Shown here: positions 1 through 64,000 of the stretch, piece by piece
Layout: each line of letters begins with the position of its first letter
How positions within the stretch are numbered: the first letter of the stretch is position 1
Source of the DNA: a phage
NCBI GenBank assembly: GCA_025677605.1
Contig: GCA_025677605.1_4110.1
DNA length: 64,000 bases
Strand: one strand, 5' to 3'
Notes under the pieces: model-generated
Databases searched by the model: none
What the model saw: the letters and a program-made list of their open reading frames with translations, nothing else
Told to the model about the DNA's origin: nothing
Position numbers and translations under genes: made by a program

Positions 1-203
1 ACTTGATGCATAACTTCCCAAAGTTCAACAGAAGCTTGTCCACGACCCATAACTAAATCGGTTACAGCAGATACATATGCTTCTGGAAGTGAGTCACGAT
101 ACACAACAAGACAATGATCATGATCATCTGGAAGTGAACGCCAAACAACGAAAACACGAGAACCAGTATTACGAATTACACCTGTGTGACGAATAGCAGC
201 CAT
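1..203 (-). CDS. hypothetical protein, 5' part only (gene runs off the window start)
   Basis: ATG at 203-201 overlaps the stop of the upstream gene (TAATG coupling); frame stays open to position 1. Not in the ORF track because truncated. Confidence 0.3.
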   Translation of the reverse strand, partial: MAAIRHTGVIRNTGSRVFVVWRSLPDDHDHCLVVYRDSLPEAYVSAVTDLVMGRGQASVELWEVMHQ

Positions 204-445
204 TATTCTTCCCCTTCTGTACCAGCGGTATCTTGTGCTTGAGCAGCAGCTTCTTCACGTTCTTTGATATCAGCAAGTGCTTTATCAGCAAATTTAACGA
301 ACTTGGAAACAATTGGTGCTACGTTCACTAGTTCATCAACTTGAAACGCATTACGTGCAACCGCAGATTCCATAATACGAGCAGCGTTGATTAGGTCAAC
401 TAGGTCTAGGATTACTTCGTCTTGTGCATTGTTTTCAGTACTCAT
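203..445 (-). CDS. hypothetical protein (80 aa)
   Basis: ORF in track; ATG at 445 preceded by GGAGAG RBS; promoter-like element just upstream. Confidence 0.5.
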   Translation of the reverse strand: MSTENNAQDEVILDLVDLINAARIMESAVARNAFQVDELVNVAPIVSKFVKFADKALADIKEREEAAAQAQDTAGTEGEE

Positions 446-478
446 ATATTACTCTCCATGTATGTTATTACAATTTCC

Positions 479-506
479 ATTATATCATAGTTAATTGGGT
501 TGTCCC
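479..506 (-). promoter_or_regulatory. sigma70-like promoter: -35 GGGACA (501-506), 16-nt spacer, extended -10 TGaTATAAT (479-487)
   Basis: Read on the minus strand as AATTGGGACA-N16-TATAAT; sits between the terminator at 511-542 and the ATG at 445. The same AATTGGGACA/TATAAT arrangement recurs at 30396-30423. Confidence 0.45.
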
Positions 507-510
507 AATT

Positions 511-542
511 ATAAAATAAAAGAGAACGACGAATCGTTCTCT
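511..542 (-). terminator. rho-independent terminator
   Basis: Perfect 8-bp stem AGAGAACG/CGTTCTCT with 6-nt loop (521-542), followed on the minus strand by a U-rich run (plus 511-520), about 10 nt after the stop of the VWA gene. Confidence 0.6.
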
Positions 543-552
543 ATATTTATTT

Positions 553-1956
553 TTACGAACGTTGGCGTTTTTTGTCCGCTTCATATTCGTAGTGAACAGT
601 TTCACCAAATGGTGCTACTTTGTTCGGGTTACTGTGAATCACAAACAGTGTTTTACAGTAGTTAGGATCACCCCATGACTGCCACGGTTCACCATCGGTA
701 AACATGATAAGCTGTTTAGGCTTATAATTGTCATGCTTCATGTGAACCCAAACTGCTTCAAAGTCAGTACCGCCACCACCTTTTACTGGATATTCAAGAA
801 TCTTACGTTCTTCACCAGTTTTATAATCCATCACAGTATAAACTTCAGTATCAAATGTCATGATACGAATTTTAAACTGCTTGAATTGTTTAGTGATGCC
901 TAGTACTTCACTGATGAAATCACGAAGCATATCTTCACTGATAGAGCCTGATGCATCGAGTGCAATTGCAATATCAATATCGTCATCTGGTTTCATGCCT
1001 GGGAAGATTGGATTCCCGTAGAATGAACCGTTAGAACCAAAACCAGCACCCCACGAACGGCGGCTTGGGCTTTGATAGGTCGCATCGGACTTCAACCAGC
1101 TACGAAGAGTACGTTGAAGTTTAGAACGCCAGTCAATTTTTGGTTCTTTAAAGTTATTGATCATACGAGCGATTTCAGCAGGAGTACCACCTGCACGAGC
1201 AGCATTCATCATTGCTGTTTTGAAATCGTCCATGTATTCACGTTTTTGTGCTTCAGATGCACCACCTTCACCATCTTGTGGTACATCGTGTTGGTCAATG
1301 GTAGTGCCTTTGCCTTTACCATTTTGGATATCACCAAAAGTACCGCGTGATTTACCTTCACCTTCACCACTACCAGATTGTGGTTGTCCTTCACCTTCAC
1401 CTTGTTCTTGTTTATCTTCTTCTTCTAGAAGAATATAAATCTCTTCTGCGGTCATACCATCATACTTCTTATCATACAACCATTGACTTTGAATCTTACC
1501 AATTTTTTCACGAACAATAATTTGGTTGATTGCATAGTCTGCTGCACGGTTGTATCGTTGTGGATCACGCATCCCACGACGAAGGAAGTGATCGTATGCA
1601 CAGTGAAGAATTTCATGACAGATAACTGCAATCAGGTTTTCATCAGTCAAACCTTCGGTCATTTCTTTCAATTGTTCTTCAGTTACTTCAGGATGCTTCT
1701 CACGAATTGCTTCTTCGTATGCTTCTTTCTTGCTTGGGTCTTGAATACCCATGATAAATTCTACGTTATAGAATAAATGTTTACCATCTACTGCTAAGGT
1801 ACGACACCATGTATTGTTTGCAACTGGACGCAGACGTGAAGCCAGTACACCAAAGAATGGAGCAGTTAACATCAGAGAAGTACGAGCAAGAATCAAACGG
1901 TCTTGGCATTCTTTCTGGAGTTGTGGTGTTACGTCGCTAAATTTCTTATCGGACAT
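553..1956 (-). CDS. VWA-domain protein with N-terminal HExxH metallopeptidase-like domain
   Basis: HEILH zinc-protease motif in the N-terminal half; C-terminal MIDAS-like motif (DIAIALDASGSISEDM). ATG at 1956 has a GAGGAAA RBS; the track's longer start at 2019 lacks one. Confidence 0.7.
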   Translation of the reverse strand: MSDKKFSDVTPQLQKECQDRLILARTSLMLTAPFFGVLASRLRPVANNTWCRTLAVDGKHLFYNVEFIMGIQDPSKKEAYEEAIREKHPEVTEEQLKEMTEGLTDENLIAVICHEILHCAYDHFLRRGMRDPQRYNRAADYAINQIIVREKIGKIQSQWLYDKKYDGMTAEEIYILLEEEDKQEQGEGEGQPQSGSGEGEGKSRGTFGDIQNGKGKGTTIDQHDVPQDGEGGASEAQKREYMDDFKTAMMNAARAGGTPAEIARMINNFKEPKIDWRSKLQRTLRSWLKSDATYQSPSRRSWGAGFGSNGSFYGNPIFPGMKPDDDIDIAIALDASGSISEDMLRDFISEVLGITKQFKQFKIRIMTFDTEVYTVMDYKTGEERKILEYPVKGGGGTDFEAVWVHMKHDNYKPKQLIMFTDGEPWQSWGDPNYCKTLFVIHSNPNKVAPFGETVHYEYEADKKRQRS

Positions 1957-2030
1957 GATATTTCCTCGTTTAGTTAAGATAAAAGAAGGATACCATGTGG
2001 CATCCTTCTTGTCAAACATTCTTTTAGTTA

Positions 2031-3356
2031 TTAACCAAGAGAACGTGCTTTGCGTACTAGGTCAGAGTACTTCATAACGAAGTCTTTGAACGCTGGAACA
2101 TCTTTGTACGCAATCGCTACCTTATGTTGAGTGATGGTACGAATTGCTAGTACTGCCAGTTCTGCCTGAGTTTCGGAGAAGTTACGGTCCAGGAAGGTGA
2201 TGAAGTTGTTGCACAGCTTGCCCCACTCTTCAACTGGAAGACGTTGTTCTTGCTTCTCATTGTACAGGTCGATAATTTTATAAACCAGATTCAGAGAGAT
2301 GAAGTAGTTCGCAGAAATATCCAGCGTTGCATCAATCTCTTTAATCTCACCCTGTAGGATGGACATAGTATCTGGTAGTTTAGATACGTTTTCTACGTAT
2401 TCGATATATTCAGTTGCTACACCTTCACCAACACGACCAGCGATTAGAGCACGGAACACTTCTTTATCAATGTTGTTGCCTTTCTTCAGGTCTTCGTAGC
2501 GTGCTACTGCTTCCCATGAACGTGGAGAAGTACCACCACTGTGAGAAGGATCTTGTGGGCTAAGGGTGTTGAAGTACTTAGCACCAGTGTTGTTGATGAA
2601 CGCAACAGTACCTGGGTTCAAACGCTTAGCAATCGCGTAATCGTCAATCCAATCTTGATGGTAAGGAACCATTTCGATGTGGGTCATACGGTCACGTAGT
2701 GGCGTTGCCAGAGAGAACGTTACGCCGCCATCAGTTTCACGGTTACCTGCTGCGAGAATCAGTGCAGTCTTAGGTAGCTTCATCTCACCAACACAACGGT
2801 CGAGGATTAGCTGATAAGACGCTGCCTGTACAATCGGCATAGCAGAGTTAATTTCGTCAAACAGGATAACACCTTTCCAATCTGGAGACAGTTTCAGTAC
2901 TTTAGGTGCTGCCCATACAACTGCTGTTTCAGCGATATAATCTTTAGCTGTTTCCAGTTCAGATTCAATCAGTTGTTTGCCATCCATATCCAGGAACACT
3001 TTTTCAGGGACTGGGATACCACGTAGGTCACTTGGTTCAATCTGTGACAAACGGAAGTCGATGAAGTTAGTGTCTTGGTCAATCAGTTTTGCTTCAAACG
3101 CTGCCAGTTCGCGGCGAAGTGCATCAGCATTTTCAGTATCAACTTCAATTTGTTGTTTCATGAACTCGATTTTAGCCAAGTTATCCTTACGAAGAGGATA
3201 GTTCTCGTCAGCGTATTGACGTGCAATCGCAGACTTACCGATACCAGGGCTACCCCAAATCATCAGACTATCCTGAATTTTATCTGCCAGAGCCATAGCC
3301 ATTTTTGCTTTCTTAGGAGTCAGTTTTACGTTCAGGATATCTTGTTGTTCGCTCAT
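2031..3356 (-). CDS. MoxR/CbbQ-like AAA+ ATPase
   Basis: Walker A GSPGIGKS and Walker B ILFDEINSA; 441 aa; RBS AAAAGGAAAA before ATG at 3356; immediately upstream of, and co-oriented with, the VWA gene. Confidence 0.8.
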   Translation of the reverse strand: MSEQQDILNVKLTPKKAKMAMALADKIQDSLMIWGSPGIGKSAIARQYADENYPLRKDNLAKIEFMKQQIEVDTENADALRRELAAFEAKLIDQDTNFIDFRLSQIEPSDLRGIPVPEKVFLDMDGKQLIESELETAKDYIAETAVVWAAPKVLKLSPDWKGVILFDEINSAMPIVQAASYQLILDRCVGEMKLPKTALILAAGNRETDGGVTFSLATPLRDRMTHIEMVPYHQDWIDDYAIAKRLNPGTVAFINNTGAKYFNTLSPQDPSHSGGTSPRSWEAVARYEDLKKGNNIDKEVFRALIAGRVGEGVATEYIEYVENVSKLPDTMSILQGEIKEIDATLDISANYFISLNLVYKIIDLYNEKQEQRLPVEEWGKLCNNFITFLDRNFSETQAELAVLAIRTITQHKVAIAYKDVPAFKDFVMKYSDLVRKARSLG

Positions 3357-3523
3357 GTGTATTTTCCTTTTGTTGGATAAAAAACTAGGTTTATATTATA
3401 ACCAATCCGTTGGCAAAAGTAAAGGAACTGTGTTAAAAGTATTTTAACTTATCAGTTCCTTATCTTCAGTGAATCATCCGTGTGTTTAAAAAGGTCAATC
3501 TTGTTTGCCGTCTTGATGTGGTC

Positions 3524-3551
3524 ATTATATCACATCGTTCAGGCTTGTCAA
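3524..3551 (-). promoter_or_regulatory. consensus sigma70 promoter P-A1: TTGACA-N16-TGaTATAAT
   Basis: Minus strand: -35 TTGACA (3546-3551), 16-nt spacer, -10 TATAAT (3524-3529) with extended TG; A-rich UP-like tract upstream; about 170 nt upstream of the AAA+ ATPase start. Confidence 0.6.
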
Positions 3552-3616
3552 CAACTTTTTTTCTTTCTTTTTCAATCTCACATCTTGTGATTTTGAAATC
3601 TTGCTTCGTGACGTTC

Positions 3617-3644
3617 ATTATATCACGTTAATCTGTACTGTCAA
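3617..3644 (-). promoter_or_regulatory. consensus sigma70 promoter P-A2: TTGACA-N16-TGaTATAAT
   Basis: Minus strand: -35 TTGACA (3639-3644), 16-nt spacer, -10 TATAAT (3617-3622); shares the 12-mer GTGATATAATGA with P-A1, 93 bp away. Confidence 0.6.
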
Positions 3645-3708
3645 CATCTTTTTCATTTTTATTTTCGAAGCGTTCTACATATGCATCGAAAATAACTGCT
3701 TGAAATCA

Positions 3709-4053
3709 TCACCGACACAATGTTAATTCAGTAACTACCATTGCGTCGGAGAGATATATGTAGTAGCCATCAACATAATAAGGACTTCTACATATTCTAT
3801 CAAGCGATGTAAATATTATAGAGCTTTTGAACTCTCTTAGCAAGGGGATTTTTGTAAATTCATAAAGATTATTTTCTTCACAAATCATAAATCCATACTT
3901 ACTAAGCCTCAAACCACCACCAGTTCTGAAGTTTTCAAAAATAGACATCAGAAGCATTCTGTCAGTGATTTCAGCGTCCGATTCATGTACTTCTTTAACT
4001 TTTATAAGTACTTCATTTTGAAATTCAGTGCTGTTAGTGGGTTGTGGTATCAT
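3709..4053 (-). CDS. hypothetical protein (114 aa)
   Basis: ORF in track; co-oriented and tightly packed with neighbours. Confidence 0.45.
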   Translation of the reverse strand: MIPQPTNSTEFQNEVLIKVKEVHESDAEITDRMLLMSIFENFRTGGGLRLSKYGFMICEENNLYEFTKIPLLREFKSSIIFTSLDRICRSPYYVDGYYIYLSDAMVVTELTLCR

Positions 4054-4055
4054 AA

Positions 4056-4457
4056 TTACATCCCCACAAAACCTTGTCTGGCAGCATAAGAAGGAGCATC
4101 TTTAACTTTATAGCTACGATGACCTTCACTGTCAACTTTAGGAGCCATATCTTCAGTACCGAAATCTTCTTCAATTTCTTTAGTACTGTCTTTTGCTTCT
4201 AAGTCATCATTATATTCCACATCTGCCAAAATGTCACATGCTTTTTTAAGTTTTTCTGCGATTTCTTTATGGTCAGAACCTTCTTCTTTTGCTTTATCAA
4301 CTAAAGCAACTAAAGATGTAGTGATTTCCTTTAGTAAATCAACGATAACGTTGTCCGAATCTTCTTGGACAACGATACCATTTTCTTCTTGAGGAACTTC
4401 TTCTTCTGCCATAATCGCATCTAGTGATTCCACTAGTTCACGATAGTTGTATGACAT
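4056..4457 (-). CDS. acidic hypothetical protein (133 aa)
   Basis: ORF in track; strongly D/E-rich composition. Confidence 0.5.
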   Translation of the reverse strand: MSYNYRELVESLDAIMAEEEVPQEENGIVVQEDSDNVIVDLLKEITTSLVALVDKAKEEGSDHKEIAEKLKKACDILADVEYNDDLEAKDSTKEIEEDFGTEDMAPKVDSEGHRSYKVKDAPSYAARQGFVGM

Positions 4458-4458
4458 A

Positions 4459-5403
4459 TTACTTATCTCCTAGAAACTTATTGTACTTACTTTGGAGACT
4501 TTCAAAAATGTCTTCTACAGATTCGTCTTCTTCAGACTCTTCTTCTTCAGCTTCGTAAACATTAAGTGGGTTATCACCTAGAGCAGTACCAGGTGCTTTT
4601 GGCTTGAATTCATGTACACGATGTACATTGCCTTCATTATCATATTCTTCTGGATTTGGAACATTGTCAAGTTCTTCTTGAACAACACGTCTCCAGTAGA
4701 ATTGGTTTCCTTTAGGAACTACGATGAAGTTATCACCTTCAACACCATTGGTTTTAGCTTGACCATCTTGAACAGCATCGTATTCAGAACGGAAAGGACC
4801 AAAATCAGTTGTGTCAAGTGCTGGACTCTCTTCTTCTAGACTTAGGTCAGGAAGGATTTGAGATTCAGTAACTTCTTCTTCAATTTCTTCTTCATCTTCA
4901 TCTACTGCTTCAGTAACAGGAAGACCAGCTAGAGACATCATACGACCGAAATCGAATTCTTCTTCAATAACTTCTTCGTCTTCATCTGATAGAGTAGATT
5001 CTAGCTTAGGTTGACCACTCATGTCAAGAGAAAGTTCATCTTCTTCACCAGGAGCTTCAACATCGATAACTGGAATGTCAGCTTCACCTTCTGCATCAGC
5101 ACCGAAATCAGTTACTGAACCAGATAGATCATCAACAGCTTGTGCTAGTGGGTCTTCTTCACCAATTTCTGGAACAGGTGCTACATCAGCACCCATTTCT
5201 GGAGCAACAACTTCTGGTTCTTCCGCTGAACCACCAAAAGAACCGAAGTCAAGTGGAGCGATTGGAGAAACAGTAGGTGCTACGGATGATTGCTTTTCAG
5301 CTTGACCAGCTAGTGCAAGCATACGGGATAGTGCTTCTAGATCATCAGATTCTAGACCAGCAATATCAATTTTAACCTGTGCTTCATTAATTTTTTTTGC
5401 CAT
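4459..5403 (-). CDS. highly acidic protein (about 314 aa)
   Basis: Extremely D/E-rich with long acidic runs; ATG at 5403 (the track's 5409 start is TTG); AAGGA upstream. Confidence 0.5.
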   Translation of the reverse strand: MAKKINEAQVKIDIAGLESDDLEALSRMLALAGQAEKQSSVAPTVSPIAPLDFGSFGGSAEEPEVVAPEMGADVAPVPEIGEEDPLAQAVDDLSGSVTDFGADAEGEADIPVIDVEAPGEEDELSLDMSGQPKLESTLSDEDEEVIEEEFDFGRMMSLAGLPVTEAVDEDEEEIEEEVTESQILPDLSLEEESPALDTTDFGPFRSEYDAVQDGQAKTNGVEGDNFIVVPKGNQFYWRRVVQEELDNVPNPEEYDNEGNVHRVHEFKPKAPGTALGDNPLNVYEAEEEESEEDESVEDIFESLQSKYNKFLGDK

Positions 5404-5422
5404 TTTCAATAAATCCTTTTAG

Positions 5423-6895
5423 TTATTCATCATTATTATTTAATGATTTTAAAATCTGCACTACTTCATCTTTATTACCAGCTAATAGAATGTCAGCGGC
5501 TAGTAAAGAAACCTTATCACCACGGGTTAGCAGTACTGTAATCTTTTTCGCATAAGGAGAAGATTTAATTTGTGATGCAAGTGCTTCCATACCATTCCCT
5601 TGCTCAACTTCTGGTTCAGGGGTCGGTTCTGGTTTAGGCTCTTCCTTTGGTTCTTCTTTCGGTTCAGCCTGTGCTTCAGGTTTAGGTTCTTCTTGTGCTT
5701 TTGGTTCTTCTTGTGGTGCGTCATTTGGTTTAGGTTCATTCTCTGATTTAGAAGATTCAAAACGATCCAGAATAGCTTGTGCAGCACTTTTTGGAATCAT
5801 TTTACCATCTGGACCAATGAATCGATCACCACCAACGTATACATATTCTTTACCTTTCTTAGAAGTAACTTTTGTTCCGATTTTCATTGCACCGGATTCG
5901 TTATGTTTAAGAATAGCTTGTTGTGCAGCACGCTCAATACTTTGTGCAGCACCTGAATTTAATTGTTTTTTAGTTTCAACATCAAACCAAGCACCACGTT
6001 GTTTAGCATAAGTTTTGTTTTTACCAGAAGTAAAACGGTATCCATCTGGTACACCAACTGCTGGTTCATCTTCAGCTTCGGTAACTTTTTCTGGCTTCTG
6101 TACAGAACCAAAACGTTGTTCTTCACCAGTACTAGCACCAGTTAAAGAAGGGAAATCTTCAGGATTTGCCTTAACGAACTGTGAATATGCTTGGAAAATA
6201 GCTTTCGAGCCTTGTTCAGATACTACCACATTACCGTCATTATCGCAAAATTCTTTACCGTTCCATTCAGAACGAACATTACCTTGAATCAATACAGATT
6301 TCAATGGGATTAGCTTATTGTTTGTAGATAATTGGCGAGCAATGCGAAGACCTTCTTCACTTAGCTTACGTGTCATTTCTGGGCTTACAGGGCGACCGCT
6401 TTTTAGTTCAACAAAGCGATGACTGTTAGGAATAAACTTATATCCTTGAACTACCATACCTGCTGGGATAGAAATATCTTGTGCATGTGGGGGTAGAATA
6501 TAAAATTTCAAAGTACTCCACTCTTTTTGTAGAGTTTCTTTGGAAACTTGATATACACGTTGTTCATCACCCATTAGTTCTGTAATCACTTCACTTTCAG
6601 AAAGAATAGTACCGTCATCACTATGGAAGCGGCTTTCACCGATGAACGTACACTCTTTTCCATTGTGAAGATAGTTTTCGCCAATTTTAAATGCAGTGTT
6701 TGATTTATTGTTGTGCTCAACAATTTGTTGTCGAGCACAAGCATACATATTTGGATATTTTTGTGGATCAACCATCATCATATTACTATCATTGAACCAC
6801 ATACCTTCTAAGAAGACATATTTTGCTCCAGTATGGGAAGTATAGATATACCCATTAGGAACTACCGTACTTTCAGTACTGAATAATTTAAGCAT
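5423..6895 (-). CDS. hypothetical protein with internal repeats and an EPK-rich linker (490 aa)
   Basis: RBS AAGGGGA before ATG at 6895; four copies of a G-K-x-Y/T-x(3)-G-x(2)-F-x(2)-DG-like motif; low-complexity P/E/K linker near the C-terminus. Confidence 0.5.
   Translation of the reverse strand: MLKLFSTESTVVPNGYIYTSHTGAKYVFLEGMWFNDSNMMMVDPQKYPNMYACARQQIVEHNNKSNTAFKIGENYLHNGKECTFIGESRFHSDDGTILSESEVITELMGDEQRVYQVSKETLQKEWSTLKFYILPPHAQDISIPAGMVVQGYKFIPNSHRFVELKSGRPVSPEMTRKLSEEGLRIARQLSTNNKLIPLKSVLIQGNVRSEWNGKEFCDNDGNVVVSEQGSKAIFQAYSQFVKANPEDFPSLTGASTGEEQRFGSVQKPEKVTEAEDEPAVGVPDGYRFTSGKNKTYAKQRGAWFDVETKKQLNSGAAQSIERAAQQAILKHNESGAMKIGTKVTSKKGKEYVYVGGDRFIGPDGKMIPKSAAQAILDRFESSKSENEPKPNDAPQEEPKAQEEPKPEAQAEPKEEPKEEPKPEPTPEPEVEQGNGMEALASQIKSSPYAKKITVLLTRGDKVSLLAADILLAGNKDEVVQILKSLNNNDE
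5590..5720 (-). repeat. low-complexity coding repeat (E-P-K rich)
   Basis: Reiterated gaa/cca/aaa-type codons encoding EEPKPE-like units inside CDS 5423-6895. Confidence 0.4.
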
Positions 6896-6907
6896 TGTAT
6901 TATCCCC

Positions 6908-7459
6908 TTACGAAATCATTCGAAGTAGTTGCTCACGTTCAGCAGGACTTAGACCTTGTAGAATACCAGCAATACCTTGTGATTGGGTAGATGGATTCGC
7001 CGCTGGTTGTGGTGGTTCATTTGAAGCTTGTGGTGCTGCTGCTGGTTCACTTTGTGGTTTAGCTGGTGCTGGCTCTTCTTGATCACGATATGTGTTCATG
7101 TATTCACGAGCAGCCTGTAATAGAGCGTTACCAACATCTTTTGGTGTAAAAGAACGGCGTTGATTATTACCGAGGAATTTCACATCCAATTGATTACCTT
7201 TGAAGAATTGTGCAACATCAGCATATGGAACAGAGCTTTGTGCTTTGCCATATTTTTTACCAATATATCGTTTAAATTCAGCCCATAGGCGGTTAGCTTC
7301 TGCACCAACTTCCTGTGCACCTTGCTCAATCTGCCCACTACCGAACATACCTTTTACTTTCCCTTTAGCACTATCAATAGCACTTTGAGAACGACTATAA
7401 GGACGAGCTTCATTCAGTTCATTGTCCTCATACTCAAACATTTCATTAAGTATACTCAT
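6908..7459 (-). CDS. hypothetical protein (183 aa)
   Basis: ORF in track; ATG at 7459. Confidence 0.45.
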   Translation of the reverse strand: MSILNEMFEYEDNELNEARPYSRSQSAIDSAKGKVKGMFGSGQIEQGAQEVGAEANRLWAEFKRYIGKKYGKAQSSVPYADVAQFFKGNQLDVKFLGNNQRRSFTPKDVGNALLQAAREYMNTYRDQEEPAPAKPQSEPAAAPQASNEPPQPAANPSTQSQGIAGILQGLSPAEREQLLRMIS

Positions 7460-7462
7460 CGT

Positions 7463-7993
7463 TTATTCCTTTTTACCAAAACCAGCACTCATATATTGAG
7501 AGTATTTATTATCACGTTTAATCTCTTCTTTTGCGTCTTCAACTGCTTTATCAGCACGTTCTTGACCAGAAATACCAGTACTATCTACTGCATCACCGAA
7601 ATCTTTTCCGATAACACGAATTTCGTCAAAATCAACGTCATCTTCACTGATTGACATTTCGATTTGACGTGGTTCATCTTTACCGCGAACACGAATAAGT
7701 GCTTCAGTAACAGATAGAAGGTTTCCAATTTCATACATTAGTACATTAGACTGTACACCACGATTACATTTGAAATCAAACATCCAGATTTCACCACAAT
7801 CTAGTTCATAAAAGTCTAGTGGTTTTTCCATGAAAATAGTTTTCTTCAGAGCACCAACTTCGAAAGCATCATAGCGATCTACTAGACGTTGGGTAACTTT
7901 ACTCAATTGTTCAGTACTAGGTTCAAATGCAAATTTGACACGATATTCATATACAGGTTTATTTTCTGTTAGAATTTGTTGTAGTTTGTTCAT
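7463..7993 (-). CDS. hypothetical protein (176 aa)
   Basis: ORF in track; 3-nt spacing to the downstream gene. Confidence 0.45.
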   Translation of the reverse strand: MNKLQQILTENKPVYEYRVKFAFEPSTEQLSKVTQRLVDRYDAFEVGALKKTIFMEKPLDFYELDCGEIWMFDFKCNRGVQSNVLMYEIGNLLSVTEALIRVRGKDEPRQIEMSISEDDVDFDEIRVIGKDFGDAVDSTGISGQERADKAVEDAKEEIKRDNKYSQYMSAGFGKKE

Positions 7994-8021
7994 TTAATAA
8001 CTCCATTAATGGTCGTTTAAG

Positions 8022-10135
<2,114 letters not shown>

Positions 10136-10146
10136 AGTACTTCTCC

Positions 10147-10923
10147 TTAAAATCCTATATTACCGAATACACGGTCAATGATATCTAGTCCTTGATTAAC
10201 TTTTTCTGGTAGTAATGAATTAATGCGAGTACTATACATTTCTTCAATATTATCAAATTGAATACAATTATCAGGCTTAATTGTAATATCCATAGTTACT
10301 GGTGCACTAGAGCTATATTCCAATGTATCGTAACTGATATTGGTGATGATACACCCTGTAAGAACAAAGTATTCCATTACACCAGCACTGTTATAGTTTG
10401 AGCCACCAATGAACTGATCTACTGCATTAACTAACCCACCATTATTTGTCACAGCGGTTGCAGCAGAAACAGCCGTATTTCTTGCCAAATCTTCAATACT
10501 ATCATCTGTGTTACGTCCATTTAGCATTTGAATAACCATACCAAATTTATACGAACCATAGTCTTGTTCACTTCTGGAGGTAATACGTCTTTGAAAATCT
10601 AATTGTTTTTGTAACTGTCTAGACAATGCTTTAGCACTTTCATTGCCAATTGAATCACGAATTGTTAGTGTGATGGGTTCCCAGTTATGATTACCAATAT
10701 ATGTAGTATTGGTAGTAAAATGGTTCAATTTATGAGTACTGAATGTTACTGTTGGTCTATCAACTTTATCAACATCTAATGCGATGTGATCACGCTCATC
10801 AATATCAGTACCGAAATTATAAACAATAACTCTAAATTTGTACTTCGCTTTAGGTTGTAGCATTGTTTTATTTCTTCCTGATGGTAATGGAACGCCATAT
10901 TTACTAATCATGTTTTTTGCCAT
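10147..10923 (-). CDS. tail tube protein paralogue (258 aa)
   Basis: N-terminus (M..YGVPLP.G...M.QPKAKYKFRVI) is paralogous to the adjacent tube protein; RBS AAAGAGG before ATG at 10923. Confidence 0.55.
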   Translation of the reverse strand: MAKNMISKYGVPLPSGRNKTMLQPKAKYKFRVIVYNFGTDIDERDHIALDVDKVDRPTVTFSTHKLNHFTTNTTYIGNHNWEPITLTIRDSIGNESAKALSRQLQKQLDFQRRITSRSEQDYGSYKFGMVIQMLNGRNTDDSIEDLARNTAVSAATAVTNNGGLVNAVDQFIGGSNYNSAGVMEYFVLTGCIITNISYDTLEYSSSAPVTMDITIKPDNCIQFDNIEEMYSTRINSLLPEKVNQGLDIIDRVFGNIGF

Positions 10924-10965
10924 AGCAACCTCTTTTAATTTAAGGTATTATACTTTATTTAGCAT

Positions 10966-10993
10966 AAAAAAAGCCCCGAAATAGTTTCGAGGC
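10966..10993 (-). terminator. rho-independent terminator
   Basis: Minus-strand hairpin GCCUCGAAA-CUA-UUUCGGGGC (one G-U pair) followed by UUUUUU; lies between the two tube paralogues. Confidence 0.5.
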
Positions 10994-11010
10994 TTTAGAA
11001 GTATCTTTAA

Positions 11011-11694
11011 TTAATCAAAGAAGTTTGTATCAGGTAGTGTAGTACTACTAATGTTGGTTTGTGCACCACTAATAGAAGATGCAGTACTTGGATTACCGAA
11101 ACCAGTAACTTCATCACCGAATGCTTCACCGTTTGGACCCAACTTAGCACAACCATCTGGTTGAACAGTCATAGTAATAACTTGTGCTTCGCTTGAAGAA
11201 TAATCCCAATCACCAAAGTTGCTGGATTCAATAAAGCAACCCTGACAAACCCAAGTACTTAGAGTACCTTCAAAAAGGTTTGTTGCATTTTCGCTATTAG
11301 AACCATCTAGTTCTTGAATCCACATTTCAAATTTAAACTGGGAATCAGTCATACGTGATTCTTGACTATAGTAGTTGAATTCTTTACGCATTTGGTTGTA
11401 AAGTGCTTTTGCTGAAGCATTACCAACTGAATCACGGAAAGCAACTTCAATCGCATCCCAAGTATATTTGCCTTTATAGTGTGCGGAACTGTTATAACTA
11501 TGAACAGTTACGTTTTCATGCGATACAGATACTGCACCAACAGTGTTTGTATCTAGTGTAATCATGTTGCCATCATCATTGGCACCAAAACCAAAGAAAA
11601 TTACACGGAATTTATATTTTGCTTTTGGTTGTTTCATTGAAATACGACCACCACCAGCAAGCGGAACGCCATATCGATCTAGCATAGTAGCCAT
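11011..11694 (-). CDS. tail tube protein (227 aa)
   Basis: Immediately downstream of the sheath gene; size and position typical of a myovirus tube protein; strong RBS AGGAGAA before ATG at 11694. Confidence 0.6.
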   Translation of the reverse strand: MATMLDRYGVPLAGGGRISMKQPKAKYKFRVIFFGFGANDDGNMITLDTNTVGAVSVSHENVTVHSYNSSAHYKGKYTWDAIEVAFRDSVGNASAKALYNQMRKEFNYYSQESRMTDSQFKFEMWIQELDGSNSENATNLFEGTLSTWVCQGCFIESSNFGDWDYSSSEAQVITMTVQPDGCAKLGPNGEAFGDEVTGFGNPSTASSISGAQTNISSTTLPDTNFFD

Positions 11695-11840
11695 TAATTA
11701 ATTCTCCTATTAGGAAATGAGATCTTTATATTATTTATAAAAATTAACATACTTTATGTAGTACTTAATGATATGTTTTATCTATAGGGAACCAATCCAT
11801 ATTAATACAATATGTGTACTGGAATTCACCAGTATATAGC

Positions 11841-12011
11841 TTAAACCTTACACCGAACTGACCATCTGCCATTTGTATAAGCAGAAAAATCACTCACAAT
11901 ACCCACATCTTTTAATACTTCCATTAAGGCTTCTATAAGATTTTGGGCTTCTTCTTGTGATTCTGAATTAAAGGCCAATTCTTGCAGGATACTTTTAATT
12001 ATTTCGTCCAT
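11841..12011 (-). CDS. small hypothetical protein (56 aa)
   Basis: Unlisted ORF (below track size cutoff): ATG at 12011 with GAGAGGGA RBS, in the 395-bp gap between sheath and tube genes. Confidence 0.3.
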   Translation of the reverse strand: MDEIIKSILQELAFNSESQEEAQNLIEALMEVLKDVGIVSDFSAYTNGRWSVRCKV

Positions 12012-12054
12012 ATATCCCTCTCACCTTACTGAATATATGGTATTTAATTTAAAC

Positions 12055-12081
12055 AATAAAAAAGGGAACCATATGGTTCCC
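12055..12081 (-). terminator. rho-independent terminator after the sheath gene
   Basis: Perfect 7-bp stem GGGAACC/GGTTCCC with ATAT loop, 8 nt after the sheath stop, followed by UUUUUU on the minus strand. Confidence 0.6.
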
Positions 12082-12089
12082 TTAGTGTG

Positions 12090-14753
12090 TTATTGAGTCT
12101 TTTCAATACGAATCGGTACGTAAATGAAGTTGATAGACTTAGTAGGTTGGATTGCGATATCCATCCAAAGTTCGTTACGGTCAATACGCTCGGAGGTGTT
12201 GTTACTTTCATCACAAACAACTGCGAAGTTATATAGACCTTGTTGTTGAACGATTTCAGCTAGGAAGCTATTAACTACACCACTGAATTCCTGACGAGTA
12301 CTTGGAGTATTCAAACGGAATAGGAATGGTTCAGAAATAATTTCTAGTTGACGACGAATATAAACAACTAAACGTGCAACGTTAACACGGCTTAATGCGG
12401 AAGTTTGGTTAGGAGATAGTGTTTTATCACCATATACTAGCAAACCACGATTTGGACGCATTGCAATTGGGTTAATGTTGTTGGTGTACATTACATCACG
12501 TTGACCTTGGTTATAAACTACTGGCTGATATTCACCTTCATCATTGATGAAGCCAACAGATGCAGCGTTTGTTACAACACCACGAGTAGTACCAGCAGGT
12601 GGATACCATACATAACTTACGCTGTCGCTGTATGCATAGGTACGCATTGCAATAGTACTGCCAGGAACTGCAACTTCTTCACCATCAACGTTAGTACTTA
12701 AGCACCAGCCCATATATTGAGCAGCATAATCATATGCAGTAGTACGACCAACATCACCATTACTTGGTGCGTTATTTGCGTTAGTTGCCCATTGTTGAAC
12801 AGCATTACCGTTACCAGTTGGGTTCAAACGTGCTGGAACATCAGTTACGATGAAAGCAGTTTCTTTACGGTCGGTGTTTAGGGTCACACACTCATCTAAA
12901 CATTCAACATAACCAGGAACAGAAATTAGGTTAAAGTCAATGAATTCAGAACGGATATCATCGTTTCCAACGATAACTGCATTTAGTGCTTCTACAACCA
13001 ATTGGCGTTGAGCAGCACGACCAAACAAGCCATTCCCATCAAGACCAACACCACTGACAACATGCCAAAATCCATCGATCATTTTCTTAACCACACCTTC
13101 AGTATTTCCAAGGTCGATTGCGAGCATACCGTTTTGGTATAGAGCAGCCGCTGGAACTTGTTCAGGGAAGTTAAAGTCTTTGAAGATCATACCGTTTAGT
13201 GTACTTTGATCAGTACTGTCAAGTTTAACCCACTCACCATTAACATTACGATAGAAATCGTAGCCATCAATACCTTGTGATTTAGGAGAAACCCAGATTG
13301 TACGGTCAGCAGCAGGTTCGTCAACTTGCACATATTTGTTAGCTTCGTCAACTTCAACCCATTTGTCATTAGCAACATCAGCTAGATACATGGTAACATT
13401 TAGATTATCAGAATTACTGAAATCATACCATAGAGTACCTTCTTTAGCGATACTACGTGGAACGTTACTATCAACACGGAAATTGTTAACGTTAATCAAA
13501 GCATAGTTATTACTATCAACAGTTAGTTTTGCAAATTCATCTTCATCAAATAGTACACTACCACTTTGTGCAGTTTTGAAACTATAACCTTTAGAACTAT
13601 TAATTACTAGGCCACCATTACTTTCTCTTTTAAATTTAAAGCCATCATTGATTAGTTCAGATGAAGCATTTAGATTGTCAAGAATAGTTTGGGTGTTGAT
13701 AACACCACCTAGTGCAACTGCTAGTACTTTAACAGTTTTGGTCAAATAAGAGAAAGTCAAGTAAGAATCTTGGTCTGCTTGAACAACTACAGTTTCACCA
13801 ACTGGAATCGCTGGAGCACTTAGTGCTGGTAGTTTTGCACTTTGAATATAGAAAGAGAAACTCTTACTATCCCAGTCAAAACGAGTAGCGATGAAGCTGT
13901 TATTTAGAACACCACTTTTGGATTCAATTTCTTGGAAACTGTTACCAGTGAATGCTTGTACTTGATTCCAAACTTGAGTTAGGGATGCATAACGTTTAAT
14001 AACAAAACGAGTACCGAAGTAATTAGCACCATTTTGAGTGTAACCATCACGAATCCAGATATTACCTTTCTCAACTGTATTACCTACTGGTACTTTGTTG
14101 ATTGGTGAAAGGTAAGTTTCAACTTGAACTAGACCAGATGCTGCACGTTTGTACATTAGCATTTGACCATTGCTTGGCTTATAACGTAGTACTAGATCGT
14201 CAACGTTAATACCAACTAGGCTAACATCACTAACTTCTTCAGCACTAACAATAGTTACTGGTTTTAGTTGCCAGTCATAGAAACTGGTTGGTGAATCCAC
14301 TTTAGAAACATATGCTTCAACTTGTGATTGAGCAACATCTAGCCACAATGTACCGTTTGGTACTGGACCAGTTGGAGCAGTAGCAGAAGGTGATAGTTGT
14401 GCCAAGTCGATATCTGCACGTACAACATAAGCACGGTTAGTAATACCAAGGTAAGAATAAGCAGCATGTAGGCCGTATTCGTTTAGTTCGTCACCTTGAA
14501 CAACTGAACCATTACTTGATTGAAAAATCGGTGTGCCGTAAGTGTCTAGTGAACTTTTCTGAGAAGTTAGAAGTTGCAACTTACCAGCATTTGCTTTTGT
14601 GGTTCCAGCAGCGATTGTGTTGCTACCTGGTACTAATTTATCTTCTGCGGTAGCAATGATGAATAGTGGTACTGTTCCAGGTGCGGAAGCAGTGCTCATA
14701 CTTTCATCAGTAACTGAAATGGAAACGCCAGGCGATAGGAGTTCTCCTGCCAT
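12090..14753 (-). CDS. tail sheath protein (887 aa)
   Basis: C-terminal domain (SRVNVARLVVYIRRQLE...FAVVCDES...IQPTKSINFIYVPIRIEK) matches the conserved contractile-sheath C-terminus as recalled from T4 gp18; strong RBS GGAGGA; tube gene follows. Confidence 0.85.
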   Translation of the reverse strand: MAGELLSPGVSISVTDESMSTASAPGTVPLFIIATAEDKLVPGSNTIAAGTTKANAGKLQLLTSQKSSLDTYGTPIFQSSNGSVVQGDELNEYGLHAAYSYLGITNRAYVVRADIDLAQLSPSATAPTGPVPNGTLWLDVAQSQVEAYVSKVDSPTSFYDWQLKPVTIVSAEEVSDVSLVGINVDDLVLRYKPSNGQMLMYKRAASGLVQVETYLSPINKVPVGNTVEKGNIWIRDGYTQNGANYFGTRFVIKRYASLTQVWNQVQAFTGNSFQEIESKSGVLNNSFIATRFDWDSKSFSFYIQSAKLPALSAPAIPVGETVVVQADQDSYLTFSYLTKTVKVLAVALGGVINTQTILDNLNASSELINDGFKFKRESNGGLVINSSKGYSFKTAQSGSVLFDEDEFAKLTVDSNNYALINVNNFRVDSNVPRSIAKEGTLWYDFSNSDNLNVTMYLADVANDKWVEVDEANKYVQVDEPAADRTIWVSPKSQGIDGYDFYRNVNGEWVKLDSTDQSTLNGMIFKDFNFPEQVPAAALYQNGMLAIDLGNTEGVVKKMIDGFWHVVSGVGLDGNGLFGRAAQRQLVVEALNAVIVGNDDIRSEFIDFNLISVPGYVECLDECVTLNTDRKETAFIVTDVPARLNPTGNGNAVQQWATNANNAPSNGDVGRTTAYDYAAQYMGWCLSTNVDGEEVAVPGSTIAMRTYAYSDSVSYVWYPPAGTTRGVVTNAASVGFINDEGEYQPVVYNQGQRDVMYTNNINPIAMRPNRGLLVYGDKTLSPNQTSALSRVNVARLVVYIRRQLEIISEPFLFRLNTPSTRQEFSGVVNSFLAEIVQQQGLYNFAVVCDESNNTSERIDRNELWMDIAIQPTKSINFIYVPIRIEKTQ

Positions 14754-14847
14754 ATTAAATCCTCCAAAAATAATTGGTTATTCGAATATATTTCGTATAG
14801 TCTTATTTATTGGTGGATTTAATTGACTTGAGCTAATTGATTTTTTA

Positions 14848-15474
14848 TCAGTTTTTCGTATAAATAATATCCAGTGCTTTGTTTTCTAGGTCTTTTATAG
14901 TTCCATTATTCTTGATAATATAATGTGGGTTGTTAATACCAATCCATGCCCATTCAGATTCATGTACTGATTCCAGTTCAACTGGTTTCATTTGGATATC
15001 ACCTTTATTGTATGATGCTGCTAGACCATACCAGAATGGTAAATTGCGTTGAACTTCAATGATGATACCGTTATTTTCACGAATCATTTTCAATTCATTT
15101 GGAAAACGACAATCAGTAATGATAATGTTACCTTCTATGTCCATCATAGAACGTTCTAAACTGAATACCCAAATGTCATTATGCAAATAACGACGAACTA
15201 CATTAGTACCGTAATTTTGCAGTACCCAACGTGGTGAAACATCATCACGTCCTAATTTATTACACCAGTACTGATCCGGTTGTTCACGAATAGCACGACC
15301 TTCTTTAGTAGTTCCTTCTAGCATTTCCCTGTCCCAGCCAAAAATAGCTGCAACTGAATCTTTCAGGTTCTTTGCAAACGACATACGGGTATATCCATTA
15401 TCGATGAATGTTTTAGCGTATGTATCTTTACCACTTCCTATTGAGCCATTGATGGCTACGATTTTTCTTTCCAT
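14848..15474 (-). CDS. deoxynucleoside monophosphate kinase (T4 gene 1-like)
   Basis: P-loop GSIGSGKDT at the N-terminus and overall resemblance to the T4 dNMP kinase pattern; 208 aa. Confidence 0.65.
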   Translation of the reverse strand: MERKIVAINGSIGSGKDTYAKTFIDNGYTRMSFAKNLKDSVAAIFGWDREMLEGTTKEGRAIREQPDQYWCNKLGRDDVSPRWVLQNYGTNVVRRYLHNDIWVFSLERSMMDIEGNIIITDCRFPNELKMIRENNGIIIEVQRNLPFWYGLAASYNKGDIQMKPVELESVHESEWAWIGINNPHYIIKNNGTIKDLENKALDIIYTKN

Positions 15475-15476
15475 AG

Positions 15477-15734
15477 TTACACTTCCTTCATATATTCATC
15501 ACCAACTAAGCTTCTAACTATATCAATAATAGTTTCATTACCGTTGTATACTGACACATATACAACATAAAATGTTTTTCCATTATCATCCCTGCATATA
15601 CTTGCCCATGCGTTAATTACATCCCTGGTGAATACATCAACTAATGCATTTTTGATAAATCGCCAGTACTGTTCTGATTCGAAATAATTGTCGCTTAATT
15701 TTCCACATCTGAATTTTGCATATTCAATTGTCAT
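15477..15734 (-). CDS. hypothetical protein (about 85 aa)
   Basis: ORF in track trimmed to ATG at 15734, because the longer version would run through a terminator hairpin; the ATG sits inside a GTGATATAATG motif, so the start is uncertain. Confidence 0.35.
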   Translation of the reverse strand: MTIEYAKFRCGKLSDNYFESEQYWRFIKNALVDVFTRDVINAWASICRDDNGKTFYVVYVSVYNGNETIIDIVRSLVGDEYMKEV

Positions 15735-15750
15735 TATATCACCGTATATG

Positions 15751-15779
15751 AAAAAAGACCCCAACATGGAGTCTTTTTT
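15751..15779 (-). terminator. rho-independent terminator
   Basis: Minus-strand hairpin AAAGACUCC-AUGUU-GGGGUCUUU followed by UUUUUU, just after the stop of CDS 15784-16575. Confidence 0.5.
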
Positions 15780-15783
15780 TATT

Positions 15784-16575
15784 TTAACCAATAATCATAC
15801 CAAGTGGTTCACCACCATCTTTGTATCTCTTCAACTGTTCTTTAAGTTGTTCCTGGAGTTGCATACCTTCATTACGAAGTGTATCACCATCCATTGAAAA
15901 TGTTCCTTGTGGTCCTGGTAAAGAAGCAAACTTAGCACGGTTGCGACCTAACATAATCATCGCTTCCGATAAAGCCCAATCACGAAGCCACGGATAACTC
16001 ATTTGACGTTGGAATAGTAGTGGTTCTGGGATGTTATGATACACATGAACCAGTACTTCTTCTGTGCCGCGAATATCACGGTCAATAACCAGTTTCTTAG
16101 TCATAGGGTTAAACTGGAAAATAATCTCACGTCCAAACATACGTCCTACTAATTCCTGAAACTGGAAACTGAAGTCATAGGTTGTTAAATCATAACCACC
16201 AGCGTTGCGAGCAGACGTTAGTAGATATGTGTTTGTAAATGCAATTGAAAATGGATCAACTGAGTTACCACTACCAGAACTCAAATAACCATTACCATAA
16301 CGATAAATTTTCTTAACAATTTCCACTTCAGTTGGTAACATGTAAACTGATTGAGAATCATAGAATTTCATGCTTAAAAAAGCTTCTTCTTTTGATGCAG
16401 AACTCCATGCTCTGTAGTTTGATACCGCATTATCGATTGCGATTTCTAATTGTCCATCAGTAATTTCAACTTCAACAGCACCAGCACCCAACATTTGTGT
16501 AATCACATCTTTTAATTTTTCACGGTGATCGTAATTTGGGGCATCTGGATTTCCACCCATATAGTCATATGACAT
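15784..16575 (-). CDS. hypothetical protein, possibly virion-associated (263 aa)
   Basis: ORF in track; ATG at 16575 with the SD AGAGGTG lying in the 3' arm of the upstream terminator hairpin. Confidence 0.5.
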   Translation of the reverse strand: MSYDYMGGNPDAPNYDHREKLKDVITQMLGAGAVEVEITDGQLEIAIDNAVSNYRAWSSASKEEAFLSMKFYDSQSVYMLPTEVEIVKKIYRYGNGYLSSGSGNSVDPFSIAFTNTYLLTSARNAGGYDLTTYDFSFQFQELVGRMFGREIIFQFNPMTKKLVIDRDIRGTEEVLVHVYHNIPEPLLFQRQMSYPWLRDWALSEAMIMLGRNRAKFASLPGPQGTFSMDGDTLRNEGMQLQEQLKEQLKRYKDGGEPLGMIIG

Positions 16576-16620
16576 AAAAAAGCACCTCTTTAATGTTTAT
16601 ATACATTATTTAGAGGTGCT
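16576..16620 (-). terminator. terminator/attenuator hairpin embedding the downstream SD
   Basis: 9-bp perfect stem AGCACCTCT/AGAGGTGCT with 22-nt loop, followed on the minus strand by UUUUUU then AUG at 16575. Confidence 0.45.
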
Positions 16621-16626
16621 ATTGAT

Positions 16627-16839
16627 TTAGCTTAGTCTATCGTACCAACAACGCAAATAAACTAAGTTAACAAAGTGTTCAGTATCTATCATATCAAGGA
16701 AACCAAATATACTAACTGAATATATATGTTTCCCATCATGATAGTATATTATATAGTCTTGATTTGGCTCAATCCAGTAATGAGTATTTCCGACTATTAA
16801 TTTATGATTATAAACACCTGTTAAAAGATGATCGCTCAT
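16627..16839 (-). CDS. hypothetical protein (70 aa)
   Basis: ORF in track; TAATG overlap with the upstream gene. Confidence 0.4.
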   Translation of the reverse strand: MSDHLLTGVYNHKLIVGNTHYWIEPNQDYIIYYHDGKHIYSVSIFGFLDMIDTEHFVNLVYLRCWYDRLS

Positions 16840-17216
16840 TAACTTATCTTTGTACAGTTAGTGACAATGTGTTCAATATCTTTTTTAGTGAAGGGGCCGA
16901 GTACTAGAACCTCTTCCCCATTACCAAACATACTTAGTGGTACTGACTGCTGATTCGCAAGATATTCAATCTGCATCATTTCATCCATGTCATCTGCTTC
17001 ATAGACAACTTGTTCCAGTTCATTGTCTTTAATCCATGAATCCCAATGAGCTTTAAACTGTTTGGCTTCATATTCTTGAACATAGTTAGGGGATGCTGGG
17101 TTGTACTGATGTAGCATAGTCATGCCAGCCATAACCAATTCTTTTGGTGATGGGGTTTTACCTTTCAGTACTACGATAGCTTGAATAGTTTTTGCTTTCA
17201 CTTCATTAGCAGCCAT
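16839..17216 (-). CDS. hypothetical protein (125 aa)
   Basis: ORF in track; ATG at 17216. Confidence 0.45.
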   Translation of the reverse strand: MAANEVKAKTIQAIVVLKGKTPSPKELVMAGMTMLHQYNPASPNYVQEYEAKQFKAHWDSWIKDNELEQVVYEADDMDEMMQIEYLANQQSVPLSMFGNGEEVLVLGPFTKKDIEHIVTNCTKIS

Positions 17217-17228
17217 TTTATACCTCTA

Positions 17229-17537
17229 TTATAGGATGATTTTGTTGTCAGGGACAATCAACGCTGGCTTATCTTCTAGAGTCTTAATTGCTTCAACATA
17301 AGCATCAACCAGTGCAGGGTTTGCATCACTGATACTGATGATGTTAGATTTGAAGAAAATAACACCTTTTTCTGAACTAATAAATTCTAGATAATCACGT
17401 AGAATGATTTCACCTTTTTCGTCAGTACCTAGCTGTGCTGGGTAGTTAACTACTACTGCTTCTGGAGCATCGGTTTGTAGAACTGCTAGTACTGGGCCAA
17501 CGTTGTTGATGTTTAGTAGTTTAACGGTAATAGTCAT
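17229..17537 (-). CDS. hypothetical protein (about 103 aa)
   Basis: Track ORF trimmed to internal ATG at 17537 (RBS AAAAGGA) to remove a 130-nt overlap with the macro-domain gene. Confidence 0.4.
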   Translation of the reverse strand: MTITVKLLNINNVGPVLAVLQTDAPEAVVVNYPAQLGTDEKGEIILRDYLEFISSEKGVIFFKSNIISISDANPALVDAYVEAIKTLEDKPALIVPDNKIIL

Positions 17538-17556
17538 TTTTGTCAAGTCCTTTTGT

Positions 17557-18033
17557 TTATTTGAGAATATATAAATGTTTTTCAGCATTAACCAGCCTGT
17601 GGTCAATGATTTCTTTGATAACGTTCCAGTTACCACCGCCCAAATCGGCTCCAATTTTCGGAAAGTGTACATGAACATTTCGTTCAATTTTACAGAAAAA
17701 ATTCAAATGCATGAAAACGTCATCAATGGCATCATAGCTTACGTATTTTGCACCATCAGTTCCGTACCATTTTTGAGTAATGCAGTTTGCGATAATCAAA
17801 TCATCATTAATTGCTGAATATGCAATTTGTCCGGTTCTTAGAAAACCCATTCTCTTTTCATATTCTTTATAATCATCATATGCCTTTGGGTACTGCATTC
17901 TGAGTTCTTTTGCAAAACCAGAACCCATTTTACCTTGAGCATTACAACCATGAGCTATAATATGTAATGCAGTATGATCATCAGTTACAGTACTGAATAA
18001 TTCAAACAGATTACCGTGATGTTCATGTATCAT
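17557..18033 (-). CDS. macro domain protein (ADP-ribose binding/processing)
   Basis: Macro-like motifs HIIAHGCNAQGKMGSGFA and C-terminal FPKIGADLGGGNW; ATG at 18033 with GGAG RBS (the track start at 18069 is TTG). Confidence 0.6.
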   Translation of the reverse strand: MIHEHHGNLFELFSTVTDDHTALHIIAHGCNAQGKMGSGFAKELRMQYPKAYDDYKEYEKRMGFLRTGQIAYSAINDDLIIANCITQKWYGTDGAKYVSYDAIDDVFMHLNFFCKIERNVHVHFPKIGADLGGGNWNVIKEIIDHRLVNAEKHLYILK

Positions 18034-18087
18034 GTGTTCTCCGAAAAGAAAAGGACTCGAATATATCAAGTCCTTTATATTATTAGG

Positions 18088-18330
18088 TTATTCTTCTTCA
18101 CCGAAACGAATTTTCTTCAATTCTTTTCGATGCTTTCTTGCTATTGTACTTTTGTGAAGTCTATTACTACGTTTTGTGTCTTTTTCAATATACCAGCTAT
18201 CTTCTGGTGGATTGAAGTCACAATAACCATCTTCCGTAATTGTTCCTAAGAATGCAGATTTTTTAGGAATATTTGTTTGAGCTTTAGTCTGAAATTGACC
18301 TTTTGCTAATTGTTCACGAAAACTGAGCAT
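18088..18330 (-). CDS. hypothetical protein (about 80 aa)
   Basis: ORF in track; ATG at 18330 with GGGAGA RBS. Confidence 0.4.
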   Translation of the reverse strand: MLSFREQLAKGQFQTKAQTNIPKKSAFLGTITEDGYCDFNPPEDSWYIEKDTKRSNRLHKSTIARKHRKELKKIRFGEEE

Positions 18331-18380
18331 AATAGTATCTCCCAAATTGTTAAGAAGAACTTGTTGTTCTTCAATATTAT

Positions 18381-18620
18381 TTAGGGGTTTTTTACAACCT
18401 CATGTGAAGCAATAAATGCTAAAATATCATCTTTACTAAACACTTCAATAATGTGAGAAATAGCAGCATCGTATTCTTCACGTCTTGATGTGTATTCTTT
18501 CATTTCATGAATTTTCTTTTGAGCTTTTTGTTTTGATTGGTTGATATCTGGAGTTTCAAATTTAACTCCCAAACTGTCAGCCAATGCACGTGCTCGTGAT
18601 GATACCTTATCGATATTCAT
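18381..18620 (-). CDS. hypothetical protein (79 aa)
   Basis: ORF in track. Confidence 0.4.
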   Translation of the reverse strand: MNIDKVSSRARALADSLGVKFETPDINQSKQKAQKKIHEMKEYTSRREEYDAAISHIIEVFSKDDILAFIASHEVVKNP

Positions 18621-18868
18621 TAGTTCCAGCGACCTTCTTTTAGCCCGTTAACAAAACCAGTACATCCACCAGGAACATACTCATCATTTACGAAAATTTG
18701 TGGAACTTGACGAACTGGCTCACCGCAAATTTCTGATAGTTTAGCACCATCAATACCTTCAGAAACCACATCGATAAAATCCATTTCAAATGAATTGTTC
18801 TCACAAATTGCTTTTGCTGTATCACAGAAATTACAACCAGTCGTGCGACCATAAATTTTCACTTTCAT
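18620..18868 (-). CDS. glutaredoxin/NrdC-like thiol-disulfide oxidoreductase
   Basis: CxxC active site (CNFC) near the N-terminus, 82 aa, C-terminal VPQIFVNDEYVPGG pattern typical of phage glutaredoxins. Confidence 0.65.
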   Translation of the reverse strand: MKVKIYGRTTGCNFCDTAKAICENNSFEMDFIDVVSEGIDGAKLSEICGEPVRQVPQIFVNDEYVPGGCTGFVNGLKEGRWN

Positions 18869-18872
18869 ATAA

Positions 18873-19289
18873 CTATCCTTTATTTTTTTGAAACAATTTA
18901 ACAGCTTTAATTATACTGTTACACATTCGTTCGGTCAAATACTTTTGACAATCTTGAACATCAATGTACATGAATTTATCCAATTCTGGATGGCTTTTAC
19001 CATATCGATTGGTATAAGTACTGTTACACTTCAGTTCATCCGGTTCGGGTTTGTATTTAGCTGTATAGAAAAATAAAACTAATCTTTTCCCTTTCCTGTA
19101 TGATACATCACCTAATAAGAGAAGATCCTTTTCATCAATCTCAAATCCTGTTTCTTCATAGCACTCACGAACAGCAGCTTCAGCAAATGTTTCATTGCCC
19201 TCGGTTTTACCTTTTGGTAAATCCCAATGCTTCTGTCCGTGTTGTGTGTCCAACAAGTATCTGACCATCACGATAAAATATAATGCCAC
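18873..19289 (-). CDS. NUDIX hydrolase
   Basis: Canonical Nudix box GKTEGNETFAEAAVRECYEETGF (GX5EX7REUXEEXGU). Confidence 0.8.
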   Translation of the reverse strand: MALYFIVMVRYLLDTQHGQKHWDLPKGKTEGNETFAEAAVRECYEETGFEIDEKDLLLLGDVSYRKGKRLVLFFYTAKYKPEPDELKCNSTYTNRYGKSHPELDKFMYIDVQDCQKYLTERMCNSIIKAVKLFQKNKG

Positions 19290-19341
19290 AACTATAACGC
19301 ATAATCTTATCTCTTAATAGCAATGATGCCCAGATACAATT

Positions 19342-19350
19342 ATTATATCA
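19342..19350 (-). promoter_or_regulatory. extended -10 element TGaTATAAT (no clear -35)
   Basis: Minus-strand TGATATAAT about 50 nt upstream of the NUDIX ATG, in the 86-bp gap after the CCA gene; same 9-mer as the consensus promoters at 3524 and 3617. Confidence 0.3.
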
Positions 19351-19375
19351 GAAGTCGTTCTCTTTTCCCAGAGTT

Positions 19376-20488
19376 TTAAAACATTTGTTGAATTGCTTCA
19401 CAACGTAAAACTGAAACAAAATCACGGATTTCAGATGCTTCTAACTCACCGTCTTTTACCAGTTGTTGAATATCTGGAAGTACTACATCAGTGTAACGAT
19501 CATATACCTTAATGATTAAATCTTCAAGGTCTAAATCAATCTCTTTACGTAGAATAAAATATTCCAGTACTTTGTAAAGGAATTCTTCACCGCCGTTATT
19601 CTTGATATTCATATCCAGTAATAATTGTCCCATTTCATTTGGGGTCTTTTTACGGAATGCCTTGATATCATCACGGAAACGTTTGATGTAATTACTGAAT
19701 TTAACGTACTTAACGGGCATTTTAATAGCACCATTCAGTACTGAATCCTCACCAATTTCTTCTTTCTCAAGAAGCACAGACCATAAGAAATATGGCTTAT
19801 ATGCTTCAGTACAATTATCAGAGATATGATCAATGAGTTCCAATGACTTTTTGGTTAATGTAGCATTAAATGCTTTTTCATAGTAACCAAACTTACTTAG
19901 TGTTTTAAGGAACTTAGCTGGCTTTTCTTCTGACAGTGCTTTTTCAAATTCAACATAAACACGGTCTGGAACAAGGTGATTTAGCTCACCAGACGCTACC
20001 ATATCGATTGCAAGTGCTTCAGTAGTCTCGTGTATAGAGAAATCAGAATAACGCGTAGCAAAGCGAGCTAGACGTAATACACGCAATGGATCTTCTTTGA
20101 AGTGTTCGGATACATGACGTAGTACTTTATTCTTGATATCAGCTTTACCACCGTATGGGTCGATGTGAATTTGCAGTACTGGATCATACGCGATTGCATT
20201 AATTGTAAGATCACGACGATACAAATCTTGTTCCAGTGTTACACCTTTTGTATCCACTTCGAAGCCACCGTATCCAGTACCAGTTTTTCGTTCAGTACGG
20301 GCTAATGCGTGTTCGTTACCTTCTGGGCTTAGATAAACTGGAAAATCTTTACCAACCTGTTTATATCCAATACTTTCTAAGTATTTGATATCAGATTCAG
20401 TTGCACCAACAATGACATAATCTTTGTCCTTTGCACGAATGCCCATTAGACGGTCGCGGCAGTATCCACCAACAAGGTATTTTTTCAT
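19376..20488 (-). CDS. cca: tRNA nucleotidyltransferase (CCA-adding enzyme)
   Basis: N-terminal LVGGYCRDRLMG with DxD-type nucleotidyltransferase motif; about 370 aa; ATG at 20488 with GGGAGAA RBS. Confidence 0.8.
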   Translation of the reverse strand: MKKYLVGGYCRDRLMGIRAKDKDYVIVGATESDIKYLESIGYKQVGKDFPVYLSPEGNEHALARTERKTGTGYGGFEVDTKGVTLEQDLYRRDLTINAIAYDPVLQIHIDPYGGKADIKNKVLRHVSEHFKEDPLRVLRLARFATRYSDFSIHETTEALAIDMVASGELNHLVPDRVYVEFEKALSEEKPAKFLKTLSKFGYYEKAFNATLTKKSLELIDHISDNCTEAYKPYFLWSVLLEKEEIGEDSVLNGAIKMPVKYVKFSNYIKRFRDDIKAFRKKTPNEMGQLLLDMNIKNNGGEEFLYKVLEYFILRKEIDLDLEDLIIKVYDRYTDVVLPDIQQLVKDGELEASEIRDFVSVLRCEAIQQMF

Positions 20489-20624
20489 TCTTATTCTCCC
20501 ATCAACCAATCACGCAGACTTTCCCAGAAGCCTTTTGGCTTGTATTCTGGAACTTGATATTCGTCGGTTCCTTGTTCAGAAACACCCCAATCTTCTTCTA
20601 ACATTGCAATCATAAAGCCTCCAA

Positions 20625-21047
20625 TTAAATTAATCTGTCACGCAAGCGGGATTCATATTGTTTATGTATAGATAGTATATACTGAAATGAAGAATAGTCA
20701 ATACCAAATGTGTCATCAATGAACATATACTGGGCCAGTACTTCAGGTCCATCATCAACTACAGGCAATGAACCTGCTTTTTTTTCTAACACATTCCATG
20801 CAAACTCATCGGAAGTATCAAATCTATGGTATTGTAGTTCTATCTTACTTTTTCTTAGTATAATTAATAATTCATCACCATCATCATATGCATTACGGAT
20901 TTTAATACGTACTGTTCCTTGTAACTGGTTAGTATACATTACGCGATATTGGTTGTATGTGACTAAACCACGTCTTTCAGTACTGAACTCTTGTTCAGAA
21001 AAGTACTTTAACGTTTCGTTGAATTTGGGTATTTTAGTAACGTCCAA
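20625..21047 (-). CDS. hypothetical protein, tandem paralogue A (140 aa)
   Basis: C-terminal region (QYMFIDDTFGIDYSSFQYILSIHKQYE) is paralogous to the next gene; apparent TTG start at 21047 with GAGGA RBS. Confidence 0.45.
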   Translation of the reverse strand: MDVTKIPKFNETLKYFSEQEFSTERRGLVTYNQYRVMYTNQLQGTVRIKIRNAYDDGDELLIILRKSKIELQYHRFDTSDEFAWNVLEKKAGSLPVVDDGPEVLAQYMFIDDTFGIDYSSFQYILSIHKQYESRLRDRLI

Positions 21048-21444
21048 TTACGTAATCCTCATACTGTTCGTATACACGCATTATACTCTGATATGTCACA
21101 AAGTCAATACCAAAGGTATCATCAATGAACTGATATTGCATAAACTCTTCCTCGGTAGCACCAATAGGAAGTGTGCCGTTTCGTTGATCGTTTGATTGAA
21201 CATCTTCAATGTACATCAAACCTATACTTTCATCTAAAGTGATATCTATCATAAAAACATCTTCACTATAAAACATGTTATATGAACGGATGAAAAGATT
21301 ACCAGTTCTATCAAAACTTGATACATGTGTTTCAACGTAGGTTCTATCTAAACTAAAGAATAAACCAGTACCATCGGGTTTTCGTTGGTCTTTCAATTTA
21401 ATTTCGATAGCATCAAATATCGGTTTAATATTAAACTTTTTCAT
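21034..21444 (-). CDS. hypothetical protein, tandem paralogue B (about 136 aa)
   Basis: Paralogue of 20625-21047; ATG at 21444 overlaps the stop of the upstream gene (ATGA). Confidence 0.45.
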   Translation of the reverse strand: MKKFNIKPIFDAIEIKLKDQRKPDGTGLFFSLDRTYVETHVSSFDRTGNLFIRSYNMFYSEDVFMIDITLDESIGLMYIEDVQSNDQRNGTLPIGATEEEFMQYQFIDDTFGIDFVTYQSIMRVYEQYEDYVIGRY

Positions 21445-21629
21445 AAGCAAATCACATACTTATTACTATGTGGATCGTAACAGTAAGAGTCGTTCACCTT
21501 AATGCCAGGTTTGAGTTCCAGGGTTGTACCCATTTCAGTACTGGGTTCTGCATCAAAGTAAATCATCACACCAATGCCACCGAGTAAGGCTATGATACAT
21601 ATAACTGCACCTATTGTATATTCCATCAC
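21441..21629 (-). CDS. small membrane protein (62 aa)
   Basis: One predicted TM helix (IGAVICIIALLGGIGVMIYF); ORF in track. Confidence 0.4.
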   Translation of the reverse strand: MMEYTIGAVICIIALLGGIGVMIYFDAEPSTEMGTTLELKPGIKVNDSYCYDPHSNKYVICL

Positions 21630-21643
21630 TATACCTCTGTTAT

Positions 21644-21729
21644 AAAAAGTAATTATACATTTTATTGTACAATATAAAAAGGTCTTAAAAAGTAATTATA
21701 CATTTTATTGTACAATATAAAAAGGTCTT
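21644..21729. repeat. perfect 43-bp tandem direct repeat (2 copies), each with the 12-bp palindrome TATTGTACAATA
   Basis: Copy 1 at 21644-21686 and copy 2 at 21687-21729 are identical; the repeat overlaps the 3' end of CDS 21662-22075. Confidence 0.8.
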
Positions 21730-22075
21730 TCACATTATCATAAGTAATGTTAGATAGATCATAAATCAATGATAACTGAAAAAATGAAGCTTCGTCTATA
21801 TCTACTGGGATTATAACATCATCATCTTCTGCCATTTTATTATCGTAGTATTTTATGTGGTCTTCATTAAACTCAATAGAGATTGATACTGCGTTGGATT
21901 TCATATCTTCAATTAATCCAATCAAATTAGATTTATCATTAATAAAAAATCCAATTCCAACCCTACGGTCCTCTGGATATGGATAGTACCATCTATTAAA
22001 TACTAGACTATCTGGTAAATCAACATCATGTGTTGATACGAGAGATTTTACAATTTCCATCCAAGCATAATTCAT
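21662..22075 (-). CDS. hypothetical protein (137 aa; C-terminus encoded by the tandem repeat)
   Basis: ORF in track; the last approximately 22 codons lie inside the duplicated 43-bp unit. Confidence 0.4.
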   Translation of the reverse strand: MNYAWMEIVKSLVSTHDVDLPDSLVFNRWYYPYPEDRRVGIGFFINDKSNLIGLIEDMKSNAVSISIEFNEDHIKYYDNKMAEDDDVIIPVDIDEASFFQLSLIYDLSNITYDNVKDLFILYNKMYNYFLRPFYIVQ

Positions 22076-22089
22076 AATTAAAACTCCAT

Positions 22090-22117
22090 AAGAAAAGGGA
22101 CAGAATTAATCTGTCCC
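22090..22117 (-). terminator. putative terminator hairpin after hpf
   Basis: 7-bp perfect stem GGGACAG/CTGTCCC with 7-nt loop directly after the HPF stop; the U-run is short. Confidence 0.35.
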
Positions 22118-22126
22118 TTTATTATA

Positions 22127-22459
22127 TTACTCTTCTTCGTCAGTTACATCAACTACAACTGGACGGTCTGGATGGTTTCGGCGGTGCAATTTAATGCTTT
22201 TGTCTTTACTGAATACAGTTTCCATTTTTTCGAATGAATCGACAATCGCCTTGTATAAATCTGCATCATCGGCAGTAACAGACTTACCACCTGATGTTAA
22301 AGTTACTGCGTACTGTGTCTTATGCTCTTTTTTCACATGAACACCAATATTCAGTACTGAAGAATCACTAAATTTATTTAGAGTGTTTGCTTCTTGATGA
22401 ATTGCGTCATGGATTGCTGGAGTAATATCAACATTACCTTGAATAACTAGATTTAGCAT
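22127..22459 (-). CDS. hpf: ribosome hibernation promoting factor (HPF/YfiA/RaiA family)
   Basis: 110 aa; N-terminus MLNLVIQGNVDITPAI and the DLYKAIVD core align with the bacterial HPF pattern as recalled; RBS AAGGAAGG. Confidence 0.75.
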   Translation of the reverse strand: MLNLVIQGNVDITPAIHDAIHQEANTLNKFSDSSVLNIGVHVKKEHKTQYAVTLTSGGKSVTADDADLYKAIVDSFEKMETVFSKDKSIKLHRRNHPDRPVVVDVTDEEE

Positions 22460-22473
22460 ACTTCACCTTCCTT

Positions 22474-23400
22474 TTAGATTGAGCTTAACAAAGTATCCGC
22501 TCTGTTTGTTACTTGCCTATACCATAAGGAATTTTTGATTTCTCTTTTAAACTTCTTATGATTTTCAGCTTCAGCACTTCTCCATAGTTTATTAAATGAG
22601 GCCAACTTATCAACACCCATCGTGTAAGCCATGTCAAAGAGAATACGTTGTTGGTCTTTTGTAAGATTTACTGCATTTTTTTTCTTCATTAGAGTTGTAA
22701 AGTCATTATATGTCCTTTTCAAATCTTGAAGTAATAGTTTATGTGCTTGTGCGTTGGTAATACCGTTTCTGTACTTAATTGCATCAGATTCTTTCTTACC
22801 TAAGTAATGTCCATAACCTATTGTATAATTACCTTTCATATCCTTATAAGGATGAAATTTTGAATTGTAGAAAGGAACTCCAACTTTTCCCCCAAGTAAA
22901 CGTCTTTTGTTCTTGGACTGAAATTCAATTGAACCTTCAGCTTCTTTGATGTGTGCTACTATTTCAGGATCATTATAATCGAAAAGTACTACCACATCAG
23001 GTAACAGTACGTCTTTCAAATCCTCTTTTGTTGGGATAAAGATACCCTGCGATGTATGAAGTTTAGCATTAAGATTGATATTCTTCAATACTGTAACGTA
23101 ATCTTCAAACAACACATTATGCGGTTTAAACTTCTTAGCTATCGAATGATAACTATCACCGTATTCAACAGTATAATGTTTCTCGCTGCCTGGAACTACT
23201 TTAGGTGTATACCCTTTAGGTAATTCCTGCTTTTGAATTTGTGTAACTTGCGGTTTTAAATTGTGCACCTGACTTTCGCCCGATGATGATGCACGATCAT
23301 GTTGAGAAAAACCATAAAATCCAAACGCAGCGATGATAACAAGTGAAACTAATAAGCCTATAGCTGTCTTAGTTTTAGGTGTTTGTATCGCTATTGTCAA
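22474..23400 (-). CDS. membrane-anchored lysozyme (T4-type GH24 fold) with LysM-like segment
   Basis: N-terminal TM/signal-anchor (LLVSLVIIAAFGFYGF), LysM-like YTVEYGDSYHSIAKKF, lysozyme motif NYTIGYGHYL; strong RBS AAGGAGG before a TTG start at 23400. Confidence 0.7.
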   Translation of the reverse strand: MTIAIQTPKTKTAIGLLVSLVIIAAFGFYGFSQHDRASSSGESQVHNLKPQVTQIQKQELPKGYTPKVVPGSEKHYTVEYGDSYHSIAKKFKPHNVLFEDYVTVLKNINLNAKLHTSQGIFIPTKEDLKDVLLPDVVVLFDYNDPEIVAHIKEAEGSIEFQSKNKRRLLGGKVGVPFYNSKFHPYKDMKGNYTIGYGHYLGKKESDAIKYRNGITNAQAHKLLLQDLKRTYNDFTTLMKKKNAVNLTKDQQRILFDMAYTMGVDKLASFNKLWRSAEAENHKKFKREIKNSLWYRQVTNRADTLLSSI

Positions 23401-23647
23401 AAACGCCTCCTTTGTTTGCGTGTTATGATGAGCAATTACAAAGAGGGCTTATGAGGCCATTTGCAAAAGCCTCATCGGACTTTCTACAATACTTTCAGTA
23501 CTGAAAAGGTAACTTTCATTCTGTACATGTAAGTAGTATAGCATCTTTCAATTTCATATCAAGTAAAATCTTGATATTTCTTTTGGTTATAATTATGGGT
23601 ATATTAATACCCATTTTATTTAGCCAATTGTATGACAAACCTATAGG

Positions 23648-24058
23648 TTAGTCGTAGTACGTTCTCCCTACTGTGAGGTGATAACGTAAGTACTTTGATT
23701 GTAATCCTAGTTCATTGCGAATGTGTCCAATGAATTCATCATCGAACTCTATGATAAAGAACGAGCCTGGTTTCTTTTTATCTTTCACTTGAACAATATC
23801 AGGATTGAATTTTATTTTAATTTTTTGACCATCGTACTTTTTCCAGTACTCTGGATTTGGTGGCACTTCACCTCGAACAATACTGACGTGTGCTCCCCAT
23901 TGTGGGTCTTTAACATCAATGTGTAGATCAGTTCTGATGAAGTACTGGTAGTATCTAACCAACTGTAATGGAAGTTGCAGTACTAACCAGAAGTCCTTCT
24001 TCTTTTTCATAGTGCCACGGTCTGGATCATACACCAGAGTTCCTTCCATTTCAATCAT
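23648..24058 (-). CDS. 2H phosphoesterase superfamily protein (LigT/cyclic phosphodiesterase-like)
   Basis: Two H-x-S/T-x motifs (HVSIV near residue 57, HLTVG near residue 127) at the spacing typical of the 2H fold; 136 aa. Confidence 0.5.
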   Translation of the reverse strand: MIEMEGTLVYDPDRGTMKKKKDFWLVLQLPLQLVRYYQYFIRTDLHIDVKDPQWGAHVSIVRGEVPPNPEYWKKYDGQKIKIKFNPDIVQVKDKKKPGSFFIIEFDDEFIGHIRNELGLQSKYLRYHLTVGRTYYD

Positions 24059-24065
24059 ATTTTAC

Positions 24066-24269
24066 CTATAAATGTACATATATGTTTTTATTTTCAATAC
24101 GAACATATGTTTCCAAAACATCTTTTGGAATTTTATTACTTGTTTTGTACCATGTAGTATTATCTACTAAAACAAAAGTTTCACCGTCAGTTTCACCAAA
24201 TGTACTCAATGCATAAATGAAGTAATTTGGTGCTGCACTACAATAGATATCAGCATTAATTTCAATCAT
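24066..24269 (-). CDS. hypothetical protein (67 aa)
   Basis: ORF in track. Confidence 0.35.
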   Translation of the reverse strand: MIEINADIYCSAAPNYFIYALSTFGETDGETFVLVDNTTWYKTSNKIPKDVLETYVRIENKNIYVHL

Positions 24270-24272
24270 ATT

Positions 24273-24407
24273 TTACACCACTACAAAGCTTAACACAACT
24301 AATGTAATAAACACACCGACAATGGCGGTCATTTCTGGATTTGCATCATAAGTGTAGCGAATACACTTAACAAAATCCGATCCAAATTTCTTTAATCCTT
24401 TCATCAT
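24273..24407 (-). CDS. small membrane protein (44 aa)
   Basis: Unlisted ORF: ATGATG at 24407 with AAGGAAAAA RBS; hydrophobic C-terminal helix. Confidence 0.3.
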   Translation of the reverse strand: MMKGLKKFGSDFVKCIRYTYDANPEMTAIVGVFITLVVLSFVVV

Positions 24408-24456
24408 TTTTTTCCTTTTTTAACATCAAACATAAAGACTTCTACGTATACCACGG

Positions 24457-24843
24457 TCAATTCCCCAAATCTGATAAGATATCTAAGATTATATCATGAA
24501 TTTCGAAATCTGTGTAAGAAAAGTTTCGTGTGAGCTTATCATTAACTTCATCAATGGACAACATTTGATATCCGACTAGTACACCCTGAACACGACTGCG
24601 TTTAACTCTTGAGTACAGGTAAGAAGGTACTGAAATACGAGTCCCAAGAAATGTAGTACCTTCCCCATATAACTCTACTGTATATCGGTTCTTACTTTTG
24701 TTTCTTACATTAACATAGCATTGTGGATAACGTCTAGGTGTAATACTTTCATACAACATAGATGCAAAACTATCTTTAGAATTATAATACTTTTTGACGA
24801 TCTCAGTAAATCGTTTAGTATGTCTTTTTTTCCATCTCATCAT
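24457..24843 (-). CDS. hypothetical protein (128 aa)
   Basis: ORF in track. Confidence 0.4.
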   Translation of the reverse strand: MMRWKKRHTKRFTEIVKKYYNSKDSFASMLYESITPRRYPQCYVNVRNKSKNRYTVELYGEGTTFLGTRISVPSYLYSRVKRSRVQGVLVGYQMLSIDEVNDKLTRNFSYTDFEIHDIILDILSDLGN

Positions 24844-25301
24844 TTAGATCCTATAAAAACTAATGGAAAATATATCTCATCATAAGTTGAGAGTGATTTA
24901 CATTTCTGAATCATCTCATAATGGATAATTTCAGATTCAATATTAGGATATGGAACAGGTGTAGGTGTGGATGGTTGTAATGCATAAAATGTATCTAATC
25001 TATTATATTCACCCATTGGTGTATTACTCCCATCTGGATATCTAACTTCGATCATAACCTGACAATTCGTTGTGTCATCCCACACATAAAATAACTCTTG
25101 TGCTACGCATTGGACTGAATAATTACCATCAAATGCACTAAACATCGCACCGTCATAGTATCGGAATTGAGGATTTGTATATCCAAGAATTTCAGCTAAT
25201 ATATTAGCTTTGTGTTCATAAAAATCCATTTTCAATAGATTAGTATCTTTACAAACATCAACCAAACGATACAAGCATTGCAATATTTCACGATTAATCA
25301 T
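24840..25301 (-). CDS. hypothetical protein (153 aa)
   Basis: ORF in track; 4-bp overlap with the downstream gene. Confidence 0.4.
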   Translation of the reverse strand: MINREILQCLYRLVDVCKDTNLLKMDFYEHKANILAEILGYTNPQFRYYDGAMFSAFDGNYSVQCVAQELFYVWDDTTNCQVMIEVRYPDGSNTPMGEYNRLDTFYALQPSTPTPVPYPNIESEIIHYEMIQKCKSLSTYDEIYFPLVFIGSK

Positions 25302-25347
25302 AATATTACCTTAAAAATATTCCCCACATAGTGAGGAATATAAAGTT

Positions 25348-25581
25348 TTAGTCATCTTTATCAAGCAACTCTTGCAATTCTTCACGATATGTGAAATACG
25401 AGATGATGATAAGTAGAACGACAATTGCAGTAATTACAATCCATACTGGTACAAAATGTAATACTAATGCGAACATCAATATTACTAAAATGCTCATTGC
25501 AGTACTGAATAGTAGTTTCACTGTATCAACAAAACCATCCAACAAGCGTACTGCAATATTTTTAAGTAGTTTATCAACCAT
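25348..25581 (-). CDS. small membrane protein with two TM helices and charged C-terminus (holin-like topology)
   Basis: 77 aa; two hydrophobic helices then EELQELLDKDD tail; overlaps the tdk stop by 8 nt. Confidence 0.4.
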   Translation of the reverse strand: MVDKLLKNIAVRLLDGFVDTVKLLFSTAMSILVILMFALVLHFVPVWIVITAIVVLLIIISYFTYREELQELLDKDD

Positions 25582-26158
25582 TTTTATTCCTCATATAGTT
25601 TTTATAACATTTTCTACACAGGCTCTTATATGATTCATCACCACCAATAAACACTTTATCAGTACTATCTACGATGCGAGCATTCATTATGGCATTTCTT
25701 CCGCACTTTTGATTTTCACATACGTTCTTTAATTCATGGATCTCATCTGCTATTTCAAATAACCTTTGAGAACCTTCAAATGTATTTGATTCAAAATCGG
25801 TTTTAATACCATAACAATATACATCAACCATATGCTCATCAGCAATATCGGCTAATAAATCAATTTGTTTTCGATTTAAAAACTGACATTCATCAACGTA
25901 GATACTATTATAATCATTGTCAACCTGTAATAGTTTTATTACGTCATGAATAACGCTTAGGTCATCTTTTGGAATAACTTGAGCTTCAGATTCTATACCG
26001 ATTCTCGATGTTATTTTACCAGTACCATAACGATCATCTAATGCACTCGTTAAGTAGATGACTTTCATCCCGTTCTTCTTGTGGTTATATGCGTTCTGTA
26101 AAAGATGTGTACTCTTTCCTGATGACATACTCCCACTAAAGAAAATAAGTTTACCCAT
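25574..26158 (-). CDS. tdk: thymidine kinase
   Basis: P-loop GSMSSGKST, C-terminal zinc-ribbon cysteines (CENQKC...CRKC); ATG at 26158 with AAGGA RBS. Confidence 0.85.
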   Translation of the reverse strand: MGKLIFFSGSMSSGKSTHLLQNAYNHKKNGMKVIYLTSALDDRYGTGKITSRIGIESEAQVIPKDDLSVIHDVIKLLQVDNDYNSIYVDECQFLNRKQIDLLADIADEHMVDVYCYGIKTDFESNTFEGSQRLFEIADEIHELKNVCENQKCGRNAIMNARIVDSTDKVFIGGDESYKSLCRKCYKNYMRNKNG

Positions 26159-26335
26159 AACCAATCCTTAGTTTATAAACTTGTTTCTGTTGTACTAATT
26201 ACACTACCTCCGTATAGTAATTTTACAGTAATGCGTTTATGTGGTGAAGTACTACCATCACTATTCCACAGTTCTACATCTTCTGATTCTATTTCTACAC
26301 TAAGATTATTTCGAATTAGTAATTCTATATCTGTT

Positions 26336-26671
26336 TCATCCATTTTTAATTCTCAAAAAAGTATGTTTACATTTTACTCTTTGTCCGTAATAAGAAACAC
26401 CTTCATTGAACATTTCAATCTTACCTTCTTTAAGAAGACGTAAGATATCAGGGTCATTCTTCGTTTGAACACAATGTTTTCCATTAACCTGTAATTCTGC
26501 ACCGCTTTTCAGAATTTCATAAATCAATTTGCGGCGTTTCCCGCCATAAGGTGCATCACGCACTGTATCAAGTAATACCTTACATTCAGGCTTTAAATCT
26601 CGGTGTAGTTTTCCATCTTTCGAAACGTATGTTTCAAAAGCATTATAGTTCTTACTACCTCTAAGTGCCAT
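26336..26671 (-). CDS. hypothetical protein (111 aa)
   Basis: ORF in track. Confidence 0.4.
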   Translation of the reverse strand: MALRGSKNYNAFETYVSKDGKLHRDLKPECKVLLDTVRDAPYGGKRRKLIYEILKSGAELQVNGKHCVQTKNDPDILRLLKEGKIEMFNEGVSYYGQRVKCKHTFLRIKNG

Positions 26672-27158
26672 AATTTTTCACCATATCAGGATACTTTTCC
26701 ATTAGTTCAGTAAGACGTTTACGTTCTTGTTCTTCAAGTAAGCTATTAGAATATAGTGTTTTTAACTTTATACCTAATACATTTTCTTCGTTTTTAATTC
26801 GCTCACAGAAAACATAATTTTTTGAGAATTTCTTACTTTCTGATAACATTATATCACCAACATCGAAAATGTACTTTTCTTCTTCAGTACTGAATTCTGG
26901 TGCTTCAGCAACTATATAGATATCTTCAGAATATTGTGGGTACGTACTAAAAACTTTACCATTATACAAGGCAGTGATTGCAATATCAGCAAATACATTC
27001 GTTGGTTCAGAACGTACACGGTAATGTTCAGTTCGTACAATCTCTTTAATGGTATCAATCGCATCTGATGTACTATGTGCGTAATCAAAACTCATTATAC
27101 CATCAGTTGCACAATCAGATTCACCATATGAACTACGCAATAATATAATTGTATACAT
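26661..27158 (-). CDS. hypothetical protein (165 aa)
   Basis: ORF in track. Confidence 0.4.
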   Translation of the reverse strand: MYTIILLRSSYGESDCATDGIMSFDYAHSTSDAIDTIKEIVRTEHYRVRSEPTNVFADIAITALYNGKVFSTYPQYSEDIYIVAEAPEFSTEEEKYIFDVGDIMLSESKKFSKNYVFCERIKNEENVLGIKLKTLYSNSLLEEQERKRLTELMEKYPDMVKNYGT

Positions 27159-27165
27159 AAAACCT

Positions 27166-27447
27166 CTACATTGCTGGTACTGTACTCAACATTAGAAGTA
27201 CTGCATTTTCATCAAGGGACTCTGCTGAATCCATAATTACAGAGTTAAACAAATCAGAATCATACTCAAATGCTTCGTAGTCTGTGTCATTAGGGATAAG
27301 CTGGTACGTATAGACGATATCGAATGTATCATCGTCAGTGGTTTTCTTGAAATGCTTTAAATCATTTACATTTTCAAGGATTGCATATTCTTCAAAGCCT
27401 TTAGTACCATCATTCATCAACATCCATGCTACGCCAACAATTTTCAT
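27166..27447 (-). CDS. hypothetical protein (93 aa)
   Basis: ORF in track. Confidence 0.4.
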   Translation of the reverse strand: MKIVGVAWMLMNDGTKGFEEYAILENVNDLKHFKKTTDDDTFDIVYTYQLIPNDTDYEAFEYDSDLFNSVIMDSAESLDENAVLLMLSTVPAM

Positions 27448-27462
27448 ATATTTGAATCCTTA

Positions 27463-28032
27463 TTATTTGTTTACAAAGAAATTACGTGCTTCTTCAAAGG
27501 TCATTGAAGTATATACTGGATTCCACGCATCGTCAACAGAAGTCAGTACTTTAACTTCCATTACATCTTGTGGTGTATAGAATTGCCATGTATTGTGATC
27601 TGGCTCATAGTTAGGGTCCAGAACAAAAACTGTTCCATCCTGACCATAAACTTGACCATCCTCGAATAGCTCACGGAAGAAGTCTTCCCCAGTAGTTGGG
27701 TCTTCGTATGCATTATAAAAACGAAAAACAACATTCTCAACATCAGTTCTGGTAGTACCATCGTCTTCATCATATTCTACCAAACGGTCCTGATGAAATA
27801 CGAGGTCAATAGCACCAATGCGAGGTTTATTATGTGGAGTTTTGATTTCTTGCTGGGAATTGAAATCAACACGTTCAGTACTGATGAATACACCACTTGG
27901 AGTAATTTCAATACCAGTGACATTTTCAGCAGAATAGTAAACCTCACACATATCATCAATGTGCATGTGCTCATGATACACTTCCATTTCAGGATTCTGC
28001 ATCAACAGTGCTGCTAAGTCTTTTGCTTTCAA
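27463..28032 (-). CDS. hypothetical protein (189 aa)
   Basis: ORF in track. Confidence 0.4.
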   Translation of the reverse strand: MKAKDLAALLMQNPEMEVYHEHMHIDDMCEVYYSAENVTGIEITPSGVFISTERVDFNSQQEIKTPHNKPRIGAIDLVFHQDRLVEYDEDDGTTRTDVENVVFRFYNAYEDPTTGEDFFRELFEDGQVYGQDGTVFVLDPNYEPDHNTWQFYTPQDVMEVKVLTSVDDAWNPVYTSMTFEEARNFFVNK

Positions 28033-28421
28033 TCTTCAATCTCCATAGAATTATCATCATCATAATCGTCACTTGTGTACTTAGTTTTTACCTCAATACC
28101 ATTCTCGTGAAGGTATGTGATAAAACCATTACCATAAACGAATTGATTATAGTAAATGTTTTCTTCCACATGAGTGTCATATTCATCTTCATAATATGTG
28201 GGCATTGTAACATCATGCCCTGCACTTTGCAAGTACTGGAACAACTCTTTCAGTACTACTTCAATATCACCTTCTTCTGTACCATAACAATACGCAGGTT
28301 CACCATGTGTGAATTTGAATCCTTTACAGGAAACTGTAAAAATATCACTCATACACATACCACAGTCATCACATTCATGAATTGAGCAATGCTGATGGAA
28401 TTTAATTTTTTTGATTTGCAT
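28029..28421 (-). CDS. hypothetical cysteine/histidine-rich protein (130 aa)
   Basis: ORF in track; N-terminal HQHCSIHECDDCGMC cluster suggests metal binding. Confidence 0.4.
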   Translation of the reverse strand: MQIKKIKFHQHCSIHECDDCGMCMSDIFTVSCKGFKFTHGEPAYCYGTEEGDIEVVLKELFQYLQSAGHDVTMPTYYEDEYDTHVEENIYYNQFVYGNGFITYLHENGIEVKTKYTSDDYDDDNSMEIED

Positions 28422-28755
28422 TCAGGAAATCACCGATTTCAGTAGTTGACATTGGACTATCAGCACCATCATACCATAAAGATACATAAGGCTTAATAGA
28501 AGAAGTATCAATGCAAAGACCTTCTCGTTCACATTTAGTACTGAATTCTGTACTGTCACTTGGTTCTCCAATGAGAATATCAAACTCGTACATTGTAACA
28601 TCTTTATCAGTACTGTACACTAGCATACCATCATAAGAAATATGAAGGTTTACATCTGCTTGAAACAGACGGTCAGTGATAGATTCCCAATCTTCTCGTG
28701 GTACTGGATCTACTAAACGTGCAATAAGACCTGCTGTTATGCGATAATCACTCAT
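28402..28755 (-). CDS. hypothetical protein (about 117 aa)
   Basis: ORF in track; ATG at 28755 with GAGG RBS; terminator upstream. Confidence 0.4.
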   Translation of the reverse strand: MSDYRITAGLIARLVDPVPREDWESITDRLFQADVNLHISYDGMLVYSTDKDVTMYEFDILIGEPSDSTEFSTKCEREGLCIDTSSIKPYVSLWYDGADSPMSTTEIGDFLNANQKN

Positions 28756-28775
28756 AGTCAACCTCTTTTTTATAG

Positions 28776-28806
28776 TAAAAGAAAAGGAGAGTCAAAATGA
28801 CTCTCC
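28776..28806 (-). terminator. rho-independent terminator
   Basis: Perfect 9-bp stem GGAGAGTCA/TGACTCTCC with AAA loop, followed on the minus strand by UUUUCUUUU; 10 nt after the stop at 28816. Confidence 0.6.
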
Positions 28807-28815
28807 ATGTTTATA

Positions 28816-29277
28816 TTATTCAAGATACTTAAGTTTATATAAAGTACCCTCAATGAAACTCATTATATCTTCAAGGGTATTAGTACTGCCATAGTCTTCA
28901 GCTTCTTCAAGCATAGCATGAACGTACTTACATTGTTCACAGTATTCTTCAAGAATCGGAATACACTGTTCAATTGGTGTGAACTTATAACTGTGTCCAG
29001 TACCAATTTGTAAAGCACCACGAGTGTTCATAATTCCTTCAATGAACGCATCGACATATTCTGGTAACTCTTTATACAACTCATCTAATTGTAGATGTTT
29101 TGTGTAGTGTTTACTTTGTAAATGCCAGCTATGTGCAATTGCTGGTAGTATAATGCTGTTTTCAATAAATGTCAATAGTACTTCATCATAAGCACTGTCT
29201 TCTTCAGTACAGCCAATGAAGTCCATAACATGTCGCAAGTCGTTAATATTTTCCATAAAATCTCTCCAGGGAGTCAT
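28816..29277 (-). CDS. hypothetical protein (153 aa)
   Basis: ORF in track. Confidence 0.4.
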   Translation of the reverse strand: MTPWRDFMENINDLRHVMDFIGCTEEDSAYDEVLLTFIENSIILPAIAHSWHLQSKHYTKHLQLDELYKELPEYVDAFIEGIMNTRGALQIGTGHSYKFTPIEQCIPILEEYCEQCKYVHAMLEEAEDYGSTNTLEDIMSFIEGTLYKLKYLE

Positions 29278-29288
29278 TCTATGTCTAT

Positions 29289-29705
29289 TTATTTGATCAG
29301 AAATGTAAATTCGGGATTCATATCTCTTATTACTGAATTACGTCTTCTATCCCATACAACTTTACTAAAATACTCGGAGTCATCACATACTATCAGTATA
29401 CAATTCCTAAGAGAACTCGTTGTGTAAGTACTTAAATCATTTTCTGTAATGAAATGAACATTCCTGTTGACTTGTACTGGATAATCTCGTTTAAAAAACA
29501 AAACTACTATAGGTCTTTCAGTACTCAATGCATTAATAAATTCAATTACACTATCATAGATTTCAGTACGGATATTATTAGTTTTTATTGTACTTATGTA
29601 ATTCTGTTTAATTCCGTACTCTTCATTGATTTGATACTCAAAAAACTTTTTAAACAATTCTTTGGTTAAATCAGATGAATTTTTAATATTCGTTGCGTTA
29701 CTCAT
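29289..29705 (-). CDS. hypothetical protein (138 aa)
   Basis: ORF in track. Confidence 0.4.
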   Translation of the reverse strand: MSNATNIKNSSDLTKELFKKFFEYQINEEYGIKQNYISTIKTNNIRTEIYDSVIEFINALSTERPIVVLFFKRDYPVQVNRNVHFITENDLSTYTTSSLRNCILIVCDDSEYFSKVVWDRRRNSVIRDMNPEFTFLIK

Positions 29706-29846
29706 TCACTTCGTTCTCTCGTAACTCAAGAATTCGTTTCGTTATCTACGATAACTCACTCATTCATATTAATTAATATTGTATTGTACTTTTAAAGATT
29801 GACGGGATTTGTTGAGGACATTTTCATCCCCCCGCAGGGGAATGAT

Positions 29847-29872
29847 ATTAAAAAAGAACCAATGAAGGTTCT
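29847..29872 (-). terminator. rho-independent terminator
   Basis: Minus-strand hairpin AGAACC-UUCAUU-GGUUCU followed by UUUUUU. Confidence 0.45.
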
Positions 29873-30389
29873 TGATTTTGACGCTGATGGCATCGGAATT
29901 TATCGAATTGCGAATTTCTCCATATTTTGGACGGATCAAGGGTGTCCAATTTTTGGAGAACGAAAGCGGGTTGCTCTGTTTCTCTCTATCGCAGTCATAT
30001 GCAACGGTCGCAGGTATTTTCATCCCCTGCACTAAAGTACTGGAACTATTCGATCAATTCAGTACTCGTTTTACTCAAATTTTGGGTGCAACTTTCCCGT
30101 AGAAAAATTGACCGCTTGTTTTAAGTAAAACTCCCTTAGCAAATCTGGTAAGGTGCGATCCTTATACATCTATCGAGGAACTCTCTGTATGCTTATCGGA
30201 GTTCTTTATTGAGCCGTGTCGCCGTGTGATCCGTGTCTTATTTCGCGTTTGTATGAATGCACTTGGATGGTACTAACGGGTTTCTTTTGCTCATCGCCTC
30301 AGTGGGAAGGCTCATCTATCCTTTACATTTTCAAGAGAAGTAGGTTCTTCTTGTCCGTTGTTAAAACGTCCACTGACATTTTCCATTAC
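29847..30389 (-). ncRNA. candidate promoter-to-terminator transcript without a convincing ORF (structured RNA or leader)
   Basis: Bounded by the promoter at 30396-30423 and the terminator at 29847-29872; GC-richer than flanks; strong hairpin 29824-29845; three ACACGG repeats (minus strand) at 30203-30228; only short or overlapping ORFs. Confidence 0.3.
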
Positions 30390-30395
30390 AATATA

Positions 30396-30423
30396 ATTAT
30401 AGCACAATATAAAGTATTGTCCC
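30396..30423 (-). promoter_or_regulatory. sigma70-like promoter: AATTGGGACA-N16-TATAAT
   Basis: Minus strand: -35 GGGACA (30418-30423), 16-nt spacer, -10 TATAAT (30396-30401); begins right after the stop of CDS 30426-30839 and points into the ORF-poor region. Confidence 0.45.
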
Positions 30424-30425
30424 AA

Positions 30426-30839
30426 TTACATATAAACTTTTTTCAATTCTTTGCTGCTTCGTTCAAATACTGTTTCAATGAACTCAATATCCTGAAGAAG
30501 CTGAAGAGTACTGGCATCTGTCTCATTGCGTGACACATTTCTGTACTTTTGTTCAGGGTGATTGAATACCACCTTGACTACACTATTTAGGTCTACAAAA
30601 TTTGACGTTTTTTTCGTATAGGAAGCCTGAAGCTTAATATACTTCCCATTATCTTGTAGATTAGTTTTATGAATTAGTTCTTCAATACCTGTAAGATGTA
30701 AATAACTATCTTCTTCTTTGACAAATGTAATAGTTAACAGTACTGTCTTTTCGTCTCCCATGTCAGAGATATTTTTCACAGCACTAACAATTTCTAAGTT
30801 TGAAAAATCTAAATCTTTAAGCATTACACATATTTCCAC
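30426..30839 (-). CDS. hypothetical protein (137 aa)
   Basis: ORF in track. Confidence 0.4.
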   Translation of the reverse strand: MEICVMLKDLDFSNLEIVSAVKNISDMGDEKTVLLTITFVKEEDSYLHLTGIEELIHKTNLQDNGKYIKLQASYTKKTSNFVDLNSVVKVVFNHPEQKYRNVSRNETDASTLQLLQDIEFIETVFERSSKELKKVYM

Positions 30840-31180
30840 AAAGTTCTATAAGTGATAATTTCTTCTCTGGTAACAGAAACTTCATTGCACTTAACACCAT
30901 CCGTTTCATACTCGAATGGTCGTTGTGGTCGATATTCTGTTAAACCTCGTTCATACGTACAATGATAATACTTGTTCTCGTTCATGTCAAGAAAAACAAG
31001 ATCAAATTCTTCAGTAAATCGTCTATGCCCTTTACTTTCATTGCAAATGATTTTGTACTGCACATCTGGACCAAAGGTTTCAGTACTGTCATCCCATGTA
31101 CCATAGTCAGTATACACATCATCTTCATCTAACTCTGCAAGATGCCACATTAACTGTGGTAAAAAGATTTTTGATTTCAT
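30824..31180 (-). CDS. hypothetical protein (118 aa)
   Basis: ORF in track. Confidence 0.4.
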   Translation of the reverse strand: MKSKIFLPQLMWHLAELDEDDVYTDYGTWDDSTETFGPDVQYKIICNESKGHRRFTEEFDLVFLDMNENKYYHCTYERGLTEYRPQRPFEYETDGVKCNEVSVTREEIITYRTLWKYV

Positions 31181-31233
31181 TTATTTTCTCCATTAAAAAA
31201 GGACTTGATTTCTCAAGTCCCTATTATAACATA

Positions 31234-31845
31234 TTACTCATGTTTATCCAACAGCTTTTGTGCCTTTTTTAATGCTTTCATGTGTCGCCCGTACTCACGA
31301 ACATGCCACAGATGATCGTTATCCCATAGCTCTTGACGCAATCTACGTTCTTCGAGCATTTCTGGTGTAGGACGTTTACTTTCCTTCTCAATCTTATTGA
31401 AATAACGATTCATATGTTCTTCAAGAAGATTACGTCCCTTCACTTTATCAAGAAATTCATCAACTGTTTCAGTTTTATTTGAACGCAACTGATTACATCT
31501 CGCACACATAGTATTGAAGTTTGACTCCAAATCAGCACCACCTTTAGATGCAAGATGATTATGATCTACAGTCATCATAACTTCATAAAGACCACATACT
31601 GCATACACATTTAAATGCGGTTTACCATATACCGGATCACTACAGTTAGAACGTTCGATTCGAACTTCTGTAGCCTCGATGCCACAAGCAACGCACTTAC
31701 AATTCTTAACGAATGTTAGTACTTTTTGTGGAAAGTATCTGAAAGTAATACCATTATAAGTATAACGTTTCATTTTGGTACTAGTATGATTGAGTTCATC
31801 TAGTAAACTCAATTTGGTTACATAATAAACATGATATTTAGACAT
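31234..31845 (-). CDS. HNH endonuclease (free-standing, homing-endonuclease-like)
   Basis: HNH core TVDHNHLASKGG...NFNTMCARCN with a Cys-rich zinc-binding region; 203 aa. Confidence 0.7.
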   Translation of the reverse strand: MSKYHVYYVTKLSLLDELNHTSTKMKRYTYNGITFRYFPQKVLTFVKNCKCVACGIEATEVRIERSNCSDPVYGKPHLNVYAVCGLYEVMMTVDHNHLASKGGADLESNFNTMCARCNQLRSNKTETVDEFLDKVKGRNLLEEHMNRYFNKIEKESKRPTPEMLEERRLRQELWDNDHLWHVREYGRHMKALKKAQKLLDKHE

Positions 31846-31846
31846 A

Positions 31847-32161
31847 CTATTCCTTAACTTTTATGTTAACACGAATATTTTGGTCTTGGAGTTTGCGAAT
31901 TGTATCAATTAGTGCATCATATCTCAGTGCACATTCATTGTACATGGAATCCCAACGCGTCAGAACGTTAAGAATTTCATCACCAGCATATCCTCTATTA
32001 CCATGTGAGTCAACAACAATTTTTTTAGGAATTGGTGTATCTTCTTCGCATCGTTCTAATAAGATTTCCTGGGTGATTATTGGTGACGCTTGAACTGGAA
32101 CCTTATTAGAACACCCAGTGATAAACATAAAAGTAATCAAGAATGTTAATATGTATTTCAT
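31847..32161 (-). CDS. lipoprotein, o-spanin-like
   Basis: Signal peptide with lipobox FITGC; 4-bp overlap with the upstream membrane protein gene. Confidence 0.45.
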   Translation of the reverse strand: MKYILTFLITFMFITGCSNKVPVQASPIITQEILLERCEEDTPIPKKIVVDSHGNRGYAGDEILNVLTRWDSMYNECALRYDALIDTIRKLQDQNIRVNIKVKE

Positions 32162-32532
32162 TTAAATTTCTCTCTAGCTGCAAGTGAATTTTGTTTTAGA
32201 TCATTCAAAAGTTTTACCCCTTCTTCATCTAAACATACATTTCTATACACTTCACGCTCAATAATAACTGGTACTTTAGTTTCTATTACCTTTGCATTAT
32301 TTTGCATTATCTGTTTAGTTTCTACATAGTTTTTAGTATTTTGGCTTTCAATTTTACTTAAAGCCGCATCTACTTTCTTCTCTATTTTTAATTCAATACT
32401 TTCTTTATACCCAGTATAAAAAGTATTAGCCTTCCAGCCACCAAAAGTACATGATGCCATCAGGAGAACAAACGCAATTGGTTTCCAGAACGGTATCAGT
32501 ACTTTTGAAACAATAATATCTAGTACACTCAT
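32158..32532 (-). CDS. type II membrane protein, i-spanin-like
   Basis: N-terminal TM helix then charged coiled-coil periplasmic domain; 124 aa; overlaps the lipoprotein gene. Confidence 0.45.
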   Translation of the reverse strand: MSVLDIIVSKVLIPFWKPIAFVLLMASCTFGGWKANTFYTGYKESIELKIEKKVDAALSKIESQNTKNYVETKQIMQNNAKVIETKVPVIIEREVYRNVCLDEEGVKLLNDLKQNSLAAREKFK

Positions 32533-32577
32533 AATAATATCTCCTATAGATGATGATATTATTTAGAGTGCTGAAAA

Positions 32578-33003
32578 TTATCGTTTATCGATCATTGTTT
32601 GTACATGTGCTACGAGATGTACGATTCTGGTATCACCTGATTCATACTTATCTTCGATCTCAACCTTAAATTCATCTTCAAGTTCCATGATCATTTCTAC
32701 CCAGTCCAGTGAATCAAATTTGAATTTTTCTTCAATTTCTAAGGAGGTTAAATGTAAATTCATCAGTACATCTTTCTCTGATACATCACTATAACGACCA
32801 GAAATGAATTTTGCAATTGCTTTTTCAACGTCAGATGGTTCACGTGTACGGTATTCTGGTTCAAGGAACCATTCACCCTTATTGATAGCTTCTAATTCTA
32901 GTTTAATTTCATGCATTACTTTATAACGATCAGTACTTTTATGGATGCGACTAACTTCGCGATTCAGTACACGTAGTGCGTCTTTGATTTGTTCGTTTAG
33001 CAT
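32578..33003 (-). CDS. protein with C-terminal acyl-carrier-protein-like (phosphopantetheine attachment) domain
   Basis: C-terminal FDSLDWVEMIMELEDEFKVEIED matches the ACP DSL motif around the 4'-PP serine; ATG at 33003 with AAGGTGA RBS. Confidence 0.5.
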   Translation of the reverse strand: MLNEQIKDALRVLNREVSRIHKSTDRYKVMHEIKLELEAINKGEWFLEPEYRTREPSDVEKAIAKFISGRYSDVSEKDVLMNLHLTSLEIEEKFKFDSLDWVEMIMELEDEFKVEIEDKYESGDTRIVHLVAHVQTMIDKR

Positions 33004-33015
33004 TTTTTTCACCTT

Positions 33016-33048
33016 ATAAAAAAAGAGAACCTCTCATGAAGTTCTCTT
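33016..33048 (-). terminator. rho-independent terminator
   Basis: 8-bp stem AAGAGAAC/GTTCTCTT with 10-nt loop, followed on the minus strand by UUUUUUAU; about 30 nt after the stop of the 927-aa gene. Confidence 0.5.
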
Positions 33049-33078
33049 AGTTTATATCACTGTTTGTTGGTTGTCAAC

Positions 33079-35862
33079 TTATAATTCACTATAACGATTG
33101 TGTGAGTTCAGTCTGTACATTGAGTACAAACCAAGACCACGCATGATTTCACCAGCCCAAAATCCAAAGAACATCCCATTGTCTGAATCTTCTCGAACTG
33201 CTGGACTCCATGAGCCGTTCATCGGTGAACCTGGTTTTGTTATTACATAGTTATTTTGCAATTCATCAACCAATCTGTCAACCATTTCTGGTAAGCGTTC
33301 AATCTTGCACCCAGCTAAGCCACATGCACTACCACCTGCCAACCACAATCCACACATATGTCCTGTGAAATCCCATGCTGGGCCTTCAACTGTTCCATCT
33401 TTATTAAAGATTGTTGGTGAACGACCTTCATTTTCATCCTGGAATTGAATTAAAAAGTTAATCCAGTTCTCACAGAACTCAACCAATTCAACTGGTGGTT
33501 CTTCACCACGCTCTGCTAATTCTTGCCAGCAACGAGCCGCCCCAAAGAATGCACGTGGTTCATATCCACTCCATGCTTCATCACCCCAGTGTAACATTGT
33601 AAACGTATCAGGTTCACCATATTTGAGGTTGTCCCAGCGGTTCCATACATATGCCTGTGCACAAGGACCAACTGTACCGAATTGGTTTGTAAACCATTCT
33701 TGTGAATCTTTCATAAAATCCAACATATTACCCATTCTTGTATGGTCTACTGGTTCGTCTTTAAAGCAGTAAATTACTGGGTATTGGTATCCAGGATATG
33801 GTAGTCCACGCCACCCACCGTACTGATTTGCATATGGGTCAGTAATATTTGAAAATGGAATAGTACCAGGAGTGTAACGTAACGAATTTAATTCATAATC
33901 TTTAATTACACAATCCCCCAAATACGCCGAATATGCTGCTGTTCCAGAAACAGTAATAGAGAATGTCATTGTATAGTCATCGCCATTTTCGGATGTATAT
34001 AGTGGTGGAATATCATTTATACAATACCATTGGATTTTAGCAGTCCCATTGATTGGTGTTGTATCGGGTAATAGAGTGAAATCTTCCAATTCACTATATA
34101 CTGGGGCTTCTGGGTCAGGATCATCGCTGTGATTTGGCTGATACCCAGAAAGATGTAAATCCTCTGGTTTCAATTCTATTGTGGTCCATTCGCCATGTGT
34201 AGCAGGAATCATCCACCACCAACGCCATCCATTATCATCTTCGATTCTGATATTAAAATCATCATCATATGAACGATATGTAAAAGAATTAATAGGTGCT
34301 TTTTCTGAATCCAGTAGCCAGAATCCAACAACTATACCACCATCTTCACCAGTACTGATATCGCATATAGTATCAACTCTGGAACCAAGAATATCAGTAC
34401 TATATTCCATTTTATATATAGCCCCACCATAATCCACTACTGAACGACTGTCAGCCATAATATAAGAGCTACCATCATCTTTCTTCTCACGGACAAAAAC
34501 ACTTAATGGAGTTTCAGAGTGTTTAATTTCAGTACTGGTACTCAGTGGTAAACCACAACGGTATCTTATAGCATCATTATCACTTTTTGTTTTTGATAAG
34601 TCAAGTACTGGCTTAAATGTTAATGGAGAACCATCATCACATATTCCACCATAATCAACAACCAATTTCGAATCAGAATTTAGTCTGAACCATATTGCTT
34701 GCTGTTCAAGAGTACTTTGTGCACTTTGTTCCTGGCGTATTCTGATATAACCATCAACGTTGCGGGAATATGTAGCAATCGCATCACTTGGATAAAAATA
34801 ATCATATGAAATACCATCAGTAAATGGCGTAGATACTTTAGTACTTTGTCTGAAGAATTTATCAAATGCATCAATGTCACCATATGCATAACAAGTAAGT
34901 AAAGAACATTTCCATCCAAGATAATGTTTTCTTTCCTTTGTTATTTTATATAACAAGTAAGAAGCATCACTGAACCATAATTCAGCATCAGATGCGTTAT
35001 CAGCAAAGTCAAGCGTAATAGGAACATGTAATGGACGGTTGTGTTGCATCTGATTACGTGCGATGTACGTACCACCAAATTCAACAGGTTGTCTATTAGC
35101 GAAGTTTAATTTATAAACACCATTTAATGTTCTGTCTTTTACCTGTACTGTTCCTTTTTCTGACTCATAGTGTCCAGTACTGATAATATCCCCATTATAA
35201 TCTACTTTACGTCCTAAGTAATCAATTACCCAATCAACATCATATTGTTCACCAGGGTTATCCCAGTCAGTACTACCATCTGGTAATATTGCCTGTACTG
35301 ACGCGTTAATCTGATTCCATGCAAGTGCACCTTTGAATGCAAAAGTAACTTTATCAAGGAATTGACCATAATACGGCTCATCATGTGGAATACGACATTG
35401 ACCATCTATGAAATTAAATTCTACGCCTTTGAATCCACCGTGAGTAGGCCAATCATCATCTGACAAAGGCCAGTTAGCAAGTATTGGTTCTTTAGCATTC
35501 ACAATCCAGTTACATTGTAATGGACGTGGTGGATCTGGAAACTGTCTATTAGCATAAAAATATTTGTGATATGCGTCCCAATAATACTTAGCTTTATCCA
35601 AAAACATTTCATCATTAGTTGCAAGATAAGCATAGATATAACCAATGATCAAAAGACTTTGACCCTCAGTTGTCCCGTCACCATTTGGTTGACCTTCCAT
35701 TGCACTGAAATTAATAAAATGACGGTTATTTGCTAATACACCTTGATCGTTTATTACGTAATGCTGTTTTGTTGGATCTACTGTATCACCTGTATTTCTT
35801 TCTAAAAATCTATGATGACCATAAAGTAATTGTATAACGTTATCTATGTTATATTTTGTCAT
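33079..35862 (-). CDS. large virion-associated protein, possible polysaccharide-degrading enzyme (about 927 aa)
   Basis: ORF in track; ATG at 35862 removes a 50-nt overlap with the upstream gene; W/Y/G-rich C-terminal half reminiscent of glycoside hydrolase folds (inference only). Confidence 0.45.
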   Translation of the reverse strand: MTKYNIDNVIQLLYGHHRFLERNTGDTVDPTKQHYVINDQGVLANNRHFINFSAMEGQPNGDGTTEGQSLLIIGYIYAYLATNDEMFLDKAKYYWDAYHKYFYANRQFPDPPRPLQCNWIVNAKEPILANWPLSDDDWPTHGGFKGVEFNFIDGQCRIPHDEPYYGQFLDKVTFAFKGALAWNQINASVQAILPDGSTDWDNPGEQYDVDWVIDYLGRKVDYNGDIISTGHYESEKGTVQVKDRTLNGVYKLNFANRQPVEFGGTYIARNQMQHNRPLHVPITLDFADNASDAELWFSDASYLLYKITKERKHYLGWKCSLLTCYAYGDIDAFDKFFRQSTKVSTPFTDGISYDYFYPSDAIATYSRNVDGYIRIRQEQSAQSTLEQQAIWFRLNSDSKLVVDYGGICDDGSPLTFKPVLDLSKTKSDNDAIRYRCGLPLSTSTEIKHSETPLSVFVREKKDDGSSYIMADSRSVVDYGGAIYKMEYSTDILGSRVDTICDISTGEDGGIVVGFWLLDSEKAPINSFTYRSYDDDFNIRIEDDNGWRWWWMIPATHGEWTTIELKPEDLHLSGYQPNHSDDPDPEAPVYSELEDFTLLPDTTPINGTAKIQWYCINDIPPLYTSENGDDYTMTFSITVSGTAAYSAYLGDCVIKDYELNSLRYTPGTIPFSNITDPYANQYGGWRGLPYPGYQYPVIYCFKDEPVDHTRMGNMLDFMKDSQEWFTNQFGTVGPCAQAYVWNRWDNLKYGEPDTFTMLHWGDEAWSGYEPRAFFGAARCWQELAERGEEPPVELVEFCENWINFLIQFQDENEGRSPTIFNKDGTVEGPAWDFTGHMCGLWLAGGSACGLAGCKIERLPEMVDRLVDELQNNYVITKPGSPMNGSWSPAVREDSDNGMFFGFWAGEIMRGLGLYSMYRLNSHNRYSEL

Positions 35863-35863
35863 T

Positions 35864-36493
35864 TTATACCCCTGCTCGAATAAGAGCACCGTACCATGTA
35901 ATACCACCATCATAGGTTTCTAGGGAAATTATATCTTTTTGGGATTGTTCATATGAAAGAAGAACTTGACGATTGAATGACCATTTCACATTAGAACTCC
36001 AGCTTACAAGATTTGAACCTGTGCCTTGTTCTATGATAACAGTGCAATCATATACTTGAGTTTTAGCATTAGGAAGGATATTAATTGTAGTGTTTGGTTT
36101 GTTTAGAGTTAAATTAAAAACTTTATTACCAGTACTGGTATCTATATCGTAACTATCAGCTTGTGGTAATACTGTCACAGTACTGTTGGAGCTATCATAT
36201 AATGTAACCCATTCAGTACTGTTTGTGTCATTTGTTGTGCGTGCTTGTATTTTAACACCGTTATTAGTCTCTGTCATCCCAGCCCACGCAGCAATCTGTA
36301 ACGATTGGTTGCTATCTGTTCCTAGTGTTGTAATCACTGAATTACTTAAATGATTATCTGCACCAGAAATTTCGTGTGTTCTGATAATATTAAAAGACGA
36401 TGTATCAAATGTTAATATTGGTTTTTTAAATTCAGCTTTCGAGAATTTAACAACACCAGTAACTTCCATTGTGGTGTAAAAGGAAATAGCCAT
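35864..36493 (-). CDS. hypothetical structural protein (209 aa)
   Basis: ORF in track; T/S/N-rich beta-type composition typical of fibre or adhesin proteins. Confidence 0.4.
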   Translation of the reverse strand: MAISFYTTMEVTGVVKFSKAEFKKPILTFDTSSFNIIRTHEISGADNHLSNSVITTLGTDSNQSLQIAAWAGMTETNNGVKIQARTTNDTNSTEWVTLYDSSNSTVTVLPQADSYDIDTSTGNKVFNLTLNKPNTTINILPNAKTQVYDCTVIIEQGTGSNLVSWSSNVKWSFNRQVLLSYEQSQKDIISLETYDGGITWYGALIRAGV

Positions 36494-36577
36494 AATCCAT
36501 CCTTAAATTAGTTATTATTGGGTATTTATTGGTCTAAGTGGATTTTTTAGACCCATTTAGACCAATATTCAATAATA

Positions 36578-37819
36578 CTATTTCTTACCGTACCACTGCA
36601 TTTCTCGAATATCGATTAGAACTTTTGCAGCTAGTTGAATGTTTGGTTTCTTTGGTAGAACTGACTTAGGATACACCACATTGCGGATATAGTCAACCTT
36701 TTCATTGAAATAATCCATGACTTCTTCATACTTCCATTTACCGTTGCGGATATCCATTAGCATATCAGCATCAGGACGTTTAACAAGGATAATACCGCTT
36801 TGTAATGCTTCTTCGGCACTATTTAGCAGCCTGATCGTATGCATAGCATGTTTTAGATCGAAGCCGTGCTGTGATTCCATAAGAGCACGTTTAGCATTAC
36901 GATTCTCTTTCCATTTGTGATAACTTTTACGGTTCTCACTGTTCTCACTGTATTCTTTTTCATTGAATTTGACAATGAGTTCAGGTCGTACTTTCAATTC
37001 TTCAGTACTGCGTTCTTTGTTGAAATAACGTAAAGAACCATCAGCGTTAATTGTACTTTCATTAGGATTGATAATAACACCAAAGATATTTTCACCGTAA
37101 TGAATTAATTCGTACCCATTGTTATAATCCAATAAGTTGAAATCACGGTCTAGTACTTTATCAGTACTGTAATTATGTACTAAACGTACAAAATGATACT
37201 GTTTCAACGGATGAGTTGAAACTAACTGCAATGAAGTATCACGCATGTATTTTTCAAAATCTATTTTCTTAGCATTAAATGGATGTAGTTTAGAAGTATC
37301 TAAACGTTCTACCAAATAGTGTGGGAAGTTTTCATACATCCATGCTAAAGTTTCATCTACTGGAAAATCTTCTAAGATTTCATTTAGACGTTTTTCAGCA
37401 ATACGCTCTTTATCCATCCACCCGTGGTGATTGGACATACGCTTAACCTGATTATATGCATAACCGGTATAAGAGAATGCAATCTTAGAACTAAGTAATT
37501 GTTGATTGAATGTACGTAGATAATCATAGATTTCAGTACTTTCTACGATGTGTTCAGGATCAACCCATAGTGATTCAAGGATATTTGGGTTAGCCTCTGT
37601 GTATAGTCTTAAGTACTGATTTAGTTCATAGAATTTAGTATCTTCTTCTCTTGAATCAGAAACTTCTTTTACATTATAAAAAGGTGTCAGAATGAACTCT
37701 TTGTTAGCAAGAAAAATACCACGATAATCCGTATCACTTTCAGGTGTACTGGTTCCATACGCTTGTGAACCTGCTAAGTGCTTCACAATTGTTTGTTCAA
37801 GAAATTTGTTATTATTCAT
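36578..37819 (-). CDS. polymerase-beta superfamily nucleotidyltransferase (413 aa)
   Basis: N-terminal hG[GS]x9-13Dh[DE]h motif (LAGSQAYGTSTPESDTDYRGIF); ATGA overlap with the upstream gene. Confidence 0.55.
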   Translation of the reverse strand: MNNNKFLEQTIVKHLAGSQAYGTSTPESDTDYRGIFLANKEFILTPFYNVKEVSDSREEDTKFYELNQYLRLYTEANPNILESLWVDPEHIVESTEIYDYLRTFNQQLLSSKIAFSYTGYAYNQVKRMSNHHGWMDKERIAEKRLNEILEDFPVDETLAWMYENFPHYLVERLDTSKLHPFNAKKIDFEKYMRDTSLQLVSTHPLKQYHFVRLVHNYSTDKVLDRDFNLLDYNNGYELIHYGENIFGVIINPNESTINADGSLRYFNKERSTEELKVRPELIVKFNEKEYSENSENRKSYHKWKENRNAKRALMESQHGFDLKHAMHTIRLLNSAEEALQSGIILVKRPDADMLMDIRNGKWKYEEVMDYFNEKVDYIRNVVYPKSVLPKKPNIQLAAKVLIDIREMQWYGKK

Positions 37820-38217
37820 AGATGTAATGTTAGCTCCTTAAGAAACCCATTATAGTACTTCATGAAATCTTTATGAAGAACTTTGTATTCTGATAAACTA
37901 AAACCTAGATTGATTATAGTATCTTCTTGAAAGAACTTTTCTTCTTCGGATAAATCCAGAGAAATAGATTGTTTGCCACCATTTAATATTTTAGTAAAGT
38001 GTAAACCATCATTATTGATTTCAACGTACATGAAGTTATTTTCACGGTCACGAGGGCAAACAATATTAATGGAACTTTCACCAGTATCATCGTATTCGAA
38101 TGATATTACATCATACTCCCCGATTCCATAAAATTGTTTATCACTCTTGTAACCACTATATACTTTTTTATACGAATCCATCTGTCTTATGGTGCTATAC
38201 ACATCATCAAGATCCAT
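37816..38217 (-). CDS. hypothetical protein (133 aa)
   Basis: ORF in track. Confidence 0.4.
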   Translation of the reverse strand: MDLDDVYSTIRQMDSYKKVYSGYKSDKQFYGIGEYDVISFEYDDTGESSINIVCPRDRENNFMYVEINNDGLHFTKILNGGKQSISLDLSEEEKFFQEDTIINLGFSLSEYKVLHKDFMKYYNGFLKELTLHL

Positions 38218-38220
38218 ATA

Positions 38221-38724
38221 TTAACTCCTGTAATATTGTAAGTATTCGTTCTTTGCATCATCCAATTCTTTTTGTTCCTGAATTTTATTGTCGATATCTT
38301 TCACGTTAGTAATACTGTTATATAGTGCGTGAAGTACAAGAAAATCAGATACAGAAGTTGAAAAATCCTTCCACCCAACCGATATTTTAATACGCACACG
38401 TATATCACGTCCGTCCATCCAGAACATGAACCCTCGATTCCCACGTAAATCATTAATCATATACACTTTAAAACAAGAATCTCGTGTGCTGCTTTCTAGT
38501 CTTTCAAAATCTACATGAATACTGAACAAGTTTTTTGAACAGTACTTACAAAATGCATAGATAACAGGATCACATTTTGAAAGAAGATATTTGTTTTGGA
38601 TAATTTCTCTGCGATCTTTGTCTGATTTAATATTAGGTACTAATAAAGTACTTTTGTTTAAAATCAACGCAACTAAGTACTGAATAATATCATTATCTTT
38701 TACTTTATGTTTACCGAAGATCAT
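38221..38724 (-). CDS. hypothetical protein, member 3 of a tandem paralogue trio (167 aa)
   Basis: Shares N-terminal (…SD/TD-x-D/E-R-R/K…LS-K/S-H/C) and C-terminal (L-x-L/F-H-x-L…) blocks with the two adjacent genes. Confidence 0.45.
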   Translation of the reverse strand: MIFGKHKVKDNDIIQYLVALILNKSTLLVPNIKSDKDRREIIQNKYLLSKCDPVIYAFCKYCSKNLFSIHVDFERLESSTRDSCFKVYMINDLRGNRGFMFWMDGRDIRVRIKISVGWKDFSTSVSDFLVLHALYNSITNVKDIDNKIQEQKELDDAKNEYLQYYRS

Positions 38725-39224
38725 TAGTATAATCCTTTTAGTTTATTAAATTCATTAAGTTTATGCTGCTCGTATTCTAACTTCTTGTACTTTGTTTCAA
38801 GCTCACGAAGTGCAACGAGTAAATGAAACAAAAACATTTGTTCATGTTTAGGTAGAATATTCGCATCTCCGTTAATATAAACAAATGTATGTTTTTCATC
38901 ATAATCTTTAGATGAATATGTTACTGCATTAAAATCAACCTTAGTTTCGGTATCAAACAATTTTACACGGTTGATATGATTACCATATATGAATACTGGT
39001 TCATATAACCAACGTTCACCGTATGGTTCTTTAACTAGGTCTGTGATTAGTTTCATTAGAGAATGAGAACTTAACATTTCTTTAATTTTAAGTATAGTTC
39101 TACGATCTTCATCAGTACGGATAATTTCTTTTAAAGAATAGCTTTTCATCAGTACTGGAAGAATTAATGTACACCACTCTACATTTTCTCTTTTGTGATC
39201 ATTATTTTTCTTTTTGAAAAACAT
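38724..39224 (-). CDS. hypothetical protein, member 2 of a tandem paralogue trio (166 aa)
   Basis: SLKEIIRTDEDRRTILKIKEMLSSH and MFLFHLLVALRELE blocks paralogous to neighbours. Confidence 0.45.
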   Translation of the reverse strand: MFFKKKNNDHKRENVEWCTLILPVLMKSYSLKEIIRTDEDRRTILKIKEMLSSHSLMKLITDLVKEPYGERWLYEPVFIYGNHINRVKLFDTETKVDFNAVTYSSKDYDEKHTFVYINGDANILPKHEQMFLFHLLVALRELETKYKKLEYEQHKLNEFNKLKGLY

Positions 39225-39233
39225 AGTAACCTC

Positions 39234-39794
39234 TTAATATAAATCAGTTATTCTCTTTTGGATTTTGAATTTACGCTGTTCTTCTTCAATTTGTGATAAC
39301 TTTTCTTTAATATCTTCAGCACCAATAATCACATGGAACAGGATCATTAACTCATCGTCATCAAGCATATCATAATGAACACCGAAGTTTGAAGAAACAA
39401 CACATGATAAATCTCTTGATTGAATGATAGTTTCTTCGGTTCTGTGTTCAATCCCTGCTGGTGTATAATCGACCTTAAACATGATTGCATTTTTTAAATC
39501 ACGTAGTGTGAATTCTTCATCACCACCCCACAGTTTTTTTTGAACCATAGACCAACGATCACTGAATGGATTTTGGGTGTATTCTGCCAGTAATCCATAT
39601 AGTTTATGCTTACTTAACTTGTACTTAAGTTCGATAAGTGATTTACGTTCATTATCGGTTTTCACAAAATCTTTAAGAGTTACACTTTTGCATAGCAAAC
39701 GAACTACTAGGGTATTCTGAAAGTGCTGCTCTTTTTCTTTTAAACGTTGTAACTGTGCTGGTGACAGCGGTGGTCTAAAACGTGATTGTACCAT
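39234..39794 (-). CDS. hypothetical protein, member 1 of a tandem paralogue trio (186 aa)
   Basis: TLKDFVKTDNERKSLIELKYKLSKH and LMILFHVIIGAEDIKE blocks; strong RBS AGGAGGA; consensus promoter immediately upstream. Confidence 0.45.
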   Translation of the reverse strand: MVQSRFRPPLSPAQLQRLKEKEQHFQNTLVVRLLCKSVTLKDFVKTDNERKSLIELKYKLSKHKLYGLLAEYTQNPFSDRWSMVQKKLWGGDEEFTLRDLKNAIMFKVDYTPAGIEHRTEETIIQSRDLSCVVSSNFGVHYDMLDDDELMILFHVIIGAEDIKEKLSQIEEEQRKFKIQKRITDLY

Positions 39795-39816
39795 AGTTTC
39801 CTCCTAGTTTTTTAGC

Positions 39817-39845
39817 ATTATACGGATAAAAGAAAAGCCTGTCAA
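39817..39845 (-). promoter_or_regulatory. consensus sigma70 promoter TTGACA-N17-TATAAT
   Basis: Minus strand: -35 TTGACA (39840-39845) inside the terminator hairpin, 17-nt spacer, -10 TATAAT (39817-39822), about 20 nt upstream of the ATG at 39794. Confidence 0.55.
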
Positions 39846-39866
39846 TAGACAGGCTTAATTTTTTTA
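39835..39866. terminator. bidirectional rho-independent terminator
   Basis: Perfect 9-bp stem AAGCCTGTC/GACAGGCTT with AATA loop; T-runs on both sides; overlaps the tail-fibre stop codon. Confidence 0.6.
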
Positions 39867-42605
39867 ACTCCAACGAGTACCAGATTGTGATGGTAACCCA
39901 GAACTAGCTGGGATAGCAGAACCACGATTGTAGGTACTTGGGCGGTATAGCAAGAATCTGGACACTTTTTCAGACTCGATTGATGCAATACCATTAGCAT
40001 CAGTTACTATCTTACCAATGTAGGTTGATGTCATAGTTTCTGATAATTGATATAGTGATATCTGATACGAAGCTGTAGATGTACCTCTATCCATAACCGC
40101 ATATATGTAGAATGTTGAATTATCTGGTGTAGTACTTATGGTAGATAAGTCTATCATAGTCGGTGGTATCTTTGCAAACTTTCCACCCAAGAAAACTGGT
40201 ACTTCTTGTGAAAAGTACACGTTGAACCCTTGTGCCACATCCTGTGAAGCAACAACTAAGTACTGTGATATCGTTTCATTACCAGATATTAGTTTATCCA
40301 TATCTGCTTCAGTAGTACCACATACAGCAAAAACTGATTTAGTTTGATAATCGTTTTTGTTCATTTGGTAATATCCAAACCCAATCCCTGGAATTGTACC
40401 TATATCAAATTGTGCGTTTGAAATATAAGTTGTTTCCATATATCGTTGACTTGAAATAATACCATTTTTCACTTTAGCAATCATGTTAGGATAACGAGTC
40501 CAACCTGGGGTATCAATGCCATATAAAATGTTCACACCTAAGTAGTTAAAACCACTAAACTTAGCAACAGTCATACCAGCCCAACGTTTGATCATTTCAT
40601 TTGGTGAAATTTGGAATGTATTCGTGATTGATGTATATCTTGCTGTATCAACACTAATACCACGTAAAATTATAGTACCACTTGTACCCAGTGCACTACA
40701 TGATATTTCGGAAAAAATAATATAACACACGTTGGTAGTACCGTTTAGTGCAGAAGTGACTGCAATAGATTTAGAATATGTAGTATCAGGTACATAATAA
40801 AAAACAGTTTTATGTTCAGTTATTCCAGTCAATCCGGCTTTAGCAACGGCATTATAACCTATACCTGATAATGTAGTTCCTGAAATTTCATATCTATCAC
40901 TGTTAAAGTCCATTGTAACAGGGTCGAATTTTCCATAAGCTGGTTTATCGATACCTTCTATTAAAGAAGATCCATAAGTGCTGACATTTCCATTGGCATC
41001 AACCAATGTTACCATACCTGCATATTTGTAATCAGTACTTAAATAGTGTCTATTACCTGATGGTGCAAAACCATTCATTGTGGTATTTTGTTCCAAGTTT
41101 TTATAACTATAAGTTGGATTCTCACCTATTTCAGTAAAAACTGTACTATCATAACCATAAGAAATTCCATCAGCAGTACCAGAACATGCAACAAGTATCT
41201 TACGTTTATCTACGAAACGAACACCTATTAAGTTTTCACCGACAGGGGAGCCATAAACTGGCATTACTTCTACACGTTTTAAATTACTACCAGTACGTGT
41301 TTTAGCAACCCAACTATCATAAGGTGTACCAGAAACTTTGTATGTTTGTACTGCATAGGTCGGCATGGATGACCATCTTGCTTTGGTAGTGAAAACAAAA
41401 CCATCAGAAGTTTGACAGATTGAACCATAGTTACCAAGTGCACCATCATAAAACCCTGTAAAGTTTTCCATATTGATTGAAAACGGGTTACTCACTGTTA
41501 TACTACCAGTTGATGTATTAGCTGATACTCTGATTGGACCACGTTCAGAACCGTCAAGTGTCATTGTTTTAGTACTGATATCATATGTAAAGCTGATACC
41601 AAGTGCATATACACCAGATGTTTTTGTTGCGGTAAAGACACGAAACCCTGGATATATCGCTACTCTTATTTTTGTACCATCAGGACTGATAACTGCTTGT
41701 GTATTAAATGCGTTATTTTCCCAATAATCTATTCTGGAAACACCATTATCATATGCTATTAGTGCATCACCACCTGAACCCAACACTGAATAACTATCAT
41801 AAACACGAATATTATTAGATGCAGTGTATGTTACATTTCTTATAGTTCTTCCTGAATAACCACTAATCTGTGTTACTGTCGAAACTGAACCAGTATTAAA
41901 TGCAGTTAAAGGTACTGTGTATATGATAAATGCACACCCGCGAACACTACTCAATACACTTGAATCCATACACCATATATAAACTGAATCATTTACGATG
42001 TGTGCATAGATTGGTTTATTTGTTATTGCTGTTTTTGGAATTCTGCAATGTTTGTGTGCTGATTCATTTAATGTTTCATTTGTTAATGTAAGGTAGTATG
42101 ATGCTCTATCAGTTGATTCCCAAAATAGTAATTCATATGCATTTGACCCATAAAATTCATAAATGTAATCAGTGCTTGGTAGCACAGAAGGTCTATACAT
42201 CGTGTTGGTTGTAATTATATTATCTTGAGTTAGTGTTTCTATATCTCTTATATTTTTAATATAAGCATAATAGTAACCATACGAACTTCCATTTGTACCT
42301 GCACGTAAAATTACACCAGTACCATCATTTTCAATGATACAAGGTTGCATTATTTTTGCAAATGAAAAGGAAGAAGCACCTTCAAATGTACCGTTAATAC
42401 TCATCGGTAGGTAATCTTGATCACCTACCCTTGAAACTGGAAGCATATCAAACATCTGATCTACTTCCGCTTTGTCATAATATTGGTAAGTGATTTTACC
42501 AGCAGAATCAGCAGGGAATCCATTAAAGGAACGTAATGCATACTTTCCATTAATTTTCAAATTCCCTAGTATTTCTGCGTTTCCTATAATTCGTCTCGAA
42601 GCCAT
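39864..42605 (-). CDS. tail fibre protein (about 913 aa)
   Basis: N-terminal and C-terminal domains paralogous to the 894-aa fibre; C-terminal approximately 190 aa shared with two other genes and ending in a Trp; ATG at 42605 with AAAGGAA RBS. Confidence 0.6.
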   Translation of the reverse strand: MASRRIIGNAEILGNLKINGKYALRSFNGFPADSAGKITYQYYDKAEVDQMFDMLPVSRVGDQDYLPMSINGTFEGASSFSFAKIMQPCIIENDGTGVILRAGTNGSSYGYYYAYIKNIRDIETLTQDNIITTNTMYRPSVLPSTDYIYEFYGSNAYELLFWESTDRASYYLTLTNETLNESAHKHCRIPKTAITNKPIYAHIVNDSVYIWCMDSSVLSSVRGCAFIIYTVPLTAFNTGSVSTVTQISGYSGRTIRNVTYTASNNIRVYDSYSVLGSGGDALIAYDNGVSRIDYWENNAFNTQAVISPDGTKIRVAIYPGFRVFTATKTSGVYALGISFTYDISTKTMTLDGSERGPIRVSANTSTGSITVSNPFSINMENFTGFYDGALGNYGSICQTSDGFVFTTKARWSSMPTYAVQTYKVSGTPYDSWVAKTRTGSNLKRVEVMPVYGSPVGENLIGVRFVDKRKILVACSGTADGISYGYDSTVFTEIGENPTYSYKNLEQNTTMNGFAPSGNRHYLSTDYKYAGMVTLVDANGNVSTYGSSLIEGIDKPAYGKFDPVTMDFNSDRYEISGTTLSGIGYNAVAKAGLTGITEHKTVFYYVPDTTYSKSIAVTSALNGTTNVCYIIFSEISCSALGTSGTIILRGISVDTARYTSITNTFQISPNEMIKRWAGMTVAKFSGFNYLGVNILYGIDTPGWTRYPNMIAKVKNGIISSQRYMETTYISNAQFDIGTIPGIGFGYYQMNKNDYQTKSVFAVCGTTEADMDKLISGNETISQYLVVASQDVAQGFNVYFSQEVPVFLGGKFAKIPPTMIDLSTISTTPDNSTFYIYAVMDRGTSTASYQISLYQLSETMTSTYIGKIVTDANGIASIESEKVSRFLLYRPSTYNRGSAIPASSGLPSQSGTRWS

Positions 42606-42615
42606 ATATATTCCT

Positions 42616-43206
42616 TTACCATTCTGTCCCACTATTCACATCTGGTGTACCAGAACTGATAGGGATAGCTGAACCAATTTTTGTAGCACTTACTCTGAAG
42701 TCGTCAAATCTTGACACTTTATTTATACTGACCCCTGTAATGCCATCTGGGAAAACTGTCAGTTGTCCTATGTACATATTAACACTACTTTCAGGGCGTT
42801 GAGTTTTAGAAATGAGGTAGTCAGCTACCCCAACATCTAATATAACATATACATAATGTGTTTCAATATTAGTACCAGTAACTCCTGGGTCCGTTATTGT
42901 TTTAGCAGGGAGGGTATAAACCGCTCCCGCCATGAACAATGGTAATTCTTTACTGAAAGTCAATTTGAATCCAGCGGCAGTAATACCTAATGGTTCATTA
43001 CTGTAAAGTGAACCAAATTGTGATAACGGAAAGGAACTGGTAATGTAATTCACATCATCTGTACTCATGAGTGGTACATCAACATTCCCATTAGCATCAG
43101 CTTGATACACATTACCAGAACGATCAGTTATCGTGGTCCCAGTATTTTTTCCTTGTGATTTAACGGAAGCATACGCTTCCACATCAGATCTAAATTTATA
43201 AGCCAT
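42616..43206 (-). CDS. tail fibre C-terminal-domain paralogue (196 aa)
   Basis: Aligns with the last approximately 190 aa of both long fibre proteins (…KVSRFDDFRV…SSGTPDVNSGTEW); GGAG RBS. Confidence 0.5.
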   Translation of the reverse strand: MAYKFRSDVEAYASVKSQGKNTGTTITDRSGNVYQADANGNVDVPLMSTDDVNYITSSFPLSQFGSLYSNEPLGITAAGFKLTFSKELPLFMAGAVYTLPAKTITDPGVTGTNIETHYVYVILDVGVADYLISKTQRPESSVNMYIGQLTVFPDGITGVSINKVSRFDDFRVSATKIGSAIPISSGTPDVNSGTEW

Positions 43207-43216
43207 ATTATCTCCA

Positions 43217-45901
43217 TTACCAATTCACATTACCAGAACTTGAAGGGAACCCAGAACTAACTGGGAAGGAACTTCCGGCAGCGTCGAATGATGAACCAAA
43301 CAGGTCTAAACGCGAACGTTTTGCTATATTAATTTCGGTTATTTGTAAATTATCAGTTTTCACTGTACCAATCCAGAATATTGAATGAGTTTCAGCTAAT
43401 TCAGTTGTTGATATATGATAGTTTGCAATACCCTGTACTAATTTAATATACACATAAAATGTAGTATTGGCAGGATTTGCTTTCACAGTTGTTAAATCTA
43501 TATTTGATATTGGTAATGTATAGTGTTTACCGGATATCAGTACTGGTGTCTCTTCGGTGAAGTATATAATAAAACCTTGAGCAACATCTTGGGAAACAAG
43601 ACATATAAATGGATTTCCTTTATCAGTCCATGCATTATAATCCGCTAATGTTGTACCATATGTTCTAAAAATTGTTTTGTTATTATTATCTATACTTTGA
43701 AGAATACCAAACCCAATGTTAGGTAAAGCGAATGGTTGACCATCTAATGCATAGATCGGACGTGCACCAGCTATATGGAAATTATTAAATTGGGCTGTCG
43801 CTTTATCCACTGTAGCACGGAAAAATGGAGAGTTTGTATTACCAACTGTATTAAAGAAACCAGGAATACCACCACCAATGAAGTAGAAAGAACCCGCATC
43901 ATATATAGTAATACCAATACTTCCACTATCAAGATGATATGCGGTATCTGTTTTGTAATCCCCAGCTTGAACACTTTCATGTACTAAACGTTTGAACGAC
44001 CATGTTGTAATATCACCAGTTCTTGTATTGACATTCAATTCAACAACTCGAATATATAGACCACGGGCTGTAGTAGATGCTGCAAGAACACCAAAAACAG
44101 GAATATCAGTTTGTTGTGGAACAAATACAGATAATGTTTTTATTGATGCTGGTGATATATTCCATGAACTAGCAACTTTAGCAAATTCGGAATTTCTAAT
44201 GGAATTCATTATATCTTGTGACATACTGATTGTACCATTATTCAGTACATTACCTTTATAATCAAAACTAATTGGCGTTGATGTTCTATTATCAGCCACC
44301 AAAACACCACCATTAGTCGTTACCGTTGAACCAGAAATTGAACTTATAAAAATTCTAGATTCTGGTGTAGTTATAAACGCTCGGTCTGGTGTTGGTTCAT
44401 AGCCAAGAACATTACCATAGTCTAGAGACTTAAATGTAAAGTTCGGGGTAGCTTTATGTACAGCATAGGATGGATAAAAACGACCATCACCTGAACGTCT
44501 TGAATATTGCTTAGTACTGTTATTTGGTAATAACTCCACACCCACTTGGAATGAACCAACTGCTGAACCAAATCTTGGTGATACGACACCATTAATAAAA
44601 TCAGTTGCCGATACACTTCTAACATCCATTAAATCAAATAATGATTTGGGTGGGTATTTTGCATATGATATATTCAATGCTTCTGCAAGGTTTGGTGAAA
44701 ATGAGCAAAACGCATCCCCAGTTGATGGAACATAGCAATAATTACTGAAAATGTTACGTCCACCTGCGTGAAGATAAAACGGGTCAGTTGTTAAACATGG
44801 ACCAGATTCATTCATGCTTGTACCATTATCATAAACAGCAACTGGTGTAGTAGTTGTCATATTATCCAATGCACATTGCTTAGTAGCAATATCAAAAGTC
44901 ATACTAAAACTGTGTTGTGGTCGTATATCATATCTGCCGTTAGTCATCCACATATCGCCACATAATCTAAATTTAAATGTAGTTGTACCTGATTTCTGTG
45001 CAACATATAAATCTGGATCTGTCATATAAATACCAAACCCAATAATACCACTTGGAATTAAAACGTATGGATTATCATTGGTATTTGTTGAATTTATTTT
45101 CATAGTTGGAACAATATTGTCATCATATACCATTGCATTATAAAAAGTTCTTGTGGCCCAACCAGTAATTCTAGTAACACTATAAGTACCACCACCTGGG
45201 TTATTACTTGGACTAAAAGTAACTTTAACCACTGATATTTTAAGAGTATTGCTTGGTGTATCTAAACTGAAAAAGTATAATGCACCATCTTCTGCACGAA
45301 TAACAAATTGTACTTCACCAATTGGCCTAACTGAAGCATAGTCATCAATTAAAATTCCGGTATGCATTGCATCGTTCATTGTGCCATTATTAACGGATAC
45401 AAAAAGTTTATTAATTGAACCATTACTTGCCATACCACATGTAATATCATCACTACATGAATATAAATGGTATGCATAATAATCACCAAAATAATTTGGT
45501 TTATATGCACGAGTAGTATTAACCATACGACTTGTATTTGTTGTACCAACCGCCTGGGTCATATAACTATAATAAACCCCTTGTGTACTCCCATTTGTAC
45601 CAGGACGTAGCATTACTAAAGTGTTATCATCTTCCAAAAATAATTTTGTATTTCTGGATTTAGTATTTTCTGAAGAACCAACTGTTGTACCATTGACACC
45701 AGCAGGTAGATAGTTTTGTGTACCATAACGAGAAATGGGTAACATACCAACCATTTCCAGCATATCATCTTGTGTATATGCATCTATTGTGAGATTGCCA
45801 TTTTCATCAAATACGTTATCATTGATGCTCTGAACACTTCTCTTACCTTTGACTGTTACATTATGTGTAACATCAATGCCACCATATATTTTCTTTGCCA
45901 T
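43217..45901 (-). CDS. tail fibre protein (894 aa)
   Basis: Paralogue of the 913-aa fibre; 5' UTR AAAGGGATATAT-ATG nearly identical to that of the paralogue. Confidence 0.6.
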   Translation of the reverse strand: MAKKIYGGIDVTHNVTVKGKRSVQSINDNVFDENGNLTIDAYTQDDMLEMVGMLPISRYGTQNYLPAGVNGTTVGSSENTKSRNTKLFLEDDNTLVMLRPGTNGSTQGVYYSYMTQAVGTTNTSRMVNTTRAYKPNYFGDYYAYHLYSCSDDITCGMASNGSINKLFVSVNNGTMNDAMHTGILIDDYASVRPIGEVQFVIRAEDGALYFFSLDTPSNTLKISVVKVTFSPSNNPGGGTYSVTRITGWATRTFYNAMVYDDNIVPTMKINSTNTNDNPYVLIPSGIIGFGIYMTDPDLYVAQKSGTTTFKFRLCGDMWMTNGRYDIRPQHSFSMTFDIATKQCALDNMTTTTPVAVYDNGTSMNESGPCLTTDPFYLHAGGRNIFSNYCYVPSTGDAFCSFSPNLAEALNISYAKYPPKSLFDLMDVRSVSATDFINGVVSPRFGSAVGSFQVGVELLPNNSTKQYSRRSGDGRFYPSYAVHKATPNFTFKSLDYGNVLGYEPTPDRAFITTPESRIFISSISGSTVTTNGGVLVADNRTSTPISFDYKGNVLNNGTISMSQDIMNSIRNSEFAKVASSWNISPASIKTLSVFVPQQTDIPVFGVLAASTTARGLYIRVVELNVNTRTGDITTWSFKRLVHESVQAGDYKTDTAYHLDSGSIGITIYDAGSFYFIGGGIPGFFNTVGNTNSPFFRATVDKATAQFNNFHIAGARPIYALDGQPFALPNIGFGILQSIDNNNKTIFRTYGTTLADYNAWTDKGNPFICLVSQDVAQGFIIYFTEETPVLISGKHYTLPISNIDLTTVKANPANTTFYVYIKLVQGIANYHISTTELAETHSIFWIGTVKTDNLQITEINIAKRSRLDLFGSSFDAAGSSFPVSSGFPSSSGNVNW

Positions 45902-45946
45902 ATATATCCCTTTTATCTAGATATCCATAGTGTATTTATAATAGTA

Positions 45947-45970
45947 TAAAAAAAGCACCCAAAGGGTGCT
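45947..45970 (-). terminator. rho-independent terminator
   Basis: Perfect 7-bp stem AGCACCC/GGGTGCT with AAA loop, followed on the minus strand by UUUUUUU; 8 nt after the small ORF stop. Confidence 0.6.
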
Positions 45971-45977
45971 TCTTCAT

Positions 45978-46137
45978 ATTAACCGCCGTGTTTAGAAAAT
46001 TCAACTGCTCTTAATTGTTTAAGTGCTTCTTTTCTGGTTGGGTGACGACCGAGAACTTTCTTCCCTGTGTGGTCAGTAACAACCCACTCATTTCCACGTT
46101 TCTGTATCTTTTCAGAAATAATATCAAGATAACGCAT
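45978..46137 (-). CDS. small hypothetical protein (52 aa)
   Basis: Unlisted ORF with strong RBS AAAGGAG before ATG at 46137; followed by the terminator. Confidence 0.35.
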
Positions 46138-46603
46138 AATCTACTCCTTTACGAAGAATACGTTGATTATTAGAGCCTCTAAATGGTAATTCTAAATTCT
46201 TTTCTTCAAGAATAAATTTACCATCAACTAATACATCAATGTACTCTAGTATTGCGGAGGCATGATTATTTATTATTTCCTCTAAAGTATAACCACTCCA
46301 GCACCAAATATCTTTATTTGGATATTTTTCTTTTACTACTTTACATAACTCAATAACAGTACTGATATTCTTTGGCATCAATGGATCACCACCTAAAAGG
46401 GATAATCCTTGTACATATGGCTTGTTAAGTTCATTCAGGATGATTTCAACTGTTTCAGTACTGAATACTTCCCCACTGCGATAATCCCATGCTTTTTCGT
46501 TGAAGCATTCTTCACATCCGTGGCTACACCCTGAAACAAAAAGGGAGCATCTAACTCCCTCCCCATTAACTAAATCATCCTTGATTATCGTTTGGTAATT
46601 CAT
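46124..46603 (-). CDS. nrdG: anaerobic ribonucleotide reductase activating protein (radical SAM)
   Basis: Radical-SAM cysteine motif CSHGCEEC near the N-terminus; 159 aa; in the nrdD cluster. Confidence 0.85.
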   Translation of the reverse strand: MNYQTIIKDDLVNGEGVRCSLFVSGCSHGCEECFNEKAWDYRSGEVFSTETVEIILNELNKPYVQGLSLLGGDPLMPKNISTVIELCKVVKEKYPNKDIWCWSGYTLEEIINNHASAILEYIDVLVDGKFILEEKNLELPFRGSNNQRILRKGVDYALS

Positions 46604-46910
46604 CTAATATTGCACTCACTATTTCCACAAGAACATCACCATGACATGATTTTGGCTTACAAAAGCACCCAAGACGCTTCCCAGCCAATTCAAGTAGTTC
46701 TTCGATAGTAACCTCACCATTTTCAATTCTTTGGATAAGATACTCTCTGAACTTCTCAATCGACTCTTCTCGTGTCGGAACTATAAACTCTGCCTTTGTT
46801 TGTTTGTCATTAATGTGGGTAAATGGATTTCCCCATTTGGACCCACGACCAATATACACATCATATGGTTCTTTATATTTGTTAACTACAATTGGTTTTA
46901 AGTCCATCAT
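46575..46910 (-). CDS. conserved hypothetical protein with G-x-W-G-N-P-F and C-x-C-x-P-x-x-C-H-G-D motifs
   Basis: 111 aa; motifs [12 protein letters not shown] and [14 protein letters not shown]; sits between grcA-like and nrdG. Confidence 0.45.
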
Positions 46911-47269
46911 AGACCTTTAGTAAAAGTACGATTGATTACATCATCTTGTTGTTCTTTTGTTAGTGAATTGAAACGAACTGCATAACCACTAACACGAATT
47001 GTAAGTTGCGGATACTTTTCTGGATTATTTTGTGCATCAATGAGTTGTTCTTTAGATAGAACATTTACATTCAAGTGCTGACCACCTTCAATATTCGGTG
47101 CGTGTTGAATTTCCACATCACGCAGTACCTCGCCATCAAAAGTACTCAAAAGTACTTCATCATCTTCGGAAAAGGTCTTTGATACAATAATACGTGCAAT
47201 ATCATTTTCTATTAGCATGATAGTTCCACGGTGCTCACCTGACATGACTTGTTTACCTTGAATTGACAT
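46907..47269 (-). CDS. grcA: autonomous glycyl radical cofactor (GrcA/YfiD-like)
   Basis: C-terminal half ([11 protein letters not shown]…[32 protein letters not shown]) closely matches E. coli GrcA as recalled, including the RVSGYAV glycyl-radical motif. Confidence 0.85.
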
Positions 47270-47278
47270 AATATCTCC

Positions 47279-49084
47279 TTACATGTGTTGTATACGTTGA
47301 ATAACTTCAGCTTGTTTACCTTTATTGAACGGGCGACTATTTGGTGCACTAAGATATCCTGATACTCTGCGAATAACCGACATTGTACGTTCATTGCGGT
47401 TGTCACATACCGGACAATGGAAACCATTTTTATCTACACTAAATTCACCCTCAAAATCACATTCAAAACACTTATCGACCTTCTGATTAATACCAAAATA
47501 TGGAATTTTAGTATAAGCAAAATTTATTAATGTTTCAAGTGCTTGTATATTATTAGCTAGATTTGGTGTTTCGACATAGCTAATATTACCACCATTGCTT
47601 AGATAAGCAAAGTTTTCCTCATAATCCCATTTAGCAAAAGGTGTACTTTCAACCCATACTGGTTGATGGAATGAGTTAGTGATAAAGTCACGTTTCAGTA
47701 CTGAAGGATGTTTTGCCTCAATACAACGTGCAAATTTATAACATAGTGATTCTGCTGGTGTACCGTAAAGACTAAATGCAATGTTACTCTCTTTTTTGAA
47801 TTCATCACATTTTGCTTTCATGTAGTTCAAAATACTCATACAGAACTCTTTACTAATTGAACCAGTGAGGATCTCTGAGCACTCAGATAACCCAACATAA
47901 CCAATACTGATACTAGCATAACCATTATAAAATAAATGGTCAATAGTGTCTTCAGGATCAAGACGTGCAATCGCACCTTCAGCGAAAAGTATAGGGTTTT
48001 GTTTTGCCTTTGTACCTTTTAAACGTTCTACACGGTTCATCTGTGCTCTGTAAGCAATATTCATGTGCTCGTCAATCTTATCAAAGAAATCACCATCAGA
48101 CTCACTCTCAAGAGCAATTAGTGGTAAGTTGATAGACACAACGCCAAGGTTGAATCTACCATTGTATTTTTCTTCTCCTTGTATATTTTCCCATTTCCCT
48201 AAGAAACTTCTGCATCCCATAGGAGTAACAGGAATAGTTGTGCTTCCAGTAACTTTTTGATTCAAAGGTACTGATACAAAATCAGGATAGATGCGTTTAG
48301 CTGCACAACGCATAGCTAATTGTTTTAAGTCATAATTACAATCAGTACTGTTCATATTAATTCCATCCTGAAGAAAGAATATTACTTTAGGGAATACTGG
48401 AGTAATCTTATCTTTACCTAGTCCATTTTCATGTACTTTCAAATATTGTTCAGTGATTAGTTTTTCAAATTTAGATGTACCTAATCCTAAACTCAAAGAA
48501 ATGAACGCAGCCTGACCATTAGTACTGATCATTGAGTTTGTTTGATATAGAATTGTTTGACAACCGTCATAAACTTCCTTACGCAACTCATCTTCGATGA
48601 ATTCAGTACTAAGATTGTATTTCTTTTGTTTTTCTAGAAGTTTATCCCATGACTTTTGTACATATGGTGCAAGGCCAGTGTCAATGTGAGCCAACGACTG
48701 ACCACCGTACTGTGAACTTGCCACAGCCTGAACAATCTGTGTTAGTACTGTACAAGCTACCCCAAAGCTTTTTGGTTCTTCAATCTTGGCACAACCAATC
48801 ATGAAGCCATTAGCAAGCATATCAGGATAATTAACTAAACAACAGTTTGTTAATGGGCTAATGTAATAGTCTAAATCATGAATATGACCGTAACCTTCAT
48901 TATGCCACTTCATCAATTCATCAGGAATCACATCTTGGGAATAATGTTTAGAAAGAATACCTGCCAATAAATCACGATGTGTATTAACACATTTAGCGTC
49001 TTTATTTGCATTTTCGTTTGTTAAATCAGCGTTACTCTGGTTGAGGAAGTTAGTTACGTCCGTATATAATTTATCTATTTGCAT
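47279..49084 (-). CDS. nrdD: anaerobic ribonucleoside-triphosphate reductase (class III)
   Basis: 601 aa; C-terminal zinc ribbon (CFECDFEG…CPVCDN) followed by the glycyl-radical motif RRVSGYLS. Confidence 0.9.
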   Translation of the reverse strand: MQIDKLYTDVTNFLNQSNADLTNENANKDAKCVNTHRDLLAGILSKHYSQDVIPDELMKWHNEGYGHIHDLDYYISPLTNCCLVNYPDMLANGFMIGCAKIEEPKSFGVACTVLTQIVQAVASSQYGGQSLAHIDTGLAPYVQKSWDKLLEKQKKYNLSTEFIEDELRKEVYDGCQTILYQTNSMISTNGQAAFISLSLGLGTSKFEKLITEQYLKVHENGLGKDKITPVFPKVIFFLQDGINMNSTDCNYDLKQLAMRCAAKRIYPDFVSVPLNQKVTGSTTIPVTPMGCRSFLGKWENIQGEEKYNGRFNLGVVSINLPLIALESESDGDFFDKIDEHMNIAYRAQMNRVERLKGTKAKQNPILFAEGAIARLDPEDTIDHLFYNGYASISIGYVGLSECSEILTGSISKEFCMSILNYMKAKCDEFKKESNIAFSLYGTPAESLCYKFARCIEAKHPSVLKRDFITNSFHQPVWVESTPFAKWDYEENFAYLSNGGNISYVETPNLANNIQALETLINFAYTKIPYFGINQKVDKCFECDFEGEFSVDKNGFHCPVCDNRNERTMSVIRRVSGYLSAPNSRPFNKGKQAEVIQRIQHM

Positions 49085-49210
49085 TTCACATTCCTTGTAT
49101 GTTATTCGTTTGGGTGAATTTATTTAACTTCAACAAAGAGCATTATAGCCTCATATTGGCCTTTTTCTCTTGACCTAAATCAAGGAAAAGTGCAATTGAT
49201 TAAGTACTGT

Positions 49211-49240
49211 ACAAACACAAAAAGCACCACTTGGGTGCTT
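49211..49240 (-). terminator. rho-independent terminator
   Basis: 7-bp stem AAGCACC/GGTGCTT, followed on the minus strand by UUUUGUGUUUGU; between CDS 49319-49504 and nrdD. Confidence 0.45.
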
Positions 49241-49318
49241 TTATAGAATAGACAAAATAACAACTGACCAGATTAGCATAACATATAAATTGCAATTGCA
49301 CTGCAACCAATGAATAGT

Positions 49319-49504
49319 TTAATTAGTCTCATCTGGACTCCATGTAATAGTTACAGTAAATGTACCTTCCTGGAATCCATACTCATCTTGTGGAATTTGA
49401 GCAACTAATGGATTGAATCTGGAATTAAACGCTTCATGTACATCACGTTGGATATCACAGATACTTTCACCATCATATTCTTTTTTAAAAATTTCAATCT
49501 GCAT
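49319..49504 (-). CDS. hypothetical protein (61 aa)
   Basis: ORF in track. Confidence 0.35.
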   Translation of the reverse strand: MQIEIFKKEYDGESICDIQRDVHEAFNSRFNPLVAQIPQDEYGFQEGTFTVTITWSPDETN

Positions 49505-49904
49505 TTAAACGTAATGACCCTCGTATTGTCTCTGGATAACTGTCTAATAGATCGATTAGCCTATTAAACGCATGAGTACTGATGAATGGATGTTTCTTCG
49601 CGAGTTCGATGCGTTTCTCAAAATCCATTAATGTAATCTCGGTTCTATTGAAACTACCTTTACGTCTGTACGTTAGTAAACGCTCTTTGTGTCCATTAAG
49701 CTGGAAATCAAAATATGTTGTTGCAGTATAATCACTATCATCACTGATAGGCTTTGAAATATCCAGATTATACGTAGATCCAAATGCGAAAAAGAAACCA
49801 CCATCTTCCAATGGGATATCTTTATCGCTTAGATTGAAATCTGTTTCATCACCTAGTATATCAAATATCTTTCTACTTAATTTTAGAAACTCATCTTCTA
49901 ACAT
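49494..49904 (-). CDS. hypothetical protein (136 aa)
   Basis: ORF in track. Confidence 0.4.
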   Translation of the reverse strand: MLEDEFLKLSRKIFDILGDETDFNLSDKDIPLEDGGFFFAFGSTYNLDISKPISDDSDYTATTYFDFQLNGHKERLLTYRRKGSFNRTEITLMDFEKRIELAKKHPFISTHAFNRLIDLLDSYPETIRGSLRLNAD

Positions 49905-49906
49905 AG

Positions 49907-50128
49907 TTATTCCTCGTTTTCATTTGGAATACAATATACAAATACTAAATGCTTAAAGTGATCAGTACTGGAATATAATGCCAATTCATGTAATGGGAAA
50001 TTGGTATCTTTAAATTTACCATTTTCGTATATAGTTATTTGTAACGAATGTTTTGGCTCAAAAATATAATAGTACATTATTGATTCACCAAACAGTACAG
50101 TATGGTGCTGATATCGTTCAATTTTCAT
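49907..50128 (-). CDS. hypothetical protein (about 73 aa)
   Basis: Track ORF trimmed to ATG at 50128, which overlaps the deaminase stop (ATGA). Confidence 0.4.
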   Translation of the reverse strand: MKIERYQHHTVLFGESIMYYYIFEPKHSLQITIYENGKFKDTNFPLHELALYSSTDHFKHLVFVYCIPNENEE

Positions 50129-50493
50129 GTATGGATAATCTCTTTTACCCCGTACTCCTGAATTGCTAATGTACAAATCTCACAAGGTTTTGCTGAAACT
50201 GGAATTCCATCTTTACTTACACGAGCGATAAGAAGAGTATGTACTTCAGCACGAGCAGCAAGAAGACACGAAATTTCAGCGTGTAAAAATTCCCCTTGAG
50301 GGCGACCAGCACGAATTGCAAAGCCTTTCTGCTTAGGGTGAGTCTGTGTGTAAGAGTTGGTACGAGTAGCCAGTACTCGACCTTTCTTATCCAGTGCACG
50401 AGCAATTACTCTATACCGTTTGTAATTGCCAACTTGTTCAATCGGCGGCATCTCACGGAGTTCTTCTACCAGTTTAAGCAATTTCGGGTTCAT
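50125..50493 (-). CDS. zinc-dependent nucleoside/nucleotide deaminase (CDA fold, TadA/dCMP-deaminase-like)
   Basis: HAE…PCxxC zinc-binding signature (HAEISCL … PCEICTLAI); 122 aa; ATGA overlaps on both sides. Confidence 0.6.
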   Translation of the reverse strand: MNPKLLKLVEELREMPPIEQVGNYKRYRVIARALDKKGRVLATRTNSYTQTHPKQKGFAIRAGRPQGEFLHAEISCLLAARAEVHTLLIARVSKDGIPVSAKPCEICTLAIQEYGVKEIIHT

Positions 50494-51107
50494 ATGTTGT
50501 AGTCTATGCCTTTTCTAAGTGATTCCTCAAGCACCCATAGTTTACATTCCTCGGATTGTAAATGTTTGTTTGCCTCTTCTTGTTCTTCTATTGTACAAGT
50601 TTTGAGGAATTCTTTCAAGGCTTTTATTGTACCTTTAATGTTTTCAATATCACCTGGAATATAATCAAGTTCAATTTCAGATAATTTTGAGTTCTCCCAT
50701 GTGTTACGAAGTTCTGCTGGTTGGAACATTGATGAAGGAAAAGCACTTTTCGTCACTACACGCTGATGTACAGCATCATACTTAGCTTCCGCTTCTTCTT
50801 GTGTGTAATCACCGTACTTTTCTAGGATCTTGGTGTATAAATTATCAATTGCTTCTTCATATGTATCACCACCACAATCCAACTCGTACTCATGTCCACG
50901 AACGAACTTCCCTTCGTCTTCATCGAAAAACGGAGTTAGCATTTCGATCCAGTACTGTGTTTTTGTATTCAGTGCCGGATAATCTTCAATACGATTGGTG
51001 ATAGGACATACATCGTGTGGCTCAACATCAATGCGAGCATCAACGTAGTCTTTATTGATAAATTCAGGGTGTCCCAAAATCCACCAGTACTTTTGTGATG
51101 TTGTCAT
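50490..51107 (-). CDS. hypothetical protein (205 aa)
   Basis: ORF in track. Confidence 0.4.
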   Translation of the reverse strand: MTTSQKYWWILGHPEFINKDYVDARIDVEPHDVCPITNRIEDYPALNTKTQYWIEMLTPFFDEDEGKFVRGHEYELDCGGDTYEEAIDNLYTKILEKYGDYTQEEAEAKYDAVHQRVVTKSAFPSSMFQPAELRNTWENSKLSEIELDYIPGDIENIKGTIKALKEFLKTCTIEEQEEANKHLQSEECKLWVLEESLRKGIDYNI

Positions 51108-51114
51108 GATATCC

Positions 51115-51474
51115 TCAAATGTAACGTTTCTTTTTATAATCGTACCCTATTGCTTTGTAAAAGTCAAATAACGAAGCATGTTCAAACGTAGGTAATAGAT
51201 CATATGGGTGCTGATAGTTTGCAATGCCAACAATTTTAAGCATTGATACCGCAGTTCTTGCATTCTCTTCATCCCATTCGTCTAAACGCCAAAGGGAACA
51301 AAGTACTGCTCGTTCATGTTGCTTACCGAGAAAGAATTCAGCTTCACGGTCACGGAATGCACCTACGCTGATAGTACTTTTGTACCAGTCTTTCTCACCA
51401 TAAGCTGGTAGACGAATGATGTGCTTTTCTTCAGCTTTACCAAAACGATGTAGGAATGCAACATAATCACTCAT
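51115..51474 (-). CDS. hypothetical protein (119 aa)
   Basis: ORF in track. Confidence 0.4.
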   Translation of the reverse strand: MSDYVAFLHRFGKAEEKHIIRLPAYGEKDWYKSTISVGAFRDREAEFFLGKQHERAVLCSLWRLDEWDEENARTAVSMLKIVGIANYQHPYDLLPTFEHASLFDFYKAIGYDYKKKRYI

Positions 51475-51496
51475 AGTTTATATCCCATTACGTCTT

Positions 51497-51730
51497 TCAT
51501 TGAGCATCCTTTGGGACTGTTGTTAAGCGTTTGCGGTTAACAATTTTGCGACACATAAGATTTAGATCCTGTCCGTGACGCATCTCATGACAGGCATAGA
51601 GTGTGCCATTATGATTCAGTTTAGTTAAGTCCTTACGGATCATTTCTGCATCCATCTCGTTAACTTTAGGTGCACAGCCTACGAGTAAGGTTGCCCCAGC
51701 AACTAAACAAGAAATGATAATCTTTTTCAT
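51497..51730 (-). CDS. small lipoprotein (77 aa)
   Basis: Signal peptide with lipobox LVGC. Confidence 0.45.
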   Translation of the reverse strand: MKKIIISCLVAGATLLVGCAPKVNEMDAEMIRKDLTKLNHNGTLYACHEMRHGQDLNLMCRKIVNRKRLTTVPKDAQ

Positions 51731-51733
51731 GAA

Positions 51734-51919
51734 TTAATCCTCTTTGCAAATGTATTGTAATTTTGTTTCACCATTAATGACATACATCTGATTACTTTCT
51801 AGTAAACAGTTATCTGGTGCTTCTTCAAACACTGAATAGTATTGTGTACTGTATTTAAAGTCCATTAGTGAACAAGATGATATTAACATTAATACTAATA
51901 CATATGCAAGTCTTTTCAT
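51734..51919 (-). CDS. small lipoprotein (61 aa)
   Basis: Signal peptide with lipobox ISSC. Confidence 0.4.
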   Translation of the reverse strand: MKRLAYVLVLMLISSCSLMDFKYSTQYYSVFEEAPDNCLLESNQMYVINGETKLQYICKED

Positions 51920-51937
51920 GATTATTTTCCAATGTTT

Positions 51938-52588
51938 TTAAGTTTTGGTCTTAGCTAATGCAATCTGGATTCGTGTAATGAACTCACGCTCAATTTCATC
52001 GGCATTTGTACCTTGGTATTGCGTCTTGAATAGTTCCATAGCTTTAAGTGCCATTTGTACTGAAATGTCAGCAATGCTCTCAGTACTGGAATTGTCAAAT
52101 ACACATTTGAGGCTTAGTTCACCGTCACTTACATCATCTACTAAAATTGGCGTTTTGTTCTGTTCATCAATGTAACGCAACGCTTTGAACTCTGCTTTGG
52201 TTAGATTTTCATACCAACGTGGATGGTTGAACAAATCATACATTGTAACTTTCGCTGATTCCATGAGAAGCAATAGCTCTTCATTTCTGCGAATATGTTT
52301 TTCTTCACCTTTGTGATTTTTGTAAGCATATGCACAACGCATAATGGCTAAACGAACTTCACCTGCTTTGGTGATAGTATATGAATGTGTTGCATTATCA
52401 TAATCACTTTCCCATTGCTGTCCAGCGTATTCATACCAAAGAACATTAGTTTCCCATTTCAGGAAATCAAATTCCAATAAATTATCAATCAACTTAGCCA
52501 TATGACCAACGTATTCTCGGCTAATAATATTGAAAGAACCGTTATGTTTAGCGTGATACAGAATCTTTTCTTGAGTTACATTTTTCAT
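51938..52588 (-). CDS. hypothetical protein (216 aa)
   Basis: ORF in track. Confidence 0.4.
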   Translation of the reverse strand: MKNVTQEKILYHAKHNGSFNIISREYVGHMAKLIDNLLEFDFLKWETNVLWYEYAGQQWESDYDNATHSYTITKAGEVRLAIMRCAYAYKNHKGEEKHIRRNEELLLLMESAKVTMYDLFNHPRWYENLTKAEFKALRYIDEQNKTPILVDDVSDGELSLKCVFDNSSTESIADISVQMALKAMELFKTQYQGTNADEIEREFITRIQIALAKTKT

Positions 52589-52917
52589 TACATGTAATCC
52601 TTGATATATTTTAGAAGTTTAGATTTCTCTTCAGTACTTAATGATTTCTTGTTCATTAAATGTTTCATTTCTTGACGTTCAATTTCTTCGCGACGTTGTG
52701 ATTCTAACTGCAAACGGATATTGTATTCTTCATCCGTTTCTTCTCGTGTCCAAATTACATTGTATCCATCGAAACCGCCGTAACCACCGTCTGGTGAAAG
52801 ACTAATGTGTCCCTTGTACTCTGCACGGTACTTATTAAGAGTGTCAATCAATGTATCAATACAACACTGTTCAATTTCAATATAGCCAATAACTACATCA
52901 ACATCAACTTTGCTCAT
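52588..52917 (-). CDS. hypothetical protein (about 109 aa)
   Basis: Track ORF trimmed to ATG at 52917 to remove the overlap with the upstream gene. Confidence 0.4.
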   Translation of the reverse strand: MSKVDVDVVIGYIEIEQCCIDTLIDTLNKYRAEYKGHISLSPDGGYGGFDGYNVIWTREETDEEYNIRLQLESQRREEIERQEMKHLMNKKSLSTEEKSKLLKYIKDYM

Positions 52918-52945
52918 AACGTTTAACCTATAAAAATAGGGAGCA

Positions 52946-53503
52946 TTAGCTCCCTTTGTATTGTTTTTTACGCTTAGTACTGTATTTCCAGCCAGTACTG
53001 TGTCTTGTTCTAAAATCGTCCCAATATGTCGGTAGTGAACGCATCTTGCGTTTTCCACGAATATCAGGTTCACCATCATCCTTCAGTACTACACACGCCA
53101 TACGACGCTCTTGTTGGGTCTTAGGACGTTTGTAGCGAGAATGGTTATGCTTGTACATGTAAGAGCGTTTGTGTCGCCATTCGGTGTCACGGGCCTTACG
53201 TTTATGTTCCCAGTACTCATTATAGAGAACCATGTATTCACCCATAAGTAAATCAGGCGATACTAATAAACCTTTTTCAGTACAGAGATAATAACCGACA
53301 AACTTTTCAGGATACATTTCGTAATAGAAACGATTTTTCCAGAATGATTCACGATTCTTCTTGTTGAACTCGGATAAATCAAATTTCATTTTGCTGTGAA
53401 ATAGTTCAACCCCTTCGTGGTCAGCAATATATTGTAGAAGATTATCAACAATCTCTACTTTTCCAGAATCATGGTACAACGTAAATGTTTGGTCAAAGAA
53501 CAT
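52946..53503 (-). CDS. hypothetical basic protein (185 aa)
   Basis: ORF in track; K/R-rich C-terminal third. Confidence 0.4.
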   Translation of the reverse strand: MFFDQTFTLYHDSGKVEIVDNLLQYIADHEGVELFHSKMKFDLSEFNKKNRESFWKNRFYYEMYPEKFVGYYLCTEKGLLVSPDLLMGEYMVLYNEYWEHKRKARDTEWRHKRSYMYKHNHSRYKRPKTQQERRMACVVLKDDGEPDIRGKRKMRSLPTYWDDFRTRHSTGWKYSTKRKKQYKGS

Positions 53504-53566
53504 ATTATTTTCTCCATTAAGTTAAAGTTCCTTAATGGAAAGTCATGCGACCTCTGAAAGTATCTT

Positions 53567-54313
53567 TCATACATCCTCCTTGGGGTATAATTTTCTAAAT
53601 TCAGTCATCAGTTTGTTACGAATCGGTTTCGCATAATCAATAACAGCTTGTGCTTTTACATGATAATCACCATATGTTTCATCATATATCTTATAGATGT
53701 TGTCGCGAATGTTCAGCATTTCAAGCACATCAAACTCTTGTTTCATTGACGCAATATTCATTTCATGTTCAGTATTGGATCTGTACAGATTGTAATAATG
53801 CGTAATGATATAGATGAAGTGAATGCTATGCCAGATGTTCTTCAGTCCTAACATCTTATCGTAATCTTCCAGTACTGTCAACTTCTTTTTTCCTTTATTA
53901 AAGGCTTTATCTGATGCAGTACTGCAAATTTTACGAATCTCACTGTTACGGCGTGTCATCATAACCGAACCGATATGACCAAGGTACATCAAAAGATGAT
54001 TTGCACATTTCGGTACAATAGTACCAAAACCGATGGTATAGTATTTAACATCACCACGCATTAATTCGACACGAAGATGATTGAGAGTCATACATTCAAT
54101 ATTGACAGGTATATCAATACAATCTAATTTTACAGAGAACTCACCTTCTTCAAACTCTTCTGGTACTATATTAATAACATCAATATCATTTGGTAATTTG
54201 TCATCATACTTATACAAACAAAAAGTATTCCACGAACCATAGATAAATGGGCATTTATAACCAATTTTGATTAGTTCGGTGATGATTGCTTCGGTTTGTT
54301 TTTCAAGATCCAT
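53567..54313 (-). CDS. hypothetical protein with possible nucleotidyltransferase-like motif (248 aa)
   Basis: N-terminal FIYGSWNTF…DIDV resembles the G[SG]…DxD NTase pattern (weak); GGTGG RBS before ATG at 54313. Confidence 0.4.
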   Translation of the reverse strand: MDLEKQTEAIITELIKIGYKCPFIYGSWNTFCLYKYDDKLPNDIDVINIVPEEFEEGEFSVKLDCIDIPVNIECMTLNHLRVELMRGDVKYYTIGFGTIVPKCANHLLMYLGHIGSVMMTRRNSEIRKICSTASDKAFNKGKKKLTVLEDYDKMLGLKNIWHSIHFIYIITHYYNLYRSNTEHEMNIASMKQEFDVLEMLNIRDNIYKIYDETYGDYHVKAQAVIDYAKPIRNKLMTEFRKLYPKEDV

Positions 54314-54326
54314 AGTTTACCACCAA

Positions 54327-54354
54327 TAAAAAATCCCTGCCAATTGACAGGGAT
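54327..54354 (-). terminator. rho-independent terminator
   Basis: Perfect 7-bp stem ATCCCTG/CAGGGAT with 8-nt loop, followed on the minus strand by UUUUUUAUUGG. Confidence 0.5.
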
Positions 54355-54457
54355 GAAAAACTTACTGAAATAACACATGGAGTTCTTTTTAAATTCATAA
54401 AAAGTATTATTATTCTTATGAAAGTATTTATTAAGAACTCCAAAAAAACGCGTTAAA

Positions 54458-54646
54458 TCAAAAACCTTTTTGTGCAACCAGTTCACGATATTGTGCACGT
54501 GTTAGTACACCTTGCTTACGTAGAGACTGAAGCCCACTTAAAGTTTCAGCTTTACGTAGCTCATAAGTGCGTTGTTCTTTGGATTGAATAACTTTCACTT
54601 TTTTAACTTTAACTTCTGGTTCTTTTTTCTTAGGTTGTTTAGCCAT
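54458..54646 (-). CDS. small basic protein, possible nucleic-acid binding (62 aa)
   Basis: K/R-rich N-terminus (MAKQPKKKEPEVKVKKVKV); RBS GAAGGAAG before ATG at 54646. Confidence 0.45.
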   Translation of the reverse strand: MAKQPKKKEPEVKVKKVKVIQSKEQRTYELRKAETLSGLQSLRKQGVLTRAQYRELVAQKGF

Positions 54647-54714
54647 GATTTACTTCCTTCTTCGATAATGGTGTGTTCATTATAGCAATGAACACATTTA
54701 ATGTCAATAATAGA

Positions 54715-56154
54715 TTACATATTTTCTTCTGCAAACTCTGCAAGTGCAGAACGTACAACACCTTCCAATTCAATGATACGACACCCTTCCCAATCTTTGA
54801 ATTTTTCAGTTACATATGTCAAACCACTATTAACTGGACTAATAAACTTACTATCAATCTGTGCTAAGTTACCCATAATGATAACCTTACAGTTTTGACC
54901 TGCACGGGTAAGAATAGTTTTTGCCTGTGCAGGGGTGATGTTCTGGAATTCATCAACAATTAGAATTGTATTAGTAAAAGAACGACCACGAATAAAGTTC
55001 AATGCTTTAAACTGCATTACGTTACGTTTGAGAATCTCTTCAATGCTACCTTGTGGGTTAGCATCATCTTTGTGTAGATACTCTAGAGCATCGATTGCAG
55101 CCCCACAGAATGGGATGACCTTTTCAGCTTCAGAACCGGGTAAGAAACCAATTTCTTCAAATTGTGAATCTTGTGTTTTGGAGAAGATGATACGATCGTA
55201 TTTACGCTTCTCTAGTACTAATTCGAGTGAAGTAGCAACAGTAATCAATGTTTTACCAGTACCTGCTGAACCAAGTAGTACTGTCAAATGTACATCAGGG
55301 TCAAGAATACTGTTAATTGCTAGTGCCTGTTGAATATTCTTTGCTTTAATATCCCAAACTTTAGCACGAAGAGCGATACTTTGACCAATATCCTGGAATA
55401 CCAAAATATCTTCAGGTGTTAGTGAACCGTCTTCTTCTTCGATAGCAGATTGACCTTCGTATACGAATAGTACATCAGCATTATCATATAGATAATCACC
55501 AATACATAGATTATCTGGAAGAACATCTTGAATCAATGCGGTTGGAATATAGTGATATAGACGGCGACCTTCTTGTTGGGATTTAATTTCAGCATTGTTA
55601 ACTTCACTGAATGTTTTCCAGAAATCAATATCAAGGTGGTGCTGCCCAATATGAATCAACTCACTATCTTCGATTGCAACGTCATGACGGTAATCTTGTA
55701 CCTCAACACCGTAGCTCATTGCTTTGATACGCATGTTAATGTCGCGAGTTACCAGTACTGATTGTGATGCCAAAGCCACTAGAATGATTTTGTCATCTGG
55801 TACAGTACTTTTAAGTAGAGTTTCTACTTTATCTTCACTGCCGCCCATACGAATAAGTGCTTCAGCTTCTTCATTCGTCATAACGAATAGCTTACTGGAT
55901 GCATCCATATTTTTGTGGATATTGGCAATATTAACACCAGTACTGCTGATTTCTTCATGAGTAGCATCTTTCAAAATTGCATCGATGTTACGGATTGCGA
56001 AACGTGCATCACGTGATACGTCAACATTACGGCTCTTGATTGAATCAAGTTCTTCAAGAACAGTGAATGGTAGAATCACTGCTGCCCCATCAAATGCTAC
56101 GGTTGCATTTGGATCGGATAGTAGTACGTTTGTGTCAATTGTGTATTTTTTCAT
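54715..56154 (-). CDS. phoH: PhoH-like ATPase with N-terminal PIN domain (PhoH2-type)
   Basis: N-terminal PIN-like segment (YTIDTNVLLSDPNA…), Walker A GSAGTGKT, Walker B ILIVDEFQN; ATG at 56154 with AAGGA RBS (the track start at 56178 is GTG). Confidence 0.8.
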   Translation of the reverse strand: MKKYTIDTNVLLSDPNATVAFDGAAVILPFTVLEELDSIKSRNVDVSRDARFAIRNIDAILKDATHEEISSTGVNIANIHKNMDASSKLFVMTNEEAEALIRMGGSEDKVETLLKSTVPDDKIILVALASQSVLVTRDINMRIKAMSYGVEVQDYRHDVAIEDSELIHIGQHHLDIDFWKTFSEVNNAEIKSQQEGRRLYHYIPTALIQDVLPDNLCIGDYLYDNADVLFVYEGQSAIEEEDGSLTPEDILVFQDIGQSIALRAKVWDIKAKNIQQALAINSILDPDVHLTVLLGSAGTGKTLITVATSLELVLEKRKYDRIIFSKTQDSQFEEIGFLPGSEAEKVIPFCGAAIDALEYLHKDDANPQGSIEEILKRNVMQFKALNFIRGRSFTNTILIVDEFQNITPAQAKTILTRAGQNCKVIIMGNLAQIDSKFISPVNSGLTYVTEKFKDWEGCRIIELEGVVRSALAEFAEENM

Positions 56155-56218
56155 AAAACATCCTTGAGTTATGAGCACATCCTTGTGCTCTACGGTAGAT
56201 TATAGACTCAGACACTTC

Positions 56219-56518
56219 TTATTGTGGCTCATAGTCAACGTAGCAGCGGTGACCGCGAGCCTTTTCTGTCCAGCATTCATTGTAAACAATTTGCCCAACT
56301 GAAACTGGTTTCCTTGATGCTCCATACTTAATAGACCCATCTTCAGTCTTATAAGTAAATGAACATGTATTTTCTTCACACTGCCCTATGTCAGTAACAA
56401 CAGCAGTACGGTAGTATATATCTCTGTGTTTGGTTTGATCTTGATGATAAAAGAACCAAAACCCAATAAGAAATATAATACTTGTGATTATAAAGCTTTG
56501 TATATGATGTTTTGTCAA
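56219..56518 (-). CDS. small membrane protein (99 aa)
   Basis: N-terminal TM helix (FIITSIIFLIGFWFFY), Cys-rich C-terminal part. Confidence 0.4.
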   Translation of the reverse strand: MTKHHIQSFIITSIIFLIGFWFFYHQDQTKHRDIYYRTAVVTDIGQCEENTCSFTYKTEDGSIKYGASRKPVSVGQIVYNECWTEKARGHRCYVDYEPQ

Positions 56519-56847
56519 TTGTCCCCTCTCAAAAATCTAAAACCATTCTGTAAGTACGTGTCAATGTTGACCTTCCCTACAGGATTACTGCTATGGATGA
56601 TATAATCGAATTCAGTACTGATATTGTTTTCGACCATATAATCAATTAGAAATTTTGCAAATGAATACCCTGTCTTTTCATCCTCCCCAACATCACCTAA
56701 GTCATGATCGAAGCTAATAAATTGTGGTAAACCATGTTCATTTACATAAGCACATGCACTTTCATAATCACGACATAAAACCATGTTTTGATTTGGATAA
56801 TACTTTTCAGGATCACGAATATCATCCAGAAACATTGAGTAAGACAT
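56515..56847 (-). CDS. hypothetical protein with FLDDIRDP and FDHDLGD motifs (110 aa)
   Basis: ORF in track; co-transcribed immediately downstream of the NUDIX-like and SIR2 genes. Confidence 0.4.
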   Translation of the reverse strand: MSYSMFLDDIRDPEKYYPNQNMVLCRDYESACAYVNEHGLPQFISFDHDLGDVGEDEKTGYSFAKFLIDYMVENNISTEFDYIIHSSNPVGKVNIDTYLQNGFRFLRGDN

Positions 56848-56858
56848 TATAATTCACC

Positions 56859-57407
56859 TTATAAGTAACTAATCAGTAAATTCTCGGATTGAACAAGATG
56901 TTCTAATTCCATTTTAGCAGTTCCTATGAAGTTTTGTGTCATAAGATTATTATATCCTGCTTCTCGGTTTTGTCCCTTTGAATAACGAGAAATGTGACAT
57001 AAATTAACACCAGCCACTTCTGCACTTGCATGTTTAGCAGTACTGTATCCATCGCGAATCGCTTTCAATTCTTCGTAAGTAACTTCATAACTATAGCTAT
57101 GGGTATGTGCTCCTAGATATAGTTCGTAAGTTTTCAATGGTTTCAATTGTTCGATGAAAATATTATAATTCATCTCTTCCTGAATTTCACGGAATAGTGC
57201 ATCTTCTAAGGTGGCATCGGTATCTTCGACTGTTCCACCACAACCACCCAGTAAACCATCCCAACGAAGCTGGAGTAATACCAGATTCACAACAGGGATA
57301 TCATTTAATTCATAACCTTTATATGGGTTACAATTTCGAGCAAAGAAGTAACAGAATACAAAGTTTGCTCGTTTACCATACTCACCTAGAGGTACTTCTC
57401 GAATCAT
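56859..57407 (-). CDS. NUDIX-like hydrolase (degenerate Nudix box)
   Basis: Segment GGCGGTVEDTDATLEDALFREIQEEM contains the REUxEE core with non-canonical spacing and no trailing Gly; ATG overlaps the SIR2 stop (ATGA). Confidence 0.5.
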   Translation of the reverse strand: MIREVPLGEYGKRANFVFCYFFARNCNPYKGYELNDIPVVNLVLLQLRWDGLLGGCGGTVEDTDATLEDALFREIQEEMNYNIFIEQLKPLKTYELYLGAHTHSYSYEVTYEELKAIRDGYSTAKHASAEVAGVNLCHISRYSKGQNREAGYNNLMTQNFIGTAKMELEHLVQSENLLISYL

Positions 57408-58156
57408 TTCATTCTATCCTTAATGATAGTTTCCAGTACTGGAATCGCTTTTGTAGCTGGTTTTATAATTTTTTCATTGAACATGAAATCGTTATCATTT
57501 TTTCTGATGTTGATATTAATACTAAAGCATGGCAAACAAGCAACCAGATGTGACCATTTCAGTACTGTGTCACTGCTACCAATGACTACAACTGTATCAT
57601 CTTCTGTTAAGGATTGCAATACTAAATTACGCTCATCGTATATTGGGAGTTTTTCACCATCAACATAACGATAATATTCACCAATGAACACTACGTTTGG
57701 TTTCGCAAAGACACCTTCTTTCGGAATGTACGGTTCATAACCACAATCCACAATACTATAATCGTCACCACCAATTGTAAAATTCTCAATAACTTCTTTT
57801 AAATTACCATGTAACTTTAATTCATTGCCACCAATACGAGTATAGAGATCATCCATATTCGAAGTCATATGTAAAAAGTTATCACCGTATGTATCTTCTA
57901 GAGATTTGATATAATAATGCATATCATTAGGAACACAATCTTTCATTTTAACACGTAATGTGTTATAGAAAGTATGCACTAAATGGTACTTAGTACTAAG
58001 ACGTGCAATGTTACATACATCATTTATTTGAAATTGATCCCATAGGCCATCGTCCATGCGAAACGGTTCCATCCCACTTTCAACGGATAGACCTGCACCG
58101 GAAATAACCAATACACGTTTATTACCTTTATTTTTTATAAAAGAGTCAGAAATCAT
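57404..58156 (-). CDS. SIR2-family (sirtuin-like) NAD-dependent protein
   Basis: Sirtuin catalytic motifs in order: GAGLSVESGMEPFR, TSNMDDL (NID-like), LHG (catalytic His), GSSDTV; no zinc-ribbon cysteines seen; 250 aa. Confidence 0.7.
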   Translation of the reverse strand: MISDSFIKNKGNKRVLVISGAGLSVESGMEPFRMDDGLWDQFQINDVCNIARLSTKYHLVHTFYNTLRVKMKDCVPNDMHYYIKSLEDTYGDNFLHMTSNMDDLYTRIGGNELKLHGNLKEVIENFTIGGDDYSIVDCGYEPYIPKEGVFAKPNVVFIGEYYRYVDGEKLPIYDERNLVLQSLTEDDTVVVIGSSDTVLKWSHLVACLPCFSININIRKNDNDFMFNEKIIKPATKAIPVLETIIKDRMK

Positions 58157-58365
58157 AGCTTACCTACTGTACCTAATGAACTCAAATCGTATACAAATAA
58201 GATACACACAACCGAGATGACAATGTGATATATCATCCATCCATTGAATTTCTCTTTGTTTTTGATAATTTTATATATACATTTAATATTATTGTACGCT
58301 ACAACTGCTAGAAATACAACAACAAAATAAACAAAGCATAGTGAAAAGTAATTGATAGTTATCAT
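58153..58365 (-). CDS. small membrane protein (70 aa)
   Basis: Two predicted TM helices; ATGA overlap with the SIR2 start. Confidence 0.4.
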   Translation of the reverse strand: MITINYFSLCFVYFVVVFLAVVAYNNIKCIYKIIKNKEKFNGWMIYHIVISVVCILFVYDLSSLGTVGKL

Positions 58366-58425
58366 AGTTATAATACTCTCCTTATTAAATTAATATAGGG
58401 GATTATAAGAATCCCCTTTTTTGTA

Positions 58426-59028
58426 TTACAGCTTAGGATAGCTTAGTAAATCATACTCAGCACTAACGCTGGTAACATTATCACTTACAATTTTGAAGAT
58501 AGAATCGGTGCGATCAACCATCTTAACACCTGTTTCTTTTTGAACTTCAATATATGCTTGCATAGCTGCAATTGCATGATATGTACCACTACCAACAGAT
58601 GTAATTTGTGTCTTAGGTTGGAGTACTGAAAAATCCTCTTGAACTTCATAAATTGTATGATTATGAAGAATAATAAACTGTCCACCACCAACGTCTTGAG
58701 TTGTATCACGAGCACCCCATTCTTCTTTAAATAGTGTGCGAATACGTGGGATTACCTCAAGTACTAAGTACTGTGAGAATGTTTGGTTTGATTGCTGTTC
58801 AGGTAAATCAAGTTTATACGTCAGCAATTGTCCCATGCGGAAGCTCGACGTGTATCCCATTGCCATAACTTCTTTGGTGCGATTCAATCCACTTTCATCG
58901 ATTTTGATGAATTCTTTTTCAAACACTTTTGGTTCAGTTTGAATTGCTTTAGTGAAACCATTACTACCCAGTTTGTCACCCGCGATAAAAGATGTGTTAC
59001 CATCAGTGTAAGCAATAATACAAGTCAT
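58426..59028 (-). CDS. Ntn-hydrolase, proteasome beta/HslV-like peptidase
   Basis: Thr at position 2 (MTCIIAYTDGNTSFIAGDK) and later SVGSGTYHAIAAMQA follow the HslV/proteasome-beta pattern; GGAG RBS. Confidence 0.5.
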   Translation of the reverse strand: MTCIIAYTDGNTSFIAGDKLGSNGFTKAIQTEPKVFEKEFIKIDESGLNRTKEVMAMGYTSSFRMGQLLTYKLDLPEQQSNQTFSQYLVLEVIPRIRTLFKEEWGARDTTQDVGGGQFIILHNHTIYEVQEDFSVLQPKTQITSVGSGTYHAIAAMQAYIEVQKETGVKMVDRTDSIFKIVSDNVTSVSAEYDLLSYPKL

Positions 59029-59039
59029 TGATATCTCCG

Positions 59040-59336
59040 TTATAAAAGATGCATTACATCTAAGATTGTGTACATGAAATACAATAGTAAACCCAAAATT
59101 ATGAGTAAAATTGTATACGAAATTTTAAAGAAATAATAAAAGTACTTTTCAGTTTTAGAAGAAAACTCACCATTTTCTTCAAGAAAACCACTCTTGAAAT
59201 CACTTGCCATAATCACTGATAAAAGAACAATGATTCCATATGTAACTATAGTAGCATAGAAGATGAACTCTGTCCAGCCTTGAAGATGTGATAATTCTGT
59301 CATTTTTTGTTTCCTTGGTTGATAATGTACAACCAT
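59040..59336 (-). CDS. small membrane protein (98 aa)
   Basis: Two to three predicted TM helices. Confidence 0.4.
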   Translation of the reverse strand: MVVHYQPRKQKMTELSHLQGWTEFIFYATIVTYGIIVLLSVIMASDFKSGFLEENGEFSSKTEKYFYYFFKISYTILLIILGLLLYFMYTILDVMHLL

Positions 59337-59430
59337 TATATCTTAAAATCGGGTGGCAGTACACCACCCTTAACCAAAATCATGAATTAGTATTAGGATT
59401 ATATCATTGCTTCATAAAAAATACAACTTT

Positions 59431-60036
59431 TTATTGAATGATTCCCCATTTAACGAGATCTGATCTTCGTAATACAACGATATCCTCACCATGTTTAGTA
59501 CTGATATCAATGAGTGTTTCAGCGGGGATACCGTTATGTGCGTACAGTGTAAAAAGATACCCAACTTTAGTTGAGACTTGATGTGTAAACTCCATCAACT
59601 GTCTAACTGAAACGAATGTCGTATCTGGATCTGCACCATTCGTAGATACTAGTGAGATGTTATGTAAACCCATCACTGCGGTATCACTCATATCCCTACG
59701 TTCAGATGATGCAGAGAAAAAAACCAGACTACAAGACGAATTACATTGCTTTGGGACATAAACAGTTAACTTTTTAGCAGCCACAAAAAATCCCAAATCT
59801 AATCCTGCATCAAAATCTCCACCAGGTGATGTTATTGTTATAATTTTAAATCTTGTTTCTTTCCACAACTTCTTCACTTCTTGTACAGTTTCATCATTTA
59901 GTTCACCATCAATTGACACAACATGTTCATTTAATAGAAAAACAGATGATTTTTTTGAAACTTCTGCCGCTGCCGGAAAGTTTAATGCAGCGATTAAAAC
60001 AACGGTTTGTACAATCTCTTTCAAGATTCGTTTCAT
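59431..60036 (-). CDS. exported ClpP/S49-like serine peptidase
   Basis: Signal peptide (…LIAALNFPAAA-EV) then ClpP-like ITITSPGGDFDAGLDLGFF block; GAGG RBS before ATG at 60036. Confidence 0.5.
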   Translation of the reverse strand: MKRILKEIVQTVVLIAALNFPAAAEVSKKSSVFLLNEHVVSIDGELNDETVQEVKKLWKETRFKIITITSPGGDFDAGLDLGFFVAAKKLTVYVPKQCNSSCSLVFFSASSERRDMSDTAVMGLHNISLVSTNGADPDTTFVSVRQLMEFTHQVSTKVGYLFTLYAHNGIPAETLIDISTKHGEDIVVLRRSDLVKWGIIQ

Positions 60037-60164
60037 TGATTACCTCGGATTTGAGTTAAGGAACATAAATAATAGTACAATAATTGATCAATTATGTCAA
60101 GTGCAAAACTGAACAATTATGACTGTAGTATCAAGTGTTTTTGTTAAGTTCATTGATTTACCAA

Positions 60165-60193
60165 TTGACCATTTGAACTATGGTATCATATTG
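60165..60193 (+). promoter_or_regulatory. candidate promoter for the plus-strand island (TTGACC-N16-CATATT)
   Basis: Good -35 but weak -10, in the divergent intergenic region; low confidence. Confidence 0.25.
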
Positions 60194-60234
60194 GGAGGCA
60201 GTTTACAATCCCATTTTTAAGGTAAGGAGATGTT

Positions 60235-60750
60235 ATGAAACCAATAGCTGGCTTAGATCAATTTCCATTTGTTATAGGTGGATTGCAGGTTACTGCTGCA
60301 AAGATAGAAGGGCAAGTATTTGTTAAAGAATTGTATGTTATAAAACAAAGAACATTCGATTCATATGATTTAATATCTGAAAATTTCAAGATTTACAAAG
60401 ATATAAAAATCACAGGTAGAAATAAAGATAAATCAACATTGTTGTATGATGATGACGATGCTGAAATTGCTAAATCTTTAGCAAATAATACATTTTGCAT
60501 AAAAGAAGCTGATGCTATTAATAATAAGTATGGTTTTGGTATTCAATATCAAAGTAATAAAATAAAATTACATAATGGTGAAATAATTTTCAGAAGAACG
60601 AACGTGGAGCCAAATTCGTTGTCTAAAGTTATAATAAAGCCAGATGATTTTGTTCTTTATTCAAATGATAAAATGCAATTCACTGCTTACTTCTCTCCGA
60701 AAGATTGGCCTGACCAAACCAGATTTCCACCGTATGCTCGTTTCCAATAA
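60235..60750 (+). CDS. hypothetical protein, paralogue 1 of the plus-strand island (171 aa)
   Basis: RBS AAGGAG 6 nt before ATG; N-terminal approximately 130 aa paralogous to 60855-63023 and 63081-63455; followed by a terminator. Confidence 0.55.
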   Translation: MKPIAGLDQFPFVIGGLQVTAAKIEGQVFVKELYVIKQRTFDSYDLISENFKIYKDIKITGRNKDKSTLLYDDDDAEIAKSLANNTFCIKEADAINNKYGFGIQYQSNKIKLHNGEIIFRRTNVEPNSLSKVIIKPDDFVLYSNDKMQFTAYFSPKDWPDQTRFPPYARFQ

Positions 60751-60761
60751 CTTTATATTTT

Positions 60762-60788
60762 AAGGAGTCTTCGGACTCCTTTTTTTAA
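60762..60788 (+). terminator. rho-independent terminator
   Basis: Perfect 8-bp stem AAGGAGTC/GACTCCTT with TTCG loop followed by TTTTTTT. Confidence 0.7.
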
Positions 60789-60811
60789 TCCTAAAATACT
60801 TTTGGTATAAT
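60783..60811 (+). promoter_or_regulatory. extended -10 promoter (TTTTAA-N17-TGgTATAAT)
   Basis: TGgTATAAT at 60803-60811, about 40 nt upstream of the ATG at 60855. Confidence 0.4.
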
Positions 60812-60854
60812 ATAAATAATATAACACTACAATACAATTTATAAAGGAAAGTAT

Positions 60855-63023
60855 ATGAAAGCAATATCTAGTGAAGGTAAATTGCCTTTTGGTATTGGTG
60901 GTATTAAAGTTTCTGTCGCTAAAATCGATGGTAAGGTGTTAACCGAAACTTTATATATTAACCGTCAACGTTCCGGTAACGTGTATGATCTCATCAATGA
61001 TAATGGTGATATCTATTACAAAGTTTCCATGCGTTGGTATGATACTCGTGGTATCGACATTCCAAATTCTGTTGAACCAGCAGACGCAATTAATATGGTT
61101 CAAGACAATTCATTCATGATCTATGTTGATGATGGTATTAGCATGGGATATACTATGCTTTATATGGGTCGTGTTATTAAATTAAATAATGGTCGCATCG
61201 TAAAACGCGATTATGTTAATGCTGATATCCCCGTAACTGGTGTTGTAATTACACCCAAAGATGCATCTCTTAAAGTTGGTGCAACAAAACAACTATCAGC
61301 CCAAGTAGTTCCATCTAATGCAAAAGACAAGGCAGTAACCTACTCTTCATCTGCTCCTACAATCGTTGAAGTTGATGCTCAAACAGGTCTAGCAACTGCA
61401 CTTGCAAATGGCAATGCTGATGTAACCGTAACAACTCACGATGGTGATTTCACAGATGTGTGTTCTATCGTTGTCAGTACTGGTGTTACAGGTGTTACTG
61501 TTTCTCCTAAAACTGCAACGGTGAATGTTGGAGAAACTCAACAATTGTTAGCTGAAGTTTCTCCTGCATCTGCAACTGATAAGAAAGTTACATGGGCTTC
61601 ATCTGCTCCATCCGTTGCAACAGTTGATAAAGATTCTGGGTTGGTAACAGGTGTATCCAATGGTGATGTTACTATTACTGCAACAACTGAAGATGGTTCA
61701 TTGACTGATACTTCTTCTATTAAAGTTCAAACAGCAGTAACTGGTGTTACGTTAACACCTGAAACATATACATTCACTACTATTGGTGCAAATGAACCAT
61801 TAACAGCAACGGTACTACCAAGAACTGCATCAAATCAGGAAGTTCGTTATGAATCTTCTGCACCTACAGTAGCAGAAGTTGATGATGACGGTTTAGTAAC
61901 TTCTGTTAATAATGGTACTGCCACTATTACCGTAACAACTATTGATGGTGAAAAAACCGCACAATCAATTATTGATGTGACGATCCCAGTAACTGGTATT
62001 AACCTAACACCTGCAACCGCTTCATTAACTTCTGTTGGTGCAACACAGCAATTAACTGCAACTGTTCTACCAGCTAATGCTCGTAACAAAGCAGTAACAT
62101 ACGCAACTTCTGCTGCTGGTGTTGCAACCGTTAGTACAAGTGGTTTAATCACTGCGGTAGCGAATGGCACTGCTAATATCACGGCTACTACTGCTGATGG
62201 TGGCTTTAGTAAAGTTTGTGCAGTAACTGTAGCAATTCCAGTTCCAGTAACAACTATTAATGTTACTCCAGCAACTAAAACATTGACTGCTGTTAACGCA
62301 ACTCAAGCAATGGCTGCTGAAGTTCTTCCAGCTAACGCAACTAATAAAGCTGTAACATGGTCTTCTAGTGCACCTGCTGTAGCGAAAGTTGATGCTAGTA
62401 CTGGTGTTGTAACTGCGTTAACTAACGGTACTGCAAACATTATCGCAACTGCCGCTGATGGAAGTGGTAAAACAGGTCAAGGTGTCATTACTGTGTCAAT
62501 CCCAGTTCCTGTAGCTAGTGTTTCTGTTTCTCCAACAACAGCAACATTAACATCTGTTGGTGCAACTCAACAACTAACACCAACTGTACTACCAGCTAAT
62601 GCTACTAACAAAGCAGTAACTTATAGTACTTCTGCTGCTGGGGTCGCAACTGTTAGTGCAAGTGGTTTAATCACTGCTGTTGCAAACGGTACTGCTGATA
62701 TCACTGTAAAAACTACTGATGGTGCAAAAACTGCAAAATGTGCTGTAACTGTTAATATTCCAGTACCAGTATCCAGCGTTGGTTTAACACCTAAAGCCAC
62801 TGATCTTTCACTATCAGGTACTAAAACAGTTCAACTAGTTCCAGAAGTTCTTCCAGCTAACGCAACTAACAAATCAGTAACTTATAGTGCAGATGAACCT
62901 ACTAAAGTATCTATTAGTGATGATGGATTAGTAACTGCTCTAGAAGAAGGTACTGTAGTCATTACAGTGACTACTGTGAATGGCAATAAAACTGATACTG
63001 CAACTGTAACAATCAGTGCTTAA
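60855..63023 (+). CDS. Ig-like (Big_2) repeat protein with paralogue N-terminal domain (722 aa)
   Basis: N-terminal approximately 130 aa paralogous to neighbours; then about seven tandem approximately 80-aa repeats with the Big_2-type pattern (VTGVTVSP…VTWSSSAP.VATVD..GLVT.V.NG.A.ITATT.DG); RBS AAGGAAA. Confidence 0.7.
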   Translation: MKAISSEGKLPFGIGGIKVSVAKIDGKVLTETLYINRQRSGNVYDLINDNGDIYYKVSMRWYDTRGIDIPNSVEPADAINMVQDNSFMIYVDDGISMGYTMLYMGRVIKLNNGRIVKRDYVNADIPVTGVVITPKDASLKVGATKQLSAQVVPSNAKDKAVTYSSSAPTIVEVDAQTGLATALANGNADVTVTTHDGDFTDVCSIVVSTGVTGVTVSPKTATVNVGETQQLLAEVSPASATDKKVTWASSAPSVATVDKDSGLVTGVSNGDVTITATTEDGSLTDTSSIKVQTAVTGVTLTPETYTFTTIGANEPLTATVLPRTASNQEVRYESSAPTVAEVDDDGLVTSVNNGTATITVTTIDGEKTAQSIIDVTIPVTGINLTPATASLTSVGATQQLTATVLPANARNKAVTYATSAAGVATVSTSGLITAVANGTANITATTADGGFSKVCAVTVAIPVPVTTINVTPATKTLTAVNATQAMAAEVLPANATNKAVTWSSSAPAVAKVDASTGVVTALTNGTANIIATAADGSGKTGQGVITVSIPVPVASVSVSPTTATLTSVGATQQLTPTVLPANATNKAVTYSTSAAGVATVSASGLITAVANGTADITVKTTDGAKTAKCAVTVNIPVPVSSVGLTPKATDLSLSGTKTVQLVPEVLPANATNKSVTYSADEPTKVSISDDGLVTALEEGTVVITVTTVNGNKTDTATVTISA
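61230..62990 (+). repeat. tandem coding repeats (approximately 240-bp period) encoding the Big_2 Ig-like domains
   Basis: Reiterated Ig-like domain units within CDS 60855-63023; copies are diverged, not identical. Confidence 0.6.
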
Positions 63024-63037
63024 TTTTTAATAATATA

Positions 63038-63059
63038 GTGCATGAAAATTATCATGCAC
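63038..63059 (+). promoter_or_regulatory. inverted repeat (GTGCATGA-N6-TCATGCAC) between paralogues 2 and 3
   Basis: Perfect 8-bp inverted repeat in the 57-bp intergenic spacer; possible operator or RNA hairpin. Confidence 0.3.
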
Positions 63060-63080
63060 TTTACTTGGAGAAGTATAATA

Positions 63081-63455
63081 ATGGGTAAACCAATTGCATT
63101 AACCGGAAGACTTCCTTTTTCTATTAATGGTATCGAAATTACTGGTGCTAAAATTAATGGAGCAGCTATTCTTGGTAAACTATATATTTTAAAACAACGT
63201 TCAGCACATACTTATGATCTAATCGATGAAAGCGGTAAGGTTTATGAATATGTTCAGATGGTGTATAGAAATAAAGATTCATATATCATGAATTTCGAAG
63301 ATTCAGATGAAAGCCTTGTAGAAAGCCTAAGAGATAATACTTTCTTCATTAAATTGAAAGATGAAGAAGCAGGTATTGAAGGGTTTTGCACTATGTACAT
63401 GATTCACAAAATTAAATTACATAATGGACAATACATCCTACGTAAAAAAGCATAA
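63081..63455 (+). CDS. hypothetical protein, paralogue 3 of the plus-strand island (about 124 aa)
   Basis: ATG at 63081 with GGAGAAG RBS; paralogous to the N-terminal domains of 60235-60750 and 60855-63023. Confidence 0.5.
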   Translation: MGKPIALTGRLPFSINGIEITGAKINGAAILGKLYILKQRSAHTYDLIDESGKVYEYVQMVYRNKDSYIMNFEDSDESLVESLRDNTFFIKLKDEEAGIEGFCTMYMIHKIKLHNGQYILRKKA

Positions 63456-63460
63456 TAAAA

Positions 63461-63487
63461 AAGGAGCCATAGGCTCCTTTTCTCATT
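63461..63487. terminator. bidirectional rho-independent terminator between convergent genes
   Basis: Perfect 8-bp stem AAGGAGCC/GGCTCCTT with ATA loop, A-run upstream and T-run downstream. Confidence 0.65.
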
Positions 63488-63743
63488 TATTTAACTTTTC
63501 AACAACATAATCAACATCAATTTGGTTATCATAGTAAATTGTAAAGCCAAATCTACCAGTTACTTTCATTTCACGACCAGTAGTGTGGCTAACATTCACA
63601 ATGTAGTACTTGTTATTATGCGGGGAAAAACGTACTTGATAATTCTTATTACCACGCATTGAATAATCAGTATCAACTAAACAATAGATAGCAAACAATA
63701 CAAATATAACAATACAACCTAGAAACAAATATACCATTGTCAT
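63483..63743 (-). CDS. small membrane protein (86 aa)
   Basis: N-terminal TM helix (VYLFLGCIVIFVLFAIYCLV); ORF in track. Confidence 0.4.
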   Translation of the reverse strand: MTMVYLFLGCIVIFVLFAIYCLVDTDYSMRGNKNYQVRFSPHNNKYYIVNVSHTTGREMKVTGRFGFTIYYDNQIDVDYVVEKLNK

Positions 63744-64000
63744 TTATTGAGTCCATTATCATAGATACAATTTACAATAATCCCAGCATCTTCCAGTACT
63801 TTAATAGCTTCTGGTGGAGTGCGAGGATACGATTTTTCGTAAATTACACGAGAAATACCACTACCAGCGATTAACTTAGAACAAGTATAGCACGGTTGGA
63901 GTGTGGTGTAAAGTGTTGCACCCTGACGTTCTTGTGGTGAACTATATAGTAATGCATTCATTTCCGCATGGATCTCATGAATGTTGCTCCACTCGTGATG
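63740..64000 (-). CDS. dCMP deaminase, 3' part only (N-terminus beyond the window end)
   Basis: C-terminal zinc motif LYTTLQPCYTCSKLIAGSGISRVIY; frame stays open to the window edge and reads …IHAEMNA… (the HAE motif) just upstream. Confidence 0.75.
   Translation of the reverse strand, partial: HHEWSNIHEIHAEMNALLYSSPQERQGATLYTTLQPCYTCSKLIAGSGISRVIYEKSYPRTPPEAIKVLEDAGIIVNCIYDNGLNK

What the first reader, a model, noticed from the sequence alone, without database searches (positions are those of the whole stretch)
54715..60036. Long minus-strand operon of tightly coupled accessory genes (ClpP-like to PIN-PhoH)
From 60036 down to 54715, nine ORFs are packed with 4-bp ATGA overlaps or gaps of 12 nt or less, with no terminator hairpin until 54327-54354. 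The set is an exported peptidase, two small membrane proteins, an Ntn hydrolase, SIR2, a NUDIX-like protein, a 110-aa protein with FLDDIRDP/FDHDLGD motifs, another membrane protein and PIN-PhoH. This looks like a single host-takeover or anti-defence cassette rather than structural or replication genes.
Basis: inference. Interest (0 to 1): 0.55.

Follow-up and report, generated by a model that had tools for sequence, protein, structure and literature searches.

The report
Phage sirtuin–Nudix–cREC–PhoH gene block
This stretch of a jumbo E. coli phage is a co-oriented run of accessory genes: its conserved five-gene core is an already-described but untested NAD-consuming RNA-processing module, and lineage-specific protease and membrane genes sit upstream of it, so it is not one nine-gene cassette.

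Summary
The window is an Asteriusvirus jumbo phage, 98.8% identical to Escherichia phage A4. The 110-aa protein is a cREC domain (PF20274).

The packing claim holds for only five of eight junctions. The other gaps are 94-127, 60 and 40-64 nt, and the block is no tighter than its neighbours.

Comparison of 90 sirtuin loci splits the block:
- **Conserved core.** SIR2, NUDT16-like Nudix, cREC, a small exported Cys-rich protein and PIN-PhoH keep the same order in all 21 Rak2-like jumbo-phage loci. Nudix and cREC are fused in some.
- **Variable upstream part.** The ClpP-like protein, the HslV-like peptidase and two small membrane proteins are lineage-specific. In relatives this slot holds NAD-salvage genes and a 2H phosphoesterase, which Asteriusvirus lacks.

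Iyer et al. 2022 already described the core neighbourhood in silico as an NAD-dependent RNA-repair system. I found no experimental test of it.

A conserved sigma70-like promoter precedes the first gene. A conserved promoter follows PhoH, and the terminator lies after one further small gene. Published proteomics found the PhoH orthologue in phAPEC6 virions.

Verdict: a real, composite, known kind of module, of moderate interest.

The parts
60072..60100 (-). Promoter-like site upstream of the first gene: TTGACA-17-TACTAT, with a 16-bp perfect palindrome ATAATTGATCAATTAT in the spacer
   Evidence: scores it 10 of 12. The TTGAC...TAyTAT elements are conserved in all six Asteriusvirus loci aligned. 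The palindrome was seen.
59431..60036 (-). g1, 201 aa: secreted ClpP/NfeD-superfamily serine-peptidase-like protein (SPGG motif, a C-x-S-x-C motif around the putative catalytic Ser100, and His125)
   Evidence: Direct hits to ClpP are weak (Pfam E = 0.031, NCBIfam 0.002, PDB profile 0.06). Invariant residues are listed. A profile search found 1,728 relatives; of 60 sampled, 10 match CLP_protease (best E = 9e-8) and 7 match NfeD1b_N. The N-terminal hydrophobic segment ends in AAA-E. The AlphaFold2 model is poor (pLDDT 48).
59040..59303 (-). g2, about 87 aa (98 aa if it starts at 59336): small protein with two transmembrane-like segments; fast-evolving
   Evidence: It is 38% identical to its PBECO4-type counterparts. 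No family match.
58426..59028 (-). g3, 200 aa: HslV/proteasome-beta-like Ntn threonine peptidase with no propeptide
   Evidence: PHROG 'peptidase HslV family', E = 3.6e-21. Thr2, Asp18, Lys34 and Gly146/Gly148 (the glycines of the VGSGT motif) are invariant in 26 homologues. The profile hits HslV structures at E = 2e-9 and also proteasome beta subunits and BPH.
58397..58417 (-). Hairpin AGGGGATT-CTTAT-AATCCCCT in the 60-nt gap; weak terminator-like element present only in A4-type phages
   Evidence: It is absent from the four PBECO4-type loci.
58153..58365 (-). g4, 70 aa: small protein with two transmembrane-like segments; ATGA overlap with SIR2
   Evidence: A divergent 64-aa counterpart occupies the same position in PBECO4-type phages.
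57404..58156 (-). g5, 250 aa: phage-clade sirtuin. It keeps the NAD-binding motifs and the catalytic Asn100 and His116, but has no zinc-binding cysteines.
   Evidence: Pfam SIR2, E = 1.9e-19. The closest solved structures are CobB, Sir2-Af and SIRT5, matching mainly over the N-terminal 110 residues. Invariant residues and the missing Cys4 are shown across seven divergent phage sirtuins. It matches no PADLOC defence SIR2 model.
56859..57407 (-). g6, 182 aa: NUDT16/X29-like Nudix hydrolase with an intact R-E-x2-E-E motif; ATGA overlap with SIR2
   Evidence: Pfam Nudt16-like, E = 5.5e-19. PDB matches to NUDT16 and X29, E = 3e-13. Invariant Nudix-box residues in 19 orthologues.
56515..56847 (-). 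g7, 110 aa: cREC (cyclic-phosphate processing receiver-like) domain protein
56219..56518 (-). g8, 99 aa: N-terminal membrane anchor plus a roughly 65-aa domain with four invariant cysteines. Probably faces the periplasm. TTG start overlapping the cREC stop codon.
   Evidence: PHROG 14661 'membrane protein'. The alignment shows the GQC...C...ECW...CY pattern and a lipobox-like VSSC in three lineages. It is present between cREC and PIN-PhoH in all 21 Rak2-like loci.
56173..56190 (-). Hairpin GAGCAC-AAGGAT-GTGCTC in the gap before PIN-PhoH. One base pair is changed on both sides in PBECO4-type phages (GAGTAC/GTACTC).
54715..56154 (-). g9, 479 aa: PIN-PhoH (PhoH2-type RNase plus RNA helicase ATPase)
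   Evidence: PIN_4 E = 1.2e-21 and PhoH E = 1e-43. NCBIfam 'RNA 5'-3' helicase PhoH2', E = 1.4e-47 but below its cut-off. Three PIN acidic positions (D9, D130, D147 in L023 numbering) and Walker A and B are conserved in at least 95% of 18 orthologues. The phAPEC6 orthologue gp341c was detected in virions.
54673..54707 (-). Perfect sigma70 consensus with an extended -10 (TTGACA-17-TGcTATAAT), overlapping a 9-bp inverted repeat; promoter for the next small gene
   Evidence: scores it 12 of 12; it is one of four perfect sites in the 64-kb window. The -10 element and the presence of an inverted repeat (of different sequence) are conserved in the other Asteriusvirus loci.
54458..54646 (-). g10, 62 aa: very basic small protein (pI 10.4). 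It is the last gene before the terminator.
   Evidence: PHROG 24119, function unknown. Conserved LR..G[VI]LTR.Q[FY]R motif. pI.
54333..54442 (-). Structured, highly conserved 3' untranslated region (long hairpin with arms at 54378-54394 and 54426-54442), followed by the intrinsic terminator at 54354..54333
   Evidence: Fold energy -42.5 kcal/mol, z = -6.2. No Rfam family matches.

Best explanation
**Architecture (shown).** The nine ORFs are a composite stretch of sigma70-driven accessory genes in an Asteriusvirus jumbo phage. They are not one functional cassette.

- **Conserved core, 57404-58156 down to 54715-56154.** It contains a zinc-less phage-clade sirtuin, a NUDT16-like Nudix hydrolase, a cREC receiver-fold protein, a small exported Cys-rich protein and PIN-PhoH. 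This core is inherited as a block in all Rak2-like jumbo phages examined.
- **Variable upstream part.** It contains a secreted ClpP/NfeD-like protein, an HslV-like Ntn peptidase and two small membrane proteins. This part is lineage-specific. It occupies the slot where relatives carry NAD-salvage genes (NMNAT plus NAMPT) and a 2H cyclic phosphodiesterase.

**Mechanism (inferred, following Iyer et al. 2022).** The core is an NAD-consuming system for processing and healing RNA ends. It would act after host metal-independent RNases such as anticodon nucleases or HEPN toxins cut tRNA or mRNA.

1. cREC, helped in relatives by 2H, opens or removes 2',3'-cyclic or terminal phosphates through its receiver-type aspartate pocket.
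2. The sirtuin uses NAD to ADP-ribosylate and so remove the remaining 2'-phosphate, as Tpt1/KptA does. This releases nicotinamide and an ADP-ribose phosphate derivative.
3. The Nudix hydrolase, together with cREC, destroys that derivative or an RNA-linked ADP-ribose intermediate.
4. PIN-PhoH unwinds and trims RNA, or degrades RNA that cannot be repaired. It may be delivered with the virion.

The envelope-targeted proteins and the two peptidases are most likely co-transcribed passengers with separate functions.
For: **Conserved order.**
- The five-gene order is identical in 21 of 21 Rak2-like loci spanning Asteriusvirus, GAP32/CBB/BF-type, Yersinia and Erwinia phages.
- Nudix and cREC are fused into one roughly 300-aa protein in the GAP32/CBB/BF type.
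- 2H lies directly upstream of the sirtuin in 15 non-Asteriusvirus loci, with NMNAT and NAMPT next to it.

**Recurrent partners in other phage groups.**
- In unrelated V5-like phages the same sirtuin clade sits in the order phosphoesterase, T4-type RNA ligase, cREC, kinase, sirtuin.
- Unbiased clustering of genes within ±4 kb of the sirtuin ranks NAMPT (4 sirtuin lineages), PhoH (3) and cREC/Nudix (3) as the most recurrent neighbours.
- One cREC gene in another phage lies within 5 kb of RtcB.

**Intact catalytic residues.**
- Sirtuin: GAG..ESG motif, Asn100 and His116.
- Nudix: R-E-x2-E-E.
- cREC: receiver fold with conserved D8, D9, D47 and S86.
- PIN-PhoH: PIN acidic residues and Walker A and B.

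**Other support.**
- The whole sirtuin clade lacks the zinc-binding Cys4 of deacylases. It matches no defence NADase model.
- The neighbourhood and this hypothesis are published (PMC9503650 section 3.7.3; PMC7824862).
- The PhoH orthologue was found in phAPEC6 virions. The CBB paper says the same of RaK2 (PMC7247149, PMC5259590).
- The window also encodes a CCA-adding enzyme and a second Nudix hydrolase.
Against: - None of these proteins has been tested biochemically, as far as four literature searches could find.
- Most of the conserved order comes from one vertically related phage clade. Order alone is therefore weak evidence of shared function. The periplasm-facing Cys-rich protein embedded in the core shows that unrelated genes can ride along.
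- The 64-kb window has no RNA ligase, polynucleotide kinase, 2H, NAMPT or NMNAT. In Asteriusvirus the pathway would need host enzymes or genes located elsewhere in the genome.
- PIN nucleases are metal-dependent and leave 3'-OH ends (established knowledge), so PIN-PhoH does not generate the substrate.
- All four enzymes are acidic (pI 4.4-5.3). As I recall, Tpt1/KptA is basic.
- The sirtuin's N-terminal half closely resembles the deacylase CobB.
- T5-like phages carry the sirtuin without cREC or Nudix. cREC also occurs without a sirtuin nearby.
Confidence: 0.45

Rival explanations
1. **Host-takeover module acting on proteins.** The sirtuin is a CobB-like NAD-dependent lysine deacylase or protein ADP-ribosyltransferase that re-programmes host or phage proteins. 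Nudix and cREC merely dispose of O-acyl-ADP-ribose or ADP-ribose. PIN-PhoH independently degrades host mRNA.
For: - All sequence-level matches of the sirtuin are to deacylases: CobB, Sir2-Af and SIRT5, E = 2e-21, and NCBIfam deacylase models.
- The V-V-x-x-G-E region and the catalytic His are kept.
- Nudix hydrolases are known to degrade O-acetyl-ADP-ribose (established knowledge).
- Adjacency to NAMPT fits any NAD-consuming sirtuin with high turnover.
- T5-like phages carry the sirtuin alone.
Against: - The whole clade lacks the zinc-ribbon cysteines found in all characterised deacylases.
- Scores are far below every NCBIfam cut-off (91.8 against 318).
- The Nudix hydrolase is of the NUDT16/X29 type, not the ADP-ribose pyrophosphatase type.
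- Recurrent partners are RNA-end enzymes: 2H, RNA ligase, kinase and phosphoesterase.
Confidence: 0.2
2. **Counter-signalling module.** cREC and Nudix degrade host immune nucleotides, such as cyclic ADP-ribose isomers from TIR/Thoeris systems or cyclic nucleotides with cyclic phosphates. The sirtuin modulates the NAD and ADP-ribose pools.
For: - Iyer et al. 2021 first proposed cREC as an enzyme that processes cyclic ADP-ribose or 2',3'-cyclic nucleotides (PMC7824862).
- The Nudix-cREC fusion implies consecutive action on one small molecule.
- NAD-salvage genes, known to counter NAD-depleting defences (abstract of bioRxiv 10.1101/2024.02.11.579819, listed), lie beside the module in relatives.
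Against: - An NAD-consuming sirtuin would work against NAD preservation.
- The association with PhoH and RNA ligase is left unexplained.
- The Asteriusvirus loci examined have no NAD-salvage genes at or near the module, and no close NAMPT orthologue appears among the top 40 phage matches.
Confidence: 0.12
3. **No shared function.** The block is a run of independent accessory genes that are co-oriented and tightly packed because the whole genome arm is. The conserved order reflects common descent only.
For: - Packing is no tighter than in neighbouring genes.
- Genes downstream of the block (248 aa, 185 aa) are equally syntenic in GAP32 and Hallingskeid.
- An exported protein is embedded in the core.
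- Only PhoH was detected in virions, which suggests its fate differs from that of its neighbours.
Against: - Nudix and cREC are fused in some lineages.
- The sirtuin-cREC pairing recurs in unrelated V5-like phages, and the sirtuin-PhoH pairing recurs in T5-like and other lineages.
- Translational coupling (ATGA and TTGA overlaps) links four junction partners.
Confidence: 0.15

Closest known systems
Sirtuin-centred predicted RNA-repair neighbourhood, type 1 (Serratia phage BF; Iyer, Burroughs, Anantharaman and Aravind 2022, Viruses 14:1977, section 3.7.3)
   Same: The same sirtuin clade is linked to Nudix, cREC and a PIN endoRNase in Rak2-like jumbo phages. Serratia phage BF itself is among the loci compared here (357,154-bp contig, L016) and shows the same gene order.
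   Different: The Asteriusvirus version lacks the 2H gene and the adjacent NAD-salvage genes. Its Nudix and cREC are separate proteins. HslV-like, ClpP-like and small membrane genes lie upstream. As far as the passages I read show, the paper does not discuss the embedded Cys-rich exported protein or the virion association of PhoH.
Tpt1/KptA, 2H cyclic phosphodiesterase and Macro pathway (removal of the 2'-phosphate after tRNA ligation)
   Same: [quoted passage not shown]
   Different: None of the enzymes is homologous. A sirtuin stands in for an ART-fold enzyme, cREC for 2H, and Nudix for Macro. The activity is untested.
Phage T4 polynucleotide kinase plus RNA ligase 1, which repairs tRNA cut by the PrrC anticodon nuclease
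   Same: A phage counter-defence that heals RNA ends carrying 2',3'-cyclic phosphates.
   Different: The window has no kinase or ligase. The chemistry proposed here depends on NAD.
CobB, SIRT5 and Sir2-Af class III/U sirtuin deacylases
   Same: Strong similarity over the N-terminal 110 residues. The NAD-binding motifs, Asn and the catalytic His are conserved.
   Different: There are no zinc-binding cysteines. The C-terminal half is divergent. Scores are far below the NCBIfam CobB cut-offs.
PhoH2 (PIN-PhoH) RNA helicase/RNase of mycobacteria
   Same: The same two-domain architecture, with Walker A and B and the PIN acidic residues conserved.
   Different: It is phage-encoded, scores below the equivalog cut-off (162.7 against 680), and its orthologue is found in virions.
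NUDT16 / X29 RNA-decapping and de-ADP-ribosylating Nudix hydrolases
   Same: They are the best PDB and Pfam matches, and the Nudix box has the same spacing.
   Different: The phage protein's substrate is unknown. In relatives it is fused to cREC.
HslV, bacterial proteasome homologue (BPH) and Anbu Ntn peptidases
   Same: Thr1, Asp17, Lys33 and the two glycines of the G-S-G motif are conserved, and the profile matches HslV.
   Different: There is no HslU-like partner in the block. An invariant Cys follows the nucleophile. An insertion is present relative to distant homologues. Scores are below the HslV equivalog cut-off.

Membership tests
Sirtuin (SIR2, PF02146) | Profile match above the curated cut-off; Rossmann GAGxS motif; conserved Asn and catalytic His | tested here: met
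   70.8 bits against a cut-off of 24. GAGLS, N100 and H116 are invariant across seven divergent phage sirtuins.
Sirtuin lysine deacylase (CobB equivalog) | Cys4 zinc-ribbon module, and a score above the NCBIfam equivalog cut-off | tested here: not met
   No Cys4 in any clade member. Best NCBIfam score is 91.8 bits against a cut-off of 318.
Defence-type SIR2 NADases (ThsA, DSR, SIR2-HerA and others) | Match to a PADLOC SIR2 model | tested here: not met
   No PADLOC family at E <= 0.01.
Tpt1/KptA-like RNA 2'-phosphotransferase (functional analogue) | [quoted passage not shown] | not testable with these tools
   This needs an enzyme assay. Only contextual evidence is available.
Nudix hydrolase, Nudt16-like (PF22327) | Profile match above the cut-off, and a Nudix box with R-E-x2-E-E | tested here: met
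   69.1 bits against a cut-off of 27. R73, E74, E77 and E78 are conserved in 19 orthologues.
cREC (PF20274) | Profile match above the cut-off; receiver-like fold; conserved aspartate pair plus an aspartate at the end of strand 3 | tested here: met
cREC (PF20274) | Cyclic-phosphate phosphodiesterase activity | not testable with these tools
   The literature predicts this activity but has not demonstrated it (PMC9503650).
PhoH2 (PIN-PhoH) | N-terminal PIN domain with acidic catalytic residues, plus a C-terminal PhoH P-loop ATPase | tested here: met
   PIN_4 77.8 bits and PhoH 149.7 bits, both above their cut-offs. Three PIN acidic positions and GxxGTGK and DE are conserved. The NCBIfam PhoH2 equivalog cut-off is not reached.
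HslV / proteasome-beta Ntn peptidases | N-terminal Thr nucleophile, Asp17, Lys33 and the G-S-G motif; profile similarity | tested here: met
   T2, D18, K34, G146 and G148 are invariant. HslV structures match at E = 2e-9. PHROG match at 3.6e-21. This places the protein in the superfamily, not as an HslV orthologue (NCBIfam 20 bits against a cut-off of 137).
ClpP / NfeD serine peptidases | Profile match above the cut-off; Ser-His(-Asp) catalytic residues in a ClpP fold | tested here: inconclusive
   Direct matches are below the cut-offs. The SPGG motif, S100 and H125 align with ClpP and are invariant. Distant relatives match CLP_protease (10 of 60) and NfeD1b_N (7 of 60). The structure model is too poor to use.
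Iyer et al. type-1 sirtuin neighbourhood | Sirtuin linked to Nudix, cREC and a PIN endoRNase | tested here: met
Iyer et al. type-1 sirtuin neighbourhood | A linked 2H phosphoesterase | tested here: not met
   A 2H profile built from 16 phage homologues finds nothing in the 64-kb window. No Asteriusvirus appears among the top 40 tblastn matches.
Single operon | One transcript running from one promoter to one terminator | not testable with these tools
   Only consensus-level signals are available: a conserved upstream promoter-like site, no conserved internal terminator, a conserved promoter after PhoH, and a terminator at 54333-54354.

The most novel reading that the evidence does not exclude
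The zinc-less phage sirtuin is a non-homologous replacement for Tpt1/KptA. It would remove RNA 2'-phosphates with NAD, working with cREC (a receiver-fold, aspartate-based phosphoesterase of a new catalytic class) and a NUDT16-like Nudix hydrolase that clears RNA-linked or free ADP-ribose phosphates. PIN-PhoH2 would be delivered in the virion. Together they would form a new NAD-dependent RNA-healing pathway that lets jumbo phages escape host anticodon nucleases and other RNA-cleaving defences.
Probability: 0.25. Interest if true: 0.75.

Novelty: new member of a known kind. Interest (0 to 1): 0.4.

Why it matters
The core module combines three enzyme families whose phage versions have never been assayed: a zinc-less sirtuin, cREC, and a NUDT16-like Nudix hydrolase. 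It also includes a PIN-PhoH protein that proteomics places in the virion.

If the predicted chemistry is right, it would be a second, independently evolved way to remove RNA 2'-phosphates with NAD. It would also be a new phage counter-measure against RNA-cleaving defences.

E. coli phages such as A4, PBECO4 and phAPEC6 carry a minimal version without 2H or NAD-salvage genes. That makes them a convenient genetic system for the test.

For genome annotation the practical lesson is that the nine-gene run should not be treated as one cassette.

Tried and rejected
- **Related loci from a single protein.** A search with the sirtuin alone returned one locus. An alignment-based search was needed.
- **PDB sequence searches with single proteins.** These found nothing for the HslV-like protein, the ClpP-like protein or cREC. 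Profiles or structure prediction were needed.
- **AlphaFold2 model of the ClpP-like protein.** It was built from 13 sequences and was too poor to use (pLDDT 48), so I ran no fold search on it.
- **Rfam scan of 53500-60300.** It returned only one sub-threshold chance match.
- **tRNA search.** The window has no tRNA genes.
- **Late promoter for PIN-PhoH.** I looked for a T4-late-type promoter (TATAAATA) that could explain the virion-associated PhoH. There is none on the minus strand in 53000-61000.
- **Operator test.** I tested whether the palindrome at the promoter after PhoH recurs as an operator elsewhere. It is unique in the window.
- **A4-type internal signals.** The A4-type extended -10 (59398-59403) and the hairpin at 58397-58417 are not conserved in PBECO4-type phages. 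I do not count them as firm internal signals.
- **Experimental literature.** Four searches for experimental work on phage sirtuins or cREC found only the two comparative-genomics papers.
- **Defence system carried by the phage.** I considered and rejected this reading. The sirtuin matches no PADLOC model, and only weak P-loop matches appear for PhoH.
- **Not done.** I did not scan the whole Asteriusvirus genome for RNA ligase or kinase genes.

Full report
**Identity of the window.** The region 54300-60200 is 98.8% identical over its full length to Escherichia phage A4 (ON286972, 355 kb, genus Asteriusvirus). It is 76-81% identical over parts of its length to PBECO4-type phages. The window is AT-rich (GC 0.32-0.40) and almost all of its genes lie on the minus strand.

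**Checking the observation.** The nine minus-strand ORFs exist as described.

- The junctions, in order of transcription, are 94 nt, 11 nt, 60 nt, a 4-bp ATGA overlap, a 4-bp ATGA overlap, 11 nt, a 4-bp TTGA overlap (TTG start) and 40 nt.
- Two starts are probably later than the longest ORF suggests. The second gene more likely starts at 59303 (an AAGGA site lies upstream, and homology to PBECO4-type proteins begins there). PIN-PhoH more likely starts at 56154 (AAGGA site; A4 annotation). With these starts the gaps become 127 and 64 nt.
- 'Overlaps or gaps of 12 nt or less' therefore holds for five of eight junctions.
- The 13 junctions downstream of the block in the A4 annotation have gaps of -11 to 144 nt with a similar median. 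The packing is typical of this genome arm, not special to the block.
- The consensus scan found 43 promoter-like sites against 35.9 ± 6.6 expected, and 7 terminator-like sites against 2.7 ± 1.6 expected.

**What the proteins are.** Coordinates for each gene are in the parts list.

| Gene | Size | Assignment | Main evidence |
|---|---|---|---|
| g1 | 201 aa | Secreted ClpP/NfeD-superfamily peptidase-like protein | Signal-peptide-like N-terminus. Direct ClpP/NfeD matches are weak (E = 0.002-0.06). The SPGG motif, a C-x-S-x-C motif around the putative catalytic Ser100, and His125 are invariant and align with the ClpP catalytic positions. |
| g2, g4 | about 87 and 70 aa | Small membrane proteins | Two transmembrane-like segments each |
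| g3 | 200 aa | HslV/proteasome-beta-like Ntn peptidase | T2, D18, K34 and G146/G148 (in the VGSGT motif) invariant in 26 homologues. The profile hits HslV at 2e-9. |
| g5 | 250 aa | Sirtuin | E = 1.9e-19; details below |
| g6 | 182 aa | NUDT16/X29-like Nudix hydrolase | Intact catalytic glutamates |
| g7 | 110 aa | cREC domain | E = 1.8e-22; details below |
| g8 | 99 aa | Membrane-anchored Cys-rich protein | Details below |
| g9 | 479 aa | PIN-PhoH (PhoH2-type) | Conserved PIN acidic residues and Walker motifs |

- **g1.** A full profile search found 1,728 relatives. Of 60 sampled, 10 match CLP_protease (best E = 9e-8) and 7 match NfeD1b_N. The structure model was unusable (pLDDT 48). I accept membership of the ClpP superfamily but regard peptidase activity as unproven.
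- **g5.** Its N-terminal 110 residues closely resemble CobB. No member of this phage clade has the zinc-binding cysteines. It scores far below the CobB equivalog cut-offs and matches no defence-type SIR2 model.
- **g8.** It has an N-terminal anchor and four invariant cysteines, and three lineages have a lipobox-like VSSC. Its C-terminal domain therefore probably faces the periplasm.

**Does the block move as a unit?** No. I compared annotated loci from A4, PBECO4, UE-S1, SD-1_S14, GAP32, Erwinia phage Hallingskeid, T5, a V5-like Klebsiella phage and a Vibrio phage. I added 80 IMG/VR loci found with a sirtuin alignment. Iterated profile searches over all ORFs gave the following picture.

- The order sirtuin, Nudix, cREC, Cys-rich protein, PIN-PhoH is present in all 21 Rak2-like loci.
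- Nudix and cREC are fused in the GAP32/CBB/BF type.
- A 2H phosphoesterase lies directly upstream of the sirtuin, and NMNAT plus NAMPT lie next to it, in all 15 non-Asteriusvirus loci.
- The six Asteriusvirus loci have none of these three. Profile searches find no 2H, NAMPT, NMNAT, T4-type RNA ligase, kinase or calcineurin-type phosphoesterase anywhere in the 64-kb window. No Asteriusvirus appears among the top 40 NAMPT or 2H matches.
- The ClpP-like gene occurs only in Asteriusvirus and in Hallingskeid. In Hallingskeid it lies 5 kb away, on the far side of the NAD-salvage genes.
- The HslV-like gene occurs only in Asteriusvirus and in one other lineage, where it sits between NAMPT and 2H.
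- Outside the Rak2-like clade, V5-like phages have the order phosphoesterase, RNA ligase, cREC, kinase, sirtuin, with a NAMPT-family gene about 6 kb away. T5-like phages have the sirtuin about 3 kb from a PIN-less PhoH.
- Unbiased clustering of all neighbours within ±4 kb ranks NAMPT, PhoH and cREC/Nudix as the partners seen in the most sirtuin lineages.
- cREC also occurs without a sirtuin nearby. In one such case it lies within 5 kb of RtcB.

**Transcription signals.**

- A TTGAC-17-TAyTAT site upstream of g1 is conserved in all six Asteriusvirus loci.
- Strong sigma70-like sites are 46 on the coding strand against 13 on the other strand across the window. This fits host-polymerase-driven transcription of this arm.
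- The candidate internal signals are A4-specific: an extended -10 at 59398-59403 and a hairpin at 58397-58417.
- Directly after the PhoH stop codon lies one of only four perfect TTGACA-17-TATAAT sites in the window. Its extended -10 is conserved across Asteriusvirus. It drives a 62-aa basic protein.
- The terminator follows at 54354..54333, after a highly conserved, strongly structured 3' untranslated region.
- A single long transcript is plausible but not demonstrated.

**Published context.**

- Iyer et al. 2021 defined cREC.
- Iyer et al. [quoted passage not shown] They proposed that the sirtuin acts like KptA in removing 2'-phosphates during RNA repair.
- I found no experimental test of that proposal.
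- Virion mass spectrometry of phAPEC6 detected gp341c, a 'PhoH-like protein' of 53.21 kDa, with 8 peptides and 30.9% coverage. None of its neighbours was detected. gp341c is the positional orthologue of g9, whose calculated mass is 53.36 kDa.
- The CBB paper notes PhoH among proteins found in RaK2 virions.

**Most likely explanation.**

- *Shown:* the composite architecture, the intact catalytic motifs and the recurrent partners.
- *Inferred:* the core is an NAD-consuming RNA-end processing and healing module used against host RNA-cleaving defences. cREC would act as the phosphoesterase. The sirtuin would be the NAD-dependent phosphate-removing transferase. Nudix would dispose of the ADP-ribose derivative. 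PIN-PhoH would be an RNA helicase/RNase that may enter the cell with the virion.
- *Weak points:* the enzymes are untested; most of the synteny comes from one clade; the window has no ligase, kinase or 2H; the proteins are acidic; PIN chemistry leaves 3'-OH ends; and the sirtuin's N-terminal half resembles CobB.

The rivals are protein deacylation for host takeover, degradation of immune nucleotides, and plain co-location without shared function. The peptidases and the envelope-targeted proteins are best treated as separate functions.

**Verdict.** It is a new member (a minimal variant lacking 2H and NAD-salvage genes) of a published but experimentally untested kind of phage module. Interest is moderate.

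Noticed in passing
window 54333-54457: The 144-nt non-coding stretch after the 62-aa gene is roughly 95% conserved across six Asteriusvirus loci by eye, which is better than the flanking coding DNA. It folds into a long hairpin (-42.5 kcal/mol, z = -6.2) followed by the terminator. No Rfam family matches. It could be a structured 3' untranslated region or a small RNA.
   Followed up: partly
window 54673-54707: A perfect sigma70 promoter with an extended -10 overlaps a 9-bp perfect inverted repeat (GTGTTCATT/AATGAACAC). PBECO4-type phages keep the -10 element and also have a 9-bp inverted repeat at this spot, but of a different sequence (GTATGGGAC/GTCCCATAC). So structure is conserved rather than sequence. 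The repeat is unique in the window.
   Followed up: partly
window 56173-56190: A hairpin GAGCAC-AAGGAT-GTGCTC lies in the gap before PIN-PhoH. In PBECO4-type phages one base pair is changed on both sides. Its loop repeats the CAAGGATGT sequence that also precedes the PhoH start codon.
   Followed up: no
window 60080-60095: A 16-bp perfect palindrome, ATAATTGATCAATTAT, fills the spacer of the promoter-like site upstream of the first gene. It looks like an operator.
   Followed up: no
window 54715-56154; phAPEC6 gp341c (L093 5890-7329): Published virion mass spectrometry detected the PIN-PhoH orthologue in phAPEC6 particles (8 peptides, 30.9% coverage), but not the sirtuin, Nudix, cREC or peptidase neighbours. 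The CBB paper says PhoH was also seen in RaK2 virions. No late-type promoter was found upstream of the gene.
   Followed up: partly
window 16839-20509: A second RNA- and NAD-related cluster lies about 35 kb away. It contains a CCA-adding/poly(A) polymerase family nucleotidyltransferase (19376-20509), a second Nudix hydrolase resembling the Nudix domain of NMNAT-Nudix (18873-19289) and a glutaredoxin (18620-18868). There is also a weak PTH2-like match below the Pfam cut-off (16839-17216). A macro-domain protein is annotated in the corresponding part of PBECO4.
   Followed up: partly
window 53567-54313: A 248-aa protein just downstream of the terminator carries a GS...DxD-like motif (IYGSWNTF...NDIDVI) that suggests a minimal nucleotidyltransferase. 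It is syntenic in GAP32 and Hallingskeid but absent from PBECO4-type phages. Its only Pfam match is a faint one to DUF6932.
   Followed up: no
window 60235-60750, 60855-63023, 63042-63455 (plus strand): Three plus-strand ORFs appear, by eye, to share a similar N-terminal domain of about 60 aa or more (...LPF.IGG..V..AKI.G...LY...QR....YDLI...). The 722-aa one continues with what look like repeated Ig-like units, and it has a T4-late-type TATAAATA at 60811 upstream. The phAPEC6 counterpart in this position, gp347, is a virion protein (75% coverage).
   Followed up: no
L004, L005, L008, L056, L084, L085 (related loci): Phage sirtuins of this clade repeatedly sit beside NAD-reconstitution genes. 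In several lineages these are NMNAT plus NAMPT. In V5-like phages they are a NAMPT-family gene with a ribose-phosphate pyrophosphokinase-like gene. This suggests a sirtuin-NAD recycling couple that Asteriusvirus has lost or never had.
   Followed up: partly
window 52588-53503: Two long minus-strand ORFs overlap by 134 nt (52588-53079 and 52946-53503). The A4 annotation uses a shorter start for the downstream one.
   Followed up: no

What the first reader, a model, noticed from the sequence alone, without database searches (positions are those of the whole stretch)
56859..58156. Translationally coupled SIR2-family and NUDIX-like genes in a phage operon: candidate NAD+/ADP-ribose module
The 250-aa protein carries the ordered sirtuin catalytic motifs (GAGLSVESGMEPFR, NID-like TSNMDDL, HG, GSSDTV) but no recognisable zinc-ribbon cysteines, which is more typical of defence-associated or ADP-ribosylating SIR2 variants than of deacetylases. 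Its stop overlaps the ATG of a NUDIX-like protein (ATGA), and its own ATG overlaps the stop of a small membrane protein, so stoichiometric co-expression is implied. SIR2 enzymes make ADP-ribose-type products from NAD+ and NUDIX enzymes hydrolyse them, so this could be a host-NAD+ manipulation or counter-defence module. The same genome also has a macro domain, a canonical NUDIX and a 2H phosphoesterase.
Basis: partly seen in the sequence, partly recalled or inferred. Interest (0 to 1): 0.75.

Follow-up and report, generated by a model that had tools for sequence, protein, structure and literature searches.

The report
Phage sirtuin–Nudix–cREC operon, already described
A giant E. coli phage carries a tightly packed gene set for an NAD-consuming sirtuin, a NUDT16-like Nudix enzyme and further RNA-related enzymes; the set is real and conserved, was already predicted in the literature to be an NAD-dependent RNA-repair module, and has not been tested experimentally.

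Summary
On the minus strand, 57404-58156 encodes a 250-aa sirtuin and 56859-57407 a 182-aa Nudix protein, with ATGA overlaps at both junctions. The window is 99% identical to Asteriusvirus phage A4.

The sirtuin is CobB-like by sequence and predicted fold. It keeps the NAD motifs, Asn100/Asp102 and His116, and lacks the zinc cysteines. It matches no defence-system SIR2 model. The Nudix protein is a full-length NUDT16 homologue with an intact Nudix box.

The order is conserved in RaK2-like jumbo phages, and Nudix and cREC are fused in two of them. Related phage sirtuins sit beside an RNA ligase with cREC, or beside an RNA-repair HAD phosphatase.

Iyer et al. (Viruses 2022) already described this neighbourhood. 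They predicted that the sirtuin removes RNA 2'-phosphates as KptA does, with Nudix and cREC clearing the ADP-ribose by-product. I rank that first at modest confidence. A CobB-like protein deacylase and a counter-defence role are live rivals. Four-base overlaps are common in this genome. The finding is already known, and the biochemistry is untested.

The parts
58153..58365 (-). 70-aa protein with two hydrophobic segments. Its stop overlaps the sirtuin ATG (ATGA). It is the first gene of the tightly packed run.
   Evidence: Homologue found only in Asteriusvirus (ELP-22, 40% identity). BF, GAP32 and RaK2 carry unrelated small proteins at this position. No Pfam or PHROG family.
57404..58156 (-). 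250-aa CobB-like sirtuin without zinc cysteines. It keeps the NAD-binding motifs, Asn100/Asp102 and His116.
   Evidence: Pfam SIR2 E 1.9e-19 and phrog_2162 E 2.9e-72. E. coli CobB is 29% identical over the full length, E 3e-29. AF2 model pLDDT 90.7; Foldseek top hit is CobB with TM 0.76-0.85. G20, G22, N100, D102, H116, Y64, R68 and C48 are invariant in 21 homologues. No PADLOC hit.
56859..57407 (-). 182-aa NUDT16-like Nudix pyrophosphatase. Its ATG overlaps the sirtuin stop (ATGA).
   Evidence: Pfam Nudt16-like E 5.5e-19 and phrog_9999 E 4.3e-84. Human NUDT16 structures align over aa 28-178, E about 1e-13. G57, G58, E61, R73, E74, E77 and E78 are invariant.
56515..56847 (-). 110-aa cREC protein (cyclic-phosphate processing receiver-like domain), 11 nt downstream of the Nudix gene.
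56219..56518 (-). 99-aa protein with an N-terminal membrane anchor and a conserved four-Cys domain. Its TTG start overlaps the cREC stop (TTGA).
   Evidence: phrog_14661 'membrane protein' E 1.3e-32. Homologues sit at the same position in ELP-22, BF, GAP32, RaK2 and metagenomic locus L013, E 1e-23 to 1e-40.
54715..56154 (-). 479-aa PIN + PhoH protein (PhoH2-type RNA helicase/nuclease), 64 nt downstream of the 99-aa gene (40 nt if the GTG start at 56178 is used).
   Evidence: Pfam PIN_4 E 1.2e-21 and PhoH E 1e-43. NCBIfam 'RNA 5'-3' helicase PhoH2' scores 162 bits, below the equivalog cut-off. 69% identical to BF PhoH. Acidic PIN residues and the Walker A motif GSAGTGKT are visible in the translation.
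58397..58417 (.). 8-bp GC-rich hairpin between the HslV-like peptidase gene and the 70-aa gene. It may be an attenuator or processing site at the upstream edge of the run.
   Evidence: Consensus scan only. Function not shown.
54679..54707 (-). Perfect sigma-70 consensus promoter (TTGACA-17-TATAAT with TG) just after the PIN-PhoH stop. It marks the downstream boundary of the unit.
   Evidence: Consensus scan. Function not shown.

Best explanation
This is the Asteriusvirus copy of a conserved jumbo-phage module with the gene order small membrane protein, sirtuin, NUDT16-like Nudix, cREC, membrane-anchored Cys-rich protein, PIN-PhoH2.

Shown: the sirtuin has an intact NAD+ pocket and the catalytic Asn, Asp and His. 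The Nudix has an intact catalytic box. cREC has a receiver-like fold with a conserved acidic pocket. The gene order is conserved, and Nudix and cREC are fused in some phages.

Inferred: the sirtuin uses NAD+ to transfer ADP-ribose onto an oxygen nucleophile and releases nicotinamide. The Nudix then cuts the pyrophosphate of the ADP-ribose-containing product, and cREC processes its phosphate or cyclic phosphate.

The most likely acceptor is a phosphate on damaged RNA, as Iyer et al. 2022 predicted. In that reading the sirtuin works like KptA/Tpt1: it removes a 2'-phosphate as ADP-ribose 1'',2''-cyclic phosphate. Alternatively it caps phosphorylated RNA ends with ADP-ribose, which the NUDT16-like enzyme then removes. 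PIN-PhoH2 would supply RNA unwinding and cleavage. It works like KptA but is not a KptA homologue.
For: Catalytic competence: sirtuin; Nudix; cREC.

Conserved linkage: sirtuin-Nudix-cREC-TM-PIN/PhoH is found in A4, ELP-22, BF, GAP32 and RaK2. Gene junctions are tight (-4, -4, +9, -1, -1 nt). Nudix and cREC are fused in BF and GAP32.

RNA context in other lineages of the same sirtuin clade: in Vequintavirus JES2013 a T4-type RNA ligase overlaps cREC by 4 nt, followed by the sirtuin and a gene annotated as a nucleotide pyrophosphohydrolase. A P-loop kinase, a metallophosphatase and tRNA genes lie alongside. In T5 the sirtuin is followed by a 'Swiss-army-knife' RNA-repair HAD phosphatase, with PhoH nearby. 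Distant cREC genes lie 2-4 kb from RNA-ligase genes in 2 of 3 jumbo contigs sampled.

Literature: the published prediction describes exactly this neighbourhood (PMC9503650 section 3.7.3). Human NUDT16 removes ADP-ribose from RNA ends modified by the KptA homologue TRPT1 (PMC6582358).

Chemistry (established knowledge, from memory): both sirtuin deacylation and the Tpt1 reaction begin with an oxygen nucleophile attacking C1'' of NAD+. Both then proceed by attack of the ADP-ribose 2''-OH to give a 1'',2''-cyclic species.
Against: No experiment exists for any phage-clade sirtuin or for cREC in the searchable literature.

The nearest characterised relatives are protein deacylases.

Phage A4 encodes T4-type Pnkp and Rnl1 about 20 kb away. 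From established knowledge, that pathway heals ends to 2'-OH/3'-OH and leaves no 2'-phosphate, so a KptA-like step has no obvious substrate.

The sirtuin is acidic (pI 5.3), which is not what one expects of an RNA-binding enzyme.

The related locus L013 keeps sirtuin-TM-PIN/PhoH but lacks Nudix and cREC, so these partners are dispensable.

PIN nucleases are metal-dependent and do not make cyclic phosphate ends (established knowledge).

KptA neighbourhoods in two phages showed no parallel Nudix/cREC context.
Confidence: 0.4

Rival explanations
1. The sirtuin is a CobB-like NAD-dependent protein lysine deacylase that resets acylation of host or phage proteins during infection. The Nudix enzyme hydrolyses the O-acyl-ADP-ribose by-product to AMP plus acyl-ribose-5-phosphate, and cREC dephosphorylates the remainder.
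For: The closest sequence and fold relatives are E. coli CobB, archaeal Sir2Af and SIRT5, with full-length alignment. The best NCBIfam models are all 'NAD-dependent protein deacylase'. The catalytic His that deacylation needs is invariant, as is the FGE-type loop residue E160. Tyr64, the equivalent of CobB Tyr92, is invariant. From memory, Nudix enzymes such as Ysa1 and NUDT5 hydrolyse O-acetyl-ADP-ribose.
Against: Scores are far below the CobB equivalog cut-offs (92 vs 318 bits). The zinc cysteines that hold the small domain together in the canonical sirtuins the literature describes are missing. CobB Arg95 is replaced by Leu67. The small domain carries a clade-specific (D/N)(I/V)GY motif that CobB lacks. 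Recurrent linkage to RNA ligase, RNA-repair HAD, cREC and PhoH is not explained by protein deacylation.
Confidence: 0.3
2. This is the first reader's idea: a counter-defence or host-NAD module. The enzymes would destroy or divert NAD-derived immune signals or toxic ADP-ribose derivatives, for example from Thoeris or other TIR/SIR2 systems, or otherwise manipulate the NAD+ pool.
For: In BF, GAP32 and RaK2 the module lies directly downstream of NatV (NMNAT+Nudix) and NadV, the NAD+ reconstitution pair known as NARP2. In BF and GAP32 it also follows a small 2H protein, and the BF copy matches Pfam Acb1 (anti-CBASS), E 3.6e-15. There is a precedent: the anti-Thoeris enzyme RyDEP is embedded in a NARP1 operon (PMC13232231). 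The Aravind group predicts that cREC and Nudix domains degrade soluble ADP-ribose derivatives.
Against: A sirtuin consumes NAD+, which works against rescue from NAD depletion. This phage lacks NadV, NatV and the Acb1-like gene near the module, and no Asteriusvirus appeared among the listed NadV matches, yet the module is retained. No known sirtuin activity degrades cADPR-type signals. T5-like and rV5-like relatives sit in RNA-repair contexts. No anti-defence phenotype is reported.
Confidence: 0.2
3. The genes are neighbours only because the genome is tightly packed. Sirtuin, Nudix, cREC and PhoH act in unrelated processes, and the ATGA overlaps carry no functional meaning.
For: Four-base overlaps occur at about 10% of same-strand junctions, and over half of all gaps are 15 nt or less. 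Locus L013 has the sirtuin and PIN-PhoH without Nudix or cREC. The 70-aa upstream gene is not conserved outside the genus.
Against: The order is conserved across genera whose sirtuins are only about 40% identical. Nudix and cREC are fused in BF and GAP32. In rV5-like phages the position after the sirtuin is taken by a different gene annotated as a nucleotide pyrophosphohydrolase, with cREC again adjacent.
Confidence: 0.1

Closest known systems
Phage sirtuin-centred 'NAD+-utilising RNA-repair systems' (Iyer, Burroughs, Anantharaman, Aravind, Viruses 2022, PMC9503650 section 3.7.3, configuration 1; prototype Serratia phage BF)
   Same: It has the same sirtuin clade (BF sirtuin 41% identical, E 1e-65) and the same partners: Nudix, cREC and PIN endoRNase/PhoH. 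The order is the same and the hosts are also RaK2-like jumbo phages.
   Different: Here Nudix and cREC are separate genes rather than a fusion. The 2H gene and the NadV/NatV genes that precede the module in BF and GAP32 are absent and replaced by ClpP-like and HslV-like protease genes. The paper's functional claim is a prediction, not a demonstrated activity.
E. coli CobB and class III sirtuins (SIRT5, Sir2Af1)
   Same: It shares the two-domain sirtuin fold, the GAGxS and N-x-D motifs, the catalytic His, the FGE-type loop and the Tyr equivalent to CobB Tyr92. Identity is 29% over the full length, with TM 0.76-0.85.
   Different: It has no zinc-binding cysteines. Arg95 is replaced by Leu, GTS becomes GSS, and there is a 13-residue insertion after the FGE loop. 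It scores well below the NCBIfam CobB cut-offs and has a phage-specific small-domain motif.
KptA/Tpt1 RNA 2'-phosphotransferase with 2H cyclic phosphodiesterase and macro-domain processing of ADP-ribose 1'',2''-cyclic phosphate
   Same: This is the proposed functional analogue. It is NAD+-dependent, uses an oxygen nucleophile on C1'', forms a 1'',2''-cyclic product, and has downstream enzymes to clear the ADP-ribose derivative (reaction chemistry from established knowledge).
   Different: There is no homology, since KptA has the ART fold. KptA occurs in other phage lineages (98 records, none counted under Escherichia). The sampled KptA neighbourhoods lack Nudix and cREC.
Human NUDT16 (U8 snoRNA decapping enzyme, (d)IDPase, ADP-ribose phosphodiesterase)
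   Same: Homology runs the full length, the Nudix box is conserved and the C-terminal FIG(S/T)A motif is shared. NUDT16 cleaves the pyrophosphate of protein- and RNA-linked ADP-ribose (PMC6582358).
   Different: The phage protein is prokaryotic-viral, and its close relatives are restricted to RaK2-like jumbo phages (88 records matched, the rest weak Aeromonas-phage hits). Its substrate is unknown. It is not detectably related to T4 NudE.
Phage NAD+ reconstitution pathways and embedded anti-signal enzymes (NARP2 NadV/NatV; RyDEP within NARP1)
   Same: In sister genera the module is contiguous with NadV and NatV. Embedding an ADP-ribose-processing enzyme in an NAD-salvage operon has a precedent.
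   Different: This phage shows no NadV or NatV in the window, and no Asteriusvirus appeared among the listed NadV matches. A sirtuin consumes NAD+ rather than rebuilding it.
SirTM-macrodomain ADP-ribosylation pairs
   Same: It pairs a sirtuin with an enzyme that acts on ADP-ribose adducts.
   Different: SirTM keeps the zinc domain and replaces the catalytic His with Gln (PMC4518038). The phage enzyme does the reverse and is linked to a Nudix, not a macro domain.

Membership tests
SIR2/sirtuin superfamily (Pfam PF02146) | Profile match above the curated cut-off | tested here: met
   70.8 bits against a cut-off of 24, aa 20-198 covering profile positions 1-178 of 180.
SIR2/sirtuin superfamily (Pfam PF02146) | Rossmann NAD+ motifs (GAGxS, N-x-D) and the catalytic His | tested here: met
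   G20, G22, N100, D102 and H116 are invariant in 21 homologues and align with CobB N130, D132 and H147.
SIR2/sirtuin superfamily (Pfam PF02146) | Two-domain sirtuin fold | tested here: met
   AF2 pLDDT 90.7. Foldseek aligns 242-249 columns to CobB, TM 0.76-0.85.
SIR2/sirtuin superfamily (Pfam PF02146) | Four-cysteine zinc site in the small domain | tested here: not met
   There is one Cys between H116 and the FGE-type loop. T5 and BF homologues also lack the cysteines. Of 169 near relatives scored, 92 have fewer than three Cys in this segment.
CobB-type (class III) protein deacylase | NCBIfam equivalog score | tested here: not met
   Best score is 91.8 bits against a cut-off of 318.
CobB-type (class III) protein deacylase | Tyr-x-x-Arg pair that binds acidic acyl groups (CobB Y92/R95; role known from memory) | tested here: inconclusive
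   Y64 is conserved. R95 is replaced by L67. The neighbouring R68 (CobB R96) is invariant.
CobB-type (class III) protein deacylase | NAD-dependent deacylase activity | not testable with these tools
   Needs an enzyme assay.
Defence-associated SIR2 (ThsA, DSR1/2, SIR2-HerA, pAgo-SIR2) | Match to defence-system SIR2 profiles, or closest fold among them | tested here: not met
   No PADLOC hit at E <= 0.01. All 50 top Foldseek PDB hits are canonical sirtuins.
SirTM ADP-ribosylating sirtuins | Catalytic His replaced by Gln; linked to a macro domain | tested here: not met
   His116 is invariant. No macro gene is adjacent. The class definition comes from PMC4518038.
Phage 'RNA-repair' sirtuin systems of Iyer et al. 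2022 | Phage-clade sirtuin linked to Nudix, cREC and a PIN endoRNase | tested here: met
   All are present in one run on one strand. The run is orthologous gene for gene to the Serratia phage BF locus.
Phage 'RNA-repair' sirtuin systems of Iyer et al. 2022 | Linked 2H phosphoesterase | tested here: not met
   No homologue of the BF 2H gene in the window. That BF gene scores as Acb1-like.
Phage 'RNA-repair' sirtuin systems of Iyer et al. 2022 | KptA-like removal of RNA 2'-phosphate | not testable with these tools
   This is a prediction only. No experimental paper was found.
NUDT16-like Nudix (Pfam PF22327) | Profile match above cut-off and full-length similarity to solved NUDT16 | tested here: met
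   69.1 bits against a cut-off of 27. Human NUDT16 chains score E about 1e-13, aa 28-178 against 30-181.
NUDT16-like Nudix (Pfam PF22327) | Nudix box with REx2EE catalytic glutamates | tested here: met
   GGTVE...REIQEE is present. G57, G58, E61, R73, E74, E77 and E78 are invariant in 11 sequences.
NUDT16-like Nudix (Pfam PF22327) | Pyrophosphatase activity on ADP-ribose derivatives or RNA caps | not testable with these tools
   Needs an enzyme assay.
cREC (Pfam PF20274) | Profile match, receiver-like fold and conserved aspartates | tested here: met
cREC (Pfam PF20274) | Cyclic-phosphate hydrolysis | not testable with these tools
   Never assayed, according to PMC9503650.
PhoH2 (PIN + PhoH RNA helicase/nuclease) | N-terminal PIN domain plus C-terminal PhoH ATPase | tested here: met
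   PIN_4 E 1.2e-21 and PhoH E 1e-43. The NCBIfam PhoH2 equivalog cut-off is not reached (162 vs 680 bits).

The most novel reading that the evidence does not exclude
The zinc-less phage sirtuin could be the first sirtuin that acts on nucleic acid. It would transfer ADP-ribose from NAD+ onto RNA phosphate groups, either removing a 2'-phosphate as KptA does or capping RNA ends with ADP-ribose. The NUDT16-like Nudix and cREC would convert the ADP-ribose cyclic-phosphate by-product into AMP plus a phosphoribosyl species. In sister phages, that species together with nicotinamide could feed NadV/NatV to rebuild NAD+. The first part has been proposed in print. The recycling loop is my inference.
Probability: 0.25. 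Interest if true: 0.75.

Novelty: already known. Interest (0 to 1): 0.3.

Why it matters
The sirtuin clade to which this gene belongs is widespread: 984 phage records matched, including T5-like, rV5-like and RaK2-like jumbo phages. Yet no member, and no cREC domain, has been assayed in the literature I could search. If the published prediction is right, this would be a sirtuin working on RNA and a second, unrelated solution to the KptA/Tpt1 reaction. It would also give a function to the long-unexplained phage PhoH genes that travel with it. If the enzyme is instead a deacylase or a counter-defence factor, that bears on how large phages manage host NAD+. For a genome scan, the locus adds no new kind of system. 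Its value is as a compact and well-defined experimental target.

Tried and rejected
1. Defence-type SIR2: rejected. No PADLOC hit and no defence SIR2 among the top fold matches.
2. SirTM-type ADP-ribosyltransferase: rejected, because the catalytic His is kept and no macro domain is linked.
3. Relation of the Nudix to T4 NudE, which is active on ADP-ribose and FAD: BLASTP found nothing. The 'NudE' labels on weak Aeromonas-phage hits are not informative.
4. A 2H phosphoesterase near the module or in the window: no homologue of the BF 2H gene. The ORF at 23648-24058 has two HxS/T motifs but no Pfam, PDB or pairwise support.
5. NadV/NatV in this phage: not in the window, and no Asteriusvirus among the 60 best-ranked of 938 NadV matches.
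6. Mutual exclusion of KptA and the phage sirtuin as evidence of functional replacement: the listed carriers do not overlap, but only about 2 overlaps are expected by chance, so this is uninformative.
7. Parallel Nudix/cREC context around phage KptA genes: not seen in two loci.
8. Zinc loss as a unique feature: it is clade-wide and mixed with zinc-containing relatives.
9. MazG assignment of the rV5-like gene after the sirtuin: only a weak PRA-PH hit, E 0.099.
10. Isoelectric point as a test of RNA binding: all soluble module proteins are acidic, including PIN-PhoH, so it is not decisive.
11. Promoter and terminator scans are consensus matches at background frequency (42 found, 37 expected) and only suggest operon limits.
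Full report
**Observation.** All genes in the region lie on the minus strand. ORF 56859-57407 encodes a 182-aa protein. The sequence shows ATGA overlaps at 57404-57407 (sirtuin stop with Nudix start) and at 58153-58156 (stop of a 70-aa ORF with sirtuin start). The 70-aa product has two hydrophobic segments. Four-base overlaps are not special here, however. With crude gene calls, 9 of 88 same-strand junctions in the window overlap by exactly 4 nt, 21 overlap in some way, and the median gap is 13 nt.

**Source.** The region is 99% identical to Escherichia phage A4, a 355-kb Asteriusvirus, and about 75% identical to other members of that genus. In A4 the sirtuin is annotated 'Sir2-like protein' and the Nudix gene 'hypothetical'. 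In congeners the pair is annotated 'Sir2 NAD-dependent deacetylase' and 'nudix hydrolase'.

**The sirtuin.**
- Family matches: Pfam SIR2 matches at E 1.9e-19 over the whole profile, and PHROG 2162 at E 2.9e-72.
- Closest solved relative: the best sequence match among solved structures is E. coli CobB, followed by archaeal Sir2Af and SIRT5. BLASTP against MG1655 CobB-S aligns the full length at 29% identity, E 3e-29.
- Predicted fold: an AlphaFold2 model built from 21 homologues is confident (pLDDT 90.7, pTM 0.89). Foldseek places CobB first (TM 0.76-0.85 over 242-249 columns), and all 50 top hits are canonical sirtuins.
- Conserved residues: G20, G22, N100, D102, H116, Y64, R68 and C48 are invariant among homologues. 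They map to CobB G48, G50, N130, D132, H147, Y92, R96 and A76. CobB R95 is replaced by L67.
This is a feature of the clade rather than of this gene. The T5 and BF homologues lack them too. Among 169 near relatives that could be scored, 92 have fewer than three cysteines in this segment and 77 keep three or more, mostly as CxxC pairs. Many of both kinds share a small-domain motif (D/N)(I/V)GY that CobB lacks.
- What it is not: the protein matches no PADLOC defence model. It scores far below the NCBIfam CobB equivalog cut-offs.
The inference from zinc loss to a defence or ADP-ribosylating type is therefore not supported.

**The Nudix protein.** It matches Pfam Nudt16-like (E 5.5e-19) better than generic NUDIX (E 4.7e-6). 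It aligns over aa 28-178 with solved human NUDT16 and Xenopus X29, E about 1e-13 to 1e-10. The Nudix box GGTVE...REIQEE is invariant in eleven homologues. Close relatives (49% identity or more) occur only in RaK2-like jumbo phages, and every such locus I examined has the gene next to the sirtuin. T4 NudE is not detectably related.

- Its stop overlaps, as TTGA, the TTG start of a 99-aa protein. That protein has an N-terminal membrane anchor and a conserved four-cysteine domain.
- About 60 nt further on starts a 479-aa PIN + PhoH protein of the PhoH2 type.
- A consensus sigma-70 promoter follows its stop. A hairpin precedes the 70-aa gene. A promoter-like site lies upstream of the ClpP-like gene. 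These are pattern matches only.

**Comparative context.**
- BF, GAP32 and RaK2 carry the same order: sirtuin, Nudix, cREC, membrane protein, PIN-PhoH. Nudix and cREC are fused in BF and GAP32. The sirtuin-Nudix junctions are +9, -1 and -1 nt.
- In those three phages the module follows NatV (NMNAT + Nudix) and NadV. In BF and GAP32 it also follows a small 2H protein, and the BF copy scores as Acb1-like, E 3.6e-15.
- The window has none of these three genes. No Asteriusvirus appears among the 60 best-ranked NadV matches, which extend down to 34% identity.
- A metagenomic relative, L013, has sirtuin, the 99-aa homologue and PIN-PhoH but no Nudix or cREC.
- The sirtuin clade is large, with 984 phage records matched.
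- In T5 the sirtuin is followed by a 'Swiss-army-knife' RNA-repair HAD phosphatase and lies near PhoH and NrdD.
- In Vequintavirus JES2013 a T4-type RNA ligase overlaps cREC by 4 nt. The sirtuin and a gene annotated as a nucleotide pyrophosphohydrolase follow. A P-loop kinase, a metallophosphatase and tRNA genes lie beside them.
- Two of three distant cREC genes sampled lie within 4 kb of an RNA-ligase gene.
- Phage A4 itself encodes T4-type Rnl1 and Pnkp about 20 kb upstream of the sirtuin.

[quoted passage not shown] They propose that the sirtuin acts like KptA in removing RNA 2'-phosphates, with the partner enzymes processing cyclic phosphates or the ADP-ribose cyclic phosphate product. Their 2021 jumbo-phage paper defined cREC. 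They state that cREC is experimentally uncharacterised. My searches found no experimental work on phage sirtuins or cREC. Human NUDT16 removes ADP-ribose from RNA ends modified by TRPT1, the human KptA homologue (PMC6582358).

**Mechanism.**
- Shown: the catalytic equipment of sirtuin, Nudix and cREC is intact and conserved. Their linkage is conserved and in part fused.
- Inferred: the sirtuin consumes NAD+ and makes an ADP-ribose-containing product, which the Nudix and cREC then process.
- First choice (0.4): I rank an RNA-phosphate acceptor first because three separate lineages of this sirtuin clade place it beside RNA end-healing or sealing enzymes. From established knowledge, the sirtuin and Tpt1 reaction paths are also chemically parallel.
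- Evidence against the first choice: there is no experiment. The nearest characterised relatives are deacylases. T4-type healing leaves no 2'-phosphate. The sirtuin is acidic. Nudix and cREC are dispensable in L013. KptA loci show no parallel context.
- Rivals: a CobB-like protein deacylase with O-acyl-ADP-ribose clearance (0.3) and a counter-defence or NAD-signal role (0.2) remain open. The counter-defence reading is supported mainly by the NARP2 and Acb1-like neighbours in sister genera and by the RyDEP precedent. Mere adjacency without functional coupling is unlikely (0.1).

**Verdict.** The finding is real and correctly located. Its fold assignments are right and its functional reading is partly right. 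The locus is an already annotated and already described member of a published, computationally predicted phage system. Novelty is 'already known', and interest is modest (0.3). That interest rests entirely on the fact that the biochemistry of a very widespread phage sirtuin clade and of cREC is still untested.

Noticed in passing
window 54679-54707 (-): A perfect sigma-70 consensus promoter (TTGACA, 17 nt, TG-extended TATAAT) lies directly after the PIN-PhoH stop and ahead of a 62-aa lysine-rich ORF (54458-54646). A terminator-like hairpin follows at 54333-54354.
   Followed up: no
window 23648-24058 (-): A 136-aa ORF has two HxS/T motifs (HVSI, HLTV) spaced as in 2H phosphoesterases. It has no Pfam, PDB or pairwise similarity to the BF 2H protein, and its PHROG family 12204 has unknown function.
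   Followed up: partly
window 16839-20488 and 36578-37819 (-): The window holds several RNA/tRNA-themed genes: a CCA-adding enzyme (19376-20488), a canonical NUDIX (18873-19268), a weak macro domain (17557-18033), a weak PTH2-like protein (16839-17216), and an RlaP 'RNA repair pathway' nucleotidyltransferase (36578-37819).
   Followed up: partly
window 46575-46910 (-): A DUF4326 protein (E 5e-25) lies among the anaerobic ribonucleotide reductase genes (47279-49084 and 46124-46603).
   Followed up: no
window 50490-51474 (-): Relative to phage A4, the window lacks about 850 bp, including the 267-aa gene A4_484. The homologues of A4_483 and A4_485 are only 7 nt apart here.
   Followed up: no
window 56219-56518 (-): The 99-aa membrane-anchored protein between cREC and PIN-PhoH has four conserved cysteines and a TTG start. 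It is kept even in the locus that lost Nudix and cREC (L013), so it may be a core partner of the sirtuin/PhoH pair.
   Followed up: partly
L005 3961-4176 (phage BF gp111); L006 3965-4201 (GAP32_118A): In BF and GAP32 the small gene just upstream of the zinc-less sirtuin encodes a protein of about 75 aa with a CxxC...CxxC zinc-ribbon pattern. In GAP32 it overlaps the sirtuin start by 4 nt. No equivalent exists in the window.
   Followed up: no
L005 3504-3950 (phage BF gp110): This gene is annotated 'RNA ligase' and was counted as '2H' in the published neighbourhood. It matches Pfam Acb1 (anti-CBASS 2H phosphodiesterase) at E 3.6e-15. It lies between the NadV/NatV genes and the sirtuin module.
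   Followed up: partly
window 58426-60036 (-): Upstream of the module lie an HslV-like peptidase (PHROG 1040, E 3.6e-21), a 98-aa hydrophobic protein and a ClpP/NfeD-like protease (PHROG 26024). They occupy the position that NadV, NatV and the 2H gene hold in sister genera.
   Followed up: no
L017 24706-27857 (phage A4 74706-77857): Phage A4 encodes T4-type RNA ligase 1 and polynucleotide kinase-phosphatase about 20 kb upstream of the sirtuin on the same strand. This lies outside the window.
   Followed up: yes

What the first reader, a model, noticed from the sequence alone, without database searches (positions are those of the whole stretch)
58426..60036. Phage-encoded proteasome/HslV-like Ntn hydrolase next to an exported ClpP-like peptidase
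CDS 58426-59028 has Thr at position 2 and HslV-like blocks (TCIIAYTDGNTSFIAGD, SVGSGTYHAIAAMQA), the hallmark of a self-activating N-terminal-nucleophile peptidase. Two genes upstream, CDS 59431-60036 has a cleavable signal peptide and a ClpP-like SPGG block. Neither sits in a head-morphogenesis context, so they are unlikely to be the prohead protease. Their co-transcription with the SIR2/NUDIX-like genes, PIN-PhoH and small membrane proteins suggests a host-modulation operon.
Basis: partly seen in the sequence, partly recalled or inferred. Interest (0 to 1): 0.6.

Follow-up and report, generated by a model that had tools for sequence, protein, structure and literature searches.

The report
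Orphan HslV-like and exported ClpP-like phage peptidases
A giant E. coli phage carries a proteasome/HslV-type threonine peptidase without its usual ATPase partner and, two genes away, a secreted ClpP-fold serine peptidase; both are real, but public records of sister phages already annotate them this way and nobody has tested what they do.

Summary
The window is an Asteriusvirus jumbo phage, 98.6% identical to Escherichia phage A4.

**CDS 58426-59028(-).** This is a 200-aa proteasome-beta/HslV-fold protein.
- The AF2 model has pLDDT 91. The best Foldseek matches are HslV, then BPH.
- The family profile matches HslV in the PDB at E 2.6e-9.
- Thr1, Asp17, Lys33 and G-x-G are kept in 68-69 of 69 viral relatives.
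- It is not an HslV ortholog. Phage A4 encodes no HslU.

**CDS 59431-60036(-).** This protein has a conserved signal peptide ending in an AxA site and a ClpP-like core.
- A wider family profile matches ClpP at E 8.4e-6, and Ser100 and His125 align with ClpP's catalytic Ser and His.
- No Asp equivalent is conserved. The family signature is SxGG…CxSxC…H.
- The same profile retrieves proteins that UniRef names COG3904 family or periplasmic protein-like.

**Context.**
- Neither gene is the prohead protease. That gene lies beside the portal, scaffold and capsid genes in A4, and neither homolog is in the phAPEC6 virion proteome.
- The adjacency of the two genes is specific to this lineage. In EJP2, NAD-salvage genes separate them, and RaK2-like phages show no HslV-like gene next to the ClpP-like one. 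A functional pair or shared operon is therefore not supported.

Phage 121Q already carries the notes "protease (ClpYQ-like)" and "protease (ClpP-like)", so novelty is low. Function is unknown.

The parts
58426..59028 (-). HslV/proteasome-beta-fold Ntn hydrolase, 200 aa. Homolog of A4_469 'protease' and 121Q gp475 'protease (ClpYQ-like)'.
   Evidence: ORF. PHROG 1040 at E 3.6e-21. AF2 pLDDT 91.3. Foldseek matches to HslV and BPH. Family profile against HslV in the PDB, E 2.6e-9.
59023..59025 (-). Codon for Thr2. This becomes Thr1 after removal of the initiator Met and is the predicted nucleophile.
   Evidence: Thr in 27/27 and 69/69 relatives. Aligns with Thr1 of HslV.
58975..58977 (-). Codon for Asp18 (mature Asp17).
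   Evidence: Invariant; 68/69. Same numbering as Asp17 of HslV and the proteasome.
58927..58929 (-). Codon for Lys34 (mature Lys33).
   Evidence: Invariant; 68/69. Aligned with Lys33 of HslV in the ungapped hmmsearch alignment.
58585..58593 (-). Codons for Gly146-Ser147-Gly148, equivalent to the G-S-G turn of HslV and the proteasome.
   Evidence: G146 and G148 are each kept in 68/69. Position 147 is Ser or Cys. Aligned with GSG of HslV.
59040..59336 (-). Small membrane protein with two predicted transmembrane segments, lying between the two peptidase genes. It is 98 aa from the first ATG. A4 annotates 87 aa, starting at window 59303.
   Evidence: Hydropathy windows at residues 21-52 and 65-98. 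A4_468 and 121Q gp474 are annotated 'hypothetical protein'. No family match.
59431..60036 (-). Exported ClpP-fold, COG3904-like serine peptidase, 201 aa. Homolog of A4_467 'ClpP/crotonase-like domain protein' and 121Q gp473 'protease (ClpP-like)'.
   Evidence: PHROG 26024 at E 5.6e-61. The A4-alignment profile matches ClpP 4jcq at E 8.4e-6. The same profile retrieves proteins that UniRef names 'COG3904 family protein'. The top 50 Foldseek hits are all ClpP or 1510-N, but the model is poor.
59965..60036 (-). Predicted Sec signal peptide, residues 1-24 (MKRILKEIVQTVVLIAALNFPAAA). The likely signal peptidase I site is between Ala24 and Glu25.
   Evidence: Hydropathy and the AxA motif. The layout is conserved in Asteriusvirus, RaK2, XaC1, Hallingskeid and metagenomic relatives. 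120 of 150 family representatives have an N-terminal hydrophobic stretch. No dedicated predictor was run.
59731..59745 (-). Codons for Cys98-Asn99-Ser100-Ser101-Cys102. Ser100 is the putative nucleophile, bracketed by two invariant cysteines.
   Evidence: C98, S100 and C102 are invariant in alignments A2, A3 and A4. Ser100 aligns with the catalytic Ser of ClpP. CxSxC occurs in 145 of 150 representatives.
59662..59664 (-). Codon for His125, the putative general base.
   Evidence: Invariant. Aligned with the catalytic His of ClpP. The Ser-to-His spacing is 25 residues.
60072..60100 (-). Sigma-70-like promoter candidate (TTGACA-17-TACTAT), about 35 nt upstream of the ClpP-like start codon.
   Evidence: Consensus scan, 10 of 12 matches. 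The total number of such sites in the region is not above the shuffled expectation, so this is suggestive only.
58397..58417 (.). GC-rich hairpin between the stop codon of the HslV-like gene and the next gene. It is a possible transcription-unit boundary.
   Evidence: Terminator-like scan. The T-run on the minus strand is weak.

Best explanation
These are two independent accessory peptidase genes of an Asteriusvirus jumbo phage. They lie at the head of a leftward non-structural gene block.

**(1) The 200-aa protein.** It is a cytoplasmic Thr-type N-terminal-nucleophile peptidase of the HslV/BPH branch of the proteasome family.
- Host methionine aminopeptidase removes Met1 and exposes Thr1.
- Thr1, Asp17 and Lys33 form the catalytic set, and the G-S-G turn and the Gly58 region complete the active site.
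- The phage encodes no HslU. The protein therefore either works as a stand-alone self-compartmentalising peptidase, as BPH and Anbu may do, or borrows the host's HslU.

**(2) The 201-aa protein.** It is made with a Sec signal peptide, cleaved after Ala24, and acts in the periplasm or at the outer face of the inner membrane.
- It is a ClpP-fold serine peptidase using Ser100 and His125.
- The SxGG turn would form the oxyanion hole.
- The invariant Cys98 and Cys102 probably form a disulfide around the nucleophile.

**Shown versus inferred.** Shown: the fold and homology of (1); the profile-level homology of (2); conservation of the catalytic residues; absence of HslU; absence from the head module and from a relative's virion. 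Inferred: Met removal, oligomeric state, export, the disulfide, actual peptidase activity, early expression and the substrates.
For: **HslV-like protein.**
- AF2 pLDDT 91.3.
- Foldseek against the PDB: HslV at E 3.8e-9, BPH with TM 0.68-0.71, then proteasome beta and Anbu.
- 31 viral structures with the same fold at E<=1e-3.
- Family profile against HslV, E 2.6e-9; hhalign probability 97%.
- T2, D18, K34, G146 and G148 are essentially invariant in 27 and in 69 relatives.
- No HslU in the A4 genome. The only tblastn hit is a Walker-A match, E 0.001, to the ClpA-like gene.
- Only 4 Escherichia phage records match HslU, against 58 that carry the HslV-like gene.

**ClpP-like protein.**
- S70, G72, G73, C98, S100, C102 and H125 are invariant down to 21% identity.
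- Ser and His align with ClpP's catalytic residues at E 8.4e-6.
- The signature is present in 137 of 150 representatives, and 120 of 150 have an N-terminal hydrophobic stretch.
- UniRef names for related proteins are 'COG3904 family protein' and 'Periplasmic protein-like protein'.
- The signal-peptide layout is conserved.

**Not the prohead protease.**

**Possible early expression.** A sigma-70-like promoter candidate lies upstream.
Against: - No biochemical data exist for either family in the literature that was searchable.
- The window's HslV-like protein does not reach the Pfam Proteasome or NCBIfam HslV thresholds.
- The ClpP-like structure model is poor: pLDDT 48, with the C-terminal half unmodelled. 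Its Foldseek E-values are weak, 7e-3 or worse.
- No third catalytic residue is conserved.
- Export rests on heuristics only.
- Promoter-like sites are not enriched over shuffled sequence.
Confidence: 0.6

Rival explanations
1. The phage HslV-like protein is an HslU-dependent protease core. It assembles into hexameric rings that dock on the host's HslU, forming a hybrid ATP-dependent protease that retargets or competes with host HslUV.
For: - HslV is the closest solved relative by both sequence and fold.
- The T1, D17, K33 numbering is identical to HslV.
- The phage has no HslU of its own, whereas E. coli does.
- A Salmonella jumbo-phage paper also notes HslV without HslU.
Against: - Identity to HslV is only about 15-19%.
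- The NCBIfam HslV score is 20 bits against a cut-off of 137.
- HslV Lys28 aligns with a variable position, Ile in the window protein, in the alignment. The role of Lys28 in binding the HslU tail is from my own recollection and was not checked.
- BPH gives equal or better TM-scores.
- Structurally similar proteins occur in Gordonia phages. My own knowledge, not checked here, is that their hosts lack HslU.
Confidence: 0.2
2. The HslV-like protein is not a protease. It is instead a different Thr1-dependent enzyme, for example a connectase-like transpeptidase or ligase, or an amidase.
For: - Weak Pfam hits of the N-terminal 19 residues to the connectase MJ0548_N family, in 7 of 27 members.
- Family-specific invariant residues that HslV lacks: Cys3 and the TxSFRxxQ motif.
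- Fuchs et al. stress that proteasome homologs have diverse activities.
Against: - The connectase match is confined to the N-terminal strand and falls below threshold.
- Full-length fold and profile matches favour HslV and BPH.
Confidence: 0.08
3. The ClpP-like protein stays anchored in the inner membrane by an uncleaved N-terminal helix. It then works like SppA or NfeD, clearing signal peptides or cleaving a membrane partner such as the neighbouring two-segment membrane protein.
For: - Weak hits to NfeD1b_N in 12 of 13 members and to 1510-N NfeD structures.
- A small membrane-protein gene lies directly downstream.
Against: - The Pro-x-AxA motif is typical of signal peptidase I sites and is conserved.
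- No conserved Lys is available for a Ser-Lys dyad.
- The membrane-protein neighbour is missing in RaK2, XaC1, Hallingskeid and EJP2.
Confidence: 0.15
4. One or both proteins take part in head maturation as prohead proteases. Some public records annotate the ClpP-like gene this way.
For: - Some records label the ClpP-like homolog 'head maturation protease'.
- There is a weak NCBIfam match to Clp_rel_HeadMat, E 0.011.
- In 14 of 80 metagenomic phage loci, the HslV-like gene lies near portal and capsid genes.
Against: - A4 has a dedicated capsid maturation protease within the portal-scaffold-capsid module.
- The phAPEC6 virion proteome contains gp227c but not the homologs gp345c and gp346c.
- A secreted protein cannot act inside cytoplasmic proheads.
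Confidence: 0.03

Closest known systems
HslV (ClpQ), the peptidase core of bacterial HslUV (MEROPS T1B)
   Same: - Same fold, and closest by profile and by structure.
- No propeptide; the protein begins M-T.
- Thr1, Asp17, Lys33 and the G-S-G turn are at equivalent positions.
- Similar size.

   Different: - Only about 15-19% identity, far below the NCBIfam equivalog cut-off.
- No hslU partner gene in the phage.
- A roughly 20-residue beta-hairpin insertion at residues 37-57 in Asteriusvirus.
- Family-specific invariant Cys2 and a TxSFRxxQ motif.
Group I proteasome homologs of Fuchs, Alva and Lupas 2021 (BPH, PPH, AAH, CPH), several of which are found in phages (PMC8665760)
   Same: - A compact proteasome-like subunit without a propeptide, encoded by tailed phages.
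- BPH gives the highest TM-scores, 0.68-0.71.
   Different: - It is not PPH as described, which is about 140 residues and lacks helix H2. This family is 176-200 aa and has H1-H4.
ClpP (MEROPS S14)
   Same: - The SPGG turn.
- Ser and His at the catalytic positions, 25 residues apart.
- Profile and partial fold similarity.

   Different: - It has a signal peptide.
- No Asp is conserved.
- CxSxC replaces the AASMG motif.
- The handle region is not recognisable.
- It falls below the Pfam gathering score.
- The phage has a separate canonical ClpP, A4_455, with GYAASMG, HQ and DRD motifs. That protein is only 23% identical to this one.
COG3904 'predicted periplasmic protein' family (uncharacterised)
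   Same: - It shares the SxGG…CxSxC…H signature and the N-terminal hydrophobic leader.
- It is retrieved at E 1e-9 to 1e-14 with the family profile.

   Different: - The bacterial members are longer, about 240-260 aa.
- In Rhodobacterales they follow an overlapping 418-454-aa ORF that is absent from the phage.
- No function is known for any member.
NfeD (1510-N) and SppA, membrane-associated ClpP-fold peptidases
   Same: - ClpP-fold peptidases that act outside the cytoplasm.
- Weak profile and fold hits.
   Different: - Those enzymes use a Ser-Lys dyad, and no conserved Lys is present here.
- All scores are below family thresholds.

Membership tests
Proteasome-beta/HslV superfamily (Ntn hydrolase, MEROPS T1) | An alpha-beta-beta-alpha sandwich fold. 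| tested here: met
   AF2 pLDDT 91.3. Foldseek probability 1.0 for HslV, BPH, proteasome beta and Anbu, with TM up to 0.71.
Proteasome-beta/HslV superfamily (Ntn hydrolase, MEROPS T1) | An N-terminal Thr nucleophile, with Asp17, Lys33 and the G-S-G turn. | tested here: met
   T2, D18, K34, G146 and G148 are invariant or kept in 68-69 of 69 relatives. They align with the HslV residues. The geometry in the model was not measured.
Proteasome-beta/HslV superfamily (Ntn hydrolase, MEROPS T1) | Peptidase activity and assembly into rings. | not testable with these tools
   No multimer prediction or biochemistry was available.
HslV proper (ortholog of bacterial ClpQ) | A score above the curated equivalog cut-off. 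| tested here: not met
   NCBIfam NF003964 scores 20 bits against a cut-off of 137. TIGR03692 scores 18.8 against 157.75.
HslV proper (ortholog of bacterial ClpQ) | A cognate hslU ATPase gene. | tested here: not met
   tblastn of E. coli HslU against the whole A4 genome gives only a Walker-A hit, E 0.001, to the ClpA-like gene. Only 4 Escherichia phage records match HslU.
[quoted passage not shown] 2021) | About 140 residues, with helix H2 missing. | tested here: not met
   The protein is 200 aa and relatives are 176-199 aa. The model has H1 at 63-72 and H2 at 84-103. The definition comes from PMC8665760.
AAH and CPH (Fuchs et al. 2021) | Sequence clustering with the published representatives. 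| not tested
   The representative accessions are listed in the paper, but their sequences were not obtainable here. The held supplement had no matches.
ClpP (Pfam PF00574, MEROPS S14) | A score above the Pfam gathering threshold. | tested here: not met
   14.6 bits against 20.2 for the window protein. 12 of 13 close relatives give weak hits, the best at E 6.1e-5.
ClpP (Pfam PF00574, MEROPS S14) | A Ser-His-Asp catalytic triad. | tested here: not met
   Ser100 and His125 are invariant and aligned with the ClpP residues. The position equivalent to ClpP's Asp is variable: GED, GSR, GQG, GKN.
ClpP/crotonase fold | The fold of the whole domain. | tested here: inconclusive
   The model has pLDDT 48, and only residues 31-95 or so are confident. 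The top 50 Foldseek hits are all ClpP or 1510-N, but E is 7e-3 or worse and 62-88 residues align at about 3 Å.
COG3904-like exported ClpP-fold family | The SxGG…CxSxC…H signature with an N-terminal leader. | tested here: met
   Invariant in alignments A3 and A4. 137 of 150 representatives carry the full signature and 120 of 150 have a hydrophobic N-terminus. UniRef names include 'COG3904 family protein'.
SppA/NfeD (Ser-Lys dyad peptidases) | A conserved catalytic Lys. | tested here: not met
   No Lys is invariant in alignment A4. NfeD1b_N hits are below threshold.
Phage prohead (capsid maturation) protease | A gene within the portal-scaffold-capsid module, with the protein associated with proheads or virions. 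| tested here: not met
   A4_8 'capsid maturation protease' lies between the portal and scaffold genes, about 117 kb away. The phAPEC6 virion proteome has gp227c but not gp345c or gp346c.

The most novel reading that the evidence does not exclude
The exported protein would be the phage branch of the large, uncharacterised COG3904 family. It would be a periplasmic ClpP-fold peptidase with a Ser-His dyad whose nucleophile is clamped by a Cys98-Cys102 disulfide. Made early in infection, it would cut host envelope proteins, for example to block superinfection or to time lysis. Separately, the orphan HslV-like core would dock on the host's HslU and redirect host ATP-dependent proteolysis.
Probability: 0.15. 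Interest if true: 0.6.

Novelty: already known. Interest (0 to 1): 0.3.

Why it matters
Phage-encoded proteasome-like and ClpP-like peptidases outside the head module are widespread. The HslV-like family occurs in 198 phage records and the ClpP-like family in 48. The ClpP-like profile finds 1,728 representatives of 50%-identity clusters at E<=1e-3. None of these has been tested functionally.

If they are active, they are candidate tools for remodelling the host proteome or cell envelope during infection. The present result mainly confirms existing annotation and adds three points:
- the HslV-like gene is an orphan with an intact catalytic set;
- the ClpP-like gene belongs to an exported family with an SxGG…CxSxC…H signature that also includes proteins UniRef names COG3904;
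- the two genes are not a conserved pair.

Tried and rejected
1. **PhoH as an ATPase partner of the HslV-like peptidase.** The idea came from several contexts. PhoH is directly adjacent in Pseudoalteromonas phage J2-1 and in metagenomic locus L016. It lies within about 3 kb in L015, in Aeromonas phage 2L372X and in Asteriusvirus. I rejected it as a general rule because only 5 of 80 IMG/VR loci have PhoH within 10 kb.
2. **Any universal neighbour of the HslV-like gene.** Clustering all ORFs in the 80 loci gave no neighbour family present in more than 14 loci.
4. **Single-sequence phmmer against the PDB.** It found nothing for either protein. Profiles were needed.
5. **Known defence or anti-defence models.** PADLOC gave no hit for either peptidase.
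6. **Placing the HslV-like protein in the published PPH, AAH or CPH groups.** The held supplement contained no usable sequences.
7. **Literature on function.** No paper was found that characterises either family.
8. **hhalign register near Lys33.** hhalign inserted a 3-residue gap and shifted Lys33. I preferred the ungapped hmmsearch alignment, because the Thr1-Asp17-Lys33 spacing is identical in both proteins.
Full report
**What the window is.** The 5-kb stretch around the finding is 98.6% identical over its full length to Escherichia phage A4 (ON286972, genus Asteriusvirus, 355.5 kb). It is more distantly related to 121Q, PBECO4, phAPEC6 and other jumbo coliphages. In A4 the two genes are annotated A4_469 'protease' and A4_467 'ClpP/crotonase-like domain protein'. 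In 121Q the notes read gp475 'protease (ClpYQ-like)' and gp473 'protease (ClpP-like)'.

**Observation check.** Both ORFs are present on the minus strand at the stated coordinates, with the quoted peptide blocks. Both have Shine-Dalgarno-like sequences upstream. Between them lies a small protein with two predicted transmembrane segments (59040-59303 or 59336). After the HslV-like gene come another small membrane protein with two such segments (58153-58365), then SIR2, a Nudt16-like NUDIX protein, a cREC receiver domain, a membrane protein and PIN-PhoH.

**The HslV-like protein (58426-59028, minus strand).**
- PHROG 1040 'peptidase HslV family' matches at E 3.6e-21.
- The single sequence matches nothing in the PDB. 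A 27-sequence profile matches HslV at E 2.6e-9 over the whole length, then the actinobacterial proteasome beta subunit and BPH.
- hhalign against E. coli HslV gives probability 97% and E 7.8e-11.
- AlphaFold2 gives a confident model: pLDDT 91.3, pTM 0.87.
- The best solved-structure matches are HslV (E 3.8e-9) and BPH (TM 0.68-0.71), followed by proteasome beta subunits and Anbu.
- In the viral structure library, 31 proteins share the fold at E<=1e-3.
- After removal of Met1 the residue numbering matches HslV exactly: Thr1, Asp17, Lys33.
- These residues and the G-x-G of the G-S-G turn are invariant in 27 diverse homologs. They are kept in 68-69 of 69 distinct IMG/VR homologs. Residues 58-67 were part of the search pattern used to collect those loci, so their conservation there is by construction. 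The catalytic residues were not part of that pattern.
- Family-specific features are an invariant Cys right after Thr1, a TxSFRxxQ motif, and a roughly 20-residue insertion in Asteriusvirus.

**What the HslV-like protein is not.**
- It is not an HslV ortholog. NCBIfam scores are 19-20 bits against cut-offs of 137-158.
- The phage has no HslU. I downloaded the whole A4 genome and searched it with E. coli HslU. The only hit was a Walker-A match, E 0.001, to a ClpA-like gene.
- Across the phage collection, only 4 Escherichia records match HslU, against 58 that carry the HslV-like gene.
- A paper on a Salmonella jumbo phage makes the same remark: HslV without HslU.

**Distribution and prior knowledge of the HslV-like family.**
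- The family occurs in 198 phage records. These include Asteriusvirus, T5-like Epseptimavirus, Aeromonas, Vibrio, Pseudoalteromonas and Xanthomonas phages, Geobacillus virus E3 and a Moorella phage.
- 355 IMG/VR stretches also encode it.
- Fuchs, Alva and Lupas (2021, PMC8665760) already described proteasome homologs encoded by phages: PPH, AAH and CPH, all in their 'group I' with HslV and BPH.
- The present family is 176-200 aa and has helices H1-H4, so it is not PPH as they define it, which is about 140 aa and lacks H2. I could not test assignment to AAH or CPH.

**The ClpP-like protein (59431-60036, minus strand).**
- PHROG 26024 'protease' matches at E 5.6e-61. Pfam CLP_protease reaches only E 0.031, below threshold, with an equally weak NfeD1b_N hit.
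- Close homologs are confined to RaK2-like jumbo phages: 48 records covering Asteriusvirus, Alcyoneusvirus, Erwinia phage Hallingskeid and Xanthomonas phage XaC1.
- The structure prediction failed because the alignment was shallow (pLDDT 48). Even so, the top 50 Foldseek hits were all ClpP or the NfeD protease 1510-N, aligned over the confident N-terminal half at weak E-values.
- An exhaustive profile search found 1,728 cluster representatives at E<=1e-3.
- In a 23-sequence alignment reaching down to 21% identity, the invariant residues are S70, G72, G73, C98, S100, C102, H125 and G169. A more remote set of 40 shows the same pattern.
- The 23-sequence profile matches Listeria ClpP (4jcq) at E 8.4e-6. 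It places CnSAC on the vaSAg catalytic-Ser motif and lHN on the iHQ catalytic-His motif. The Ser-to-His spacing is 25 residues.
- No acidic residue is conserved where ClpP has its Asp, and no Lys is conserved as in SppA or NfeD. A Ser-His dyad is the most that can be claimed.
- Of the 150 best representatives, 137 carry SxGG…CxSxC…H with the right spacing, and 120 have a hydrophobic N-terminus.
- UniRef names several of the bacterial relatives 'COG3904 family protein', 'Periplasmic protein-like protein' or 'Clp protease'.
- The leader consists of a basic N-terminal region, about 13 hydrophobic residues, Pro at -4, and then AxA. It is conserved across genera. This supports Sec export and cleavage by signal peptidase I, but no dedicated predictor was available.
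- The mature protein has only two cysteines. Both are invariant and flank the nucleophile. In an exported protein this suggests a disulfide, which is inference.
- The phage's canonical cytoplasmic ClpP (A4_455, just beyond the window's end) has the classical GYAASMG, HQ and DRD motifs. It is only 23% identical to the exported protein.

**Not the prohead protease.**
- A4 has a 'capsid maturation protease' (A4_8) between the portal, scaffold and major capsid genes, about 117 kb away.
- In phAPEC6 the equivalent gene is gp227c. It is in the 62-protein virion proteome, whereas gp345c (HslV-like) and gp346c (ClpP-like) are not.
- Labels such as 'head maturation protease' on the ClpP-like gene in some records are therefore probably wrong.

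**Are the two genes a unit?** No.
- In EJP2, also an Asteriusvirus, about 5 kb containing NMNAT and NAMPT genes separates them.
- In RaK2, XaC1 and Hallingskeid the ClpP-like gene is followed by the NMNAT and NAMPT genes, with no HslV-like gene in the 4 kb inspected on either side.
- In T5-like phages the HslV-like gene lies between thymidylate synthase and RNase H. In Geobacillus virus E3 it lies after thyA and DHFR.
- Across 80 IMG/VR loci, no neighbour family recurs in more than 14 loci.
- An apparent link to PhoH does not generalise. PhoH is adjacent in J2-1, L016 and L042 and nearby in others. Only 5 of the 80 loci have PhoH within 10 kb.
- Within the window, a sigma-70-like promoter candidate (TTGACA-17-TACTAT, 60100-60072) precedes the ClpP-like gene. 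A hairpin (58397-58417) follows the HslV-like gene.
- These features are consistent with a short early transcription unit of ClpP-like gene, membrane-protein gene and HslV-like gene, separate from the SIR2 block. Promoter-like sites are not enriched over shuffled sequence, however, so this remains a suggestion.

**Mechanism, with confidence.** The most likely reading (about 0.6) is two independent accessory peptidases.
- One is a cytoplasmic Thr1 peptidase of the HslV/BPH type. Met removal activates it. It acts alone or with host HslU; the host-HslU variant is rated about 0.2 among the rivals.
- The other is a secreted Ser-His ClpP-fold peptidase of the COG3904-like family, acting in the cell envelope.
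- Substrates and biological role are unknown. Strong conservation of the catalytic residues across hundreds of divergent sequences argues for real catalysis rather than a decoy role.

**Novelty and interest.** The identities of both genes are already in public annotation and, for phage proteasome homologs, in the literature. This analysis adds five points:
- the intact catalytic set across the whole HslV-like family;
- the demonstrated absence of HslU in the phage;
- the link of the ClpP-like gene to an exported family with the SxGG…CxSxC…H signature and no Asp, which includes proteins UniRef names COG3904;
- literature-backed exclusion of a head-maturation role;
- the finding that the adjacency of the two genes is specific to this lineage.

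Interest is modest, at 0.3.

Noticed in passing
window 56515-58156 (-): A SIR2 protein (PF02146, E 1.9e-19), a Nudt16-like NUDIX protein (PF22327, E 5.5e-19) and a cREC 'cyclic-phosphate processing receiver' domain (PF20274, E 1.8e-22) lie in a row. In related jumbo phages (EJP2, RaK2, XaC1, Hallingskeid), NMNAT-like and NAMPT genes lie in the same neighbourhood. This suggests an NAD+/ADP-ribose module. In this window and in A4, the NMNAT and NAMPT genes are missing from this position.
   Followed up: partly
window 54715-56178 (-): A PIN-PhoH fusion (PhoH2-type; PF13638 plus PF02562). Its phAPEC6 homolog, gp341c, was detected in the virion proteome with 30.9% coverage, which is unexpected for a presumed RNA-processing ATPase.
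   Followed up: partly
window 60235-60750, 60855-63023, 63042-63455 (+): Three paralogous plus-strand genes share an N-terminal domain (…LPF.IGG…AKI.G…LY…QR…YDLI…). The middle gene carries many Ig-like repeats. The phAPEC6 homolog gp347 is an abundant virion protein. In A4 the first ORF is annotated as two short CDS, whereas in the window it is a continuous 171-aa ORF.
   Followed up: no
Phage A4 outside the window: L104 22760-25045 (A4_579), L106 7874-8419 (A4_74), A4 record 88155-88850 (A4_455, about 2.4 kb beyond window position 64000): The phage appears to carry its own Clp system. It has a canonical ClpP with Ser, His and Asp motifs. It has a 761-aa ClpA-like double-AAA+ protein with an SLGL loop where, from my recollection of E. 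coli ClpA, the IGL ClpP-docking loop lies. It also has a gene annotated 'protease adapter protein'. Together with the capsid protease and the two genes studied here, that makes at least four peptidase genes.
   Followed up: partly
L019 4185-6167; L016 329-2053; L042 9322-10543; L018 2110-5552: In some phages PhoH lies directly upstream of the HslV-like gene. In J2-1 (388 aa) and L016 (309 aa) the HslV-like domain carries a C-terminal extension. Aeromonas phage 2L372X has two HslV-family genes in tandem. The PhoH link is not general: only 5 of 80 loci show it.
   Followed up: yes
IMG/VR loci such as L074 10001-15339, L052, L054, L056, L084, L091, L094: In 14 of 80 viral contigs, the HslV-like gene lies next to proteins I judged by eye to be an HK97-type portal and major capsid protein. 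These clusters were not scanned against any family library. In those smaller phages the proteasome-like protein might have a morphogenetic role.
   Followed up: no
IMG/VR loci L037, L038, L049, L050, L055, L058, L064, L067, L071, L075, L080: In a clade found mostly on large phage contigs (up to 480 kb), the HslV-like gene is flanked by a recurring set of neighbours. I assigned these by eye; they were not scanned against any family library. They look like a RelA/SpoT-type HD hydrolase upstream and an NAD-dependent DNA ligase downstream. Nearby are proteins that look like PARP, Thg1, PTH2 and a Phe-tRNA-synthetase-like protein.
   Followed up: no
L011 3636-5729; L013 3748-5732: In Paracoccus and Poseidonocella the COG3904 gene is preceded by an abutting or overlapping ORF of 418-454 aa with no Pfam match. 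This may be a conserved two-gene unit of unknown function.
   Followed up: no
window 54679-54707 (-): A perfect sigma-70 consensus promoter (TTGACA-17-TATAAT, with an upstream TG) lies just downstream of the PIN-PhoH stop codon and ahead of the small gene at 54458-54646.
   Followed up: no
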